This document shows positions 1-64,000 of a stretch of 64,000 nucleotides of DNA, piece after piece (the stretch's first letter is position 1; every line of letters begins with the position of its first letter). The notes beneath the pieces were generated by a model. That model was not told the DNA's origin. It saw nothing but the letters and a program-made list of their open reading frames with translations, and searched no databases. A program made the translations under genes and the position numbers. This stretch comes from a virus: positions 1 to 64,000 of the IMG/VR virus record IMGVR_UViG_3300035701_000010. The stretch is one strand, 5' to 3'.

Positions 1-433
1 CATCTTGTTTCCATTCAATGGTAGGTTCCAGAGTAGGAATTTCTTCATAGACCTTTCGCCACTGAGCCAATTTGTTTTCTAATGCCAAGAGCATAGTGGC
101 CGGAAGTTTAGGAAGAAACAAAGATTCGTTCAGGCTAACTTCCCCTGTAGCAAATTGGTTGGTAAACTCTTTCTGAGCAAGACAGTCAATATGGCGAATC
201 AAATGTTCAGCAACATATTCTAACTTGTCCTGAACCGTGGTGGTTAAAGCCTTTATTTCTTCCTGCCCTCTTTCTTCTTGCTTTCTAGCCTCATCGAACA
301 TGTCAAGCCGTTTATGGGTTCCTACAAAGTGTTCAGTCTTTTTGGTGAAGGTTATAATCGCCTCTTCACACACCTTCTTGGCCACCGCTTCTAAATCCCT
401 GTCTACTGCCAAAATCTCGTGCAATCTCGCCAT
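1..433 (-). CDS. Conserved phage hypothetical protein, runs off the window edge (MARLHEILAVDRDLEAVAKK...)
   Basis: Manually translated open frame from ATG at 433 to position 1 with AAGGAGGG RBS upstream; missing from ORF track because the stop lies outside the window. Confidence 0.8.
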   Translation of the reverse strand, partial: MARLHEILAVDRDLEAVAKKVCEEAIITFTKKTEHFVGTHKRLDMFDEARKQEERGQEEIKALTTTVQDKLEYVAEHLIRHIDCLAQKEFTNQFATGEVSLNESLFLPKLPATMLLALENKLAQWRKVYEEIPTLEPTIEWKQD

Positions 434-468
434 GTCAGTACCCTCCTTGTTAAGCTAAGAATGAATCG

Positions 469-1086
469 TTAAGCTGCTCTATGAATAACAAATTCCCTAA
501 ACATTTCAGCTTCCCATTTTTCTGCTGAGTTTGGATTTTTGATAAAAGCCTTCAGTGCTCTGCCGAATCGATAAAGGCAATAGGCGTCGCAAGCATTGTC
601 ATCTGAAAACTTCTTTCCCCATCGGTCTAAAACTGTTACCATTGTAACTGCCTTATGACCTTCTCCCAGAACGCCTCTCTTTGGGCCGAGGACAAATTTT
701 TTGAGGGTTGAGGGAGCGACGCACATATAGTATATACCGGACTCAAACAAAAGGAGTTTAATATTACCACCTAATTCCGCCAATTGGGTGATGCTGGCAT
801 TGTTTTTCCCCCAAGCGTAGTCTTCAATAAACACAACTGGACTGTGTTCTAGCTTGCTAAGCAGAACAAACAACTCCGTTTTAATAGCAGAAATTCTTTC
901 AATTAATGAAAGCTTTTTGCCTCCTTGAATCGTTACCGCATCGAGGGTTTTTGAATAGAAGCCGGTTAAGAACGTTCCTATATCGATCCCCACAATAGGT
1001 TTTTCCAATTGCTGTTTGGCGATTTTTGAATTGCTACTAAAAAAAATGTTTTGTTCTTCCTTGTTCAGTTTTTTACGACGAGCCAT
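469..1086 (-). CDS. ruvC: RuvC-like Holliday junction resolvase
   Basis: IVGIDIG, VFIEDY, LAELGG, VAPSTLKKF and DDNACDA motifs of the RuvC fold; start at 1086 overlaps upstream stop (TAATG). Confidence 0.8.
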   Translation of the reverse strand: MARRKKLNKEEQNIFFSSNSKIAKQQLEKPIVGIDIGTFLTGFYSKTLDAVTIQGGKKLSLIERISAIKTELFVLLSKLEHSPVVFIEDYAWGKNNASITQLAELGGNIKLLLFESGIYYMCVAPSTLKKFVLGPKRGVLGEGHKAVTMVTVLDRWGKKFSDDNACDAYCLYRFGRALKAFIKNPNSAEKWEAEMFREFVIHRAA

Positions 1087-1298
1087 TATCTTCTTCTCCT
1101 CAAATCTTCTTGATGTAGTTTGCCTTGTTCCATTAAATCCAAGGCTTTGTTCCAAACAGCGGTTGGCGAAACACCTAATTCATAAGAGATGTCGTTGTAG
1201 GTTTTTCCACGGCTTCTGTATTCTTTAAAAAGCGTTTGCACGTTTTTAAATCCACGCTCCTTACACAGCTTTTTCCAGTTGGTAGAGACGCCAATCAT
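1086..1298 (-). CDS. Small helix-turn-helix DNA-binding protein
   Basis: GKTYNDISYELGVSPTAVWN HTH pattern. Confidence 0.65.
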   Translation of the reverse strand: MIGVSTNWKKLCKERGFKNVQTLFKEYRSRGKTYNDISYELGVSPTAVWNKALDLMEQGKLHQEDLRRRR

Positions 1299-1300
1299 AG

Positions 1301-1915
1301 CTACGCCCCAACATACGAGCGGTATTCCCACCAGACTAGATTTTCATTAAGAATTCCAGCGGGTTCAGAGAAATAGGTCCATTCTAGTATCACTGTTTCT
1401 GGCTTTTCAAAGGTTGCTGCTTTCTGCATTAACATTCTGAACGGGTTTATAAGCCCAACAATTTCCGTATAGTCAAAAGAAACTTGAGAGTCTGCATCTC
1501 TGACCATTGCTCTAATTTCTTTTTGACAATACTCTATATCTGCAGAAATTGGTCTTCTCATTGGATTTCTGAAAACTACGATATTTCCAGCCCATCTTCC
1601 ATTGTCTGGAATTTCTGCATCCACCATACAATTGGATTGCCCAATTGCTTTGTTCAAAAGGTCTTTAATATCAAATGAAGGAACATCAACAAAATGAGTA
1701 GTTTCTAGAGTTTCATGATTCTCATTAAAGTTATAAGTTCGTATATTATAAATAGGATGACCAATAGTTTCGCACCATTCACAACAATCATTAATTCTTC
1801 CATTGTCTCCTTTTTTGATGTAAAACATGCGGGGGGTATTAAACCCCTTAGATTTCAATTCCTCTATCCGTGCTATCTTCTCTGATAATTCCTTGACCCT
1901 GATTGCCCATGCCAT
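1301..1915 (-). CDS. Hypothetical protein, possibly ATP-grasp/PPDK N-terminal-like
   Basis: 204-aa ORF; EKIARIEELKSKGFNTPRMFYI...NIRT resembles the K-x3-L-x2-L-x3-G-F-x2-P-x2-F...VRS start of PEP synthase/PPDK nucleotide-binding domains. Confidence 0.4.
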   Translation of the reverse strand: MAWAIRVKELSEKIARIEELKSKGFNTPRMFYIKKGDNGRINDCCEWCETIGHPIYNIRTYNFNENHETLETTHFVDVPSFDIKDLLNKAIGQSNCMVDAEIPDNGRWAGNIVVFRNPMRRPISADIEYCQKEIRAMVRDADSQVSFDYTEIVGLINPFRMLMQKAATFEKPETVILEWTYFSEPAGILNENLVWWEYRSYVGA

Positions 1916-2099
1916 AAAGAACCATTGCCTCCGAAAGAATTTGAGATTTTATTTTTCCAGGTTCCCAGAAATCAACATTATGCACAATGCATCTTCCTTT
2001 TACCAGTTGTAAAAATCTATGATCGTTAGTGCCATAAAGCGCATGGACACTTCCCTTGCCTTGGTTTGCGAAATCGGTCATGTTTATCACCTCTCCCAT
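1848..2099 (-). CDS. Hypothetical protein
   Basis: ATG at 2099 with AAGGAGG RBS. Confidence 0.6.
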   Translation of the reverse strand: MGEVINMTDFANQGKGSVHALYGTNDHRFLQLVKGRCIVHNVDFWEPGKIKSQILSEAMVLYGMGNQGQGIIREDSTDRGIEI

Positions 2100-2134
2100 A
2101 AAACCTCCTTTAAATACCACATTAGATAGAAAAG

Positions 2135-2251
2135 TTACCAAGTTAAAATATAATTTCCGAGACGAACCGCAAAAGCCAATGTAATACAAGAGAAGATCAG
2201 AGCTATGATGATATATGCTGCAATTAGAATATTGTTAAGCAATTTTCTCAT
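2135..2251 (-). CDS. Small membrane peptide (38 aa, MRKLLNNILIAAYIIIALIFSCITLAFAVRLGNYILTW)
   Basis: Manual translation; single hydrophobic helix; fills the gap directly after the SbcC stop. Confidence 0.5.
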   Translation of the reverse strand: MRKLLNNILIAAYIIIALIFSCITLAFAVRLGNYILTW

Positions 2252-2252
2252 T

Positions 2253-4187
2253 CTATTCTCCGATTAAATGCAGAGTACTTTGCCCATGTTTAAGTTGAAC
2301 ATAGGCTTTGTTTTCGAATAGATTTTTCACATCTCTAGAATGTGAAAAGACGATAAACCGCTTGCCTTTTGTTTTTGATTCTTCTTCCAAGAGAAATTTA
2401 ATTTTGTTGATACCAATCTCGTCCACTCCATCAAACAGTTCGTCTAGAAATACTTCTGAAATTAAATTTTGTTCTATGCCCATTAGAGCAAAGCTTACGA
2501 TAATTTCTATCCTTTTCTTTTGACCCTTAGACCATTCTTTAAATGGCAGTCCTTTTTTGTTCATGTCTCCAATTTCAAATTCGAAAAGGTTTCGAACTTT
2601 CTTATTGCCTTGCGTTTTTTCTGTAAGTAATTGAATATCCACATGACCGTCAGTTAAAATTTCAGAAATTCGTTTAATGTCTTCGTTAAGATCTTCTACA
2701 GTAGTCTGTAGTGCCATTGTTTGAATTTCTTCCTTGCCGAATCCTGTAAGCCATGCTTTTTTGTAGCGATACCTGTTATGAGCAGATGAGAGTTCTTCGT
2801 TCAGTTGAGCAATAATCTTTTTTAATTGTACTTTCTCCGCATGAAGCCTTATTAATTGTCCATTAAAGCCCGTCGTGACATTTTTCAATTTTTGGATTTG
2901 TTCTTTGGAGTTAGAAATTTCTTCCCTAAGTTCTCTTTCAAGGGCTTCGAGCAGTTTGGCGTTGTACTGAATAAATGTTCTAATAGACTTTTGTTCTACT
3001 ACGAGATCTTGTTGCTTGCTTATCATTCTTTCGATTTCGTGAGTAAGCCATTGTCTTTTTTCGTTATGTGGGATAGTTTGAGAAACATAAATAGTTTCTT
3101 TTGCCATGTAACGAGCCATTTCTTTTTCTAATTTTTTGATGTGTTCGTGGAGATTTTTGCCTGTAATGACATTTCCACATGACTGGCAAGTTGTTCCAAT
3201 TCCTTCTTCGTTGTTTTTGGCTTCACGATAAGCTTTTCTACTTTGGCTAAAGCGGGTATTGGCTTTGGCTCGAAGATTTTCTAAACCATTTATTGCATCG
3301 ATTTTCGTTTTTCTTTCGTTTTCTAATTTCTGTAGAGTGATTGTTGTTTGCGGAAGAAGATCAAACTTAATGGCTTTGAGTTTTTTGGCATTTTGTGTTC
3401 TAACAAGTTCTCGTTCTTTTATTTTGCTATAGAGGTTTTCTTGTTTTTCTATGGTTTTTTGTTTTTCAGCTTTGATTTGCTTAACTCTTTGACCCTCAAA
3501 AAGTGTAATTTGTTCTTTCGTTTCACTAAGTTCTCTAAACACTCGCTGTTTAACTAGTTCTCTTTTTTCTATCTCTATTTTTAGTTGCGTTTCCTTTTGT
3601 TCAAGGCTTTCAGATTCAGCTTTGGCAATTTCGTAACATTTTTGAAAGATTTCAAACCCTTTCATTTGAGAGAGTAAACTCTTTCCATCTTTATCCCCTA
3701 AATAAATGAAGCGCGACCTTTCATCATCACTTTCAAAAATTGAAGTGTTGATAATTCGTCGATAGGATAACCCAAGAGTATCTAAGATCAAAGTATTGAG
3801 TTCCGATGGAGTGCCTTTTCCTTTTTCAACCCCATTAATTTTAAATTTAACTCCATTGCCATAGATAGAATGATTTCTATATCTTCTAATCCAAAATTGA
3901 GTGTCATTAAAATCTTTGAGTTTAAGGGTACAAGACATAGATTTGGCAAATTTTCCAATCAATAAATCCTTTTGGCTGTTGCGTGTGGTACGGTTCGTTA
4001 ATGCAAAGAGAATGGCTTGATAGATGATAGACTTACCAGCCCCGTTGTCATTAGCAAAAGAAACATCGTCATAATTTTTACCATAAATAAGCAAGATGTC
4101 ACTTTTTCTAAAAAGTTCATCGAAATCAAATATCTGATGTTTATAGGTGATAAAATTTTTAAGTTCTAGGCTTTGTATTTGAAGCAT
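2253..4187 (-). CDS. sbcC: SbcC/Rad50-like (gp46-like) SMC ATPase
   Basis: Walker A NGAGKS, long coiled coil with CQSCG zinc hook, WSKGQ signature, Walker B/D-loop FLDELFDGVD, FSH switch. Confidence 0.92.
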   Translation of the reverse strand: MLQIQSLELKNFITYKHQIFDFDELFRKSDILLIYGKNYDDVSFANDNGAGKSIIYQAILFALTNRTTRNSQKDLLIGKFAKSMSCTLKLKDFNDTQFWIRRYRNHSIYGNGVKFKINGVEKGKGTPSELNTLILDTLGLSYRRIINTSIFESDDERSRFIYLGDKDGKSLLSQMKGFEIFQKCYEIAKAESESLEQKETQLKIEIEKRELVKQRVFRELSETKEQITLFEGQRVKQIKAEKQKTIEKQENLYSKIKERELVRTQNAKKLKAIKFDLLPQTTITLQKLENERKTKIDAINGLENLRAKANTRFSQSRKAYREAKNNEEGIGTTCQSCGNVITGKNLHEHIKKLEKEMARYMAKETIYVSQTIPHNEKRQWLTHEIERMISKQQDLVVEQKSIRTFIQYNAKLLEALERELREEISNSKEQIQKLKNVTTGFNGQLIRLHAEKVQLKKIIAQLNEELSSAHNRYRYKKAWLTGFGKEEIQTMALQTTVEDLNEDIKRISEILTDGHVDIQLLTEKTQGNKKVRNLFEFEIGDMNKKGLPFKEWSKGQKKRIEIIVSFALMGIEQNLISEVFLDELFDGVDEIGINKIKFLLEEESKTKGKRFIVFSHSRDVKNLFENKAYVQLKHGQSTLHLIGE

Positions 4188-4383
4188 GGTCGTACACCAG
4201 TCGTATTTGATTTGAGGTAATGCGAATAAAATATTTTAGTTCTTCATTATCTTCAAGAAAAGCTGTGACAATCAACCTTTTAATTAATTTCCAAATTTGG
4301 CGTTTATTCGAAAAAATCAAAGTTACACTATCCATTGCCCTAACGTTTATTCGAGAACAATCAACCTTTGGATCAATTGTCAT
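4159..4383 (-). CDS. Hypothetical protein
   Basis: ORF packed between sbcD and sbcC. Confidence 0.55.
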   Translation of the reverse strand: MTIDPKVDCSRINVRAMDSVTLIFSNKRQIWKLIKRLIVTAFLEDNEELKYFIRITSNQIRLVYDHASNTKPRT

Positions 4384-4386
4384 TTT

Positions 4387-5553
4387 TCATCTCCTCTGAT
4401 GAGCTACTCCCATTTCCATTTCCGCTTTGGTTAAAATTCTTAATCCCACTGATTGTACTTTTGATTTAGAAAGTTCAAATTTTTTGGCTAGAAATTTAGA
4501 ATAGCTTAATACAATCGATTTAACATTTTCTTTTTGATTGATTCTAATTTGACTATCCTCCTCCTTTCTTCTAGGAGCGTTTTTGAATGAAACAAATGAA
4601 GCGCCTAGATCTAGAAGCTTTTTTCTAAGCTGCTTCTTATCGAATAGTATATTGGGTTGGTCATTGGCCACGCAGATAATATTTTTCTCAGCTACTGTCT
4701 GAACAATAACATCTCCCATTTCTCTCACATAGCTAACTTCTAACTCTAGAAATTGAGGAGCACTGGCTGTGACAATAAAGTAGTGTTTGGCATTATCCAA
4801 ATCTACTATATGGAATCCGTGGTCTATGGTTTTTTCACCAAAACTTAATGGGATAAGCGATGACGTATAGAATCCTCTACCTTTACAAATTAACTGATAT
4901 TTGTGAACGTCGCTGGCGACGATAAGGTCAAAGTATTTGAAATATGGGTTGCCTTGGCTGAGTCCAGAACGACTGACATAGGCATTGCTAAAAAAGGAGC
5001 CAGAAAATGTGGCATGGATAAATAATACATTTCTATAGTCTCGATTTGTTTTTCGAGCTTGCTCTTTAATAGCTTGCAGGGCAACTACCTTGTTGCAAGA
5101 CGGGATAAAAGAAAAATGAGTCTTACCGTGTGAAAGAGTAACGCCATCAGGCTTAGAAAAAACGATATGGTTTTCATTGTGCCCATGCCTCACAAACGGC
5201 TTCAACACAGATACTTCTCCATCTAAGTCGTGGTTGCCAAGATTGACAAAAATAGTGACCTCTTTGAACTTTTTAAAGAATTGATAAAGTATGTCTCCAA
5301 CAGAGTGGTCTATGATTCCAGTATGAATAAGATCTCCATTGATAATAAGAGGATATTCACAAAGAGAAGCAGCGGTGGCCGCATTCCACAAATATCGTTT
5401 AATATCTTGAAGGCGTTCAGAAATTAATTCGGTTCTTGAACCATAGGGATAAGAATTATAAAGGTGAACATCTCCGACCGCCACAAACCCATGAGGGCTA
5501 TAGTCGTAAGAAGGCTCTTGCGTATCTAGAATCTTAATGGTTTTAAATTTCAT
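4387..5553 (-). CDS. sbcD: SbcD/Mre11-like (gp47-like) metallophosphoesterase nuclease
   Basis: GDVH, NGD, GNHD, FIH and DVH metallophosphoesterase motifs; adjacent to sbcC. Confidence 0.9.
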   Translation of the reverse strand: MKFKTIKILDTQEPSYDYSPHGFVAVGDVHLYNSYPYGSRTELISERLQDIKRYLWNAATAASLCEYPLIINGDLIHTGIIDHSVGDILYQFFKKFKEVTIFVNLGNHDLDGEVSVLKPFVRHGHNENHIVFSKPDGVTLSHGKTHFSFIPSCNKVVALQAIKEQARKTNRDYRNVLFIHATFSGSFFSNAYVSRSGLSQGNPYFKYFDLIVASDVHKYQLICKGRGFYTSSLIPLSFGEKTIDHGFHIVDLDNAKHYFIVTASAPQFLELEVSYVREMGDVIVQTVAEKNIICVANDQPNILFDKKQLRKKLLDLGASFVSFKNAPRRKEEDSQIRINQKENVKSIVLSYSKFLAKKFELSKSKVQSVGLRILTKAEMEMGVAHQRR

Positions 5554-5555
5554 TA

Positions 5556-6662
5556 CTAATCCTTAGGATCAAGCTTTCGTTCTAAAATCCGTCTTATTTT
5601 GGGTGAGTTTTCAGTTAAGTCTCTTATCTTTTCAACCATTGCATTTTCGCCTTTGGCTGAGAGAACTATTATATCGTCATTTAGTCTATATTTGAGATTA
5701 AATCCTCCTGCCCCTCCTTTTATTTTCTTCAAAGCTTTAAGGGCTAGGAACATTGAACGGGCATAATCAATCCCTTTTCCAAAGATAATTGGGACCATAA
5801 CACTCTTGTAAGGGATCATTACTTTATTCTTAACTGTTTTGACAGTGGTTACGATGCCTATTGGATCAGATTCTTTTGAGAGTTTTATAAAATCAGAACG
5901 ATAAATATCCAGTCGAACAGACGCATGAAATTTGAGGGCCATCCCCCCTATCTCAGTCTTTTTGTCACCGTACATCACTCTGGTGTCTGTTTTGGTTTGG
6001 TTGGTGCAAGCAAGGCAAATTTCTTCTGAAGAGATTAGCCCACTAATATTTCTGAAGAATTTTGAAAGACGTCTAGCGTGAAGTCCCTGTGCTTGCTCTT
6101 TTTCGAATGAATCAGCTTCCCATTCTGCCTTGGGCGGAACTCCTGCAATACTGTCAAATCCTATGAACATGGGAACGTTCCAAGGTTTGTTGTATTTTTC
6201 AATGTATTCTCGTTTGGCTTCCTTAAATTGTTCAGCAAGCAGTTTAACCATATCTAACCCTTGCTCAAGATAATCGGGTTGAAATAGGACTAGTTCTTCC
6301 AAGTTAACATTTAACTGCTGAGCGTAATTTGGATCAAAAGCATGTTCCGTTTCAATTAAGGCAGCAAGACCACCCATGTGTTGAGTGCTTTTAATCACCT
6401 CAATAATCAGAGTGGTCTTGCCGCTGGCTTCTTTGCCACTGATTCCAACAATCCGCCCGCTAGGAAGACCATAACGACCATGTCCGTCTCTAGCCAAAAT
6501 TCTATCGAGAGAAGGTGATCCAGTTGATATGGTCTTGCTTACGATAGACTTGATGTCCTTTGAAGAAAGAAGTTGGGCACTTCCTTCCCCAAAAACTTTT
6601 GTTGAGTTTCTAATAATGTTTCCAATCAGCTTGGCTCTGACGTCAGCGGCGTTTGCTTCCAT
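5556..6662 (-). CDS. recA: RecA/UvsX recombinase
   Basis: ISTGSPSLD, GLPSGRI, GKEASGKTT, ETEHAFDP, DSIA, NQ, GGMALKFHASVR, VKNKV. Confidence 0.95.
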   Translation of the reverse strand: MEANAADVRAKLIGNIIRNSTKVFGEGSAQLLSSKDIKSIVSKTISTGSPSLDRILARDGHGRYGLPSGRIVGISGKEASGKTTLIIEVIKSTQHMGGLAALIETEHAFDPNYAQQLNVNLEELVLFQPDYLEQGLDMVKLLAEQFKEAKREYIEKYNKPWNVPMFIGFDSIAGVPPKAEWEADSFEKEQAQGLHARRLSKFFRNISGLISSEEICLACTNQTKTDTRVMYGDKKTEIGGMALKFHASVRLDIYRSDFIKLSKESDPIGIVTTVKTVKNKVMIPYKSVMVPIIFGKGIDYARSMFLALKALKKIKGGAGGFNLKYRLNDDIIVLSAKGENAMVEKIRDLTENSPKIRRILERKLDPKD

Positions 6663-7261
6663 TAGGCATGGTCTCCTGTTCTTATGCTCCTTGTATGAGA
6701 AGAAGCGTAGGTGTAGGCGTTAGAAACTCCTTGCGCATCAGCGGTAAAGTTAGTAGTAAGGTCTTTCTTAATTCCTAAGTTTCCAGCTTGTAAAAAAGAA
6801 TCTTGGTTGGCCCCCATGAAGATAAAATTCCACTTGTAAACCTTTTCCTGGAGGGTTATTTTCTCAAAAACTTGTTGTCTAGTAACCCTGTGGCTGTAGT
6901 TTTCTAGGCCATCGGTCATAATGGCGAAGATAACCTTTTCTGGTCTCTCTTCTTCCTTGGAATCATTTAATATTTTGCCAATACGGTCAATGACATCAGA
7001 AATCGTATCAAGCAAGGGTGTGAAATTATCAGGTCTGTACTGCTCGAGGCCCAAAGGCTTCATATCAGAAAGATTTATTCGGTCATACGCCCATGTGGTC
7101 ACCATTGAGTTGAAGAGAATTAAGCTCATCGTTGCGGTCCCAGGAACTTCCTTTTGTTCTCTAAGAAATCGATTAAAATTGTCAACCGCTTCGGTTTTGA
7201 TACCACCCATAGAACCACTCATATCAAGAATAAAAACAATTTCCGCATGTCCTGTCTTCAT
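6662..7261 (-). CDS. von Willebrand factor A domain protein
   Basis: MIDAS DMSGSM, TPLLD, IMTDGLENYS, WNFIFMGAN. Confidence 0.9.
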   Translation of the reverse strand: MKTGHAEIVFILDMSGSMGGIKTEAVDNFNRFLREQKEVPGTATMSLILFNSMVTTWAYDRINLSDMKPLGLEQYRPDNFTPLLDTISDVIDRIGKILNDSKEEERPEKVIFAIMTDGLENYSHRVTRQQVFEKITLQEKVYKWNFIFMGANQDSFLQAGNLGIKKDLTTNFTADAQGVSNAYTYASSHTRSIRTGDHA

Positions 7262-7270
7262 AAATTCCTC

Positions 7271-8602
7271 CTACTTTTTGTGCGCTTTGGCTTTTAGTTT
7301 TTCCTTAATTGATTCTTTTACGTCATCATCGTCGTCCTCTTCTTCTACGACTTTCTTTTTCTTCTTGGGTTTTTCATTGTCATCATCTTCTGCTAAAGAT
7401 TGTCGAATAGATTCCCTTATTTCATCATCTTCCATATCCTTAGTAACCTTTACTTCAAGATCGTTATTTTTGATGAAAGCCTTTAGCTCTGTTCGATCAA
7501 GAGATTCTAATATATCTTTTTCTTTAGAATTATCATCGTCATCATCGTCATCATCGTCTACGACCTTCTTTTTGGGCTTGTTATCATCGTCATCGTCGTC
7601 GTCATCTTCTTCTACGACCTTCTTGGCTTTCTTCTTGGGTTTGTCGTCATCATCGTCATCATCCTCTTCTTCTACAACTTTTTTGGCTTTCTTCTTTGGT
7701 TTGTCATCATCGTCACTATCTTTATCGATTTCCGTTTCTTCTGAACAAAGCTCAACAAATTCGCACTGTTTACACTTTTTCTTTTCTTCAAACTCACCAA
7801 AACATTCAGGCAAATCACCTTCATCTTGTTTGCCTTTCCATGATTCTTCTGTTTCCTGTGGGGTGGCTGGCTTAGTAATGTCAACAAGGTCTTTAAAATG
7901 TTCTGTGATATACTTTCTTATCGCTTTGGGAATTCTCCATTTGTATTCTTCCCCCGATTCAACGCTATAAGAGATGTTACCGAACGTTTTTCCCTTCTTA
8001 GTTACCTTGAAGTTCATGCCTTCTATGAGCGAAGTTGGATCAGTGTCGTCGCTAAAGTAATCTGCAACTTCGTCAATCCGCTTGCCACTTAACGCAGCAA
8101 TTTGAAGACCCCCTGCACAAGATTCGTTCCAAGAACAGCGTTGACATTTTCCAATAGGATCACCGTCCTCATCCTTTTCTATCTCACTCCAACATTCAGG
8201 GGGTGGGTTGTCTGCTACATAGTCTCCTTTTTCCGTCTTAGTGTAAAGTGGTGTTACATCCATCATCTGAAAAACGTTGCTGATGCTCACCTTTCTTCGG
8301 TCGGCAAGAAGTCGTTTTTTCTTGTCCTTGGATTGCGAGTCTACTTTGACCATCTTGCAAGAGTAGCAGTCCTTGCCAGTCCTGGTACAGGTTCCAACGC
8401 TTTTTGCGCTGGGTCCGAGATTAAAATGTTTTCTTTGAAGTTCCCATGGAAGATCGCGTCCTTCTGCTGGTGGCATCAGTCTAGCAAAATTGGCTCCACG
8501 CTTCCATTTAAAGTAAGTTGGCCCTCCTTCCCTTGATTGTTCTCTTCTTTGCTTGTCAGCAGAAACCGCCTTGACATCTGTTTTCCCCATTTTAATCGGC
8601 AT
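7271..8602 (-). CDS. gp32-like single-stranded DNA-binding protein with Cys motifs and charge-block repeat tail
   Basis: FKW-x2-G-x-N-x2-R-LMPP, zinc-binding HF...C...C-x2-C, DPTS-x2-EGMNF-x-VTK-x-G...SY pattern; acidic C-terminus; next to recA. Confidence 0.75.
   Translation of the reverse strand: MPIKMGKTDVKAVSADKQRREQSREGGPTYFKWKRGANFARLMPPAEGRDLPWELQRKHFNLGPSAKSVGTCTRTGKDCYSCKMVKVDSQSKDKKKRLLADRRKVSISNVFQMMDVTPLYTKTEKGDYVADNPPPECWSEIEKDEDGDPIGKCQRCSWNESCAGGLQIAALSGKRIDEVADYFSDDTDPTSLIEGMNFKVTKKGKTFGNISYSVESGEEYKWRIPKAIRKYITEHFKDLVDITKPATPQETEESWKGKQDEGDLPECFGEFEEKKKCKQCEFVELCSEETEIDKDSDDDDKPKKKAKKVVEEEDDDDDDDKPKKKAKKVVEEDDDDDDDDNKPKKKVVDDDDDDDDDNSKEKDILESLDRTELKAFIKNNDLEVKVTKDMEDDEIRESIRQSLAEDDDNEKPKKKKKVVEEEDDDDDVKESIKEKLKAKAHKK
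7310..7720 (-). repeat. Imperfect ~57-60 bp coding repeats (DDDDDDDKPKKKAKKVVEEE) in SSB
   Basis: Repeated tcatcgtc / ttcttggctttcttc blocks. Confidence 0.9.
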
Positions 8603-9113
8603 GTTTATCTCTCCTTTTTATTCGTTCCTTTACATAAGATTTGACATCTTTTTCTTCCCTCACTCCAAAATCTTCCACATAGGCTCTATACAGCTTATAA
8701 ATTCTGGTATGAACACTTTTGGCTTTAATTTCCAAAGCCTTGCCTCCTCCAAAGGTGAGTTGTTTTGAAAATTTGCGGTATTTGGAAATCTTAATCCGTT
8801 GGCTTAAAACCCAAGGATCAGATTCTATTTTTCTTTTGGCATCGTTGTCGGTATATCGTTTGGTGATAGCCCCTTTTAATTTTCCCCATTGTTCTCCCAT
8901 GTATGTGTCCAGTTTGGCGTCTAGTACATTGGCTTTGTGTTCGAACTCCGCTCCCAAAACAACACAAAAACCGTACATGACATGAGAACGCTCTAAATCC
9001 TCATCAACATCGTCTCTTGAAATTAATTCTTCATGAAGATCAATTGAAGGAATTTGTGATTCACTTTCCTTAAAATGAAGAGTCATAACCGTTTTTAGAT
9101 CTTCTTCTTTCAT
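8592..9113 (-). CDS. Helical protein, possible UvsY-like recombination mediator
   Basis: 173 aa, helical pattern, position beside SSB and recA; inference from synteny. Confidence 0.45.
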   Translation of the reverse strand: MKEEDLKTVMTLHFKESESQIPSIDLHEELISRDDVDEDLERSHVMYGFCVVLGAEFEHKANVLDAKLDTYMGEQWGKLKGAITKRYTDNDAKRKIESDPWVLSQRIKISKYRKFSKQLTFGGGKALEIKAKSVHTRIYKLYRAYVEDFGVREEKDVKSYVKERIKRRDKHAD

Positions 9114-9191
9114 TTTATTCCTCTACGGCTTTAGGGTAGGTACAAGTTCAGGTAGCCAGACGCAATCAAAGAGGCTATTAATTCACAGACC

Positions 9192-9224
9192 AAAACTCCA
9201 CCGCAATGGGTATGCGGTGGAGTT
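9192..9224 (-). terminator. Intrinsic terminator after the HU gene
   Basis: 12-bp perfect stem AACTCCACCGCA / TGCGGTGGAGTT ending in a short U run on the minus strand. Confidence 0.7.
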
Positions 9225-9245
9225 CGGATTTCAGCTTGCTGTTTC

Positions 9246-9614
9246 TTACTTCTTTTTGGCTTTTTTGGCTGGTTTTTCCGGTGCTTTTGTTTCTGGCTTT
9301 TTGCCCTTTTTCTTTGCAAACGCTTCTTCAAGAGCTTGTTTCATCAGGTAGGAAGCTCTGAATTTTAGGACATGCTTTTCTGGAATTTGAATTTTCTCTT
9401 TGGTTTGGGGATTAAATCCCATTCTCGCTTGCTTTTTCAAAACTTTAAACGTTCCAACCTTTGGAATTTGGAGTGAAAAATCTGTTCCTTCTTTAAGAGC
9501 CATGTTTTTGATAACTTTAAACCCATCTCTTAGAACGCTAATCAGATCAGTAATCGGAACATTTTCATAACCCGCTTCTTCTTTCAAACTTTTTGCGATG
9601 TCTAAAAGTATCAT
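9246..9614 (-). CDS. HU/IHF histone-like DNA-binding protein with Lys/Pro-rich tail
   Basis: IPKVGTFKV-x4-ARMGFNPQTKEKIQIP-x4-LKFRAS signature. Confidence 0.93.
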   Translation of the reverse strand: MILLDIAKSLKEEAGYENVPITDLISVLRDGFKVIKNMALKEGTDFSLQIPKVGTFKVLKKQARMGFNPQTKEKIQIPEKHVLKFRASYLMKQALEEAFAKKKGKKPETKAPEKPAKKAKKK

Positions 9615-9638
9615 ATAATGCCCTCCTAAATTTTGTTG

Positions 9639-9670
9639 GCATGGGAATTAGCAGACCCATGCAATCTGCT
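9639..9670 (-). promoter_or_regulatory. Predicted H-type RNA pseudoknot upstream of the HU RBS
   Basis: Minus strand AGCAGA-UU-GCAUGGG-UCUGCU-AAUU-CCCAUGC: interleaved perfect 6-bp and 7-bp stems. Confidence 0.6.
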
Positions 9671-9671
9671 T

Positions 9672-10376
9672 TCATTGAAGTATTGCGCATTCGGGAAGCT
9701 GAAGAGGAGCGTTCCCCATCGGGGTCTTATTGGCTATTTTATAAAATTCTTTCTCATCAGCTTGTAGTAGCGTTTTCAATGCGATCATATTATCGGTTGG
9801 TGGATAAATTTGTTTCTCTTTAAGATGGATACAGAGATTGGTAATTTTGTCAGCTTTGATAAACTTATGTACCCCACTTCTATCAAGAATAAACGTGCCA
9901 GTTTGACCATGAAACATAAGCTTACCAGTTTCTTCATACTTCTTAAGTAGCTCTGGTCCAATGAGCTCTCCAAGAAGCAATTTGGCTACTTTTTCAGCCT
10001 TAATTAATTTCTGCTCTCTTTCCTTAATAGCCTTTTGCGCCGCTTGATATTGTCTCTCCCGATTTTCTTCTTGCGCTCTTCTCTGCTCCGCAAAAGCGGC
10101 GGCCTGTTCTCTGGTTAGCGTTACTTGTTCAACTTTTTTGTATGTTTTGGCTGACCACTCTGACCAGGCTTCTTCTGATGAAGGAACCCAGACATACTGA
10201 TTGTTTGAACAAGAAGTCGAAGTTGCTTGATGGACCCATTGGTTCCAGACAGGTTCTCTCATATGAATAGTTGAAGTAGTTCCAGGCTGTGAATTGGGGA
10301 CATCTGATACCCATCCAGTCCACACCGTGGAGGAACTTGCCGTGTATTGGTTTGAAGTGGTATAGTAGGTGGCCAT
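9672..10376 (-). CDS. Hypothetical protein: W-x-x-W low-complexity N-terminus, coiled coil, C-terminal LCIH domain
   Basis: 234-aa ORF translationally coupled to upstream GG-ending gene. Confidence 0.75.
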   Translation of the reverse strand: MATYYTTSNQYTASSSTVWTGWVSDVPNSQPGTTSTIHMREPVWNQWVHQATSTSCSNNQYVWVPSSEEAWSEWSAKTYKKVEQVTLTREQAAAFAEQRRAQEENRERQYQAAQKAIKEREQKLIKAEKVAKLLLGELIGPELLKKYEETGKLMFHGQTGTFILDRSGVHKFIKADKITNLCIHLKEKQIYPPTDNMIALKTLLQADEKEFYKIANKTPMGNAPLQLPECAILQ

Positions 10377-10377
10377 A

Positions 10378-10608
10378 TTAACCTCCTACTAATCCAGGAG
10401 TCATGATGATCATTCCAGAATCTGGATCAAATTTCTTTATTTCTTTTCCTTTTTCTCCCTTTTTGTCAACACTAAACGCTCTATATCCTTTTTTAATTAG
10501 CCGATCAAACTGATCTTTTGCCGCCTCCGTTTCTGTATCGCTTTGGGTATCCCAAATTACTTTTAAATCTCCTTCATCGGTTAGCGCTCTTATTTCGCCT
10601 TTAGCCAT
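10378..10608 (-). CDS. 76-aa protein ending in Gly-Gly
   Basis: AAGGAGGG RBS; C-terminus ...IIMTPGLVGG. Confidence 0.8.
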   Translation of the reverse strand: MAKGEIRALTDEGDLKVIWDTQSDTETEAAKDQFDRLIKKGYRAFSVDKKGEKGKEIKKFDPDSGMIIMTPGLVGG

Positions 10609-10623
10609 AAATATTCCCTCCTT

Positions 10624-11232
10624 CTAGGTAAAAGAGTTAAAGCCATTCCGCCGTTCATCTTCCATCGTCTGTACTACTAATCCAAGAGATGTTATACTAT
10701 GAAATTGACCTCGTAGAATTTCTAGAGCCTTCTCGTAAATTGGCTTCACCGCTACGTTGCCCAACATGAGCTCCGTAAAACTAAAGAGCATGAGCTCAAA
10801 CTTATCCATAGCCTCAATGAGTTGTCCTTCTTTAGAATCATCTTTGGCTTGGCTCCAGACTTCTATATATTTTCTTGCAACCCTAGGATCTAATTCTGCG
10901 AAAAGCGTTTCTTCAACCACCTTGCAAATAACTTCAGAGAAATTGTATGAGCCGTGTTTAATAGGGTATAGAATATCACCAGTCACACATTCTTCTAAAT
11001 CATGAAGGATCGCCTTATAGAGAAGTTTCTTACAATCATAGAGTGGCTCGTCAAAATCGTAATCAGATGCTGAGATCCTTCTATTTTCTAGATCTGCAAA
11101 AAACAAAGCGTAGAAGGCGGTGTAGAATGAATGTTCCGCTACGTTGTACCGTTGAATGTGAAGAATGTTAGCACACCTTTCAATATTTGAAAGATTTCTA
11201 GTTCGCAATAAAAATTTTAGTTGGCCAATCAT
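10624..11232 (-). CDS. HD-domain 5'-deoxynucleotidase (YfbR/DatZ-like)
   Basis: NVAEHSF, ILHDLEECVTGDI, AMDKFE motifs. Confidence 0.88.
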   Translation of the reverse strand: MIGQLKFLLRTRNLSNIERCANILHIQRYNVAEHSFYTAFYALFFADLENRRISASDYDFDEPLYDCKKLLYKAILHDLEECVTGDILYPIKHGSYNFSEVICKVVEETLFAELDPRVARKYIEVWSQAKDDSKEGQLIEAMDKFELMLFSFTELMLGNVAVKPIYEKALEILRGQFHSITSLGLVVQTMEDERRNGFNSFT

Positions 11233-11411
11233 AATAACTCGTCATCAATCATGATTTTGGCTGGTTCGTCTTCTACTCCCTCATGTTTTTTGGTAACTGG
11301 ATTGTTGGGATGTTTAGAATTCCAGATTGCGGCGGCTTTAGCTTTAGCCTCCTCATCTTTCATCCCATCTTTTTTGAATTTATCTCTCATGTGTTCATAT
11401 CCTGCTGGCAT
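11229..11411 (-). CDS. Small hypothetical protein
   Basis: ORF with GAGGTG RBS. Confidence 0.65.
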   Translation of the reverse strand: MPAGYEHMRDKFKKDGMKDEEAKAKAAAIWNSKHPNNPVTKKHEGVEDEPAKIMIDDELL

Positions 11412-11449
11412 TTCTCACCTCTAAAATTAGCCTTGCCCTCCAAAGAAGG

Positions 11450-11956
11450 TTAAATTTCATCATCTTGAGAAAGATTTAGAAATTGACTCACTTTGAGTCC
11501 TGAAGCTGGCTTCGGTTTGAAATAAACCACCCATCCCATTGGTGTACCATTTACAACCGACTGAGCAGGATTAGTGCTTTCAGCCCATTCAGATGTTCTA
11601 TTAACGTTTCCATCTAAACATGGTGAATCGTAACAAGTTCTGGCTTTTAGCCTAAAATGCCCGCTCACTATTCGATTAAAAATTATTTCTTTCTGAGTTG
11701 TAATTCCAAGAGGATAGGTACTGACTACTTGAGCAGTCGCCCTACTTAGTCTTTCTGCTTTTACTTCAAAGTAGACTGGGGTTACAGTTCCATCCCAGTC
11801 CCATCCCATAGTACAGGAATTTCCTATCTCGTATAGGTTCCAGCTAAACCAGAGAATAAAAAGAAAGACTAAGAAATTATTTTTTCTCAAGGACTGGAAC
11901 TTCTTCCTCAAGGGCTGGTTCTTCTTCAGCGAGGTCAGATCTTTCTTGCCTTCCAT
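11450..11956 (-). CDS. Exported/membrane-anchored beta-sandwich (FN3-like) protein
   Basis: Basic N-terminus plus hydrophobic segment FLVFLFILWFSW; MGWDWD...YFEV...GHFRLKART...SEWAES pattern. Confidence 0.55.
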   Translation of the reverse strand: MEGKKDLTSLKKNQPLRKKFQSLRKNNFLVFLFILWFSWNLYEIGNSCTMGWDWDGTVTPVYFEVKAERLSRATAQVVSTYPLGITTQKEIIFNRIVSGHFRLKARTCYDSPCLDGNVNRTSEWAESTNPAQSVVNGTPMGWVVYFKPKPASGLKVSQFLNLSQDDEI

Positions 11957-11998
11957 ATTTCACCTCCAGTTCTGCCATGAGAACATGCATCTTCTCAA

Positions 11999-12325
11999 TT
12001 AAACCTTTGACACTACGAGGTTGGTTGGCGGACGGGGGGCGACGAAATCGAAAGGGGATACTAGTACCGCCATATCACTTTCGTTTTCTTGTGAATCTAC
12101 AGCGGCAACCCCGAGTTGATAATTACCAGGAGTTGCAAATGTTCCGGCGGGAAAAGCACTGGGAATATCAACAAACAATCCAGTTGCCGTAACGTTGACC
12201 GAACTGTAGTCCAGAGTTGTTCCTTCTTTAGCCACATAGACCTTGTAGCTAACGATGTCTGTGTCTGGACTCGCATTCCATGAAAGACGCCGTGTTCTAA
12301 CTTTTGCCATTTTCTGTTCCTCCAT
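11999..12325 (-). CDS. Single fibronectin type III-like domain protein
   Basis: LSWNASPDTDIVSYKVY...YQLGVAAVD-x2-ENES...APRPPTNL. Confidence 0.8.
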   Translation of the reverse strand: MEEQKMAKVRTRRLSWNASPDTDIVSYKVYVAKEGTTLDYSSVNVTATGLFVDIPSAFPAGTFATPGNYQLGVAAVDSQENESDMAVLVSPFDFVAPRPPTNLVVSKV

Positions 12326-12405
12326 TTAAACAAGTTAATAAAATATGAATTAAACCAGTAGTAGTTTATACAAGTTCTGAAACAAAAGAGCAACTTAAAT
12401 TTTTG

Positions 12406-12639
12406 TTATTCATCTTGAACTATTAGGATTGTCGTGATGGTTTTTTCATTATTTGGAAAGACTACGGCAAATGAAATTGCTTCTCCTTTCTTTAAAGCAT
12501 CTATAGATTCTTCACTTATAGAAAAACTAGCTCCTGAATCTTTAAAAAGGTGCTCATACGCTTCAACCATAAGCTTTATTTGGTGGTCAAGTTGTTCATC
12601 CGGAAATCGTGTAACTGTAGTCACAATTTGTTTTTTCAT
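12406..12639 (-). CDS. Hypothetical protein
   Basis: ORF with AAGGAG RBS after dnaE. Confidence 0.6.
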   Translation of the reverse strand: MKKQIVTTVTRFPDEQLDHQIKLMVEAYEHLFKDSGASFSISEESIDALKKGEAISFAVVFPNNEKTITTILIVQDE

Positions 12640-12648
12640 AGAAACTCC

Positions 12649-15600
12649 TTATTTGAGAATTTTAACGTAACATTCCTGTTCCTTTCCTAAAGTGATCTGT
12701 TCTTCACCCAGATAAGAACTTCCTTTAATGCCAGAAATTTTAACGGGCAATCCTTTTTCCAGTTTAATATGGTTTTCACTGAGTCGCTTCACCATATCGT
12801 TCCAAAGCACCACGTTATAGGTTTCTCCCATATCTGTTACTTTAAGAATAGACATTGCTCCTCGTTTGCTTTGAACATTTCTAATGTTGTCTATTGTTCC
12901 AGCAATGACTACTCGTTTGTGTTTTGATTTGGCTAAGAATTCATCGTAACTCATCACTGAGTTCATTTGAAATGGAAAGATTTCAGCAACGGACCGCTTG
13001 CCATAAGGAATTAAATTGCCCATTTCAAAATTCCATTCATCCTCTGTTCTAGGTTCAAATTTTTCATTTCTAAGTTTGGCTAATTTTTTCATAATTTCAT
13101 TTCTATCGCCAAATTTTCTAAAGGCATTAACCACCGTCAGCGCTTTGATGACTCTAATGTTTACAACTCTTTTATTCACTCTTTTATGGAAGTCCTTAAA
13201 CGATTCAAATGGTTGGGCGGCCATAATCGCTTTCGCTGCTTTAAAGCCTACCCCTTTAATACTGGCTAGAGCCCATACGATTTGGTTTCGATGTATAGTA
13301 AAGTGCGCTTTAGAGAGATTTATATGGGGCAGGATAAAAGAAACATCGTATTCACGAATGGCTACGCCTCTTATGGGATTGTATTCATCATCTGGTACTT
13401 GATCTAAAAAAGCACAGAAGAATTCTACAGGATAATGAACTTTAAGAAATTGAGTGGCGTTGGCGATGATCGCATAGCTGGTGGCATGTCCCTTAGGAAA
13501 AGCATACTGAGAAAATCCCATTAGGGCTTCCCAAATTCTGGCAGCCCTTCTTTCTATTCCTGGTTCGTGCTCCCATGTCTTAATAGCCCCTTGAATAAAG
13601 CGGTCTTTGAATTTGTCAAAATCTTCTTTGCTCTTAGCTTTGATAATTTTCCTCATCTTTTCAGAATCTATAGGATTCATTCCAGCGAAAGTTGAAGCGG
13701 TTCTCATAATATGTTCGCTGTAGGTAAGCACTCCAAGAGTGTCAGAAAGCACAGGCTTTAAAGAGTGATGATAATAGCTAACATCTTCTTCACCGTGCTT
13801 TCTGGCAGCGTATGAATCGAATGCTCCAGCCGCCATTGGCCCCGGACGATCCGCAGCAATGAGAAAGATTAAATCTTCAATTCGGTTAGGTTTGACCTTT
13901 TTAAAGAGTCCCCTAAGAGACTCCTTACCTAATTGAAAGAAGCCAATGTTTTCACCTTTAGAGAGGGAGTCATAAACCTTTTGGTCGTCTAATGGAATCG
14001 TATCTAACTTAAACGTTTTGCCATGTCTCTCTTCAATAAGCTTAATCGCCTCGGCAATTATGGTTAGCGTTTTGACCCCAAGAATATCTGCTACCATGAC
14101 TCCTCTTTCATTCAGATATTCATTTGACGTATGGGAATTTTCCCATTGGGTTGCGAAAACCCGCTCGCCTCCTTTGTCTTTGGAAAGTTTGTTGGTTCTT
14201 ACAGGGAGCCAATAATGATAAGGTTCTGGAGATATAACCACACCGGCGGGGTGAAGGGATTCGGCATACGCATTTCCTAAGATGGGTTCCACGTATCGCT
14301 TAACCCAATTTTCATTTTGCGTAAACCAGTCAGCAACAGAAGAGGTTTTAGCTTCTTCTAGGGTAGGAGGCATGGCTTTGGTGATTCTATTTATTTCTTG
14401 AAACGAAAAAGGTTTAAGCTTTTCTTCAAGAAGTCTAACCTTTTTGCTGTTATCATCTTCTTTTGCTTGGTCTATCTTTTTCTTTAAAGAGAAAGCTTCA
14501 GCTCTCGCAAGGCTTTTAATCGCTGCCTTCAATTGGGTTCTGTTAAAGCTACCGACAGAGCAAATATTTTCATTGCCATACTTTTCTTTCAGATAGTTAA
14601 TGGCCATGTCTCTAAATGTATGAGCGATGTCTAGATCTATATCTATATCGGCCATTTTCGCTTCTATTCTTGCAGAGCTAATGAACCGTTCGAATAGGAT
14701 ATCGAATTTAATGGGATCTACAATAGATAAACCAATGAGCCAGAGGGCCACACTTCCATTTGCAGAACCACGAAGAGAGCAAAGGCATCCTTTCTTTTTA
14801 AGAAAACGTACTAGATCATCATAAATTAAAATGTATGAAATAACATCCATTTTAACAAAAGCATCCACTTCTCTTTCTATCCTCTTAACGTACTCTTCTC
14901 TTGGAACAGAGAGTTCGCTGTTGGCTTCTCTTTTGGCCAATCCGAGTTTTATTCTGTGCCTAAGATATTCTTCCTCTGTAAACCCTTCTTTGTATTTTGG
15001 AAAATTAGTAATATTGATTTTAGGAATCCTAAGGCCGCCGGTAGGAATTTCAAAATCGCATTTGTTGGCAATCTCTGTTGTGGCATGAATCATGAAATCA
15101 AAATCTTTTTGGGAGATATAATTGCAACGTTCATTTCTTGTGTCTCTCATGTCTTCATAATTTTTAAACCAAATAGAATCACAATAGGTTTCTGCAAGGT
15201 CAGATTCTGATTTCATTTTGATTACCTTGCTTTGTACTCTACCCATCTCTTCTGTAAGATAATGAACATCATTGGTGACGACTGTTGCAATGTCTAACTT
15301 CTTTGAAAACTCTAACAGTGTTTGATTATAAAGGGCTTGAATATCTTTTTCTTCATCCATAATTTGGTGCATTTGAATCTCTAAATAGAGGTCGTCACCA
15401 AATAAAGTATGTAGCCAAACAAGCCTCTTTTGTGCTAAGTCGAGCCTCTCTCTGAGTACCTCTTTAGCAATTAAACCCTTTAGGCAAGCGGTAAGTACCA
15501 CTAAGCCCTCTCGATGCTGAGCCAAGGTTTTAAAGTCTATTCGAGGACGATAATAATAATGTTCGGCAGACCATGAAAATTTTTGAAGTTTTAAAATATT

Positions 15601-16242
15601 TCGATAGCCTTTGGCGTTTTTGGCTAAGAGGATGATGTGGTTAGAGGATCGATGATCTCCATCTTTGAGAGAAGCATCTTTGGTGATATAATTTTCTACA
15701 CCAAAAATGGGTTTCACTCCAAACTCTTTAGAACGCATTTGCAATTCCATATGCGAGGAGACATTTCCATGGTCGGTGATGGCAATGGCAGGCATTCCAA
15801 ATTCTTTTGCTTTAGAAAGATATGACTTGCATTGCGTGATTCCGTCAAGAGTGCTATAGTCCGTATGACAATGCAAATGAATAAACTGAGACTGGTAGGG
15901 TTCGACCAAAAACTTGAATGGTTCCAGAATGGCAAGGGGTATGGGAAGAATGACCAGCTTGAGTTTTCTATTAATCCTTGGTTCTTTTGGAATTTTATCT
16001 TTATCTATCCAAAATAAATTTTCCTTAAAAAGTATAATAAGCCTCTTGACTTCTTTAGGAAAAAGACCAAAGGTATGAATCGGGATGTTAGTTTCTTCCA
16101 ACTCTCTAAATTCGTATTTAGAAGAATAGAAACCGAACAGTCCCTTGTTGGTGGTCAACACGGAGGCTGTTCGGTCCAAAACATTTTCTTCTAAGATCTT
16201 AATTCCACCCCGCTTTAAAATTTCCAGTATGTGTTGGTTCAT
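12649..16242 (-). CDS. dnaE: DNA polymerase III alpha subunit (family C, DnaE-like) with ~115-aa N-terminal extension
   Basis: PHP HLHCHTDYSTLDG/TDHG/GVE/TNDVHY, RGSANGS, LFERF, DIDID, HPAGVV, GFFQL, RPGP, IKGVG HhH, C-terminal OB fold. Confidence 0.95.
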   Translation of the reverse strand: MNQHILEILKRGGIKILEENVLDRTASVLTTNKGLFGFYSSKYEFRELEETNIPIHTFGLFPKEVKRLIILFKENLFWIDKDKIPKEPRINRKLKLVILPIPLAILEPFKFLVEPYQSQFIHLHCHTDYSTLDGITQCKSYLSKAKEFGMPAIAITDHGNVSSHMELQMRSKEFGVKPIFGVENYITKDASLKDGDHRSSNHIILLAKNAKGYRNILKLQKFSWSAEHYYYRPRIDFKTLAQHREGLVVLTACLKGLIAKEVLRERLDLAQKRLVWLHTLFGDDLYLEIQMHQIMDEEKDIQALYNQTLLEFSKKLDIATVVTNDVHYLTEEMGRVQSKVIKMKSESDLAETYCDSIWFKNYEDMRDTRNERCNYISQKDFDFMIHATTEIANKCDFEIPTGGLRIPKINITNFPKYKEGFTEEEYLRHRIKLGLAKREANSELSVPREEYVKRIEREVDAFVKMDVISYILIYDDLVRFLKKKGCLCSLRGSANGSVALWLIGLSIVDPIKFDILFERFISSARIEAKMADIDIDLDIAHTFRDMAINYLKEKYGNENICSVGSFNRTQLKAAIKSLARAEAFSLKKKIDQAKEDDNSKKVRLLEEKLKPFSFQEINRITKAMPPTLEEAKTSSVADWFTQNENWVKRYVEPILGNAYAESLHPAGVVISPEPYHYWLPVRTNKLSKDKGGERVFATQWENSHTSNEYLNERGVMVADILGVKTLTIIAEAIKLIEERHGKTFKLDTIPLDDQKVYDSLSKGENIGFFQLGKESLRGLFKKVKPNRIEDLIFLIAADRPGPMAAGAFDSYAARKHGEEDVSYYHHSLKPVLSDTLGVLTYSEHIMRTASTFAGMNPIDSEKMRKIIKAKSKEDFDKFKDRFIQGAIKTWEHEPGIERRAARIWEALMGFSQYAFPKGHATSYAIIANATQFLKVHYPVEFFCAFLDQVPDDEYNPIRGVAIREYDVSFILPHINLSKAHFTIHRNQIVWALASIKGVGFKAAKAIMAAQPFESFKDFHKRVNKRVVNIRVIKALTVVNAFRKFGDRNEIMKKLAKLRNEKFEPRTEDEWNFEMGNLIPYGKRSVAEIFPFQMNSVMSYDEFLAKSKHKRVVIAGTIDNIRNVQSKRGAMSILKVTDMGETYNVVLWNDMVKRLSENHIKLEKGLPVKISGIKGSSYLGEEQITLGKEQECYVKILK

Positions 16243-16245
16243 TCT

Positions 16246-17451
16246 TTATTTTTCCCATTGTTGGAGAATATATCTTTGATCGTTGTCATCAAGATCAAAA
16301 TTTTCGGCAATTAAAGCGGCTATAACATCAGTTTCGTTACAGCGTACTCTATCTCTGTGAAGAAACTCTAGGTGTGGAATATAATAGCTTGGTTCTGCAC
16401 TTTCTTGATTAAGAACAAGAAAAGCCATAGATTCTTTGTCCATTCCTTTTTTATGAAAAAGAAAAGACAACGGAATATTAAGAAAGGTAATGAAAGTTTT
16501 AGCTGATTGGGGGAGCCAATTGAAAAATTTCTGTTGTAATATCATAACTTCTTCAAAAGAAGTTCTTACTTCTGGATCAAATGCCCCCACATTAATGGCT
16601 TTTGATAGAATATCCATAGCTAGATTAACGGCGTAATAGAATACTGCCAATGAGCCAAAGCGGAAAGACCTTGGTTTGTTTTTGCCAGAGTACATATCGT
16701 ATTTGAAAGGGCAACTGATAATCTTTTTAGCTCTTTCAAGCATTGTATCATAAATATGAAAAGAAGTAGCGTTGTGATAATACGCCCCGACTTCTATTTC
16801 TAGTATGCCAGCTAAGATTTCTTGAAGAAAGGTCCACTCAAACACATTGATGTTAAAGGCTCCCCACACTATGTCATTGCTTCGCATTTTTGTAAAGCAA
16901 TGAAGGTTTTCGTCTCTGATAAGAAATTGAACGAAAATAGTGCATGGTCTATCTTTTGTGAGCAAAGTGTAATCATAATCTTCTGGTTCAGGAACCACAA
17001 TTAACGCTTCTCTAGTAAACCTATCCCTAATTAGCATCTGTTCAACGTTGTAGATTTGATCAAAATATCCAGGGGTAGGAAGACTTGGAATAAAGTTCAT
17101 AACCATTCCAGGCTCTGTAGCCATCGTTGCTCTAATTCTCGGGCCATAGGCTCCTCTCCATATCTTTAAATCATCACTATAGTCAAAACAATTCGGAAGA
17201 AAATGATGAAGGAATTCTAAATCATTTCTTCCTGCAAAAACCCAAAGGGTTTCAGCGATAGTGGCTGCGATGTTGTTATATCGATATGGCCTTGCAAGCG
17301 CACGTTTTTTGGGATTTGTAATTACGAATGAATGGTCAACGAGTTCTATTGTTTCCTTTCCCCTGACTGTAACCTCTTTTCCATTGGCCAAGAGGTATTC
17401 AAGATTATCCATAAACCCTTGGCCAACGTTATCAGAAATTGGACTATACAT
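16246..17451 (-). CDS. Thymidylate synthase homolog of the dUMP hydroxymethylase type
   Basis: GAYGPRI, catalytic PC (DRPCT), MRSNDIVWG-x3-INVFEW, YYH-x3-SFHIY; ~400 aa with C-terminal extension as in hmdU-phage enzymes. Confidence 0.8.
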   Translation of the reverse strand: MYSPISDNVGQGFMDNLEYLLANGKEVTVRGKETIELVDHSFVITNPKKRALARPYRYNNIAATIAETLWVFAGRNDLEFLHHFLPNCFDYSDDLKIWRGAYGPRIRATMATEPGMVMNFIPSLPTPGYFDQIYNVEQMLIRDRFTREALIVVPEPEDYDYTLLTKDRPCTIFVQFLIRDENLHCFTKMRSNDIVWGAFNINVFEWTFLQEILAGILEIEVGAYYHNATSFHIYDTMLERAKKIISCPFKYDMYSGKNKPRSFRFGSLAVFYYAVNLAMDILSKAINVGAFDPEVRTSFEEVMILQQKFFNWLPQSAKTFITFLNIPLSFLFHKKGMDKESMAFLVLNQESAEPSYYIPHLEFLHRDRVRCNETDVIAALIAENFDLDDNDQRYILQQWEK

Positions 17452-17460
17452 AAGTTCTCC

Positions 17461-18486
17461 TTAGTGAGTGAATTGACTTGCTGATTGGAGCACAAGGCTT
17501 CCACAAAGTCCTTCGGTTTTTCTTCTTTCCAAATACGGTTGCCGCTTGGCTAACCGAGTGGTGACATCCAAGGCTTCGTACAGTGGCACCGTGAGGTTAA
17601 GAATCTTTTTTTCTTTCTCATCCTCTTCCATCACTGATTGAACCAGTGTTTCTTGTTTATCAAATTCATCAGTCCCTATAGAAAGTCGAAGTTTTTTCAT
17701 AATCGACTCACCTGTTCTAAGGGCGGCAATAGGATTGTCCTTCATGGCTTTGAATGTGTCAGTCAATCGTTGGCTATTGCTTTTTATAGCATTGAATCCA
17801 GAATTAAACCGAACGAGAAAGTCTTGTGGCGAAATAGCCTTAACTCTAGAAAGTACAAATCCTTGAACCAAAGGCGATTTCTCAGCCATCACCATTCCAT
17901 TGGTACAAATCAGCCTGTTTAGAAAGGGGATGCCACTGGTTGGAAAATGTCCAATGTCGCTGTGCATAACTTCGCTGCCTATTTCTACCAAATCACCCTT
18001 TTCTACTTTGATTGGTCTAATAGAACTGTCAGCACAGAGATATCTTATCCCATAGTCACTGTAATTGCCTCTTTTAAACTCAAGGTTTTCCAGCTTCATG
18101 GCGGTGAAAAGATCTTGGTGGGGTGGAGCTACGGCAATGCTTGGTCTGGAAACGGCACGCACTTCTTTCCCTTGCCAATAGGTCCACATTTGGCTGTCCT
18201 GTGTGAATTCTTTGTTCATTCTATTGACATCTCTAATCAACATGTCGGTTGGGGAGGTTTCATAGTAGAATGATACAGGCATGTGAAACAATTTGAGAAG
18301 GCTCTTCATTGCAGAGTCTCTCATCTCATAGGTTTTTTTGCCTACTTTGAGCCCGTCTTCAGTAAGCTCCCAGTCTGAAAAGTTAACCAACTCGGCTCGT
18401 TTCCCTGTATCCTGCTCTTTCACATGGGTTGTAAAGTCCTTCAAATTCTTGGTGCTAAACACTTCGTTGTCTTTCAGTTCGATCAT
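17461..18486 (-). CDS. DUF932-like phage protein
   Basis: RAVS...HSDIG...RLICTNGMV motif. Confidence 0.65.
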   Translation of the reverse strand: MIELKDNEVFSTKNLKDFTTHVKEQDTGKRAELVNFSDWELTEDGLKVGKKTYEMRDSAMKSLLKLFHMPVSFYYETSPTDMLIRDVNRMNKEFTQDSQMWTYWQGKEVRAVSRPSIAVAPPHQDLFTAMKLENLEFKRGNYSDYGIRYLCADSSIRPIKVEKGDLVEIGSEVMHSDIGHFPTSGIPFLNRLICTNGMVMAEKSPLVQGFVLSRVKAISPQDFLVRFNSGFNAIKSNSQRLTDTFKAMKDNPIAALRTGESIMKKLRLSIGTDEFDKQETLVQSVMEEDEKEKKILNLTVPLYEALDVTTRLAKRQPYLERRKTEGLCGSLVLQSASQFTH

Positions 18487-18513
18487 GGCCTTGCCCTCCT
18501 TTAAAAGTTAGTC

Positions 18514-19056
18514 TTAGATTTGGTTTACCTTACGCCTACAATATACCACAGCGACTGCTTCTTGGCTATACTTTTTTAAACTAAATCCGTGAAACTGTAA
18601 GTTTAGTAATTTGAGGGAACGAGGTTTATTGCGAGCAGATTCTGCAATTGCGCACTTCCCCTCTCTTCCAGGAAGAACTGGATTAACACAAAACTGGCAA
18701 GAGCGATGAACTAAGAAGAGTAAGGCATCATAATTATCTCTTCTTAAATATTGTAGAAGAATGGGATAGGCTTTTTGCGAGATCTTAATGGTATTCACGT
18801 CCGCTAATCGTTTTCCATGAAGCTTAAGATCGCATTCAAAATGAAATGGTACGCTGCACCATGGACATTTAGAACTTGGATTAAAGTGGCCATTAAATTC
18901 GTAAATATCCATAAGCTTACCATCCAACCAATGGGTAAATAGTTCCTCACTAAAACCTCCCTCTTTGAAATTATATAGAAAACATCCTTTGGTTTCAAAT
19001 TGATCCACTTTAATCGTTGGATTTTTAATGAATAAGCGATCTGATAGGGTAAACAT
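18514..19056 (-). CDS. Divergent Cys-rich DUF2284-like metal-binding protein
   Basis: KCPWC...SCQFC...KC...PRSL pattern parallels the 19865-20518 protein. Confidence 0.45.
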   Translation of the reverse strand: MFTLSDRLFIKNPTIKVDQFETKGCFLYNFKEGGFSEELFTHWLDGKLMDIYEFNGHFNPSSKCPWCSVPFHFECDLKLHGKRLADVNTIKISQKAYPILLQYLRRDNYDALLFLVHRSCQFCVNPVLPGREGKCAIAESARNKPRSLKLLNLQFHGFSLKKYSQEAVAVVYCRRKVNQI

Positions 19057-19354
19057 TTTGTTCTCCTACTGGTTTTTTGAAATAAAAAGTAACATGGTCT
19101 GAGCTAATATGAACATGGTAGTATTCGAATCCATCTGCAATTGTTTTAGTCCAGTCATCAAAAAGAATATTAGAAATTGAATAGGTAAGCATTCGTATTT
19201 TGTTTTCTCTTTTGATTTTTTCTATATGCTCTAAAAATTCTAGTGGGAGTTCTCTTTCTTTATGTAGATGCATATAGATAGCCCAAACAGAAAGCAAGCT
19301 ACATCCAAGAATAAGAAATCCTAGAACAATAAGGAGTTGATAAAATTGGTTCAT
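19025..19354 (-). CDS. Membrane-anchored hypothetical protein
   Basis: N-terminal TM helix LLIVLGFLILGCSLLSVWAIYM. Confidence 0.65.
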   Translation of the reverse strand: MNQFYQLLIVLGFLILGCSLLSVWAIYMHLHKERELPLEFLEHIEKIKRENKIRMLTYSISNILFDDWTKTIADGFEYYHVHISSDHVTFYFKKPVGEQNVYPIRSLIH

Positions 19355-19360
19355 AGATTT

Positions 19361-19525
19361 TTATCCTTCGTCACATGCATCAGAATATCCGGCTCGGTAG
19401 CCATTTTTCCAACAATCCCACCACGGCCAATAGTCACCTTTATGTTTTAGAGATATTCCTTGTTCTTCAGCATACTTTATAAACTCATCCCATTGAAATT
19501 TATCTGCACTTTTTGGTCTACGCAT
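19361..19525 (-). CDS. Small Trp-rich hypothetical protein (54 aa)
   Basis: Manual translation MRRPKSADKFQWDEF...YWPWWDCWKNGY; AAGGAG RBS. Confidence 0.6.
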   Translation of the reverse strand: MRRPKSADKFQWDEFIKYAEEQGISLKHKGDYWPWWDCWKNGYRAGYSDACDEG

Positions 19526-19847
19526 TTTTTTTGCTCCTTTCTTTTAGGAGTTCTATAAAGACATCTCCATGACATGGCTTGGGTCTGCAAAAACATCCCA
19601 GCACCTTATCTTTAAGTTCATCAAGGTGCTCTAGAATCCATTTTCTTCGTTCTGGTTCTATTTCTTCTAAATCCTTATCTCCATTAAGCCATCGCCTACA
19701 ATCTTTGATCACTAATGGTCGATCTCTTTCTCGTTGCATGATGAAGGGATTTCCCCAATGCTTGTTTCCTCTTCTTCTCCCAATAAACACGTCGAACTGG
19801 TCTCCATTCTTAACGTTGACGACAGTGGTAGCCATGTTTTCCTCCAT
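19518..19847 (-). CDS. DUF4326 domain protein
   Basis: VFIGR...WGNPF...LKDKVLGCFCRPKPCHGDV. Confidence 0.9.
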   Translation of the reverse strand: MEENMATTVVNVKNGDQFDVFIGRRRGNKHWGNPFIMQRERDRPLVIKDCRRWLNGDKDLEEIEPERRKWILEHLDELKDKVLGCFCRPKPCHGDVFIELLKERSKKNA

Positions 19848-19864
19848 AGTTTTAGGCTAAAGAG

Positions 19865-20518
19865 TTAATTGTTTTTATGGCGGATTAGAAGCATGGTGAC
19901 GTTGGTAAGATAATTTTGGACAGGGTACTCGTATTCTATTCCAAGTTTTTTAAGCAATTCATAAACGTCTATTCCTATGGCTTCCAAGCTTGGCATTCCG
20001 CGATGTTTACAGGGAGGATTATCTCGGTTGGGGCATTTATGTCCACAAAGGTCACAGTGTCCTGGAATCAAAGCAAAGGCTCTGTATCCTTTCTCTTTGA
20101 AAATATTTCTATAGCCGTTCATAAGTTGGCTGATCGATCTGCTTTGTCCTGCTTCCGTACCTTTGAGCTGCTTGCCTTTCTTGGGTATTAGATTAATGTG
20201 GGACAACTCTTTCTTGTCAATCTTCCAAGATTTGCTGCCGTCATTTTTCCACACCAATAACACAGCCACTTCAAAACGGTCAAGAAAAGTTCTGGTGCTG
20301 GCAAGGGTAGCAAACCAAGGGTAGGTGAGCCAGAGATAGGGGGGACAGAGTATAGCTCGCTTATAAAGTCCGCATTGAAAGCATTTTAAACGAGCCGTTA
20401 AGCCGATTGGAATGATTGAAGGTTTTATGTACCTGATTTCAGAAAGTGATTCTGGAAATCCAAGTTCTTTTTGAACAATTCTCTCAATCTTTCGGTCTGG
20501 AAACATAATTGCATCCAT
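19865..20518 (-). CDS. DUF2284 predicted metal-binding protein
   Basis: RLKCFQC-x7-CPP...GHCDLC-x3-C-x7-C-x5-PSLEAIGIDV. Confidence 0.8.
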   Translation of the reverse strand: MDAIMFPDRKIERIVQKELGFPESLSEIRYIKPSIIPIGLTARLKCFQCGLYKRAILCPPYLWLTYPWFATLASTRTFLDRFEVAVLLVWKNDGSKSWKIDKKELSHINLIPKKGKQLKGTEAGQSRSISQLMNGYRNIFKEKGYRAFALIPGHCDLCGHKCPNRDNPPCKHRGMPSLEAIGIDVYELLKKLGIEYEYPVQNYLTNVTMLLIRHKNN

Positions 20519-20787
20519 GAGTAAATGATAATAATTGCTGGTTTAATATCTTTCTTTGTTTCCTTTACCAAGTGTTCTAGTTTTAAAGCTTTTGATTGGG
20601 TCATGAAACAAGATACGCAAACAACGCTTTTCACTTTCTTGGCTCTGGTATATTTGGCTCCACGACCATCCATATGCTTCTTTAATCTATTAATAAAGTC
20701 GTTGGTCGCTCCACAGTAATAACTTCCATCTTCACATTCTAACAGATAGACTTGCCAATCTTGTATTTCTGTTTGATGGTTGATCAT
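20425..20787 (-). CDS. GIY-YIG nuclease (YhbQ/SLX1-like)
   Basis: VYLLECEDGSYYCGATND-x3-RLKKH-x2-GRGAKYTR...ALKLE. Confidence 0.88.
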   Translation of the reverse strand: MINHQTEIQDWQVYLLECEDGSYYCGATNDFINRLKKHMDGRGAKYTRAKKVKSVVCVSCFMTQSKALKLEHLVKETKKDIKPAIIIIYSWMQLCFQTERLRELFKKNLDFQNHFLKSGT

Positions 20788-21818
20788 CTTTCTAAGACTC
20801 TTTTGACTACAACCAATTTATCTCTTGGCATCCAAGATCGTTCAACATACTCTGTGTAGTGTGGTTCTTTTAAGGATTTTTCAATTACTCTCCATGTTTC
20901 TTTGGTTGGCTTTTCAAGCGTTTCCTTGCCCATTCGGTCTGGCAGTAAGCCTACTCTATAGGACCGTGTATTGCATCCGTAACAGGGACTGAATGTTCTA
21001 TATCCGTAGAACAAAGCTCTTCGAGCCGCTTTGAATTGAGGACCTTGCCAGATGTCATTGATTGACTGGTGCAAGACATTACCGCATTTATAGATACCAA
21101 CCCAATCCATGCAGCATAGAGCCACATTGCCATTCCATCGAATACTAACTTCTCTAAATGGTCTAGCGCATCGATCCCCTTGCAATGAAAAATCTCTTGG
21201 AAAAGCGCAAGCGGCATGGGTCATTAATTTTCCATGCGTTCCTCCTGATTCATGACTTACATCTTCTGTAATGACAGTATGGTGTTCGGAAGGCTTGCGT
21301 CTCCGATGCGGGTTAGCTTTTTGATCTTTTGGATAGTTGTAGAAAGGGTAAGGTCCTTTATATCTTGCCAGTATTCTTTCTACTGTTTTCATCCGATCAT
21401 AATTGTCTAAAAGAATAACATTAATCCCCGCATCCATCAAGGCATTGATTTCGATGGTTGTCGCACGCAACAGGCCTCCCCCATTGGTGGTGACCATAAG
21501 AGAAGATTTAGGAAGACGTTTTCTAAAAATAGAAACAAGCTTAGGAAGATCAGGATGCATGGTTGGTTCTCCATGCATCGCAAACTCTACCCTTGGGTTC
21601 CATCCTGCCTCAATGATTTGATGTGCAATTTCGATGGCCGTATTTATTTCCATAAATTTAAAAGGCCCGCTGTTGGTTCCATGAAATCTTTCAAGCCCAT
21701 TAGCTTCATTATCCCGAATACTCTGAATACCACAGAAGCTACAAGCCAGTTGGCAACCTTCTACGGGTTCGATTTGAACAGCGTTTGGCGAATCTTGATA
21801 AGTGGAAATTGATTTCAT
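20784..21818 (-). CDS. Radical SAM enzyme with SPASM/Twitch domain
   Basis: CQLACSFC, HGEPTMHP, TNG; C-terminal CARPF...ALCCMD...GNV...PCYGC. Confidence 0.92.
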   Translation of the reverse strand: MKSISTYQDSPNAVQIEPVEGCQLACSFCGIQSIRDNEANGLERFHGTNSGPFKFMEINTAIEIAHQIIEAGWNPRVEFAMHGEPTMHPDLPKLVSIFRKRLPKSSLMVTTNGGGLLRATTIEINALMDAGINVILLDNYDRMKTVERILARYKGPYPFYNYPKDQKANPHRRRKPSEHHTVITEDVSHESGGTHGKLMTHAACAFPRDFSLQGDRCARPFREVSIRWNGNVALCCMDWVGIYKCGNVLHQSINDIWQGPQFKAARRALFYGYRTFSPCYGCNTRSYRVGLLPDRMGKETLEKPTKETWRVIEKSLKEPHYTEYVERSWMPRDKLVVVKRVLER

Positions 21819-21834
21819 AAGATTTTCTCCAAAA

Positions 21835-22641
21835 TTAAGTTAGATCTTTTGAAGACTCGTAAGCTTTCTTCCATTGAATTCTTACATCGAATCGCTCGCG
21901 CATCCCGTCCCATCCCGTTTTGCTCACCTTAGTAACTACAGTTACAAAGTCTGGATGTAATTGTGCTAATCCTTTAGCGCATTGCTCTTGAAGCCTAGCA
22001 GTTCTATAAGTGCTGCACCCTCCAGGTTTGCCAATCATTTGATCTACCGTGCAATCGGTTAGAACCATATTTCTGTATCCTACTTCCAAAAATTGCAATG
22101 TAACGTCAAAGTCCTCCATTAATTGTAGCCGGTTAAAGACTGCTCCTATTTTGTGGTAGACCCTGACGTCGATGCCATGGACATTAAGCTGCCGTGTGCA
22201 GGTGACAAACTCTTTAGGGAACAATCTGTTGTTGCCAGACCGTTGGCTCACTCCGACCAATGGGTAGTCTTCTTCTCTTAATATTCTGAAAATTTCTTTA
22301 AGAGTTCTCCAAATTTCTTCTGGCTTCATATCACGAAGATGGTAAGACTTGTCTGACTTTCTAATGGCCCATTTGTTAAGATCATCATCCAACATGATAA
22401 TTCTCTTAACCCCGATTCTTTTAGCCCATCCCATAATCCATTGCCGCTTGTTGGTAATTCCTTCTGTTGGAGAAGCGACGGCCCAATAGCCTTTCTTTCT
22501 ATGCTTACTAATTTCTTCTTCAGGGCACACAAGAGTGACAGCATATCTTAACATGTCGCTTTCATTCCATTTAAGAATATCATAGGTGAGTTGGTTGCCA
22601 ACTCTTCCTCTTGTCGGAATCACTATGCGTTCTTCTGCCAT
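21835..22641 (-). CDS. GT-A glycosyltransferase, TAGT/GREB1 (base J / hydroxymethylpyrimidine glycosyltransferase)-like
   Basis: IVIPTRGR, GITNKRQWI, IMLDDDL, EDFDVTLQ, GGCSTYR, L-x3-HP-x-FV motifs. Confidence 0.8.
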   Translation of the reverse strand: MAEERIVIPTRGRVGNQLTYDILKWNESDMLRYAVTLVCPEEEISKHRKKGYWAVASPTEGITNKRQWIMGWAKRIGVKRIIMLDDDLNKWAIRKSDKSYHLRDMKPEEIWRTLKEIFRILREEDYPLVGVSQRSGNNRLFPKEFVTCTRQLNVHGIDVRVYHKIGAVFNRLQLMEDFDVTLQFLEVGYRNMVLTDCTVDQMIGKPGGCSTYRTARLQEQCAKGLAQLHPDFVTVVTKVSKTGWDGMRERFDVRIQWKKAYESSKDLT

Positions 22642-22644
22642 AAA

Positions 22645-23562
22645 TTACTCCGTTTTGAGCATTAAAGCCATCCATTGCCTACAATGAGATACATGGTAAG
22701 TCAGCCCTGCCATATTTCCAATGAAGGAAAATGGGAGTGAAGATTTTAATTCTCTGTATAGCGAATCTTTGATTGGTTTTCTTGGAAGGATGCCAACAAA
22801 TTCTCTAAAAATAAAATCCTCTTGAGCAAACTCTCTAAATTCTTCAAATTCCCATTCGTAGTGGTGGCTGCTTTCTGAGTCTTTCCATGCCCATTGTTCT
22901 CCTTTGTTTTTGTCTGGATTTGGAGAGGATAGAATAGCAATGCCATCGCTTTTAAGATTATTATAAATATTTTTCATAAAAGTAGAAGCTTTGTTCATAG
23001 GGATGTGTTCTAGAACTTCCATGGCGACAATGGCATCGGCTTTTTCTGGCATTTTAAGAGGATAACCAAGGTCTGCGATAACGGCATGGTATTCGTCATT
23101 GGCTTTGTGGGGGAGTTGTGGTTCCAATCTTCTATGGTCTGCATCGACACCGTAGTAGTGAAGTCTAGGCCATCCAAAATAATTGCCGTTGTTGCGCCAA
23201 AAGGTGTAAAGCTGACCCCTAGAGCACCCAAAGTCTACAAGCACTCTGTAATTGGCCTTGCTCTTGCTAAAGTATTCTCTAAGCCAATTTAAGGCAATAA
23301 TGAATCTAAAGAACTGAGCCACTTCAAATGTGTTAAACCATCGCATCTTAATTAGATTGAAGGTATTGTCATTTAATTTAGATTCAGTTTTGAAATACGT
23401 TTCTGAACGAAGGTCGAATAGTTCTGGTTGATAAGTTTCTAGCAGATGGAGTGGTTTGTCGGCAATGGCATGTCTTGGAGCAGGGTGTCTCTTCATACAA
23501 CCTCCAAATCTTAAAAAGGGGCGGTGCTGTTCTGCACACGCCCCTTCGAGTTTAAGAAACAC
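22645..23562 (-). CDS. Class I SAM-dependent methyltransferase
   Basis: LVDFGCSRG, YYGVD, ADAIVAMEVLEHI, LKSDG-x2-ILSSPN, HHYEW. Confidence 0.88.
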   Translation of the reverse strand: MFLKLEGACAEQHRPFLRFGGCMKRHPAPRHAIADKPLHLLETYQPELFDLRSETYFKTESKLNDNTFNLIKMRWFNTFEVAQFFRFIIALNWLREYFSKSKANYRVLVDFGCSRGQLYTFWRNNGNYFGWPRLHYYGVDADHRRLEPQLPHKANDEYHAVIADLGYPLKMPEKADAIVAMEVLEHIPMNKASTFMKNIYNNLKSDGIAILSSPNPDKNKGEQWAWKDSESSHHYEWEFEEFREFAQEDFIFREFVGILPRKPIKDSLYRELKSSLPFSFIGNMAGLTYHVSHCRQWMALMLKTE

Positions 23563-23573
23563 AAGATAATTGC

Positions 23574-24719
23574 TTAGTCGTCATCCTCTTCTTCAACTAC
23601 TTTTTTGGCTTTCTTCTTTGGTTTGTCATCATCATCATCGTCGTCATCTTCTACGACTTTTTTGGCTTTCTTCTTGGGTTTCTCATCCTCGTCATCATCC
23701 TCTTCAACTACTTTCTTCTTCTTAGGCTTATCGTCATCATCGTCCTCTTCTTCTTCTACGACTTTTTTGGCTTTCTTCTTGGGCTTGTCGTCATCGTCGT
23801 CGTCATCGTCGTCATCCTTCGCCTTGCCCTTTTTGGCCTTTTCTTGAAGTTTTTCAGCGAGGGCTTTGCCTTTGGCCTTTCGTTCCTTGGAGGCTTCGGT
23901 GGCTGCTTTCAAAGCAACCTTGATCATCTTGCCAAAGTTTTCTGGAAGTTCTTTTTCAAAAGCAAAGGCGGCGTACCCATCGTAAGGCTCTTTAGCTTTC
24001 TGCAGCTTTCCGAAAGGAACTGTTCCCTTCACTTCAAGCTCTTTCGGAGTCAATCTGTTAAAGAGAACAGCTAGACCAGACTCTGCACCTTTGGCTTTCA
24101 CGATGGACAGTACGATCACATTGTTTTGTTTGAAGATTGTGATAGAGGTTTTGTGGGTTACTTCGAGGTCGTAATCTTCAGCAATTTTGTCAACGGCTTT
24201 CTTGTACTTGATGGGGATGATGCCATTGTCGATGACGTCGGTACGAGTCTTTTTAAAAGACTTCATCTCTTTTGCGACCTTCTTCTTGGGCTTGTCATCA
24301 TCGTCATCGTCGTCGTCATCTTCTTCTACGACTTTCTTGGCTTTCTTCTTGGGTTTGTCATCATCATCGTCATCATCCTCTTCTTCTACGACTTTTTTGG
24401 CTTTCTTCTTGGGCTTGTCATCATCGTCATCGTCGTCGTCATCTTCTTCTACGACTTTCTTGGCTTTCTTCTTGGGTTTGTCATCGTCATCATCATCCTC
24501 TTCTTCTACGACTTTCTTCTTTGGCTTGTCATCGTCGTCATCGTCGTCATCGGCCTTTATTTTCTTGGCCGCAACTTTGGCGCATTTTGAATCTTCATCA
24601 CCGCCAAAGGCACATGCTTCCGTGCAGTCATCTTCATCTGCATCATACATTCCGAAGCACTGAGGTTTCTTCTCTTCCTTCTCTTCCTTGTCTTTTTTCT
24701 TGTCCTTGTCCTTAGCCAT
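23574..24719 (-). CDS. Charge-block repeat protein with N-terminal CFG Cys motif and central globular domain
   Basis: AGGAGGG RBS and own promoter; about 9 copies of D(6-9)KPKKK(AKK)VVEE flanking a ~120-aa domain. Confidence 0.85.
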   Translation of the reverse strand: MAKDKDKKKDKEEKEEKKPQCFGMYDADEDDCTEACAFGGDEDSKCAKVAAKKIKADDDDDDDDKPKKKVVEEEDDDDDDKPKKKAKKVVEEDDDDDDDDDKPKKKAKKVVEEEDDDDDDDKPKKKAKKVVEEDDDDDDDDDKPKKKVAKEMKSFKKTRTDVIDNGIIPIKYKKAVDKIAEDYDLEVTHKTSITIFKQNNVIVLSIVKAKGAESGLAVLFNRLTPKELEVKGTVPFGKLQKAKEPYDGYAAFAFEKELPENFGKMIKVALKAATEASKERKAKGKALAEKLQEKAKKGKAKDDDDDDDDDDKPKKKAKKVVEEEEDDDDDKPKKKKVVEEDDDEDEKPKKKAKKVVEDDDDDDDDKPKKKAKKVVEEEDDD

Positions 24720-24778
24720 TGTTGTTCCCTCCTGAAAAAGTGTTTTAGTTTCGAGTAGCAAATTACTCGTTATGGCCT

Positions 24779-24807
24779 AATATACCGCAGACTCGACTAA
24801 TTTGCAA
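24779..24807 (-). promoter_or_regulatory. sigma70-type promoter
   Basis: TTGCAA-N17-TATATT. Confidence 0.7.
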
Positions 24808-24844
24808 CAAAAAAACGCCTTTGATCCTTTTAAAGTAAAACGCC

Positions 24845-25918
24845 TCAAAACAGTAGACCTCCTTTGTTGAAGTTAAACGTTGTTTGCACTGGATATACTT
24901 TTCTATGGGCTATTATTTCAATAAAGTTTTTCCTCTCTGGAATATCATCTGGGTCTCCTGACAAAAGTCTTATAAAGGATATGCGACTATCACATTCGTT
25001 GGCTAATGTTTTTAGATTAGAAGTTAAGGTTTTGTCATCAACATCTGAATCTAGCATTAAGCATATCTCTTCTGATTCCTTATCTGAAAGTAATCTTGCT
25101 TGAGCGTTACTGATTCTGTTAGAACCAATGGCCACAGGATGAAATCCGAATAGAATGGTTCTAACACAATCAGTAAAGCCTTCATGGACAAATATTATTT
25201 TGCTATGCTTCTTTATGTGATTATAATTAAAAAGAAGGGTTGACATCATAGTTCCAGCAGGGTAAAGAACTTTCTTTTTAGCCTTTTGAAGCATCTTATT
25301 CTGTTTATTTTTTTTTGACAATTCTTTAAAGATTTTTAAAGCCTTTTTGGTTGATTGGCTATAAGCAAAGAAACTTTGGTTGTGATTTGTTTTAATAGGA
25401 ATAATGAGACGGCCTTCATAAAATCCAGAATCACAACGCCCCACTTTAAAATGCTTGATAATTGAAAATGGAATATTTCTGCGATTACAAAAGTTTGTGG
25501 TCACCCGTAGTCGCTGAAACTCTTTAGGTAGATCGATGATACATTCTTCATAACTGTCATCATCTATGCTTATGGTTAATGAATTTTTAGCTAAGTCCTG
25601 GGCTTGTTGCTTGGTGGAGATAAATGGATTTTCTTCTTTAGATAAAAGATGCCCAAAATTTTCCAATATCTCATGGTATGGGTAGCCATAGTAAACCACC
25701 AAAAACGCTTTATGATTGCCTTGAATGCCGCATCGATGGCAGATGAATCTTTTATCATGTTTAGGGTTGTTAGAACCGAGGTTGACAAACATGTGATCTT
25801 TTGGTTTGGGGCAATCACGAGCAATGCAGTCTATATTGAGTTCATCACCGTTTCGTCCTTTAAAGATTTTTCCTTTTGGAAATTCTTTCTTAAGAAAGTT
25901 TGCCCAATCAATCTTCAT
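24845..25918 (-). CDS. DnaG-like DNA primase
   Basis: N-terminal zinc finger (C...C...H...CHRC), GRLIIPI, TOPRIM VHEGFTD and MLDSD. Confidence 0.88.
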   Translation of the reverse strand: MKIDWANFLKKEFPKGKIFKGRNGDELNIDCIARDCPKPKDHMFVNLGSNNPKHDKRFICHRCGIQGNHKAFLVVYYGYPYHEILENFGHLLSKEENPFISTKQQAQDLAKNSLTISIDDDSYEECIIDLPKEFQRLRVTTNFCNRRNIPFSIIKHFKVGRCDSGFYEGRLIIPIKTNHNQSFFAYSQSTKKALKIFKELSKKNKQNKMLQKAKKKVLYPAGTMMSTLLFNYNHIKKHSKIIFVHEGFTDCVRTILFGFHPVAIGSNRISNAQARLLSDKESEEICLMLDSDVDDKTLTSNLKTLANECDSRISFIRLLSGDPDDIPERKNFIEIIAHRKVYPVQTTFNFNKGGLLF

Positions 25919-25919
25919 T

Positions 25920-26858
25920 TTACATCTCCATAAAAAGTTTAATTCTTTCCATAACTTTCTTAACTTCAAACATCCCAAAACAATTGTCATCTATATTTTC
26001 AAAAGGTTCGCATACTTCGTGTGTCTTAATTGGACATTTTGGATACGTGCAAGCAGACCTCAGTTGAGGGCTTCGTTGGGCCGTAAGCTTAATCAAGTGA
26101 TTAAATGAGCCCATTTCTATTGGATCTGTATTGGCAAAAAGTCCAATCGTTTTAGTTCCTACGGCAACAGATAGGTTAAGTAAAAATCCATCAAAAGAGA
26201 CAAAGACATCACAAAATTCTAAAGCTTGAGCAAGCAATACAGAATCTTCAATGTCCGTAAACAGAACCATTTGATTGCCAAAGGTTCTTTTAAGCATTAA
26301 AACTCTAACGTCATTAGAATTAGATCCAAATAACGCAATTTTTGCATTTGGAAAAGAAGTGTAGATTGCTTTTATAAGATCTTTTAGAAAAGAAAAAGGA
26401 GGTTTAACATAGGGGTTCGGACCTTCTCCAATGCAAATCCCAAAAAGCGGGTTAGGTCCTTTTTTTATTCTAGAATGAATAATGTCTATAGGATGAGCAG
26501 ATTTTTTGAAATAATAAAATTCTCCAAATGGTGGAGGAATAATGGTGGGTGGGGGAAAAGCGTATGGATATGAATGCCATTTTTCATAATTCTGAATAAA
26601 AGCTTGCCCCAATTCGGTATTGGCTCTACTTATGATTGATTCAAAGTGTTTGGCTAGAAGAATAAATATGTTTTCCATCGTAATTGGATAGATCTTTATA
26701 CTATCAGATTCTATCGTAGAAAAGAAGTCAAAACAATTTTCTTCTGTAAGAACACTAACCATCACGTCATCTGTTACACCAGTTCTTTTAAGAATATAGG
26801 TTGATTTAAATACCTCTTTCTTTTCACCAGTAGTCACAAACAAAACATCAGTTCGCAT
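25920..26858 (-). CDS. Glycosyltransferase family 9-like (GT-B) protein
   Basis: CDVFVSFDGFLLNLSVAVGTKTIGLF-x2-TDP plus Cys-rich tail typical of heptosyltransferase-family C-terminal domains. Confidence 0.72.
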   Translation of the reverse strand: MRTDVLFVTTGEKKEVFKSTYILKRTGVTDDVMVSVLTEENCFDFFSTIESDSIKIYPITMENIFILLAKHFESIISRANTELGQAFIQNYEKWHSYPYAFPPPTIIPPPFGEFYYFKKSAHPIDIIHSRIKKGPNPLFGICIGEGPNPYVKPPFSFLKDLIKAIYTSFPNAKIALFGSNSNDVRVLMLKRTFGNQMVLFTDIEDSVLLAQALEFCDVFVSFDGFLLNLSVAVGTKTIGLFANTDPIEMGSFNHLIKLTAQRSPQLRSACTYPKCPIKTHEVCEPFENIDDNCFGMFEVKKVMERIKLFMEM

Positions 26859-28185
26859 TTGTTCCCTCCCTTCTGGTTTCTACAACTTCTATAAATTTTA
26901 TGGTCATTATCCTAAAGAGTAAGTCTACGAGAATACCAATTTTACCTTCTTCATCTCTATTTTTATCAAGCCATAATTCTGCCTGCCTGTCATCTTCTTG
27001 TTCTTGGGTTTGACTGATAGTAATAACAATGTCAGAAAGTCTTGCCTTGTCATAGCTTTCACTGAAAGACTCTTGTCTTAGTCGAGTGCCCCTAGCAGAA
27101 GCTTTGGCATGGGTTGTGCAAAGGATTGGAATATCTCTTATTTCTGTCTGTCTTTTAATGTCGGTATAAACTCGCTTTACTCCTAATCTAAAGGATTCTT
27201 GATGTTTACTCGGAAGAAGATGGTCACCAGAATCGTAAATGATCATGTCTGGAATCCACCCTTCTCTTATTTGTATTGTTTTCAATAGCCCTTCAATATC
27301 TGCAACAGTAACGGTTTCTATAGGTGCGTGAATTACCTTCAAGTAGCCTTGCCTTAGTCGTCTTAGATTTCTCATAAGGTGGTTGGCTACAGCAAGGTCT
27401 GTCTTATTCCAGGAATAGTTTTTAAGAAGATGATACGGGTATCGAACAAACCGGCTATCATATCTAGCCAACGTTTGTTTCTCTGTATTTTCAAAAACAA
27501 AATGAGCTACTTTAAACCAAGAATTAACCGCAAAATACCCAAAGTTGACTGAAACGATAGATTTTCCAACCCCAGAAGTTCCCATAATGAGCACAAGGGT
27601 AGGAGTCTTGGCGGCAATGATTGCTCTTTCATCAAAAGGCCCAAATCCCATTTTAAGAAGCTTAGGTTTGGTGTCCAAAAAGGTATCTTTACGGGCACGT
27701 TGTCTTGTTTTCCACTCCTCGAATACAGAATGAACATTAAAATCGAGTCTAGAAATATCAAATAAGAATGAAGATTTAATCAAATTTTTGGCTTTGTCTA
27801 CTTCACCTTCAAACCCTAGGCTCGCGGCTTCCTCCAGCAATTTGCCGAATTGTTGTTTTTCGGCCCACTCGCCAACTTCTTTAATTAAATGTTTTGGCGA
27901 TTCAACTTCGCGTTCGAATAGTGGAATGATTTGATTGCGGTAGGCCGATTGAGTTTCTTCATCCTTGATATGCTTTTTGATGTCTATTAGAATAGATTTC
28001 TTTGAAGGTAATTCACCTTCAAATTCTTGGATATGCTCAAAGATTCTTTTGCATAAGAACCTATAAGCGGCAGTAGAAAATAGTGATGAGTCTATGACGG
28101 GCTGAAGAGTGTAAATGGATTGTTGATCTTTCAACATTAGTGAAAGAATATCTTTCTGTAAAATTTTCTCTAATTTTCCACTCAT
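26848..28185 (-). CDS. dnaB: DnaB-like replicative helicase
   Basis: GTSGVGKS Walker A, FEN, IIYD, ESYDKARLSD, LDKNRD. Confidence 0.88.
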   Translation of the reverse strand: MSGKLEKILQKDILSLMLKDQQSIYTLQPVIDSSLFSTAAYRFLCKRIFEHIQEFEGELPSKKSILIDIKKHIKDEETQSAYRNQIIPLFEREVESPKHLIKEVGEWAEKQQFGKLLEEAASLGFEGEVDKAKNLIKSSFLFDISRLDFNVHSVFEEWKTRQRARKDTFLDTKPKLLKMGFGPFDERAIIAAKTPTLVLIMGTSGVGKSIVSVNFGYFAVNSWFKVAHFVFENTEKQTLARYDSRFVRYPYHLLKNYSWNKTDLAVANHLMRNLRRLRQGYLKVIHAPIETVTVADIEGLLKTIQIREGWIPDMIIYDSGDHLLPSKHQESFRLGVKRVYTDIKRQTEIRDIPILCTTHAKASARGTRLRQESFSESYDKARLSDIVITISQTQEQEDDRQAELWLDKNRDEEGKIGILVDLLFRIMTIKFIEVVETRREGTNAN

Positions 28186-28736
28186 TTCCTTATCCCAGCT
28201 ATCGCTTTAGCTTTTTTAAGATCCTTAATAAATTCTTTCAAACGGTCTTTGTCATGTGATCTGGCCAAAAAAGAAGGATGGTAGGTATAAAGCAAGAGTT
28301 GGTTATGCCATTTCTCTGTCTTGCCTCTGTTTTGAATAACAGGTTCCTCTTTTCCAGTTAAGAATTTCCAAGGCACACGCCCCAATACTACTATCACCCG
28401 TAGGTTAGGAAGCGCATCGATTTGGCGATAGAGGTACTTGCTACAAGCTTCGAATTCAGATGGTAACGGAGGTCTATTTTGTGGCGGTCTGCATTTCACC
28501 AAATTGAGAATAATTACCTTTCTTTTAAGACGCAGAAGCCCTAAAATTTTTCTTAGCAGTCGGCCAGCTTTTCCAACGAAGGCAATGCCTGTTTCATCTT
28601 CTTCTCTTCCTGGGCCTTCACCTATGAACCCAAGTTGAGCGGTTGGAAATCCGTCACCCCATACGACTTGCGTTCTTGTTTTCCAAAGAATACAGTCCCT
28701 ACACTGATAATTGACAACGTCTTTAGGATATTTCAT
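28182..28736 (-). CDS. Uracil-DNA glycosylase family 4 (4Fe-4S)
   Basis: CRDC, IGEGPG-x-EED, FVGKAG, NLVKCRPPQNR-x-P, YHPS. Confidence 0.93.
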   Translation of the reverse strand: MKYPKDVVNYQCRDCILWKTRTQVVWGDGFPTAQLGFIGEGPGREEDETGIAFVGKAGRLLRKILGLLRLKRKVIILNLVKCRPPQNRPPLPSEFEACSKYLYRQIDALPNLRVIVVLGRVPWKFLTGKEEPVIQNRGKTEKWHNQLLLYTYHPSFLARSHDKDRLKEFIKDLKKAKAIAGIRK

Positions 28737-29392
28737 AGATGTTCTCTGAAAATGATACCCAAATTGTATAATGGTTCATTCATTCTGTCAGATACCATTC
28801 CGCCCGCTTTAAATTCTATTCTTGCAGGAGTTCTAATAATCCCTTGTTCATATTCTTCGAGTAATGTAAGCAGTTTTGTCAACCGACTAAGAGTATGCTT
28901 CTGGGCTTCATTTATATCTAGCACTTCTTTTTTAAGAAGATTATAGCTGGCCTTAAAACAATCTATCTTTGTTTTAGAAGTTTTCTTGCGCCTGATGGCT
29001 TTCATATTATTTTTTAATTCTTCAAGAAGGATCTTATTAGCTTCAATAGTTTCCGACACCTCAAGAATATCCTTCTTTACCTTTTTGTGGATTAGATTAT
29101 AATTGACTGGAAGGTGGCTATTGGTTGATTCAAAAAGAAAGATTCTGAAAAGGGTGATCAGTTCATTAATCGTTTCAGCTTCTTTTGAAGATGGATAGAC
29201 CCCCGTTTCATCATAGTCTTTTCTTTTATTTTGATCTGTTAAGAATGCATAGGCTTCGTTAATCTGTTTAAACTTTTCTTCATTTCCTCCCTCTACGTCC
29301 GGATGGTGTTGTTTGGCTAGTGTTCTGTACGCCTCCTTAATTTCTTCTTCGGTGGCATTTTTCTTAACGCCCAATGTTTTGTACGGATTCAC
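28733..29392 (-). CDS. J-domain (DnaJ-like) protein
   Basis: NPYKTLGV...IKEAYR-x-LA-x2-HHPD...FKQINEAY; GTG start overlaps upstream TGA. Confidence 0.9.
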   Translation of the reverse strand: MNPYKTLGVKKNATEEEIKEAYRTLAKQHHPDVEGGNEEKFKQINEAYAFLTDQNKRKDYDETGVYPSSKEAETINELITLFRIFLFESTNSHLPVNYNLIHKKVKKDILEVSETIEANKILLEELKNNMKAIRRKKTSKTKIDCFKASYNLLKKEVLDINEAQKHTLSRLTKLLTLLEEYEQGIIRTPARIEFKAGGMVSDRMNEPLYNLGIIFREHL

Positions 29393-29562
29393 TGTTTGCT
29401 CCTTTCTCCCATTTTTTCCAATGCTGTGCAAACTCTTCTTTTTCTGAGTTCTAACAGTCGTTCTCTATCTTTCAATGCTGTACGAATTTCGTTTAATGTT
29501 GCTCCGTTATCAAAATCTCTTTTACTTAGCCGGTCAAATTTTTTTACAGTCATTGCTTCCAT
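29389..29562 (-). CDS. Small hypothetical protein (57 aa)
   Basis: Manual translation MEAMTVKKFDRLSKRDFDNG...; stop overlaps DnaJ start. Confidence 0.55.
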   Translation of the reverse strand: MEAMTVKKFDRLSKRDFDNGATLNEIRTALKDRERLLELRKRRVCTALEKMGERSKQ

Positions 29563-29639
29563 TGAGTTCCCCTTTTTAGTAAGTTGCTAATGGCTATACC
29601 ATACAGGGTTGGAAATTAAAAGTAAAGGGCAAACTATGG

Positions 29640-30428
29640 CTATTCAAAGAATTGCTTCATAAACTCAAACTTGTCAGTCCGTAGATCATGCCCTTTAAAC
29701 TTAAATGAAAGAAAGGCTTCGTTCATTAAGCTTTCCATCGGAGCTCCAAAATTGGTAAAGATTTCATCGGTGGTTTGATAATTAGAGATGAGCAAGGTGG
29801 GCAATCCACTTTCAAAGCGTTGCTTACAGAGGCTAGTAAATTCTGCCACCATATGAGGAGTGACTCTTCCTACTAAAGAAAGTTCATCAATAATCAAGAA
29901 ATCTACTTCAATAATCTCTTCAAAGAGCAATTTTTTTGATTGATCTTCATAAGATTGGATTAAAAGACTGATTAGATCTTTGAAGAAAATATAAAATCCA
30001 TCGACTCGTTGTTTTAGAAGATTAAGAAGGATGTAGATGGCTGCCGTGGTCTTTCCAGTTCCCGCATCGCCAAAAAACATCATGCCTAGCCCTCGTTCTC
30101 TAGCTTCTTGAAACTTGGCAAGGTATCCGGCAACCACTTTTGTATAAAGGGGAACTCTTTTATTAGTAAAGAGATTAATTACGGCTCGCCTTTTGAGTGG
30201 AGTGGTAAGAAGATCTTGATGCTTTCTAGGAATGTTGGCAAGGACATAACTCTTTTTCTTCATAAAGAGTTTTTTGCATTTGCAGGTTCTTGTTTCAAAG
30301 GTAAATTTGTCAATCATTTTTCCAGTAGGATAAAACTCATATCCTTTACATATAGAGCACTCTTTGATAATTGGTTTGAGCCGAACAATTCGATGTTGAT
30401 AAGCCAGATATCGCATTTCTCTAGACAT
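29640..30428 (-). CDS. DnaC/IstB-like AAA+ helicase loader
   Basis: N-terminal CSIC...CKC, GDAGTGKTT, FLIIDEL, R...PTLLISN. Confidence 0.88.
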   Translation of the reverse strand: MSREMRYLAYQHRIVRLKPIIKECSICKGYEFYPTGKMIDKFTFETRTCKCKKLFMKKKSYVLANIPRKHQDLLTTPLKRRAVINLFTNKRVPLYTKVVAGYLAKFQEARERGLGMMFFGDAGTGKTTAAIYILLNLLKQRVDGFYIFFKDLISLLIQSYEDQSKKLLFEEIIEVDFLIIDELSLVGRVTPHMVAEFTSLCKQRFESGLPTLLISNYQTTDEIFTNFGAPMESLMNEAFLSFKFKGHDLRTDKFEFMKQFFE

Positions 30429-32251
30429 TATAACTCCCTATCCTTAAATCGTTCATCGATAGCAAGAGAAACTTGTTCTCTAATTAAATTTTTAATGGTT
30501 TTTTCACGAAAACAAATTGACAACTCAATAATTATAATTAATTCTGCAAGCGAAACATCTGTTTCAGACTGAGGATATTCGCCACGCATCCATTTGCTTT
30601 GACATGCTTTTTCTTTGGCAAGTTGAAACCGCAATGATTTTATTTGTTTTCCAATATTTTTCCAGGAGGTTACCTCATTCATTTCTTAGGCACTCCCGGC
30701 ATGGTGAGGAACCATTTTCGTACTTCTTTTGTCCAATGATTAGCACATCCTTCTGCTTCATCGTCCTCATAGAACCAAGGAAACTTGTCAACCCACTCCT
30801 CCCACTCCTTGCGTGTGGGCTTCGGTGGCTCCTGTTTGATGGTTCTTGTAGCCTTGTCATAAACCAATCGGCTGTTACCAGACTTTCGTTCAGGCTGCGG
30901 TGGCGGAAGATGAGAATCAATCATCGTTCCAAATTCATCTGACTCCTTCCCATGCATCTTGAGCCAGAGGACGGGGTCCATTGGAAAAGGCTGCTCATTC
31001 TCCGTGCCATCAGGGACAATGGTTCCACGTGTTCGCCTAATATCCTCTGGACTTGGCTGCTCCTTCTCCGTGCCTTTCTTGTCATAATTATCCTTGCAGA
31101 TTTTGCACGAAGGATCACTGTTTCCAGCAAAACATACACCTTGTTCTAAAACAGCAGGGCATGGCCTATTTTCTAGTGTCTTAGGTTGCTCCTTCTCCGT
31201 ACCGTGGAGTAGAATGTCAATGGCTCTGTCCAGCCTGTCAGGATAATCCCTAGAAAGGATATCCCAAATAGCCGGAAGTCGCTTCTTCAACTCGGACTCG
31301 GTGAATTCAATTACTTCAAACACTGAGTTTTGAGTTATTTCCAACCTAAACATTCTATCTCCCATGTCACTCCTCCTCTGCTACCTCATAAGCCGCATCA
31401 CGTTCTTCTGGAGACAAATCATAAAAATTATCTACTCCGGCTCGCTCACAGGCTGTCTCCGTTATGACTGCTCTCTCATCTGGATGTAAGTCCCAAAAAC
31501 CGTGATTGACTTTCATTTTACTCCTCCTTTGAGTTATCTTTGATAACTGAGTTATCTTTGATAACCTTTGTGGCAAGTTTCACTAAACCCATCTGCTCCT
31601 TTATTTGTTTTCGTAGGCGTTTTATTTCTGAAGCTGGAACGTAGCCCAATCTTGGATGGTAGTCATTGATTCCGAGTTTCTTTAACTTCATTGTCACTCC
31701 TCATACGTATTTGTGCAGCAGCTTGTATAGCCGCCACAACTGCTTCCATCAACGCTTCTATGATACGCTGTTCAGCTTTCCACTGCTGTTCTCTCTTTGT
31801 TAGTCCAAACATTGTTACTCCTCCTTATCTTGTCATATTCTTCCCGCCTATTTGGTCCTATAGAAAACGCATACTTATGCTGTATCCTATGGATTACTGA
31901 TCCGCTTGCACCTGTCCTTTCCTCTATATGGTATGGGTTTACGCCTTGCTCAAGGAGTTGCTTGATCCTGAGTTCCCTGGCTTCTATCTCTTTTTTTCGC
32001 ATACTCTTCCCTTAGGTTGTGGCGGCTTTCGCCTAATTATCCCACGCCCCTAGCTGCTTGAGAAATACCGAATACTTTTCCCCGCAGTCGCCACATAGTT
32101 TTCTTGCGTATCTGTGCCAGAAAGGATAACGGCCAACATAGGTATTTGCCCCACACCCGCAACAGATCGTTCCAGCTCTATTTTTCAAAAAATCTTCATC
32201 TGATTTCAGTATTTGTTCCAGAAAAGAAATAACAACTGGTACTTGCATCAT
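30428..32251 (-). other. Cluster of small hypothetical ORFs (30428-30682, 30679-31365, 31367-31516, two unlisted short ORFs between ~31517 and 31812, 31772-32002, 32033-32251)
   Basis: Tightly packed minus-strand ORFs, most with GGAG-type RBS. Confidence 0.6.
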
Positions 32252-32269
32252 GTCCCTCCACCGCCACGA

Positions 32270-32503
32270 ATATTGGGGCTTGGGGTGGGCCTCTTCCCCG
32301 GATTAAGCAGAATCACCGTCTTTACCGACCTGTCTAGCAGATCGTCCTCTCTGCCCCACCCCTCACCCCGTAAGGCTTGTGGGTTTCACTGCCCTTGCGA
32401 AGCTATTCAGCGTTCGTAGGGTTCTTACGTTAATCCCCACAAGCATCCCGCAGGTCGGTTTGCACGTATTCCGACTTTCGTATGCTCACCCCTTTTCGGG
32501 CTG
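32270..32503 (-). ncRNA. Candidate structured, pseudoknotted non-coding RNA
   Basis: GC-rich intergenic region with three perfect 8-9 bp long-range stems, two of them interleaved. Confidence 0.5.
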
Positions 32504-32510
32504 CGAGAAT

Positions 32511-33062
32511 TTATAAATGCTTATTAATTCGTTGTTTTACTTCCTCTGACATCAATGGATATCTGACAATTTTATCTTTTATTCCCAAGGTCTGGGCCTT
32601 AAGAGAGGTTTTGATTCCCCAAACCTGATGGTAATCATCTGGCCATCTCGAGTTCTTACGTCGCCATAAAAGGGGACGGGTAGCAATAAACCGTGCGAAG
32701 CGTTCGATATTAAAATCGCTGCATAAGAACCCAACAAAATTGCTATAGTCCCTTTGCCGCTTTTGCCAATGTAAATATTGATAGGTAGAAAAGTAGACAA
32801 AAGCACTATAGAAATTGATTGGAATATGATAAACGTTTTCAAGTTCTAATCGAAATTTTTTAAGTCTAATCAAATGCCATTTCGGCCAGAAACGAACCTT
32901 GGTGGCTTCATAGACCAAAGTAAGAAGCCAATTGTTTTTGTAGAGGGTAAACTTTTTCTTTCTGAGAAACTTTTTCTTTTCAGCCTCTCTCATCAATTTC
33001 CAGCGCATCATGGTTTTACGATTGTCATAAATGGTTTCTTTTTTGACTGGTGTTCGCTTCAT
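32511..33062 (-). CDS. Basic, aromatic-rich hypothetical protein
   Basis: ORF overlapping the helicase stop (ATGA). Confidence 0.65.
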   Translation of the reverse strand: MKRTPVKKETIYDNRKTMMRWKLMREAEKKKFLRKKKFTLYKNNWLLTLVYEATKVRFWPKWHLIRLKKFRLELENVYHIPINFYSAFVYFSTYQYLHWQKRQRDYSNFVGFLCSDFNIERFARFIATRPLLWRRKNSRWPDDYHQVWGIKTSLKAQTLGIKDKIVRYPLMSEEVKQRINKHL

Positions 33063-34711
33063 CTTGCCCTTTTCTCTTTGATTAATCTCACGTGAGGAAG
33101 TCGGTTCTTTACCAGTTGTTCCAGTTTTGCAAGAGAGTTCACAAATTTGAGTTCAAATTCTTCTTCAGATTCATATGTTTTAATTCTTTCTAAAGAGTGT
33201 TTAGCCAACTTTCCACTGTGTGTATCGCATAAATCAACCCAAAAAATTCTTTGCTCATCTTTTCTATCGATATCTTTTGATAGGGGTGATTTATATTTTC
33301 TTAAAATCCGCCCAAGCTGTTGTATAATACCGCCTTCAAATTTCTGACCCAACGCCCGAATACCAGCATTCGCTTCTGGAAAATCTATCCCCTCGTTGAG
33401 TATTCTAGTACAAATGAGAATTCGAACTTCGCCCTTTTTGAAAGCTTTTAGGGCTGGCTTTCGCACTATAATTTGGCTGTCCTGGCCTGTTAAATAGAGT
33501 ACCTTTTTTGGATCTATATCAGAACTAGAACAGATTAATTTCTTAATGAATTCTCCTTGTGCTTTTTCTTGCACAAAAAGAACGGTACTTAATTCGTACT
33601 TATAAAACAATACGGCGATGCGAGCCAGCACCGCATTTCTTTTTTGGTTGGCAGAAATGCCCTCTTTATATTCGGAATGCCATTCCATAGTTTTTTCTTC
33701 ATCTTCTATTTCTTTACCAGAAAATTCAAAAAGAATTAATGTGGGCTTGGCCAAATAGCCATTTCTAATCATCCAGGATAAACTTTTCTTAAAAAGAACT
33801 TTCCCAGTCACGGCCCGAAGAAGCATTCCTTCTCCACTGCTTCTCATATACGTTGCCGTTGTTCCAATTCTATAAACCGCATTGGTTGTTTTATAGAATA
33901 CAGCTTTGAATGTCTTAGCCGGAGAGTGGTGAGCTTCATCTAAATAGACAGCATTTGCGTTGACTAAAAGGTCATGAACTATCTCAGTTTTCATCGCAGG
34001 GACAAGAGTTTGATTTTTTGAAAATCGTTTTGGTGGAATAAGATAGTGATAAAGGCTTTCCACACTGGCCACAGTGATTCTTTTAATATCCCATTGACCT
34101 TCGCCAACAAACCCCACAGGTTCTCCTTGAAATTTTTCTATTTCTTCCTTGAGTTGTGAAAGAAGAGAAATTCCACTGGTCACGATAAGATGCTTAAAAG
34201 TGGGTTGATTTAGATCAAGACAAGAGATAATTAAATTGATAATTAATGTCTTACCAGAGCCAGTAGGAATATTAATAACTCCTGTTCTATTTTCTAATGC
34301 TGACTTTAAAGCTTGGAGTTGGTATGGTCTAGGAATGATCTGCGGATGATTAGATAAAACTTTTTGAATGGTGCCTTCTAAAATTTCGAGGGTTTTTCTC
34401 GTATCTTTTATCTGAAAAGAAAGATCCCGACTCTTTAGGGCTTTCAGAACTCTGCTTAACATTCCGGTTGGAAAAGTTTGAGATTTAGAGTTATAAAGGC
34501 GAATATAACCATCCCACCAATCATTTCTAAATGCGGCAGAGTATTGCGCTCCAGCTTGGAAATATCTTAATTCCTTATCTATGGCTTCGGTAGCTACAGG
34601 AGATAGACGACCATAGATTTTAGAATAAACGTTGCCTACGATAATTTGTAGAAGTTTATCAGACTTCAGACTGGCAACTTTAGAATTAGCAATTTTTTCT
34701 AGGATAGACAT
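33059..34711 (-). CDS. Superfamily 2 DNA helicase (UvsW-like)
   Basis: PRPYQ, IPTGSGKT, DEAHH, GTTAT, NEGIDFP, QQLGRILR. Confidence 0.92.
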   Translation of the reverse strand: MSILEKIANSKVASLKSDKLLQIIVGNVYSKIYGRLSPVATEAIDKELRYFQAGAQYSAAFRNDWWDGYIRLYNSKSQTFPTGMLSRVLKALKSRDLSFQIKDTRKTLEILEGTIQKVLSNHPQIIPRPYQLQALKSALENRTGVINIPTGSGKTLIINLIISCLDLNQPTFKHLIVTSGISLLSQLKEEIEKFQGEPVGFVGEGQWDIKRITVASVESLYHYLIPPKRFSKNQTLVPAMKTEIVHDLLVNANAVYLDEAHHSPAKTFKAVFYKTTNAVYRIGTTATYMRSSGEGMLLRAVTGKVLFKKSLSWMIRNGYLAKPTLILFEFSGKEIEDEEKTMEWHSEYKEGISANQKRNAVLARIAVLFYKYELSTVLFVQEKAQGEFIKKLICSSSDIDPKKVLYLTGQDSQIIVRKPALKAFKKGEVRILICTRILNEGIDFPEANAGIRALGQKFEGGIIQQLGRILRKYKSPLSKDIDRKDEQRIFWVDLCDTHSGKLAKHSLERIKTYESEEEFELKFVNSLAKLEQLVKNRLPHVRLIKEKRAR

Positions 34712-35192
34712 TAGTCTTTTCCTTTATTGAGGCCGGAGAAATCTACTCTTATGATTAATTCCGAACCTTTACGTTCAAAAGTAAAATATTCTAAAACAGA
34801 AGCGGCTATTGCTCCGGTTTGTTTTCTTATTTTATCTTCTACACGAGCACTGGCTTCTTTGGCTACTTCATTTACGATTTTAGCAACTTCTTGGTTGATT
34901 GCGGAAATAATTGAAGACACAATAGAATCGCTGGATGAACACTTGGTATCTGATATTCCTAGTCCCATATTTCCTCCTATAGACAACAGTGATATATTCC
35001 TCTTTGAATAATCCACCATTCGTTAATCATAGCGGTGCCTTCTCCTTTTTCTCTATCAAACGTAATTGATTTCTTGTCTACATCCGTATAAGCGATTTTC
35101 ATTTCTATTCCATCAATCTTGAGGGTGGCTGTGTGTTCCCAATCTACATTGCGAATCACTTCTTCAATTCTAACCAGAACTTTTTTAGCCAT
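34711..35192 (-). other. Two small hypothetical ORFs (34711-35019, 34977-35192)
   Basis: ORF track; AGGAGG RBS before 35192. Confidence 0.55.
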
Positions 35193-35493
35193 TTAATCCT
35201 CCTGTTGTAACAAAGTTATATACCACGCAAGATGGTCAGAGCATTAAGAAAAAATATTTTAAGGTGAAAGAGAGAATACAAAATCTTTTTGTTGTATCAT
35301 TAGTCTCTAAAACTGTATAGTTTCACTAGCAACGTTCAGAGAAAAACAATAATATAATAAGACTCTTCTTTTCTTCTCTTTCTTTATCTTTCTTCCTTTC
35401 TACACCTTCTTCTATGACTTTTTTGAATCACGGACTCTTCTCCAATCTCTCATCTAGCTTGATTCAAAATTTGATTACTTTTAAGCCTTTCTT

Positions 35494-38400
35494 TTATTCC
35501 TTTTCCTTCAAGGTTTCGATCGCATCGTCTATAGTTCTATTAATAAACCAATCATCATCATTCCACTGGACTGGGATGGTCATCTTAGGCGGTCTTCTTT
35601 CAGCGCACATGGCAGCCACCCTGTGTTGGCATTCCTTCAATCTTTCTAGAAGAGAGCCAGATTCCCTTACTTGGTCAACTAATTGTTTCTTTCTCATTAG
35701 CTTCCTCCTCGATAGGGGTGACCTGTGACAAATCGCCATAGTCAAAAACGTTATCATCATAATCTACCAAATAAATTCTATGGCAACACGTTAAAATAAC
35801 CTCACGCTGATAATTTGGATGATCTTTATCCCAATCAGAGATCGCTTGTGGCTTAATCTTAACGGCCCGTATTTGGCCCTTACAGATAGGACACGGAACC
35901 TTTAAAATGCTTTCTGCAATCATTTAGCAGTCCCTCCTTCTCCACAACATTCGTTAAAAAAGTTTTCGTTTTCTTCTTTCTCCCATGGAATGACCTTTTC
36001 TCCCACCACGGCATTAAAATCAATAACCTGTTGAAAATCTCCAGAATTTGACATAAGCCATTGAGTGACTTGCTTTCTGGTTACGGGCAGGCCCATGCTC
36101 AGGACGGCCCCTCTTGTGAGTTCGTAGGTCATCGTGGCTTTTCCGCCGATCCAAAGCAATCCCACCACCTCAATCCAATTTCTTTCAACCACAAATTTCA
36201 TTTGGTCCTCCTTTTTTATAATACACCTTTTTGCAATCATGACAGGAAAAATAAACGGGAATTAATGGAATATAAATTCTTCCAAATAATAATTTTCCAT
36301 TGGAAACGGAAAATTGACGATGAAAATGAAAAAGACAATGAGCTTGTAACTTAATCCAAGCCACAAGAAATTTCATTGTTATTTCCTCCCTTTAGGGCTG
36401 TTTAAGGTCCAGCATACAGTCTTGCAGACAGGACAAATAGGATGCCCCATATAGTTATCGACCTTTGACAGATCAAAGGTATGAAAGTTAGAGCAGCGAC
36501 TTATCGTTTGATTCTTTCTTCTTGAAGGATTTGGAACTTGACACCTAGAATGTCTTTCTTTCTTAAGGGGGGCAGAATCAAAAGCTTCGGGATAGACATC
36601 GCTTACGGCTTTTTCTGCTCTTTTTAGTTCTTCGGTGGTCGGAGTCCGGTTAAGAATTTCCATTAACGCAATGAAAATGTATTTATGAAGAATAGTCATT
36701 ACGTTCTCCTTTTGCTTACTTTCTTAGGGTACATTTTCATTTCTATATCTGCAAAAACATCAATTCTCTTTTTCGCCGCTTCTATTGTCTTCCACGTTTT
36801 TAGACCATAAGTGATGATTACATCTTTTGAAATACTGATAGCTCTATCTCTATAATAAATCGTATTGCCTTGCTTGCCTTTTAGTGTCATGATTTTCCTC
36901 CTTGTTTTTGAACCCATCGCTTTCTACATGCCCCTAAGGATTTTTGGTTGGGACAAGTTGGGCACTTCACGTTCCACTTATCTGCTCGATGCCAAAAGGT
37001 GCGCTTACATCGGTGACAAAACATCGTATGCTGGTTAACAACGGGGGTCCAAATAGTGTCTATGAGACTAATCTGATGCTCATCGAGCACTTTTTTTATC
37101 CTCTTTGTAGGTGCTGTTCCATCGCTGGCCGGTCTTAATATAGTGGATCGTTTGTTTAGAAATATGGTATTGATTAGCCAGCCTTGTTTGAATCCCCCAA
37201 TGCGGAAGGCTGGAGTGTAACGCTTCTCTTATTTCGTTGACTTGTGCTTGGGTCAATTTAGCACTACAATTCTTTTCGCCTTTTCTTTGGTACATCATCA
37301 CTCCTTTGTCGTACCGGATATTATTTCTATTAAAAGAGCGTCACATGAGGAACATGCGAAGGGATTAGATGAAGCAATCCAAGAAGTCGAACCTTTCTTA
37401 TCAGCTACTGGAGTTCCATCTGGTTCAAACATTCGAAATCTGTCTCCGGTAACTAATTCAGAAAAATCTATCTTCATCCATCGTTCGTTAACCCATACTT
37501 CTACTTTTCTTTGGGACATAACTGCTCCTTTAGAAAACCAAAGAGAACCTTTATGGTTACATCTATTTTGATATGTTCTGGAATCGCTGGCACTTGACAT
37601 GGTTCAGCAGTCAATTCAGTGAATTGTGGATCCTTTTCAATTTTTGAAGTATGATCAACTTCTTTAGTCAGTTCAGATTGAAGATTTTCTTTGGCGGATT
37701 CATCAGAAATGGTAATGGCTATTGGAGGATCTCTGAACGGTTTTGTTTTCTTGCCTATTTTCGGAATAATTTCAGTATTTGATTTTCTTTCTAATCTTTC
37801 TTTTCTTGATAAGATGATGTTTAAACTTCGAAAGGTGCCAACGGCATCTTCAACTGTTTGATCATCAAAAACGATGTGATATTCATAAACGTTAGCAGAG
37901 TTTGCTCGTCGCAACATGGTTGGAGGATGTTTGGTTGCGTTTAGGATCTTATATATTCTTGAATTCAAAGCAGTGACACTTGGATAGTGCCCTCCAATGG
38001 CCTTATAGAGTTGTGAAGTCGTAAACCACTGTTCTTTATCTTTGAAGTAAAATTCTAAAATCTGCCTTAGTGCATTTTTTTGTCTTTCTTCTGCCATTTT
38101 CGCTACCTCCTCCTGCGAATAGATTTTTGTGCTAATTACCCCCTTCGGACAATTTTCCCATTTAGTTTTTCTGTAGTGAGATATAATCTTTTTTGTTTCT
38201 CTTGTTGATTTTTTGACCTCTTTTTCAATTTCAGAAGTTTTTTCTTTTTCATCTTCTCCTTTCAAAAACTCCTTAAGAGAGATGGTCTTGCCGCCAATAC
38301 AGATGTTAATGCCATCCTTAGGATCTTGGCTCCCTTTTGGGTTTTCCATTTTCGTTCTCCTGGGTTACTGGCTTTTCCATTAATAAGATTTCTTCATCTC

Positions 38401-38824
38401 CTTTCAGTTTGCCATAAAAACTCACTCTCCATCCGCTATCATAAAGAACTAGAATCTTACTCACTTCTATTTCAGATCCAACAAACTTTTTAACCTTCCA
38501 ACGAACTTTTTTGTCTATGTGCGATTTAACAACACTATGAGCAATCGATTCTATCATGGAGAATAACTGGTTGGTTGCTTTGTTCATAATGTCGTCATGA
38601 ACTTGCTGCATCATTGCGTCAAGAGCTTTCAAAGCAGTTCTTTTTAATTTCTTTTCAATGAATTCTGTCATAGCGGCTCTGATCTTTTCGTCAAGAGATT
38701 GATTATCTGCTTCTAGTTGAAGAATTCTTGCTTTGGCTGTTTTTAGTCTCGTTGAAAGAGTTTCAATTTGACCTTCAAGGTCTGTTTTAACGGCTTCTAG
38801 TTCTTTTGCTTTGACCAGTAACAT
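35494..38824 (-). other. Array of hypothetical ORFs (several Zn-ribbon type; 37501-38349 possible winged helix; 38318-38824 coiled coil)
   Basis: Overlapping start/stop codons throughout; CxxC pairs in several. Confidence 0.6.
37080..37301 (-). CDS. HTH DNA-binding protein (type usually appended to HNH endonucleases)
   Basis: GEKNCSAKLT-x2-QV-x-EIR...LANQYHISKQTIHYIK-x-G-x-RW. Confidence 0.75.
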   Translation of the reverse strand: MMMYQRKGEKNCSAKLTQAQVNEIREALHSSLPHWGIQTRLANQYHISKQTIHYIKTGQRWNSTYKEDKKSAR

Positions 38825-39656
38825 AAATAGTTCCCTCCTCAGACATTTGAATTCCTGTTTGGATGATTGTGTGTTCTATGATTTTAAACGCTTGGTTAAT
38901 CACTCGTTTGTCTACTTTAAAATAAGTCGCCATAGCTCCTATGGTTGGTGTAACTAGAAATGGTCTCCTTGAATCATAAGACTGGTTAGCCTTCCTTGCT
39001 CTGCATCTAAAATCAAACATAATTATTTCTTCAAAGCGACTGTTGGTTTTATATAGAGTATCGAAAACTTTTCTTACGAAACTTCTTTTTCTTCTAATAA
39101 ATCCAGTAGGTGTGTAGCGACTCGCGTCAAGTTTCTTCTTTACTCTTTTAAGGAGTTGCGAATATGAAAGTTTGAATTCAGGATTTTCTATATGAGAATC
39201 TTGAATTACGTCTTGAAGAAAATAGGATGAATTCGGTTGCTCTAAATCTACCCTATCATTAAAAATACCAGATCCTTCATTTGCATCAGGTCTAACTCCT
39301 TTCCAGAAGAACCCAAAATTCGTTTCAAAAATTGACCGGACTGGAAAAACTTTATTATCTATCTTTGGGATTTTGTCTCCTGTAGTTAAATGAGAGCGTT
39401 GATTAATAAAAAAGTTCTTAGCGATTTTCTTGATAAAGGTGGCTAAGCTGCTTACTTCCGGGTTATAGCTGGGAAGATTATTTAGCAGCTTAATTCTTAA
39501 ATCTTGACATAAATCATCAGTTTCTATAGAGTAATCGAAAAAGAATGATGTAACCCATTTGGAACAAATACTTTCTATTAAAGGATTGTATTGGATAAGA
39601 AGTTGTTTGACCGAAACCCGTTTGAGTTTTCCATTTTCTCTGATCAGTAATTTCAT
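38787..39656 (-). CDS. Phage-encoded RNA polymerase sigma factor (sigma70 family, divergent)
   Basis: Region-2-like QYNPLIESI...DDLCQDLRIKLL...YNPE-x2-SLATFI-x2-IAKN; C-terminal HTH (TIGAMATYFKVDKRVIN). Confidence 0.75.
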   Translation of the reverse strand: MKLLIRENGKLKRVSVKQLLIQYNPLIESICSKWVTSFFFDYSIETDDLCQDLRIKLLNNLPSYNPEVSSLATFIKKIAKNFFINQRSHLTTGDKIPKIDNKVFPVRSIFETNFGFFWKGVRPDANEGSGIFNDRVDLEQPNSSYFLQDVIQDSHIENPEFKLSYSQLLKRVKKKLDASRYTPTGFIRRKRSFVRKVFDTLYKTNSRFEEIIMFDFRCRARKANQSYDSRRPFLVTPTIGAMATYFKVDKRVINQAFKIIEHTIIQTGIQMSEEGTIYVTGQSKRTRSR

Positions 39657-39677
39657 AGATTCTCCGCATATTTAACC

Positions 39678-41453
39678 TCATTTCGAGAGTTCATTGCTTC
39701 TTTTAAAGAGTTCCGAAGCCAGTTGTTCTTCTGTTATTTCAGGATTTTTGGTCATTATTTCTTCAGCAAGAGCATTCAGCTTGTGCGTTGCTTTTAATCT
39801 TAAAGTTTTGGCCATGCCAGCAAGGAGAGCTGAAAACTTAGAGAGGTTGATTTGGGCAGGAGGCGGTTCAATTTCATCAACGTAGAGAATATTTTGAGAA
39901 GTTAAATATCGATCCCATTCCTTATCTGTGGAATGCGGGCATTTAGAGATAAGGCGTAGACAATCAGAACAAATCATTGCTCGAATTCTAATTTCTATTT
40001 CATGAAAGTTTCTAACTACTAGAGTATCTGTATCAAAGTGATAGTTAATTTCTACATTTGAGATAAATGTCGTGTGTTCAAAAAATAGACAAAACTGAGC
40101 ATAAAGCAATTTTGGTTCTTTAAGAGAAATTCTATCACATCCAATATTCGGAGATACTCTTATCTCTGCGTCAGCAATGTACCACCAACGATCTTGTTGG
40201 TTTGCAGGTGGCCAGACAGAAAACGTGTTGGAAGGCATTTTATGAAATATTGTTTCTATTTCTTTGTTAGAGCTTAGTAAGTTGTATATTCTTGGCTGTA
40301 GCGCCTTAAATAAAGGTGGTTGATCATTAACATACAAGATTTTAATTTTCTTTTCTGACATAGTCCACCCCCAGAGAATCTCTTACGGTACTCTGTATGT
40401 CCTCTTCGCTCCATCCTTCCTCCCTTAAATCTTTAACATAATCGTCGACGATTTCTGATAGGGTGACGTCTAAACACTCGTCAATGTCTTCTAATTTTCC
40501 TTCTTTTTCTTTTTGAATCTCTCGTAATTTTTCTTCAGTTAAGAGTTTATAGTAGATTGATTTTACGAAAAGGCTCGTTTTTTCGTAAACTTCCATAAGC
40601 CACCACTTCACTATAATCTTAAGATCAGTTATCATGTGGCATTTCTCCATCCTCCCCATTAAGATTTGGTCCGGTGTCTAACAAATCCAAACTGGCACCA
40701 CAATTGGTGCAGAAAGTTGCACCCAAAATCATAAAAGAAGGGTCTTCATCATAAGAATCCTTATGGTCGCACACTGGACATTTGATCGTCATCCCCATAT
40801 CAACACCCCCGCCTTTTTATTTATTGTACTATAAAGAAATGCCAGATGCAATAAAAAACTGGCGCATTTCCTATGCCAAAAAAGGAGTTTTGGTTTCTTG
40901 CCATGTTTGAGAAATTAGTTCGTCACTGACCCTTAACCATTTTCTTATATCTCTAATGGCGTCTTGATCAAAATCTGTGACAATAATCGCTCCGCAATTA
41001 GAACACGCCATGATTCCACGAATCATATTGTTGCCTATAACGAGTACTGAACTGTGGAGAATACTATAGCATTGGCCGCATCCAGATTCTCCAATATCTT
41101 CAATCGCATGGAGCGAAAGATAAGTTCTTGCTTTAAAGGTAATGAAATACGTTTTTCCAATATTAACCACATCGTATCCACCTCTCGGGATAAGATCAGT
41201 TACATGATATGAAATTTTAGATTTAGATGTTGACATATTATTTTACAATAAACAAGTGTTTCACTGATCGAAGTAGATAGGTCGCTTTTGGATCATTTAG
41301 CTTCAAATCCATCGCTTTTAATCCTTGAGCAATAAGATCTTTCGTTTCTTCCATAGAAAGGTTATCACTAGATATAACCCAAAGATAATTTTCTTTGTCA
41401 ACGAAGATCTTTACTTCGGCTATTGCTTCTGGAATGATTGCTTTGCTGCTCAT
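39678..41453 (-). other. Hypothetical ORFs (39678-40361, 40342-40659, unlisted Zn-ribbon ORF ~40626-40798, 40871-41236, 41238-41453)
   Basis: ORF track plus manual translation (CPVC...CTNC). Confidence 0.6.
40823..40851 (-). promoter_or_regulatory. sigma70-type promoter
   Basis: TTGCAT-N17-TACAAT. Confidence 0.75.
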
Positions 41454-43303
41454 CCGCTCACCATTTTCATCAGCTGCTCTTCATTAATCATTTTAATTTT
41501 CAAGAACCTTGCTTTGGCGGCTTTTGACGAGATGCTATTTTGATCTGCAATCACTAGATAGTCTAGATTTCTAGAAACGCTCACAATTTTTCCGCCATTT
41601 TGTTCAACCAGTTTAATCAACTCTTCTCTTGGTCTCGAGGCGGCTCCAGTGAATTGAAAGGTTTTTCCTTTTAAGATGTTAGTCTTCTCTACTTCAAGAA
41701 ATCTTAATCCTTTACCTTTGAGAAAGGTGTAAAGTTCGTTATAGTCTGGGATGTTGTCTATGAAAGCGGAAGCAACGCTTGGTCCTATTCCTTTAACGGC
41801 AATGAGTTTATTGAACATCTCATTGATTGGCATTGTGAACATTCTGCCGAATCCGTTGCGAGCTAAGGTGTCTACAATTATTTTAGCATTCTTGATGGCG
41901 ATTCCAGGAATGCCAAAAGCGGCAAGAAGATTTTCTTCTGTGGTATTCAGAGTCTTCTTTCTTTCTTCTAAAATTTTATCTGCGGATATTTCTCCCAATC
42001 CAACAGCCTTTGCAATTTGTTCCTTAGTTAAATCATAGAAATCTTCAACTACTAGAATATTAAGCTTTTCCAACGTTGGCGTTCGAATTCCTTCTGCTCC
42101 TAGAGTTCGGATAAAATACTCTACAAATGCGAGGGCTTGTCCTTTACAGGTCAATTGGGAGTTAGGGCATATTAAATCTACACCATCTTTCTTAAGAGTC
42201 TCTTGGCAGGATGGGCAATTGGTTGGTTGGTGAAGGACTTTGGCTTTTTTGACCACGCCTGTGATATATGGAATGACATCGCCAGAACGAACAATACTGA
42301 TCACCGCCCCCCTGTCAATCATTCGCTCTGCAAGCCATTGAGCATTGTGTCCGGTAGGGTGTTGAATTTCAACTCCTTGGGTTTCAATTGCATCCACATG
42401 GACGACAGGAACAACTCTTCCGGTGCGAGTAACATTCCATTCTATTTCTGTGACCTTTGTAGATATTGGAGCATCTGAAACTTTGAAGGCTACTTTGTTT
42501 TCAGGAATTTCAACATTCTCTCGTGGAGCATGGTCGGCCATAATGACCAATCCATCCATGTCATAAGTCAAATCGCCCTTGGTTTTAATTTTATTGACCC
42601 ATTTTTCAATCAGCCGATCTGTTTGCGAGATTGTTTCTTTTAAGATTCTAAACCAAGGAGTGACTTTAAAGCCGAGGAGATTAATTTGGTTGATTCGATC
42701 AAATTGAGAGGGGATTTCTTGAGGCCATTCAATGAGTTCATGAAACCAAATAGAGATTCGCTCCATGCCTTGAAGATCATCTCTATTCATGATTCCAGCA
42801 GCGGCATTTCTTTTTGTTTTATAGCCAACCGGAACAGTTCCGGTGATAATTGCTTCTCCTCGCATGGCCACTCTTCCAGATTCACGAATGCTCATGATGG
42901 GAGTTTTGGTGATGGCTTTGGCTTTCCATAAAAGGTCTTGCCCAATATGTCCATCCCCTCGGGTACAGAAGGTAGTTAACTTGCCCTTGTTCCATTCAGC
43001 GTAGATGGAAATACCATCCAGTTTGAAGGAAGCACAAAGGTCATCTTTTTGGTGGGCACGGAGCCACTTACCGGCGTCGGCTGGTCCAATTTTATTCAGG
43101 CTACCAAGAACATAGGGCAGATGAATTTTGGAGCGTTTTACGGGCGCACCTACTTTGGCAAGCAGTTGACTGTCTGGCTTCAGTTTCTTAAGCTTGTCTA
43201 TCAATTGGTCGAACTCTTGGTCTGAAATTTCGGGCTGTTGGTTGTAATACAATTCTCTGTGATGGGTAATTCTTTCTTCTAGTTTGGCAATACGATCAAC
43301 CAT
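41450..43303 (-). CDS. ligA: NAD-dependent DNA ligase
   Basis: YY-x4-EISD-x2-FD, KLDG, TRGDG, RGE, RNAAAG, DG, AFK, OB fold, CPSC zinc finger, HhH, BRCT. Confidence 0.95.
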   Translation of the reverse strand: MVDRIAKLEERITHHRELYYNQQPEISDQEFDQLIDKLKKLKPDSQLLAKVGAPVKRSKIHLPYVLGSLNKIGPADAGKWLRAHQKDDLCASFKLDGISIYAEWNKGKLTTFCTRGDGHIGQDLLWKAKAITKTPIMSIRESGRVAMRGEAIITGTVPVGYKTKRNAAAGIMNRDDLQGMERISIWFHELIEWPQEIPSQFDRINQINLLGFKVTPWFRILKETISQTDRLIEKWVNKIKTKGDLTYDMDGLVIMADHAPRENVEIPENKVAFKVSDAPISTKVTEIEWNVTRTGRVVPVVHVDAIETQGVEIQHPTGHNAQWLAERMIDRGAVISIVRSGDVIPYITGVVKKAKVLHQPTNCPSCQETLKKDGVDLICPNSQLTCKGQALAFVEYFIRTLGAEGIRTPTLEKLNILVVEDFYDLTKEQIAKAVGLGEISADKILEERKKTLNTTEENLLAAFGIPGIAIKNAKIIVDTLARNGFGRMFTMPINEMFNKLIAVKGIGPSVASAFIDNIPDYNELYTFLKGKGLRFLEVEKTNILKGKTFQFTGAASRPREELIKLVEQNGGKIVSVSRNLDYLVIADQNSISSKAAKARFLKIKMINEEQLMKMVSG

Positions 43304-43322
43304 TTGTTCCCTCCTTGAACGG

Positions 43323-43607
43323 CTATTGTTTTGTCCATCCTCTTGCTTCCATGCACCGAGTCATTGCGTTATTGAAGCTTAATGCTTCGGTAATTCCTGC
43401 TCCGATTCCGGAACCCATTGCCCCTCCCAACGTGGCAGGGGTCATCGTTGACCCGCTAAAAGAAGCGGCGTAACTGCGAGCAGTCATTTCGCATCCAAAT
43501 TTATCACTTTCAAAATCTGCTGTGGTGGCTCCAGATTTGGCGAACATAACTTTTCCCCCACACCCAAGACACGATAACACAATCAACAGCATCAATATAC
43601 TTTTCAT
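43323..43607 (-). CDS. Putative lipoprotein
   Basis: MKSILMLLIVLSCLGC lipobox-like signal. Confidence 0.65.
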   Translation of the reverse strand: MKSILMLLIVLSCLGCGGKVMFAKSGATTADFESDKFGCEMTARSYAASFSGSTMTPATLGGAMGSGIGAGITEALSFNNAMTRCMEARGWTKQ

Positions 43608-44128
43608 TCTTGCTCCTCCTCCCACTTCTTTAAAAGGTTAAAGGTCTTTTTGAAGAGTAAATAGGTCACCATCTTGATGCCAGGAATAGAGCTTTCTCTT
43701 GGACCGGCCACATTGATAACGAGTGGGGCTTTCACGATCCCATAAATATATTTAATGGTTCCTGCAATGTGATACTCCTGCATCTTATGCGTCGGGCTGT
43801 AGACGAGAAGACGATGCTTTCTTAACTCTTCAGCCAATTTGCCTGTTAATTTGGTTCCAGGACCTCCTTTCTGATCAGGATCAATAATGATTGTGAGATC
43901 TGAATCTTGAACATTTTGTTTAGTTCTGGGTGACCATTTTTCAGAAGCATGTTCTTTCAGACCATAAATAGATCCAAGTTTAGGGCTAGGTCCATCTTCA
44001 GTCTTAAACCCTTTAGGTGCCGTTCCGCCTGTTTTTAATCCACTTTTCTTGGCTGCTTTTAAAGCTCCGAAGTCAACCCCTGTTTGGCCGCCGGATATAA
44101 TTCTTCTAATGTATTTTGTGGTTCCCAT
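43604..44128 (-). CDS. Putative molybdenum carrier (SLOG superfamily) protein
   Basis: IISGGQTGVD-x-GAL...GGTAPKG...RTKQNVQDSD-x-T...INVAGPRES. Confidence 0.88.
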   Translation of the reverse strand: MGTTKYIRRIISGGQTGVDFGALKAAKKSGLKTGGTAPKGFKTEDGPSPKLGSIYGLKEHASEKWSPRTKQNVQDSDLTIIIDPDQKGGPGTKLTGKLAEELRKHRLLVYSPTHKMQEYHIAGTIKYIYGIVKAPLVINVAGPRESSIPGIKMVTYLLFKKTFNLLKKWEEEQE

Positions 44129-46091
44129 TCTATCCTCATTGCTTGTGGAAGTAAATGAACTGTATCTCCACTCATTGGCTTCACGGCCATTTTAGCTGGA
44201 GCAAAAAAATCATTTCTTGGAGAAGAAACTATTATTCCATTAATACGAGTCTTTTGACCAATTGTCCAATTGGCTTTGGAAGTGTTAGAAATCCATCCTT
44301 CAGATGCAAGAGCGAATTGCACCCATCTCGGTTCGCTTAAAGAACCATCATTAAATATTAAGTGTATCTTAAACTTTGGAAATTTCATCTTAGAACGCTC
44401 CTGAATTTGAAAAAGAATCTCTCTGTTTTTCAAAGAAACGAAACTTCAGATTGAGTATTCCATTTTTGGCTTTGAAATAAGCAAGTTCTTGGCTATAGTA
44501 GTCTGGGATGTCAGAAACTTTAATGTGCCAATCTGTTTTTGCTCTAAGTTCTTTGATCAAGTTTTTAATGGACTTTTTAGCCCCGTGATCAAATAACTCA
44601 AGCTGAATTTCAATAGTGATTTCTGGGATCAATTTGACGCACCTCCTTTCTCTAGTCTTTTGTATCGATGGCGTTGAGCAGCATCCATTCCTTATCCATA
44701 TCAATCACTGTAAGTTGGCCGAAAATTTGTTGGTTAATGAGCCATAAGCATTTTCTAAAGCGAGCCGCTCCTTTTGAATCTAAGAGTCGTGTTGAAAATT
44801 CAGGTTTAATTCTAAAATCCATAGCAGAGTTGGTTCTGTTTTCTTTGAGTATTTCGATAAGACGATTGGCCATTGCAATCGTATTCACCGGCAATGCTGT
44901 TTCATGGATTGTTTCCTCAATGTTCATGTATTCCTCCTTTTCATTCGCTTAGGGGTTCTTATTATGGGTTGAACCTTTTTGACTGGGAATCTTCTAATCT
45001 TAGGAACTCTAGTCACCTCCTTTGCTTTTCGTATTCTCCATTCAAACTTAATCTTTTTCTTTAAGAAAGAAATGGTTTCTCTGACTTTTTTGTTCCAAAC
45101 AAATTGAAAAGTTCCCAGTTTAAATTGATGCTTATCCCATTCCTGCCATGAAAGTTTTTTGTAATCACCTTTTCGGTCAATAAGATATACGAAGAGGTAA
45201 GTGGCTAGAGCCACAAGAAAATATTTTTGGTTGATTTCGACAACTGTTCCAAGTCGGCAATGGTGCCTTTGTTCTGTTTGAGAAATTCTGTAAGAACGTT
45301 TTCTTTTTTCTGAACGAAGTGGATCAATAAATCTTTTTCTTGGCATCGCCAACCTCTATATATGGGGCAGGTAGAATAGATTACTATTGACACTAGTCAT
45401 AATTTCCTTAGCCAGGTTACATGTCTGTTCATTTCTTAAATCGTACCAGCCCTTGTCATATTTGTCTGCCCACAGTTTGATGCAGGAAAGAAAACATTCC
45501 ATAATTGATTGCTGTAAGGTTGGATGAAGTTTCATAATTTCATCCGCAAATTCTTTTTCGTGAGTATCTGTTGAGTTAACCAAGTGAGCCAGTGAATCGA
45601 CTACGTTCATCACCTCTTGATTGATTTCTACTAACTTTTTCTTCATCTCTGATTCTCCTTTCCCATTCTAAAATTTCTTCCTTACTTGGTTTTTTATGAG
45701 AAACTCCTACGTATCCTCTCGTTTTTCCGCTAACGTGAGATCGATGAGTTTTGAATGCGTTGCGCTTCCTTGCCATGTTTTTCTCCCTAAATTATACCGC
45801 AAGAGAACTCAAGATGCAAAGGCCAAACATGCCATTTCCCCCTTATAGCGGGATTAATCCTTTTTTGCAGAGGGTATGACTTAAGAAGGCTCCAGTTGCA
45901 AAGACTTGCTTGTTCAATACAATTTCTCCATTTGTTTTGATTACTAAGAAATCTGGATCGTCAGGGAAATGAATTTCCAAACCATCCCATTCATCAGTTA
46001 GGATGGCAATTTTGCCTGACCGCTTCAAAATTTGCGCTTCGAAATTTCGCTCATTTATGCCGGTAATTTTTAGTCCACATTTTCCTTTCAC
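44059..46091 (-). other. Array of small hypothetical ORFs
   Basis: Packed minus-strand ORFs with RBS. Confidence 0.6.
45791..45819 (-). promoter_or_regulatory. sigma70-type promoter
   Basis: TTGCAT-N17-TATAAT. Confidence 0.8.
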
Positions 46092-46102
46092 GACTTACCT
46101 CC

Positions 46103-46759
46103 TTATGGCTTTCCAAAACTCATGGTCATAACCATCTCCCCTACTGTTTTCATTACGGTATCGTAGTACCGATCGACCTCTTTTGAACCGAAGTAATAGG
46201 CGAGGGCGTCTTTGGTGGTTTTGTAATCTCTACACAGCTTGCAAAGAATAGCAGTTCCTAATTCTATATTGGGTTTTATTTGATAGAGGTGCATTTTGTC
46301 AGTAATCCCAAGATCTTTAGCTTCCTTAGATCCAATCCAACTTTCCATAATCTGCATCAACCCTATGGCTCCTTTTTTGCTTACGGCCATTTGATTGTAA
46401 TTTGATTCTACTTCTATAATGGCGAGAATGACTAGGGCGGAAACTCTTTTTCTTTCTCCAGCTTCTATTACATGATTAGCGATAATGAGAGCGACCATTG
46501 GATCTAATCTAGGTTGGCGAGCTAAGATGATTGGAAGGAGTTGTGGAACAGTAAGATCTGGAAGATAAACAATTCGGTCTACGTATTCAATTCTTGGATT
46601 GTTCATGAGATCTGTAATGATAGAATTTTTGATTTGTTGCTCGTAAATGGAGTAAATGATGATTACAATAAGAAGCATGGCTAAGAAAATTGGTCTGACT
46701 TGCTCGTACATCGGATGTCTCATTGCAATTTCCTCCTTTAATGGTTTATTCTTACTCAA
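46103..46759 (-). CDS. Membrane-anchored lytic transglycosylase (SLT domain)
   Basis: N-terminal TM helix; IIEVESNYN-x2-AVS-x-KGAIGLMQIM, NI-x2-G, AL-x2-Y. Confidence 0.9.
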   Translation of the reverse strand: MSKNKPLKEEIAMRHPMYEQVRPIFLAMLLIVIIIYSIYEQQIKNSIITDLMNNPRIEYVDRIVYLPDLTVPQLLPIILARQPRLDPMVALIIANHVIEAGERKRVSALVILAIIEVESNYNQMAVSKKGAIGLMQIMESWIGSKEAKDLGITDKMHLYQIKPNIELGTAILCKLCRDYKTTKDALAYYFGSKEVDRYYDTVMKTVGEMVMTMSFGKP

Positions 46760-47242
46760 TCACAAAAACCATGATGGGTTCTGGATAGTCTAGTTTGGTG
46801 TTTTCTATGGCATCTATCTCTACTAATTTTCTACCGTAGAGTTCCTTGTATTCTTCTTTAAGGATCTTGACTGGTCGGCCTTTGACAAATTCATAGAGTT
46901 CTTGCCCCATCGAATCCTCATCACTTAAGAAAACAAGATACCGTCTGCTTTTGAATTTTTCCTGTTTGGTCTTCGCCATAAGCCATCTCCTTTATTTCAA
47001 TGTTACGCTTTCTAGCAGTTCAACTTCATTGTGATTGGTTGGGCTATTCCATTCTTCGATTCCAATGTAGCAAATTACTCCTCCAGTAAAGGAAAAATCT
47101 GCTGTGTGAACATAGGGTCTGAAGAATGTAATTTCTCCATCCTTAATTTGTTTCACCACACTGTCCTGAAAGGCGGGAGATGGTTTTTCAGGGTCCCAAA
47201 ATCTGATCCTATCTCCCAATTTTAATTCTTTCATTTTAACTT

Positions 47243-47530
47243 TCATTTGTCCCTCCATACTCTGTATTCATGGTCAGCGACCTTTCTGACAATGAAGTGC
47301 TTGTTGGGAAACTTCTTGTGGTAGAGGGCAATGGACCCGTAAATCGTGTTTCGCAACACATTTTCTTTCTTTTTAGGATTGTTAATGGCAAAGGAATCTC
47401 CAACTTTCATTTCTGAAAATGGATATTTTATTCCGTTTCTCATCCTTTGCTCTGGCACTTTGATTCCCTTTTCAATGCCGCCCACATACGTTCCATTACT
47501 CTCTTCGGTTGTTGCTGGTGTTCTTTTCAT
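47243..47530 (-). CDS. Small conserved phage protein (KYPF-x2-M-x-VGDSF family), probable DNA binder
   Basis: IEKGIKVP...KYPFSEMKVGDSF...RVWR. Confidence 0.65.
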   Translation of the reverse strand: MKRTPATTEESNGTYVGGIEKGIKVPEQRMRNGIKYPFSEMKVGDSFAINNPKKKENVLRNTIYGSIALYHKKFPNKHFIVRKVADHEYRVWRDK

Positions 47531-47540
47531 TTGGTCCTCC

Positions 47541-48065
47541 TTAACGGCTTCCTAAGCATCTAGACTTAGGATCCTTGAAAGCGGTTAGTCTTAAGGTCTC
47601 CAATATTCCCAGTTCACTCGCTCCTCCAATACTTTTCTCTCCTTGCCATAATCCCCATTCGTTCAATTTCCAATTTCTGGATTTAGCCACCCTGCGACAA
47701 TAGATGTTAAACTCCTTGTCTCCTGTAAAATGGAGTATGGAGGCTCCGATAGAGAATTTGTTGGTGATCAGAAAATCGAATTGGACATGGTTGTGAATAA
47801 GAGATACTTTCTTATCGCCAGCCGAAATAATTTGATCTGCAAAGGCTCTTAGGTTGTGAAGAAAGACATCAAGAATCTTTGGGATCACTACAAAATCTAG
47901 ATCATGGACTATTCGCTCTTCTCTCCTGTAAGAACCGCAGGCGATAAGATTGACGGAATAAGTGGCAAATCTATGTCTTATTTCTTCAACAGCCATTTGC
48001 GCTTCATCTAATGTTAACGTTCTTACTTCGTCAATGGGGTCGATTTGTTGATGGATTGTTTCCAT
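47541..48065 (-). CDS. polX: Minimal family X DNA polymerase (palm plus C-terminal subdomain only)
   Basis: CGSYRR-x5-HDLD, QFD, LHFTG-x3-FN-x3-R-x2-A-x5-KLNEWGL. Confidence 0.88.
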   Translation of the reverse strand: METIHQQIDPIDEVRTLTLDEAQMAVEEIRHRFATYSVNLIACGSYRREERIVHDLDFVVIPKILDVFLHNLRAFADQIISAGDKKVSLIHNHVQFDFLITNKFSIGASILHFTGDKEFNIYCRRVAKSRNWKLNEWGLWQGEKSIGGASELGILETLRLTAFKDPKSRCLGSR

Positions 48066-50504
48066 TAGTCACCTCCTTTATTTTAAATTGTTTGGAGCAT
48101 CTCTCCTGAATTTAATTCCTGGCTGCGTGTGGGGTGGGGTCAAGCCCACAAAGACACTTTCTTCAGAAATTCTAGTCCAGGCTCCATGAGTCCATTCGAT
48201 CCAATCCTGGCCTTGGATAAGTTCGGTGTCTTCTAATTCCCTAGTCATTTCAAAAAACAATGGTCCTTTATTTAACATCATTTCTCCTTTCTTCTTCACT
48301 TTTACCATCTCTAAGATGAGCGAAAATGAAGATGTCTGATGAACAATTGTAACATAGGTCTAGATTTTTTGTTTTGGTATCTGTAATTTGTTGAAGACTA
48401 AAGGTGACTTCTACCAACTTATCTTTTCCTTTATCTTTCAATAATCCATGGGCGCTGCGTCTAGTTTTTCCATCAATAAACCCATCCAGCGTAATCTCTT
48501 CCCCACATCGATCACAAAAATTCTTTTTCATTGTTTTCTCCTTTTTAATTGTTGATTTGTGAAACGACAGCCACATATTGAGGCAATAGTTTTTCTGCTT
48601 CTTTTCTGGTTTTGAAATAACATGATTCGCGGGAATAGGGTCCGCATTTGCACCAAGTTCCTATATAAAATCCAGCATTAGAATGCAGAACTTTTGGGTT
48701 TAGAACTGTTTTACAATCTGGGCAGATACTTTCAGCTCCGGTTAAAATTGTTTCTTTAGAAACAGCCATTGTTCCATCCTCCTTGTTGTTGAAATTGATA
48801 ATGGTTTGTTTATTTATTTTTCACTTCGTTATCAATAATTTTTATTAGAAGAATAATAGCGCATATCCACCCTAAAAGGGCATTCCAATTTTTAGCATAG
48901 GCACTTGCAATGATGTCTGCTATGAATAAAATTGCTAATATGATATATGTTACCATCATGTTCTCACCCACATGCTTCCTTTTAAAAGTCATATTCTTGT
49001 TCAGAACATCCACAGGTATATTGAATGTATTGAACATAGAAACCTTGATCAAAGTAGAAATAATTTGCGGACCATTGTCTCCTTGGAATGCTATGGTCTA
49101 CAGTAAAATATTCAATTTCATCAGGATCGCCATTTTCTTTTAACATATTGGCGATTAGATCATCACAGTCTGTGCATCCTAAAGGACCATTGTCCCCGCC
49201 ACAGGAGGCCATTAGTAAGAGAAGAATAACAATAAGAAAAGTTTTCATTGAACTCTCCTAATCTTCAAAGATTTGAGGAAGTTTGCTCATGAATTCATAG
49301 GCTTTCTCTGCCGCTTCGGTGTGGGTAAGATTTGGTTCTTTGTTCCTATAGGCGTTGCAGGTCTCTGCGACGAAGTCGACATAGCGGATTCTTTTGATTT
49401 TTTCGTCATCGGTTTTGACAAGAACTTGGGTGGCACATCTTCCAATAATGGATTTAACGATGCTGGTATCTGTACTTGAAACATAGTCTAATTGTTCTAC
49501 AAACCTTTTCTTCATGGTCATGACGGTTATAAGGTAAGCCTCTTTTTCAAGAGGAACTTTGAGCAATCCTTTTTGTGTCTTGATTGATTCTGCATTCTTC
49601 ATTTTCATGTCTCCTTTTTGCGCTTTCTGGAACTCTCCACCATTCTGAATCTTCATCTCGAATCAAGATTCTTCCGCATTGATGGCACCACCAGTGGTCA
49701 ATATACGAATCGTCATGATTTTGATGAATAAGATCCATTTCCTCATTCTTTCCGCATTGGCATTCCATTATTCCTCCTTGGTGTTGAAACTCAAAAGGGT
49801 TTGTTCAGTCATTTCCATATCATCTACCTCTATTCCATCAATTGTTGAAATGAATCCGTAGTCCATCTCATTCACGCACTTGGTCAATTCTGTAACCGTT
49901 TTGGGTTCTTCATGTCTAAAACCGAGTTTGATTGTGACATAGACGGTTGATTTCATGCTTCTTCTCCTTTCTTTATTTGTTGGTCAATCTCAAAAATCAG
50001 ATCTCTTAAATTCTTCATCGCCTTTTTCACAAAAAATGGAAATTTACTCCAACCGGAGTGGCAACAAGCTTCCCATAAAAGCATAGTCATTAAAAAGTAA
50101 GATTTAAAGATAGGATCTTTTCGTATCATCTTATTTAACAAGAAAAGATGATACGTTTCTTCAGGTTCCAGTTCTATATCTGGCATGTTAGAACTGATAA
50201 GATTTTCTACTCCTTCATAAGCTTCAATCGCTTCAATCAGTTGTTGTTGTGTCATTCCCATTTTTCTTCTTTCTCCTTTTGGGGATAGATAGGTGTCTTA
50301 TTTCCATGTTGAGCAAACTCAGTTTTTCTTTCAGCGCATCGGCTTTCGCTTGCATAATTCTCATCTTCTTTTCAAATTCATTCACCTGTCGTACCGAAGC
50401 TTGAAGATCAATTTTCAACTTTCGCATTTGTTCTACCAATGCTCTAACTTTCAGCCACCGCTCTTTTATATCTATAATCATAGGGGTGCCCTAAAACTAG
50501 GTAA

Positions 50505-50539
50505 ATGCTACCATAACGATTTGTTTGATGCCAGCAAAA
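50505..50539 (-). promoter_or_regulatory. Promoter with TTTTGCTGGCATCA upstream motif
   Basis: TGGCAT-N17-TAGCAT, preceded by TGG; motif repeated at 52622-52656. Confidence 0.6.
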
Positions 50540-52621
50540 ACCATAGGCTTTCTGTGAAAGCTTTGAGTCTACAAGTTAACAAATCGCATAGGTTCTCTGT
50601 TTACCACTTCTAATTTTTCTCTAGTTCTAGATTCATTCAAGGTGGCAAGAGTGGCCGCACAGGTGGATAGGGCAACGGCATCGCGTCTAATATCGTCTGC
50701 ACGCAGATACATCCTGATATTATTTTTCCCTTCCATATCTTTTCTCACTTCAGAAACTCTTGCTTCTCTTACTTCAGAGAGATGTCTTGAAATACTTTCT
50801 ATCAGAAGTCCGACAGCCATGTTTGCCGTGAAAATCATCGCTTCGAAATCTAACTTCGCAACATCGGCACATAAATCATTCTTTGTATTGTTCATTTTTT
50901 GTCCTCCTCTAATTCTTTTTTAGCCATTTCATGGAGTGTGGGTTGAAGAGCCGCCCCGATGTTATGAAGCTGCTCTATGGTCGGCGCAGGATGATCTATT
51001 AATTTTTCTAATCCTGCACTGTGAATACAAGGTCCGCAAATGTTAAATTGATTTGAGAGAAAGATGGTGTTGATAAAGAGAGGAATTTTTAGATCAGAAT
51101 GTAAATTTTTAAAAAGTGTCTTGACAGTCTCCTCTCCAAACTGTTCTTTCACCACATTCAAAATAAAGGTGAATATTGGTAAATCTTTTTCTGTCATGAA
51201 CTTTTTGATCTTGGTATGAAATTCAGGATCAAAAAAGTGGGTGGGTTCGTCAATGAGGGAAAGTTTTTCCAGAGTGATTGCCATCTTGAGATAGAAGTCT
51301 CTTACATCTATTCCCTCTTTTTTGCAACAGAAACATTTAGGAGCATTGAAGACAAATTCTTCCTTACGGCTTCTGTTCATCTTACGATCTTTTTTCTGCT
51401 CCGCTTTGATTTCTGGGGTGACTTTCTTTTGAATTTGTTCTTTTATGAACTTCTCATTCAAAGCTGCTGCTTCAGGGTGAATTTTGCAGATGCGATCCTT
51501 TGGATTGATCGGAACTGTAGATCGTCGATTGAGTACATGACCACAAAGTGAACAGGTTACGGTTTTTGGTCTAAACAATCCTTTCTTTTCCATCTCGTCC
51601 TCCTTTTATTATATAGGATCAAACCCATAAACTTCTTTTACAAGGTATCTCATTTCTTGAATAAGGAAATATTTCCGGGCTACATCAGACGGAACTTTTT
51701 TGGGATAATCTCCTATCTGGATCATACTTCCTATCCTCCAGCATGGACAAATGGTTGTGATATGAAATTGATGAAAGAATTGCGTTTCGTCATAACCTGA
51801 TAGGAAGTTGACTAGGTTAGAAAGTCCTAGGCATGTGGCTTTGCATAATCTATCTCTATCCCAAGATGTAATTAGCTGATGCCATTTTTGAAATGGACAT
51901 GTAGAAAGGAATTCAGAATCTTTTTTAGTAGCAACAAACCATTCTCTGGCTAGTTGATCTCTTTCTTTAAGAACACTGTCTATAGCCTCTCGTATTTCTA
52001 TATATTTCACTTCCATCTTATCCCTCCTCATCAGTTTAGAAGAATAGCGGCCATGATCCAGAATCCTAACCAGAACCATGCTTGTCTTCTTGCCATAAGT
52101 CACCTCCTTTTAAGAGATTATAGTTTATTTCTCAGTCCTTTCGATGTCTATGTAAAATCTTTTTTTGTCATCCGATGTATAAGCACTCAAGATTACCCAT
52201 TTAATAACAGGATTAGAAAATATTTCAATTTCTGCGTCCATCGGAACCTCTGCCAAATCTTGAAGTAACTCTTTTTTGTTCATCTTTACTCCTTTTATTC
52301 GTCATCTTTGTCTTCTGGCTGAACAGATTTGGGACTGTCAAATCGTAGGTTGGCTGTGAATCCTATTGCAGATTCACGTCTCAGAACGGCTCTTACAAAA
52401 GCCAGATTAGTACGAAAAATTTCCACGCTGCCATCCTTATTGGTCAATCCAGGACGTCCCAAATACCTTTCCACATCCCCTTGTCGTCTAGCGCAATGAA
52501 TACACTGGTTGAAAAATCCGATCTTTTGTTTCATTTTTTCATCAGGATCAAACTCTTCATCGCAATCCCTACACTTCAAATGCATCATCACCCCCCTGTC
52601 ATAAAAGGTTAGCTATGGGTA

Positions 52622-52656
52622 ACTATACCATAGCGAATTAGATGATGCCAGCAAAA
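52622..52656 (-). promoter_or_regulatory. Promoter with TTTTGCTGGCATCA upstream motif
   Basis: TGGCAT-N17-TATAGT, preceded by TGG. Confidence 0.65.
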
Positions 52657-54289
52657 TACTACCCTATTCCCTACCAGCCATACCACTCAAAAGGAAAAGC
52701 TTTTTTCCTGAGTTCACTATCTTTCTTCCTATCTCTCTTCCTAAAGGCTTCAACATCTACTTTTTCTAGGTTAGAATGAGTTTCGAAATAACAATCTGCT
52801 GCGAGCTCAAAAACATCAGATCGTTTGATACTTTTAGACATGTCTGGTCTTCCCATTTCGTCAGATAGAATCTCATCGCCAATGGCTTGCCAGACTGCTC
52901 TCAAGCCGCGAATCCATCGCTCTTCTTGCGTAATCCCTTTCATTTCAAAGCTCTTTTTAATTTTTGCTTTCATTTTTCACCTCCTATCTATTTCTTACTG
53001 CTTTGATAATCCATGCCCCGTCTTTGAGAGTAATGTCTTGTTCGGAAAGACCCCAAATCGCTTGCCTTTTTTCATAAACTCCAAGAAGATGAGTTTTGAC
53101 TCCTTCCGTTCCATGAACTAGAATTTCACTTTTCATGGAAGCTCTCTTAAGTTTCTTGATCAATTCTTCTGCCGTCATTTTTCACCTCGCTTTTCTGCTT
53201 TAAGAATTTCTTCCCAAACATCTTCTCCAAGCCCTTCTGCTGAAGAATAGTTACCATCGGTGTAATAGTTGTGTTCTGGATCTGCATCGAGATCTTCTAT
53301 ATCAAAATCTATCTTGTGTCCGATGCTCCAGAAGCAGATAATCTCACCATCATCATTAGTCAGGGTAAGTTTCACTTTGCTTATCCTCCTCTAATTCTAG
53401 AACACAAAAGATGGTTTGATGACAAAATTGACATTCTTTTTCTATCACGGTTAATGGTTCTGTTGACTTATCCAAGATAAAGATATTGGATTTTGAGCAA
53501 TGAGGGCAACTAGTGACGAAAGTTATGCCACTCGTTTCAGTAGATTGAACAGTTTGTTTTTCAGGAATCTTCATTTCATACCTCCAATTTTTTAAATCCC
53601 ATTGTGGTGAGAAAAGCTTCTCCTAACGTTTCTTGAAATGAAGAGACCAACAGCCTGTAGAATGCTGGAGTATGGCTTGCTTCCATTTGCCAGATGGTAC
53701 CGTCGTCTTCTGCTTCAGGATTCAAATGAATCTCCATTCCCTGAGCATCGGCTATGAGAAAATAGTTTTTGCCTTCACCAATTAAGGGATCAGAGTCTGG
53801 TTCTTTAAACCTTTCTGCTCCAGCAAAGGCATACCAATCCGTTTTATCAAATTCTTTAAGATCCATCATAGTCCTCCTTTCAGATTATCATCATCTAAGG
53901 CATTTCTTCTTCAAATTGCTCTTCTTTAAAAAGGATTGCTTCGCAGCCACAATAGAAATATTTTTGCTTTTTGGTCAATATAGAACCATCGATACATTGA
54001 TACTCGTCATCAAAAACTTCCATACAGACATTGTTTGGATAAAACTTTCCACAGTTCCAACACCAGAATCCAGATCCGCCACAGAGTTGTTTTTGATGTT
54101 TGTGGATAAATTCAGTGTTCGCCTTAGCACAGTCCGGACCCGTCTTTGTACACTCGCAAAAGTAATTCAGATCTTTACTTCCTGGACCGCAATGCGATCT
54201 TATCCACCATTCTTTTGGATCTTTGATTTGTTTTTCAATATACCAATTAACGATAAGACCTTGGTCATTTTTAAAATTTCCCTTTCTCA

Positions 54290-54469
54290 TTACTTCCTCC
54301 CTCTTTCAATGTTCATGATCTCTGCCATCGCCATAAGATGGGCTACTAATCCCCTTCCTTTTGGAGGGGGCGTTGAACGATGCTCTGTTTATCTATGCCT
54401 GTTCTTTTCACGTTTCAATGCAGAAGCTTTCCGTTCTTCAAACGTTCCTCGACGCTTCGCTTGTCCCAT
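54290..54469 (-). pseudogene. MGQAKRRGTFEERKA-type small gene interrupted by an in-frame TAA
   Basis: TAA at codon 27 (54389-54391); frame continues 32 more codons to a TAATG overlap with the next gene. Confidence 0.45.
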
Positions 54470-56653
54470 TTAAAATGGTCACCTCCTTTTAATATTCTAC
54501 ATCCACGTTTGCCGCCCCATATTCCTGGCATCGCTTGCATTTTACACGATGTTTTGATTCAAAAGCTTCTCCAATTTCATCGGTGGGTGCGCCCATCGCT
54601 TGGGTCATTGGATCGTTTAGTAACGTATCCCAGAATTTTCTCACTTCTGGACACCCTGGGTCTACTGGAGTTATCCATCTTGCCATCTTAGTCTCCTTTT
54701 CTGTTTTTCTTGTAGTCTCTGGCCATTTCTTGGCACATCTTTCTTTCTCGTTTAAGGAATTCCTTTTCTTTCTTTTGGTATTCTTTGAAGCTGGCTTTCT
54801 GTTCCTTGGTCCTCACCAATCCATGCTTTTCATAGCATTTTGGATCGCCATACGAAGAACACTTGGGACATTCTTGACAGATGCAGTCATCTGTAAATTT
54901 CCCACAGACTTCGCATGGACGGTCTGGCGGATCAATATCATTCATGCTCACTCCTGGGGGTAAACTCCATCCAAAAATTCCCATAGGTCACCTCCTTTCT
55001 TATTTTTCTTCTGTTAACTCTCGTGTGAGTTGCCTTCTTATATCATCATCAACGGATTGGCCCTCCGGCACTTCGTCATCTTTTTCGTCTGGACTTTCCG
55101 CAGGGTAGAAAGATTTCCATAGATACCCTTCCCATTTGATGTTACACTTTTCACATACCATTTCTACAGAGATGGTATGAGCAGCAGGGAAGAACTCTTC
55201 TTCTTCAACGCACTCTGTTCCACAATAAGGACACAACATAGGTCAACTCCTTTCTTTATTTTCTCTCTTTTCGCCAGCGTTCAATGTATTCCTTTATTTC
55301 TTTTTTGAACGATTTTCTATAGTCCTCCTCTAAATTGGGTTTATCTCCAAAATTCCAAATCTCTATAAGGTCTTCAGCAAATGGATTAGTTTCCATTTCC
55401 GCTGCATAGAGATCAAAGACAGGAAAGAGGATGATTTGGCCAGACAATTCTGTTACGAAATCGAAATCCTCTATTCCTTTCTCGTATCCAGTAACGTATC
55501 TTGGTACTTCAATTCCTACGGTTTTCAGGTAGTCAATAATCCAATCAAAATAGATATCCTGGCAAGAAATATCGCTATCGATCCCCACCTTGTTCAGCCA
55601 ACCTTTTCTGGTGTGATGTTTTTCCAATTCGCGGACTTTGACTTTAAGAAAATCAAAGATTTTGTCCTGGTCCTGAGTAATCTTTTTGATCACAGTTTTT
55701 ACATCCATATCTCAACTCCTTTTTTTATGTTTCCATGGATCACACTTGTCATCACAGATGACCCTATAGAATTCAAGAAGCCCAAACCCGATGTTTTCAT
55801 TAACGACTTCAGAGATGAGCGGACTTTTGCAAGAACAGAACCAGATACGGTTGAAGTGGGCAGGGGCTAGAGTGTCACTGACCATGCAATGTTCTTTCCC
55901 GAAAACGATATGGTGAGCCACACGGTTGTCATCATCAAAGAATCCTTGGTCCAAATCTACAGCGAAGTATCGCCAATGCTTCTTGCATTTTTCACAAATG
56001 ACATCCGATTCAGGATAGAACTCACCATCTCTCAAATATGAACGATCAAGCTTCCATCTGGGCATTATTGTCTCCTATCCTTCTTTATGATTAAAGTCCT
56101 TCTTTTTCAATCCGTTTGAGTTCATCAATAATTTTTGAATATTTCTTGGGGTTTTTGCTTGACAGAATTTTGATGATATAACGGTTGATAAAGCTGGTTT
56201 CATCATGCGTGTTGCCTTCATACTCTACAAGCCTTGTATATTCACAGTAATTGTCCCAAGGGTCATAAATTCCATCATAAAAGATTTCTGACTTCAGCCC
56301 GTCGAAGTCGGCTCGCGCAAAGGTATCTCCATAGTTGATGATGGCTTTGTTGATGAACGGTCTATACTTCTTGGTCAGATTCATCACGACCTGAAGTTGC
56401 TCTGATCGTTTCCTAACGTTAATCAGCATGATTGTCTCCTTTTAATACTCGCCGCCGTTTTCCCTCTTGTCAGCACATGAATTGCAATAATCGTACTCCG
56501 GTTTGATGATCACTGTTCTACCACATCCAGAACAGACTTTCTTCACTGATTTCAAGTGTGTTTTTCGGTAGAATTTCACCATTTCAGGATCATCCATGTT
56601 TTCCCACACGCCATAATTGTCGTCTATGAATACTCTGCTCATGGTAGTCTCCT

Positions 56654-56682
56654 AAGAAAAGGGCGGACCTTGCGATCCGCCC
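56654..56682 (-). terminator. Intrinsic terminator with GCAA loop
   Basis: GGGCGGAUC-GCAA-GGUCCGCCC-UUUUCUU. Confidence 0.8.
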
Positions 56683-57966
56683 CCGATTCTATGGTAGATC
56701 TTGTTTACTTCTCGGTCAGCACCACCGTCACTTCATCAGGGATTTCCATGCCCTTTTTGAAGTACAGATTGCCGACCACTCCCTGCTCCATGTCCTCGAT
56801 GATGTAGGGGTGATAGCGTTTGCTGTCCACGCCCTTGTACTTCATGTTGACGGTCAGGGTGCTCTTGCCTTTCTTCGCCGGTGTTTTCTCAGCCATTTCT
56901 CTTCTCCTTTATCATTGTTTGTTTCAACATAACTCCACCTTAAGACTCTTCTTCACGCTCTCTGTTGGTTTCTTCCTATCGGGTTACTGGTTCGTCACCT
57001 CCTTTCTAGCCCTGATACTTCGGGTCAGGGTTTGGAATTTCAGTCGCGCTTAAGTAATAGATCTTCTTCAATTCCTCCTTTGTCTCACAAGAATAGAATG
57101 TAATGGGGACCCACTCGTCATCCAAATTCGGCTGAATATGACTAGTCGAAAAGAAGAAACGTTCTGTTTCTTCGGAACCACCATCCGCAAAAACAATCAA
57201 TCTCATCTTACTTCTCCTTTCTATGCAAGGTTCACCTTGGTGTGACACCCTGCTCCTTTCTTTCTCCAAATGAGTTTGCTCGCTACCCATTCCAAAAGGC
57301 GATAGTAGAGTTTGTACCGCCCCCTGAAAGGTCCGTATGTTTGACACATGAGCTCTGTAAGGTCCAACAGAGCCATCTCCATACTCTCTTCGAGACTCTG
57401 TTGGTCGTCAGACCAGAGTGGCTTATTGGGATCAGGATCTTTCCATGCATCTGTTTCCCACGGGTCTTTGGTTTTCAAAAATTGGGCGATGGCTTCATCC
57501 CGCTCTTCCTCGCTGATGAGCCCGCTTAGACAGGCCCAATCCGCGTCAATCCGTTCTCCACCTGGATCCAATCCAATTCTTCCCATCTTTATCCTCCTCT
57601 TAAGGGTGTATTCTTTTCCTGCTCTTTAGCATCGCAAAGAGATTCTCCTCCTCTCCAAAGCTAATGTATCCCATTTCTGCCATCATCTTGAGTTGACTCT
57701 CCAGGTCGTAGACCGATCCCTCCGTCAAGCATTGTCTAACCGCTTTCTGTTCTCTCACCCTCTTTTTGAGGTCTTCAAGAATCTCATGCTTCGCTCCTTC
57801 CGATAGACTCAGAATTCTTCCCATGTGTCTCCTCCTCTCTTTCCAGTTCTCTTCGAACAAATCTTCTTCTCTTCATTTCCCCTTACTTCCCCTTGACTGT
57901 GATGTGATTAACCTCCTTGGGTGACCATAAGGGTGAAGGGGTAGGGGTAAAGTGAAGTAGATAAGA

Positions 57967-58090
57967 GTCTACAGATTTCCGTAAGGGTTGTACTCGGTGT
58001 CCGGCTAGAAACAGATGGGGCGTTAGGAGACTGATGATCAGGTCTACGGATTGTTGAGGGGGTTGCGCTCGGTGTCCGGCTAGAAACAGA
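57967..58090. repeat. Two ~49-bp direct repeats, 75-bp period, identical 23-bp core CTCGGTGTCCGGCTAGAAACAGA
   Basis: Cores at 57993-58015 and 58068-58090. Confidence 0.85.
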
Positions 58091-58379
58091 GAAAAGATCG
58101 GAAACGTGGAGGGACCTCGAATTCCTGATTCTAGGGATTCCCCTGTGGAATCTATTCCATCGTTTCTTGCAGGATTAGAAGTTAAAGAAAAGAGAAACGA
58201 AAAAGTCAGAGTCTGTCCTTTCGCTTCAACGGCCAGTACGCCCAGGGTTATTTTTCGTTTTTTCTTCAGGTTCATGATCAATCTAAAAGGGGTGGATAGG
58301 GTCAATGGGTGAGATAGGTCCCAGTTCTTGGGGGGTAATGAAAAAATGAACTTATGTTTCGGGATTCGCATATGGCTCC

Positions 58380-58413
58380 AAAAAAGTCGGGTGGACCTTG
58401 CGATCCACCCGAC
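58380..58413 (-). terminator. Intrinsic terminator with GCAA loop
   Basis: GUCGGGUGGAUC-GCAA-GGUCCACCCGAC-UUUUUU; same core as 56654-56682. Confidence 0.85.
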
Positions 58414-58431
58414 GGGTTGCGAAACGTGGAA

Positions 58432-59034
58432 CTACTTGCTGGCGACGAGGGCGACGGCCTTCCTGATCGCCTTGGCTGGAGTCTTGGCCGCTTTCTTCTC
58501 GACCAACTCCGCTTTCACTGCCTTCCCCTCTCGCTTGAGGGCGGTCTTCTTGACGCCTGCCTCATCCGAGGCTTTGGCCATTCTGGCTTTCGCGGCGGCG
58601 GCTTTCTTGACCAGACCAGCCTCGTCCTCACGTCCCTTGTAGAGGGACGTATGGTAATCGGCACGAGTCATCGGGTCGTTGGCCCGACCAATGAGCATCT
58701 CAGCCGTGACCTTGTCGAAGGGGACTTGGCTCAGATCATCCCATTTCCCGCCGCTGATCTGGAAGATGCGCTTCCGATCCTTGCCCTTCCCTTCGTACAT
58801 GGGGCGAGTGATGATCGCATTGCCGTCACTCCGAGCGGAGAACAGAAGACCCCGCCCGTCCTTGACCTGGATGGCCCCATGAGCATTTTCAACCAGCGTC
58901 AATCCCTTCACCTTGGTGAGAACGCTGTTGAAAATCTTTCGGATGTTGGTATAATCCGGAGCCACTTTGACCGCGACGGTCTTCATGACCTTCTTGGTCG
59001 CCTCTACCGATTTGACACTGTTTGCCTTAGCCAT
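58432..59034 (-). CDS. Lys/Ala-rich basic protein (histone H1-like tail)
   Basis: AGGAGG RBS, GC3-rich codons, KKAAKTPAKA-type tail, followed by terminator. Confidence 0.8.
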   Translation of the reverse strand: MAKANSVKSVEATKKVMKTVAVKVAPDYTNIRKIFNSVLTKVKGLTLVENAHGAIQVKDGRGLLFSARSDGNAIITRPMYEGKGKDRKRIFQISGGKWDDLSQVPFDKVTAEMLIGRANDPMTRADYHTSLYKGREDEAGLVKKAAAAKARMAKASDEAGVKKTALKREGKAVKAELVEKKAAKTPAKAIRKAVALVASK

Positions 59035-59387
59035 GAGAATTCCTCCTTCTTGGCTTTCTTAAGTCCAGCCATCTCTTTACGAATGGCTGTCATCGGGGGC
59101 CTCCACGTCTTCTTAAGTGCCTTGGTCAAGTCAGCCCTTAACTTGTCCTTGGGTCGGTCAATCCCATACGTTTGACGGTATAGGGCGACCGATGTCTCTA
59201 GGTCTTCCATGAACATTTCCTCAGTCCTCGCGACGACCCAAACCCGCCAGAAATCTTGATCCCCCTCCCGAGCGATGATGTCTCTGGCGTCTCTGGTATC
59301 TTGGCTGGTCGCAAACATCCGACTCCAGCCTCCATTCCTCTCCAACGCTTTGATTACGCTGAGCGTTGGACTTGGGTAGTCGCTCAT
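59004..59387 (-). CDS. Hypothetical protein preceded by a 10-codon leader ORF (59384-59416)
   Basis: AGGAGG RBS; ATGA overlap with MVKQERRWLL*. Confidence 0.7.
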   Translation of the reverse strand: MSDYPSPTLSVIKALERNGGWSRMFATSQDTRDARDIIAREGDQDFWRVWVVARTEEMFMEDLETSVALYRQTYGIDRPKDKLRADLTKALKKTWRPPMTAIRKEMAGLKKAKKEEFSWLRQTVSNR

Positions 59388-59461
59388 AACAACCACCTCC
59401 TTTCTTGTTTGACCATTGCGCTCCTCCTGTATCCTCGCTGCCTTGCTTATGCCCTATACAC

Positions 59462-59477
59462 TGCAAACACCATGCCA
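59462..59477 (-). promoter_or_regulatory. sigma54-like -24/-12 promoter
   Basis: TGGCATG-GTGT-TTGCA versus consensus TGGCACG-N4-TTGCW; IHF-like site AACCAATAGGTTA at 59504-59516. Confidence 0.55.
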
Positions 59478-59607
59478 ATTGATGAACGCTGATATCTTAT
59501 TCATAACCTATTGGTTTTATTGCCTTTTTTAAGTCCTTAAAACATCGCTGTTTATTGAGGGCTTAAAGATGTGTTAATAGTGCCGCACTTGCCTATTCAT
59601 TGGGTAT

Positions 59608-59636
59608 ATTTTACCACAACGAGAGGCTTGACGCAA
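59608..59636 (-). promoter_or_regulatory. sigma70-type promoter
   Basis: TTGCGT-N17-TAAAAT, preceded by TGTGG. Confidence 0.7.
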
Positions 59637-59909
59637 GCAAAAAGTACTCGGTTTCCTTTGCTGGCAGTTTTGGCCTATGGACTGGACGTGATAGGGAATC
59701 CACGAACAAAAAACTCATTGTCTTTCATGTTATAGGAAACAGATAGAAGTTTTTTCATTTGGCCACGGCTGGGGGGAGTAGCAAACGATGGGAACGCACG
59801 AGGGGCGAGGGGTGTACGAATAAGTCAGAGATTCTCATGTGCCCTCAGGTTCTGGCCCTCTAGTTCTGAGATGAAACGCAGGTTCAAAAAGTAGGAATTG
59901 GAAAGAGAT

Positions 59910-60062
59910 TAGACCACGCCGTTCCGCCGTCAACGAATAGGATTAGGAAACGCAGAACGTGGAATAGGAAAAAGGGGAAGCCCTGAAAAATCGCGAACTC
60001 GCGAAATGAGGAAACCCCCGCCCCCTCGATGATAATAGACTACACCGTTCCGCCGTCAACGA
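59910..60062 (-). repeat. Two 27-bp repeats TAGACYACRCCGTTCCGCCGTCAACGA, likely duplicated promoters
   Basis: Copies at 59910-59936 and 60036-60062; minus strand reads TTGACG-N16-TAATCT and TTGACG-N16-TATTAT. Confidence 0.7.
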
Positions 60063-60074
60063 TTTATAGGGGCA

Positions 60075-60131
60075 TCTAGCCCTTTAGTCTCCCCAGAACC
60101 CTTTCAAATTCTGGGGAGGTAAAAGGTTAGA
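60075..60131. terminator. Long hairpin after the 60134-60316 gene
   Basis: CTCCCCAGAA / TTCTGGGGAG 10-bp core extended with mismatches. Confidence 0.55.
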
Positions 60132-60133
60132 AA

Positions 60134-61534
60134 CTAGCCTTTGATCTCAGGGTCAAAATGTTGGGGTTGCTTATTCTTGTATTCTTTTTCGAGTTCTGAG
60201 AGATATGGACAGTCATCGTCGTGTTGGCTGAATGCAACTTCTGCCTCATATTCATCTCGACCTTTAAATTCTTTTCCGCATTCTTTACATCTGAAAATGA
60301 TCATAGTTGTCTCCATCTAATTCTTGTTTGTCAGTTCAGCAAAGAGTTCCTGAATCACAGCCCCTTTGAACTCATTCTTGCCACAGATGTACGAAGGTCC
60401 CATCACTCGCATGGCTTCTCTAACGTACTTCTTAACATGCGGATTGATCTTACCTTCTCCACATCTTCCCTTCTCTCTAGAGAAGGCTCTACATTGTCTG
60501 CATTTTACTATCATAAGTCACCTCCTATAGTTCATTTTTGCCACAGACTGTCGGATAACGTTTTTCAAGAATGGCTATGGCTTCTACAATGGCTTCTTTG
60601 AAGGTAAGGATCGCATTCTTATCTATCCTTACCTTATCACCACATCGGCTAGAGATTTCAATAGCGAGGTCTCCAGGGCGATCAATGACTTTGATTACTC
60701 CATAGGTCAGCCTGTTCCCTTCACGCTCTGTAGATGGCCCAACGGCATAGATAATCTCTTCTATGCACGCCACTTCATTGCCAATACAATTGACTAGTTC
60801 AGTTGAAGTGATTAGTCCTACGTGATGCTGCTCGCAGAACCGTTTGATGTTCGTGATCGCTTGCTTATTAGGATCTTTGTTTACCATAAATCTTCTCCTT
60901 GAGCAGTTTAATGTCATGCTCAGGACGGTTAAGGGTTAATAGTAGCACGACACCTTGCTGGTTTCAAAATCAATGCCTCTAAACATTTTGCATTTGTAAT
61001 TAGTGAAGAGTGGCTGATCGTGTGGAGCAACGCTCATGCCTCTGCAAATGCAATCTTGCATACTTTCTACAAGCCAATCAGGTTGCGGTTGAAACAGTCC
61101 AACAGGGCAGTCATTCCAATCAGTGCAGATGGCTATGCTGCTGTCATCAACTCGGATATACGCCTTTATTATCGCCATAGTTACCACCCCCTTAGTGTGT
61201 CTGCAGAAACGCCGAATTTGTCAAATTGAAGTATGATTTCCTTTCCTTCAAAAGTCTTGCCTGTGTTGATTCTGGTTCGTTGAATAGCTTCCGTGACTGC
61301 CTTACAAGAAGGCAATCCCCTAAACCCAGTCCTTCCAGATTGACGCCATTTGCCGACTACCCAAATGTAGATGATTGGATAGCCGTAGCCTTCTTTGCCG
61401 TCAGACACAACGGCCTTGAGGATACATGGGTTGTCCTTGCTAGGATCACATCCCCCATATTCCTCTTTGACAATCTTGTCAATGATGCTGATCATAAGAT
61501 TGTCAGCCTGTGTGGGGTTCATCAAATCGCACAT
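60134..61534 (-). other. Five small hypothetical ORFs (several Cys-rich)
   Basis: ORF track, RBS present. Confidence 0.6.
60894..60938 (-). repeat. 45-bp intergenic repeat, copy 1 (stop codon + pseudoknot + RBS)
   Basis: Identical to 63006-63050: TAACCCTTAACCGTCCTGAGCATGACATTAAACTGCTCAAGGAGA. Confidence 0.9.
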
Positions 61535-61550
61535 AGATGTCTCCTAATTT

Positions 61551-61570
61551 GGGGAGCCCGAAGGCTCCCC
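61551..61570 (-). terminator. UUCG-tetraloop hairpin without U-tract
   Basis: GGGGAGCC-UUCG-GGCUCCCC directly after the 61581 stop. Confidence 0.55.
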
Positions 61571-61580
61571 GGAAAGTTGG

Positions 61581-62273
61581 TTAGTTACCGGCAACTGCCT
61601 CAACCGCTGCCAGAATAGCAGGGGTAGCGGTTGCAACGACCTTAGCCTTTTTCTTGGCCTTGGGTTTGGCCGTTTGCTTGGCCAACTGCATTTTGATTGC
61701 AGCGAGCTCATTCTCTACTCTCTTACGGCGGGCCTCCAAGTCCTCCGGTTGAGCCTTGCCAGCCTGAGCTCTCGGTGCAAAGCCAAGCTGTTTCGCCCAT
61801 GCGGTCGAAGCCACCTTGTCCTTCAAGGCTTTTCTAAACGCCTTGTCCAGATTGGGGTCGTCATATTTCAGGATGGTGACATACACCCAACGTCCAGGAG
61901 CCTGAGCACCAAAGCCGAGTTCCGATTGCGGAAGGTAGGCAACGATGTCGTTCGATCTCACTGCCACCTTGATCCCAACTCCGGTAAACGCTTGAAGTGC
62001 GCCAAGCCCAGACTTGGAATCGGCCTTGGCAGAAACTCTGCGTGGAGGAGCCATCTTCAACTCCTTGCAGATGTCAATCAGGATCTGCTCTGCCCTTTGG
62101 CGACCAGTCAACGGAGTCACATCCTTCTTGGCCTTGGGCTTGGGAGTTCCCTTGGCAATCGCTCTGGTTTTCGCGATCAGTTCCGGATTGCTCTTTTTCG
62201 TGGCTTCGTAGTCTGCGGTCATCTTCGTAGCCATTTCCTCAGCCGTCATTTCCTTGCCATTAAGATCTACCAT
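61581..62273 (-). CDS. Lys/Ala-rich basic protein, paralog A
   Basis: Shares SKSG-x-GA-x-QA...KVAVR-x2-DIV-x-Y-x-PQ-x2-LG-x-G...WVY...DD-x2-L-x-KAFRKALKD...WAK-x-LGFA with 63420-63911. Confidence 0.85.
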   Translation of the reverse strand: MVDLNGKEMTAEEMATKMTADYEATKKSNPELIAKTRAIAKGTPKPKAKKDVTPLTGRQRAEQILIDICKELKMAPPRRVSAKADSKSGLGALQAFTGVGIKVAVRSNDIVAYLPQSELGFGAQAPGRWVYVTILKYDDPNLDKAFRKALKDKVASTAWAKQLGFAPRAQAGKAQPEDLEARRKRVENELAAIKMQLAKQTAKPKAKKKAKVVATATPAILAAVEAVAGN

Positions 62274-62387
62274 AGAATCCTCCGAGAATCTTTGTAACGA
62301 ACGTTAGTAAGACCGGCCAGTGTATCTCCCAACCCTCTGAACAAGACAGAGTGGGCCTTAGCCGTGGTTAGCGTTCAGCGCCTAGAA

Positions 62388-62750
62388 CTAGCATGGTCTA
62401 GCTCCCTTGCGCTGCATGTCTTTAAGATGGTTTTGAAGATAGTTAGTCAGATACTCTTCTTGAGTTTTCAGATCAAACCTTCTAGGGTTACGGGTTTTAT
62501 TGAAGTTAAAGTATTTTCTTGAATGGTCTTCATGCTGACAATGGCCGTGGTTGATGGCTCCAAGGCATGGACAATCCAAGAAGACTTCGGCTTCAACTTT
62601 ACGAACTCTAACTAGATAGCGATGCTTCTTTACATCCTCATCTCTAAAGACAAGAATATAACCAGGCTTCTCCAAGTAGTAGAGTTCATACCAATCGACT
62701 CTTGTTCTGGTTCTTGGTATGAAGTACCTAGCCTTTTGCAAATGGTTCAC
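62388..62750 (-). CDS. SWIM zinc-finger protein
   Basis: YLV...DCPC-x7-CQH. Confidence 0.65.
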   Translation of the reverse strand: MNHLQKARYFIPRTRTRVDWYELYYLEKPGYILVFRDEDVKKHRYLVRVRKVEAEVFLDCPCLGAINHGHCQHEDHSRKYFNFNKTRNPRRFDLKTQEEYLTNYLQNHLKDMQRKGARPC

Positions 62751-62756
62751 CTCCCT

Positions 62757-63356
62757 TCAGGGCATATCGCAATCATTGAATTGCGAACCAGCATACTGGT
62801 CCAGTTCATCCGCCAGGGCAGGATGGAAGACACAGTTCTGGAAGTAATACATTCCAGGGGGAGGGAGTGGAAGCCCAGACATCTCCCTTCCTTGCCAGCC
62901 ATGCGAAAACTTGAAGTAATGGTGTTTAATAATCGGAAGCGATTCAAATACATCAGCTTCCACCTCTACCAGCATACAAGGGACTTGAAGCAATGGCATT
63001 TTACATCTCCTTGAGCAGTTTAATGTCATGCTCAGGACGGTTAAGGGTTACGGTTCAATTTGATCTTGGTCCAGTTGAAGGGTATAGCCCAATACAGACA
63101 GTTTGTGACTAGTACTGAATTGAGCAGTGATTGGTCGTCCACATTCACAGATTACCATTTGAATTTCTCCACTGTCTTCTTTAGAGAAAGTATACTCTTT
63201 TGCAAATTCTAGGGTTCGTGTGTTAAGGGCATGAAGCTTAATCCCATCATCCAGAATGCGATAGGGTCTCATGCATTGGCACGCCAATTCATAATCTTGC
63301 ATCAAAGGCTGTGCTTCCATCAACGCATTGAACATTTTCATATCATCATTAGTCAT
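62757..63356 (-). other. Two small hypothetical ORFs (62757-62999, 63048-63356)
   Basis: ORF track. Confidence 0.6.
63006..63050 (-). repeat. 45-bp intergenic repeat, copy 2
   Basis: Identical to 60894-60938. Confidence 0.9.
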
Positions 63357-63419
63357 AAATCATTTTCTTTCTTTGTTTAATTCTGTGCGTGTAGGATGCG
63401 CACCCCCCATTAAAGATGG

Positions 63420-63911
63420 TTACGCCGTGACGGGTTCCTGAGTTGTGATTACGGCTTTGGGTTTGGCTCGTTTCTTTGCCAAGGCAGACTTTGTTGCTTT
63501 CAGTTCAGCCTGCAACTGCTTGGCCTTCTGTTCCAGAGACAGGGCATTCTGGATCTTGGTCGCAACAACCTTCCGAGCAAAGCCAAGTTCCTTTGCCCAT
63601 GTTGCTCCGGATCGTGTATCTTTGAGAGCCTTGCGGAAGGCTTTCTCCAGATCAGCATCATCCCACCGCATTTGCGAGCAATAGACCCAAGGATCTTTCG
63701 ACTGACGTCCGTATCCCAATGCCTTTTGCGGCATGTAGAATACGATGTCGTGGTCCCGGACTGCGACCTTGACCCCACCAGCCACACCATGAGCCTGGAA
63801 TGCTCCGATGCCAGACTTAGAAGTGGACTTAGCCTGGATGCGTGTGACCGACAGTTTCATCTCCTTGCAAACCTTCGCAAGGAGGGCTTCAGCATGTGTT
63901 CTAGCACTCAT
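63420..63911 (-). CDS. Lys/Ala-rich basic protein, paralog B
   Basis: AGGAGG RBS before ATG at 63911; clear paralogy to 61581-62273. Confidence 0.85.
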   Translation of the reverse strand: MSARTHAEALLAKVCKEMKLSVTRIQAKSTSKSGIGAFQAHGVAGGVKVAVRDHDIVFYMPQKALGYGRQSKDPWVYCSQMRWDDADLEKAFRKALKDTRSGATWAKELGFARKVVATKIQNALSLEQKAKQLQAELKATKSALAKKRAKPKAVITTQEPVTA

Positions 63912-64000
63912 AATAGTCACCTCCTTTCTTGTGGTTTTGGACACTTTTTCGGTCTTTTTGACCGAAATTGACCGCTTTTTCTTCAGTTCGTTATACTCTT

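Follow-up and report, generated by a model that had tools for sequence, protein, structure and literature searches.

Genes for a thymidylate synthase (TS) homolog, a TAGT-family glycosyltransferase and a radical SAM enzyme, clustered in an uncultivated sediment phage, are found together in unrelated viral backbones far more often than expected by chance. Judging from their sequences, they probably belong to a phage pathway that hypermodifies DNA thymidine, whereby T would be swapped for 5-hydroxymethyluracil (hmU), a sugar would be added, and the sugar would be reworked by the radical SAM enzyme. The pairing of TAGT with the radical SAM enzyme recurs in dozens of other viruses; no description of a sugar-transferase/radical-SAM pairing was found in the searchable literature, and no isolated phage with this radical SAM enzyme was found. 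The window analyzed here is the whole stretch from positions 1 to 64,000 of IMGVR_UViG_3300035701_000010, a record of 97.6 kb that is ~70% complete. Every gene of the set is on the minus strand:

10624-11232, minus: HD-domain YfbR-like 5'-deoxynucleotidase / dNTPase (PF12917 at 4.5e-24)
16246-17451, minus: TS homolog, 401 aa (PF00303 at 1e-18)
17461-18486, minus: DUF932-like protein (Atlas feature score 0.96-0.97, TM 0.77-0.80 to DUF932 clusters)
18514-19056, minus: Cys-rich 180-aa protein (eight Cys residues including two CxxC motifs)
19865-20518, minus: DUF2284 Cys-rich predicted metal-binding protein (PF10050 at 7.3e-23)
20425-20787, minus: GIY-YIG homing-endonuclease-like gene (PF01541 at 6.6e-16)
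20784-21818, minus: radical SAM enzyme with SPASM domain (SPASM 1.9e-13; Radical_SAM 7e-9)
21835-22641, minus: TAGT GT-A glycosyltransferase (PF20691 1.5e-18, 67.9 bits, cut-off 27.5; phrog_842 3.5e-46)
22645-23562, minus: Hen1-like class I methyltransferase (Methyltransf_23 at 1.3e-11)
25920-26858, minus: GT9-like GT-B glycosyltransferase between helicase and primase (PF01075 at 2.4e-5)

The ORF coordinates bear out the positions that the initial annotation gave for the TS, radical SAM, TAGT and methyltransferase genes as well as the gaps of 16 bp (21819-21834, radical SAM to TAGT) and 3 bp (22642-22644, TAGT to methyltransferase), and the peptide MRSNDIVWGAFNINVFEW that it quoted for the TS homolog is found in the sequence. 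The TS homolog is spaced 3 bp from DnaE (12649-16242), and six ORFs lie between it and the radical SAM gene (three assigned to GIY-YIG, DUF2284 and DUF4326, and three of 109, 180 and 341 aa). The radical SAM-TAGT junction is spanned by a contig from run X1, possibly the source run (20895-22550), and the TAGT-methyltransferase junction by contigs of other sediment runs (X2, 22621-23047; X3, 22566-23628), all with 0 mismatches; thus, the junctions are not assembly artefacts.

The TS homolog is predicted to be a dUMP hydroxymethylase that would supply 5-hmdUMP before replication, on the strength of a signature that is also compatible with a methyl product. At the diagnostic positions for dUMP hydroxymethylases (criteria from PMC13326640; ThyA numbering), it carries C at C146, N at N177, D at L143 and D at D169, and it shares an identical KDRPC motif with SPO1-like gp29. 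It clusters with phiW-14 gp230 and SPO1-like gp29, apart from ThyA, T4 gp42 and RB69 gp48, and the clade that it forms with the two annotated dUMP hydroxymethylases has a support of 80/88. Both the dUMP-acting hydroxymethylase reading of the initial annotation and the comparison with ThyA and T4 gp42 that it called for thus come out in favor of the SPO1-like enzymes. The best PDB match is the CMP hydroxymethylase MilA (4.6e-24), with ThyA at only 1e-7, and N177=N and D169=D recur in all 40 TS genes (40/40) that adjoin the module in other loci. The HD gene has matches to phrog_7076 (dATP triphosphohydrolase) and to phrog_318 (dNMP phosphatase); its product is a candidate enzyme for the removal of thymidine nucleotides. 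Searches of the 97.6 kb record (~70% complete) found no dNMP kinase, dCMP deaminase or TET/JBP.

The class assignments of the two central enzymes also held. The glycosyltransferase, for which TAGT membership had been claimed, matches PF20691 and phrog_842, has an intact DxD motif (D85-D86-D87) that is invariant together with IPTRGR and GGC-x-YR, and is a bona fide TAGT, with sugar transfer onto hmU in DNA as the predicted activity. In most loci with a PolA backbone it is the sole glycosyltransferase recognised beside the module and can, therefore, act as a first-sugar transferase. The GT9-like enzyme is a candidate second DNA glycosyltransferase: its feature score and TM against GT9 clusters of the Protein Atlas, two of them viral, are 0.96 and 0.83, and its gene is kept in the two relatives of the window lineage that were compared, L058 (32%) and L082 (26%). 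The model of the initial annotation omitted this enzyme and the lineage-conserved Cys-rich proteins.

The radical SAM enzyme, previously proposed to be of the SPASM/Twitch, BtrN type, is by its sequence a BtrN-like Twitch enzyme and a conserved partner of the glycosyltransferase. Its invariant cysteines comprise C22-x3-C26-x2-C29 plus C217, C235/C236, C279 and C282; BtrN is its only PDB sequence match and, as 4m7t, its best fold match by far (E 1.3e-13, TM 0.74). DesII, BlsE (rank 18), AbmM and SpeY, all of which we take to act on sugars, cyclitols or nucleosides, are also among the fold matches.

Within a few kb of the radical SAM gene in 48 IMG/VR loci, TAGT was present in 44 and a TS of the dUMP-hydroxymethylase type in 41, with three loci (L036, L041 and L070) added by profile searches, many of these counts coming from one related phage group and hence not being independent. 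The module occurs in at least seven variants of gene order, and a profile search of the window genome against the PolA backbone found only the radical SAM, TAGT, TS and HD genes to be shared. Two protein clusters, P0020 and P0018, are natural TAGT::radical-SAM fusions of the same architecture; P0020 (579 aa; 42% to TAGT residues 5-265, 43% to radical SAM residues 8-329) occurs on three contigs from three sources and in L080 is a single open frame between the kinase and TS. The radical SAM gene was also found with TAGT on a Bacteroidales contig (L073) and, in the Actinomadura prophage L071, with a C5-methylase, ParB, a weakly GT4-like gene, Tet_JBP and TerL. The radical SAM enzyme is probably an optional tailoring module that attaches to systems glycosylating hydroxymethylpyrimidines, regardless of how the hydroxymethyl base is made. 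In support of a tailoring role, 11 PolA-backbone loci have TAGT, kinase and TS without it.

This kinase, a 5-hmdU DNA kinase (5-HMUDK), is a clear match (1.7e-51) in most relatives of the module, those of the PolA backbone, where the TAGT-radical SAM-TS module adjoins and often overlaps it. The initial annotation had recognised no hmdU kinase in the window, an observation that now extends to the whole 97.6 kb record, in which neither Pfam (PF18723) nor a custom profile detected one, and to the window lineage. The amino-acid transferase family ADDT (PF18724) had no match in the window record or in five relatives, three of them rated complete. The proposed distinction from kinase routes thus stands for the window lineage and fails for the PolA backbone. 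Since the kinase overlaps TAGT in most relatives, the acceptor there could be a phosphorylated hydroxymethyl group, and a plain O-glycoside is possibly not made.

Three members of the window lineage retain the arrangement TAGT-radical SAM ... DUF2284, 180-aa ORF, 341-aa ORF ... TS. Conservation within the set is highest for DUF2284 (L058 59%, L082 51%), which in L082 comes straight after the radical SAM gene and overlaps it; the DUF2284 product is a candidate partner of the radical SAM enzyme. The 180-aa Cys-rich protein (L058 45%, L082 36%), which has no BLASTP similarity to the DUF2284 protein, is a possible metal or redox accessory. The DUF932-like gene is kept next to TS (L058 47%, L082 39%); in the PolA backbone, a DUF932 gene is likewise near the module. 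The GIY-YIG gene is an insertion just after the radical SAM gene, outside the pathway; L082, in which DUF2284 lies directly against the radical SAM gene, has no match to it.

Under the proposed pathway, dUMP would be hydroxymethylated by the TS homolog, as its signature suggests, and 5-hmdU would be placed into DNA instead of T by the phage DnaE replicase, with removal of thymidine nucleotides possibly aided by the HD nucleotidase. After replication, TAGT would transfer a sugar from an NDP-sugar to the oxygen of the 5-hydroxymethyl group, in the manner of base J, a role that its family, motif and context point to; a second sugar may come from the GT9-like enzyme. The BtrN-like Twitch enzyme, whose linkage to TAGT is observed and whose chemistry we infer, would then take a hydrogen from the sugar, most likely turning a secondary alcohol into a ketone (alternatively, epimerising or dehydrating the sugar), with the DUF2284 and 180-aa Cys-rich proteins possibly serving as metal or redox partners. 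In the last and weakest step, confined to the window virus and L058, a Hen1-like, probably metal-dependent methyltransferase may O-methylate a sugar hydroxyl.

As the substrate of the radical SAM enzyme, the DNA-bound sugar is, in our estimate, slightly ahead of the NDP-sugar donor before transfer. To our knowledge, all characterised sugar-acting Twitch enzymes use small molecules, not polymers, and the closest solved relatives (BtrN, DesII, BlsE, AbmM and SpeY) all have free small molecules or nucleotide-linked sugars as substrates, which favors the donor. The radical SAM enzyme could then make an unusual NDP-sugar (by oxidation, deoxygenation or decarboxylation) that TAGT transfers to hmU, with no radical chemistry on DNA; we rate this as rather unlikely, treating it as a variant of our best explanation, counted inside the smaller share that falls to the donor. 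Near the module, the window has no recognised genes for NDP-sugar biosynthesis, in contrast to Maribacter phage Molly, which has a UDP-glucose dehydrogenase and an epimerase/dehydratase beside the glycosyltransferase and TS, and a fusion of donor-maker and transferase would be equally natural. However, such donor chemistry is usually done by ordinary NAD-dependent enzymes, and some related phages keep TAGT without the radical SAM enzyme, so that TAGT does not depend on a donor made by the latter.

Action on the base, converting 5-hydroxymethyl to 5-formyl as anSME would or forming a C-C bond at the 5-methylene carbon, is improbable. The constant partner of the radical SAM enzyme is a source of hydroxymethylpyrimidine (TS, or C5-methylase plus TET), the glycosyltransferase is not always of one family (mostly TAGT, but only weakly GT4-like in L071), the fold matches include anSME, which oxidises CH2-OH or CH2-SH, and the phosphorylated hydroxymethyl of the kinase-bearing lineage would leave readily in a radical or electrophilic reaction. 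Yet the fold match to BtrN is far better (1e-13 vs 5e-6 for anSME), and the radical SAM gene overlaps TAGT translationally and is even fused to it, which points to a common, sugar-bearing substrate. Were the base modified, the glycosyltransferase would act on another fraction of sites or on the product. It is more improbable still that no single DNA-modification pathway exists, TS serving nucleotide supply and the glycosyltransferase, radical SAM enzyme and methyltransferase acting on something else, for example a host surface glycan, an RNA or a small molecule. For ~65% of phage-glycosyltransferase contigs, no adjacent annotated base-modification enzyme was found (Pyle et al., bioRxiv 2023.12.21.572611), and the methyltransferase most resembles the RNA 2'-O-methylase Hen1 and elsewhere adjoins a sigma factor or DUF7873 gene; against this, the TS has the hydroxymethylase signature and not that of ThyA, TAGT, the radical SAM enzyme and TS are kept together over backbones and gene orders, and the flanks of the module belong to dedicated DNA-base systems, namely, the 5-hmdU DNA kinase (PolA backbone) and TET plus C5-methylase (prophage).

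The methyltransferase is an accessory, Hen1-like enzyme and possibly a sugar O-methylase. Bacterial Hen1 is its best NCBIfam match (4.8e-8, far below cut-off) and its best PDB sequence match (2.9e-8 with the profile) and ranks second among its fold matches, and the invariant E182, E185, H186 and H233 align with EVIEH...H of Hen1, preserving the metal-ligand pattern. Its first 66 residues are unmodelled and not present in homologs, and the true start is probably Met23, at about 23496. The chances are even that this enzyme has no glycan role and is a Hen1-type RNA 3'-end 2'-O-methylase for repair or protection, or acts on another substrate, its adjacency to TAGT being fortuitous. Only eight homologs were found in 5.8 billion proteins; those in L076 and L079 are not close to any TAGT or radical SAM gene, and none was found in the same-lineage L082 or in about 70 other loci with TAGT and/or radical SAM, including all PolA-backbone loci. 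The co-occurrence of glycosyltransferase, radical SAM and methyltransferase on which the initial annotation relied thus survives across unrelated backbones for the first two, joined by TS, and not for the third. Conversely, TAGT is only 3 bp away on the same strand, L058 keeps the methyltransferase-TAGT order at only 39-47% identity, the partner Pnkp was not seen among the scanned genes, and Hen1 methylates a sugar hydroxyl held by nucleic acid, which is chemically near the proposed role.

In mildiomycin and blasticidin S biosynthesis, the CMP hydroxymethylase MilA, a glucuronosyl-transferring synthase and the radical SAM enzymes BlsE/MilG form the same trio of enzyme classes, and both MilA and BlsE are among our matches; however, the substrates of these enzymes are free nucleotides and bases, the product is an N-glycoside, and the BlsE match is much weaker than that to BtrN. 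Base J of kinetoplastids (JBP1/2 plus JGT) shares the predicted O-glycosylated hmU in DNA, whereas in the phage a TS-type dUMP hydroxymethylase would produce hmU ahead of replication, with no TET/JBP found in the record. We know of no radical SAM partner in base J synthesis; this would be the phage addition.

T-even glucosylation of hmC likewise employs a TS-homolog hydroxymethylase followed by a DNA glycosyltransferase, and the T6 beta-glucosyl-HMC-alpha-glucosyltransferase belongs to the TAGT family (PMC13390438), the same Pfam family as the window enzyme. In the phage, however, the base would be uracil (Asn177), not cytosine, TAGT in most relatives must add the first sugar, not just the second, and a Twitch radical SAM enzyme is coupled or fused to it. 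ViI, M6 and phiW-14 combine a dUMP hydroxymethylase, 5-HMUDK and an amino-acid:DNA transferase, with the radical SAM isomerase gp53 in M6 (PMC8989533). Entry of hmdU via a TS homolog and tailoring that includes radical SAM are shared, as is 5-HMUDK in most relatives, although not in the window lineage; a glycosyltransferase replaces the amino-acid transferase, and M6 gp53 is spore-photoproduct-lyase-like, in contrast to the BtrN/Twitch type found here.

GT-A enzymes near ThyS genes have been noted (Pyle 2023, bioRxiv 2023.12.21.572611), and C5-methylase/5mYOX (TET)/glycosyltransferase clusters (Burke 2021, PMC8256090; Pyle 2023) also make and then glycosylate a hydroxymethylpyrimidine; neither report mentions a radical SAM enzyme. 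The Actinomadura prophage carries a cluster of this type that contains the present radical SAM enzyme, whereas the window differs in its pre-replicative TS route and in uracil. With BtrN, a 2-deoxy-scyllo-inosamine dehydrogenase, the phage enzyme shares the fold and the CX3CX2C cluster, and its four-Cys auxiliary cluster aligns with Cys-containing motifs of the BtrN C-terminal domain; it differs in its ~18% identity, an extra 30-50 loop, a C-terminal tail and its DNA-modification context.

The record that contains the window is 97.6 kb long and is estimated to be ~70% complete, the window being its first 64 kb. All genes of the region lie on the minus strand, and the replication module, read from upstream to downstream in the direction of transcription, comprises:

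minus strand, UvsW-like helicase, then DnaC-like protein, DnaJ, UDG-superfamily protein and DnaB-like helicase
25920-26858, minus strand, GT9-like glycosyltransferase, then Toprim primase
23574-24761, minus strand, 395-aa protein of acidic and basic repeats
22645-23562, minus strand, class I methyltransferase (MTase)
21835-22641, minus strand, TAGT glycosyltransferase
20784-21818, minus strand, radical SAM/SPASM enzyme
minus strand, after the radical SAM gene, GIY-YIG endonuclease, DUF2284 Cys-rich protein and DUF4326 protein
minus strand, ORFs of 109 aa and 180 aa, then DUF932-like 341-aa protein (17461-18486)
16246-17451, minus strand, TS homolog, then DnaE
minus strand, beyond DnaE, HD 5'-deoxynucleotidase-like protein, RecA and SbcCD-like proteins

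On re-examination of the window, the coordinates, the 3-bp and 16-bp gaps and the peptide reported in the initial annotation were all correct. The TAGT/MTase junction is spanned without mismatch by contigs of other sediment metagenome runs, and the radical SAM/TAGT junction by a contig of run X1, from which this DNA may itself come; the gene arrangement is therefore not an assembly artefact. When contigs were mapped to the window, single runs left some bins uncovered by contigs, and many contig joints fell at 23645-24673, within the repeat-rich gene upstream. In the product of this gene, Asp/Glu runs alternate with KPKKKAKK blocks around a small central domain; the number of repeats may vary or assemble poorly, given the many different joints inside the repeats among the contigs of four runs. 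The virus is near-identical in at least three further sediment metagenome runs, a habitat label consistent with oxygen-sensitive chemistry; blastn of the 7.3 kb region against phage DNA gave no match.

The radical SAM family is tied to DNA glycosyltransferases by both neighbourhood and gene fusion. Among the 48 loci found by scanning IMG/VR with the radical SAM protein (32-57% identity), 44 have a TAGT within a few kb and 41 have a TS homolog, usually in the order TAGT-rSAM-TS with overlapping reading frames; in the more divergent members, the three genes are reordered yet still together. The IMG/VR loci have nothing in common with the window genome beyond the module genes and an HD phosphohydrolase, and their backbone is a different one, with AEP primase, UvrD, DUF932 and PolA (hereafter, the PolA backbone). 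Of the association among glycosyltransferase, radical SAM and MTase genes that the initial annotation had envisaged, the linkage of the first two stood, and conserved co-occurrence with the MTase did not. A DUF932-type protein lies near the module in both of these unrelated backbones (17461-18486 in the window and 3957-4988 in L002), which could be due to chance, as Atlas DUF932 clusters are mostly viral, or to a shared role.

True relatives of the window virus (26-59% identity) are represented by two more viral contigs, L058 and L082; both keep the GT9-like gene, the primase, the repeat protein upstream of TAGT, TAGT-rSAM, DUF2284, the 180-aa Cys-rich protein, the DUF932-like gene and TS. The L082 copies of the DUF2284 and radical SAM genes overlap directly, and no match to the GIY-YIG gene of the window was seen in this contig. 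The 180-aa protein was considered as a second DUF2284, with no similarity in BLASTP. Between the DUF932-like gene and TS, L082 contains ORFs of 254 and 181 aa (13356-14950) with motifs that, by eye, are reminiscent of phosphoribosyltransferase and OMP-decarboxylase-type enzymes. In L058, the helicase and GT9-like genes are separated by a gene for an adenylosuccinate-synthetase homolog (4920-6107; PF00709, 2.2e-55) reminiscent of PurZ in phages with 2-aminoadenine genomes; no such homolog was detected in the record that contains the window.

When 1.84 billion representatives were searched with a profile, 391 cluster representatives of the radical SAM family were recovered at E<=1e-30, several of them long. 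Two of the long members (P0018 and P0020) are fusions of the TAGT::radical-SAM type; P0020, whose alignment to the two window proteins runs end to end, was found on three contigs from three sources and, in L080, is a single open frame between a kinase and TS. Beyond viral contigs, the family occurs in three places, including a Verrucomicrobiales MAG contig with the full module; a Bacteroidales contig carries the radical SAM gene with TAGT, and in a prophage of Actinomadura rayongensis DSM 102126 (L071, NZ_WUTW01000008.1, 151472-168443), the only occurrence found in a cultured organism, the radical SAM gene lies beside a C5 cytosine methylase, together with ParB, a weakly GT4-like gene, a TET/JBP dioxygenase and a terminase (TerL). 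From these loci, it follows that the constant company of the radical SAM enzyme is a hydroxymethylpyrimidine-making DNA system and a glycosyltransferase. The ORFs upstream of the radical SAM gene in the prophage and in L046 were considered as hidden TAGTs and rejected, as profile comparison showed no similarity; by GC3, the prophage ORF is probably not a real gene. A tblastn search with the radical SAM protein against 50,697 deposited phage records gave no match.

The converse does not apply: eleven PolA-backbone loci have TAGT, a kinase and TS without a radical SAM gene, nine other loci have a TAGT with neither radical SAM, kinase nor TS close by, and in one more the TAGT is accompanied only by a weak TS match. 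Such a distribution is consistent with an optional tailoring enzyme. In a radical SAM-less sub-branch of the PolA-backbone phages (L081, L083-L088, L090-L093), TAGT overlaps the 5-hmdU DNA kinase gene, followed by TS.

The initial annotation had set the module apart from kinase-dependent routes of hypermodification, and this is accurate for the window lineage: neither the 97.6 kb record nor that of L058 has a match to the PF18723 kinase at E<=1, and a custom profile also gave none. In PolA-backbone relatives, however, the module adjoins, and often overlaps, a clear 5-hmdU DNA kinase (PF18723, 1.7e-51), so that it cannot generally be regarded as an alternative to that route. A search with one Pfam family, PF18724 (ADDT), which we take to be the amino-acid:DNA transferase (aGPT-Pplase) family, found nothing in the window record or in the five relatives searched, of which three are rated complete; nor was the family detected in L092, the one complete record (with terminal repeats) searched from the radical SAM-less sub-branch.

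The TS homolog (PF00303, 67.9 bits) has its catalytic Cys aligned with ThyA C146 in a KDRPC motif identical to that of SPO1-like gp29, and its closest solved structure is MilA, a CMP hydroxymethylase (4.6e-24), with thymidylate synthases at only ~1e-7. In this enzyme superfamily, Asn or Asp at ThyA N177 specifies uracil or cytosine, respectively, a bulky residue at L143 is associated with a methyl product and an acidic one, which admits water, with a hydroxymethyl product, and Asn at D169 is the mark of 5-hydroxy-dCMP synthases (PMC13326640, 2026). A MAFFT alignment with E. coli ThyA, T4 gp42, RB69 gp48, SPO1-like gp29 and phiW-14 gp230 places Cys146, Asn177, Asp143 and Asp169 in the window protein. 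The Asn lies in an INVF motif and, in a separate comparison, is matched by Asn in B. subtilis ThyA and by Asp in MilA. In a maximum-likelihood tree, the TS homolog and its L058 relative belong to an 18-row clade with the two annotated dUMP hydroxymethylases, phiW-14 gp230 and SPO1-like gp29, that leaves out ThyA, T4 gp42 and RB69 gp48, with moderate support (80/88) and long reference branches. Both the residue signature and the clade agree with the resemblance to hmdU-phage dUMP hydroxymethylases noted in the initial annotation, and the residue signature predicts a dUMP hydroxymethylase. Identification as a dCMP hydroxymethylase was rejected given Asn at N177, and as a 5-hydroxy-dCMP synthase given Asp, not Asn, at D169; Asn177 and Asp169 are present in 40 of the 40 module TS genes of other loci.

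The closest cultured TS homolog (41% identity, Asn177 and Asp143) comes from an isolated flavobacterial phage, Maribacter phage Molly_1 (L052, 69968-74727), where it lies directly downstream of a UDP-glucose dehydrogenase-family gene, an NAD-dependent epimerase/dehydratase and a gene annotated as beta-glucosyltransferase; the product in this phage may be pentosyl- or uronyl-hmU.

The TAGT assignment in the initial annotation held, with PF20691 scoring 67.9 bits, or 68.3 bits in the genome search, where the cut-off is 27.5, and D85-D86-D87, the GT-A DxD metal/nucleotide-sugar motif, invariant in 17 sequences. From its context, i.e. an adjoining TS hydroxymethylase, 5-hmdU DNA kinase or TET, the enzyme is predicted to transfer a sugar to a hydroxymethylpyrimidine, or to the sugar on it, in DNA; the family includes the T6 enzyme thought to add a second glucose to glucosyl-hmC (PMC13390438). 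The earlier model left out a second glycosyltransferase, the GT9-like GT-B enzyme, and given its conservation in the window lineage, the glycan may have more than one sugar.

In the radical SAM enzyme, C22, C26 and C29 of the CX3CX2C motif are invariant in 20 sequences. The C-terminal domain matches PF13186 (1.9e-13), and its invariant cysteines (C217, C235/C236, C279 and C282) align with the Cys-containing motifs of the BtrN C-terminal domain; because there is only one four-Cys set, a Twitch rather than a full SPASM domain is suggested. BtrN is the sole sequence match in the PDB and the top fold match of the AlphaFold model (pLDDT 78) at 1.3e-13, the next ones being near 1e-7; among the fold matches are also DesII, BlsE, AbmM and SpeY, which we take to be sugar-, cyclitol- or nucleoside-acting enzymes. 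No NCBIfam model reaches its cut-off (the best, N_Twi_rSAM, scores 40 bits vs. 170). The enzyme may work in a BtrN-like manner, outside the limits of BtrN orthology. Selfish elements also seem to target this gene preferentially: two homologs (P0025 and P0160) are interrupted by inteins, one with an HNH endonuclease, and the GIY-YIG endonuclease gene of the window directly follows the radical SAM gene.

The MTase, regarded in the initial annotation as a pathway partner, is accessory: it is present in L058 and absent from L082 and all other module loci. Used as a single query, it yielded no patterns in viral contigs. Only eight homologs were found among 5.8 billion proteins, and elsewhere they adjoin a DUF7873 gene or a sigma factor (the contexts of P0002, P0003 and P0007 being recovered only in part). 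HMM, PDB sequence and fold comparisons all place it nearest, among characterised enzymes, to the Hen1 ribose 2'-O-methyltransferases, in which a Glu-x2-Glu-His...His motif binds the metal that holds the ribose diol. Residues E182, E185, H186 and H233, invariant in the 8 homologs, align with the EVIEH and His of Hen1 (3jwh/3jwj), the E-x2-E-H part being weakly diagnostic because it is common in other class I methyltransferases; with the Hen1 model TIGR04074, the protein scores 31.9 bits vs. a cut-off of 340, outside the equivalog. These residues fit a putative O-methylation of a sugar hydroxyl on a nucleic acid, and a role on RNA fits equally well.

The genetic linkage being directly observed, we infer the chemistry, every step of it, as follows: the TS homolog would hydroxymethylate dUMP, hmdU would enter DNA by replication, TAGT would O-glycosylate hmU, and the Twitch radical SAM enzyme would abstract a hydrogen from the sugar, most likely to convert an alcohol to a ketone as in BtrN, with optional O-methylation thereafter. 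We put forward tentatively, and with more doubt than confidence, that the radical SAM enzyme works on the DNA-attached sugar to yield a keto-, epimerised, deoxy- or C-C-cross-linked glycosyl-hmU, O-methylated in this virus, and that the enzyme, fused to the glycosyltransferase in some viruses, could be combined with TS-type (hmU) or TET-type (hmC) precursors.

The substrate may instead be the NDP-sugar donor, as, to our knowledge, all known relatives of the radical SAM enzyme act on small molecules, whereas the presence of TAGT without it in sister phages speaks against the donor. Fusion to the transferase fits either substrate, and a complex prediction for TAGT and radical SAM scored 0.00, which counts neither for nor against contact. 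Less probably, the enzyme would act directly on the hydroxymethyl base.

Whether restriction enzymes, CRISPR nucleases and sequencing chemistries can read a phage genome depends on its DNA hypermodifications, and enzymes of such pathways already serve in the mapping of epigenetic bases. Should the predicted chemistry be correct, the module would provide a new type of reaction, i.e. radical tailoring of either the DNA-borne sugar or the sugar donor, together with a new modified thymine, and such modules would move between pre-replicative (TS) and post-replicative (TET) systems; if the sugar is indeed DNA-bound, this would be the first case of a radical SAM enzyme tailoring a glycan on DNA, and its product would be a new natural base of DNA. 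Direct experimental handles are available in the fusion proteins and in natural variants that have or lack the radical SAM gene.

A metavirome survey has already counted GT-A enzymes in the vicinity of ThyS genes (Pyle 2023, bioRxiv 2023.12.21.572611), and glycosylated hmU in phages has already been anticipated in the literature. No Twitch radical SAM enzyme linked to DNA glycosylation was found in the literature searched, the founding TAGT paper (2013) being outside it; the only radical SAM enzyme described there in DNA hypermodification, M6 gp53 (PMC8989533), belongs to a different class. Compared with BtrN, the 2-DOIA dehydrogenase, the phage radical SAM enzyme has ~18% identity and sits in a DNA-modification rather than an aminoglycoside context.
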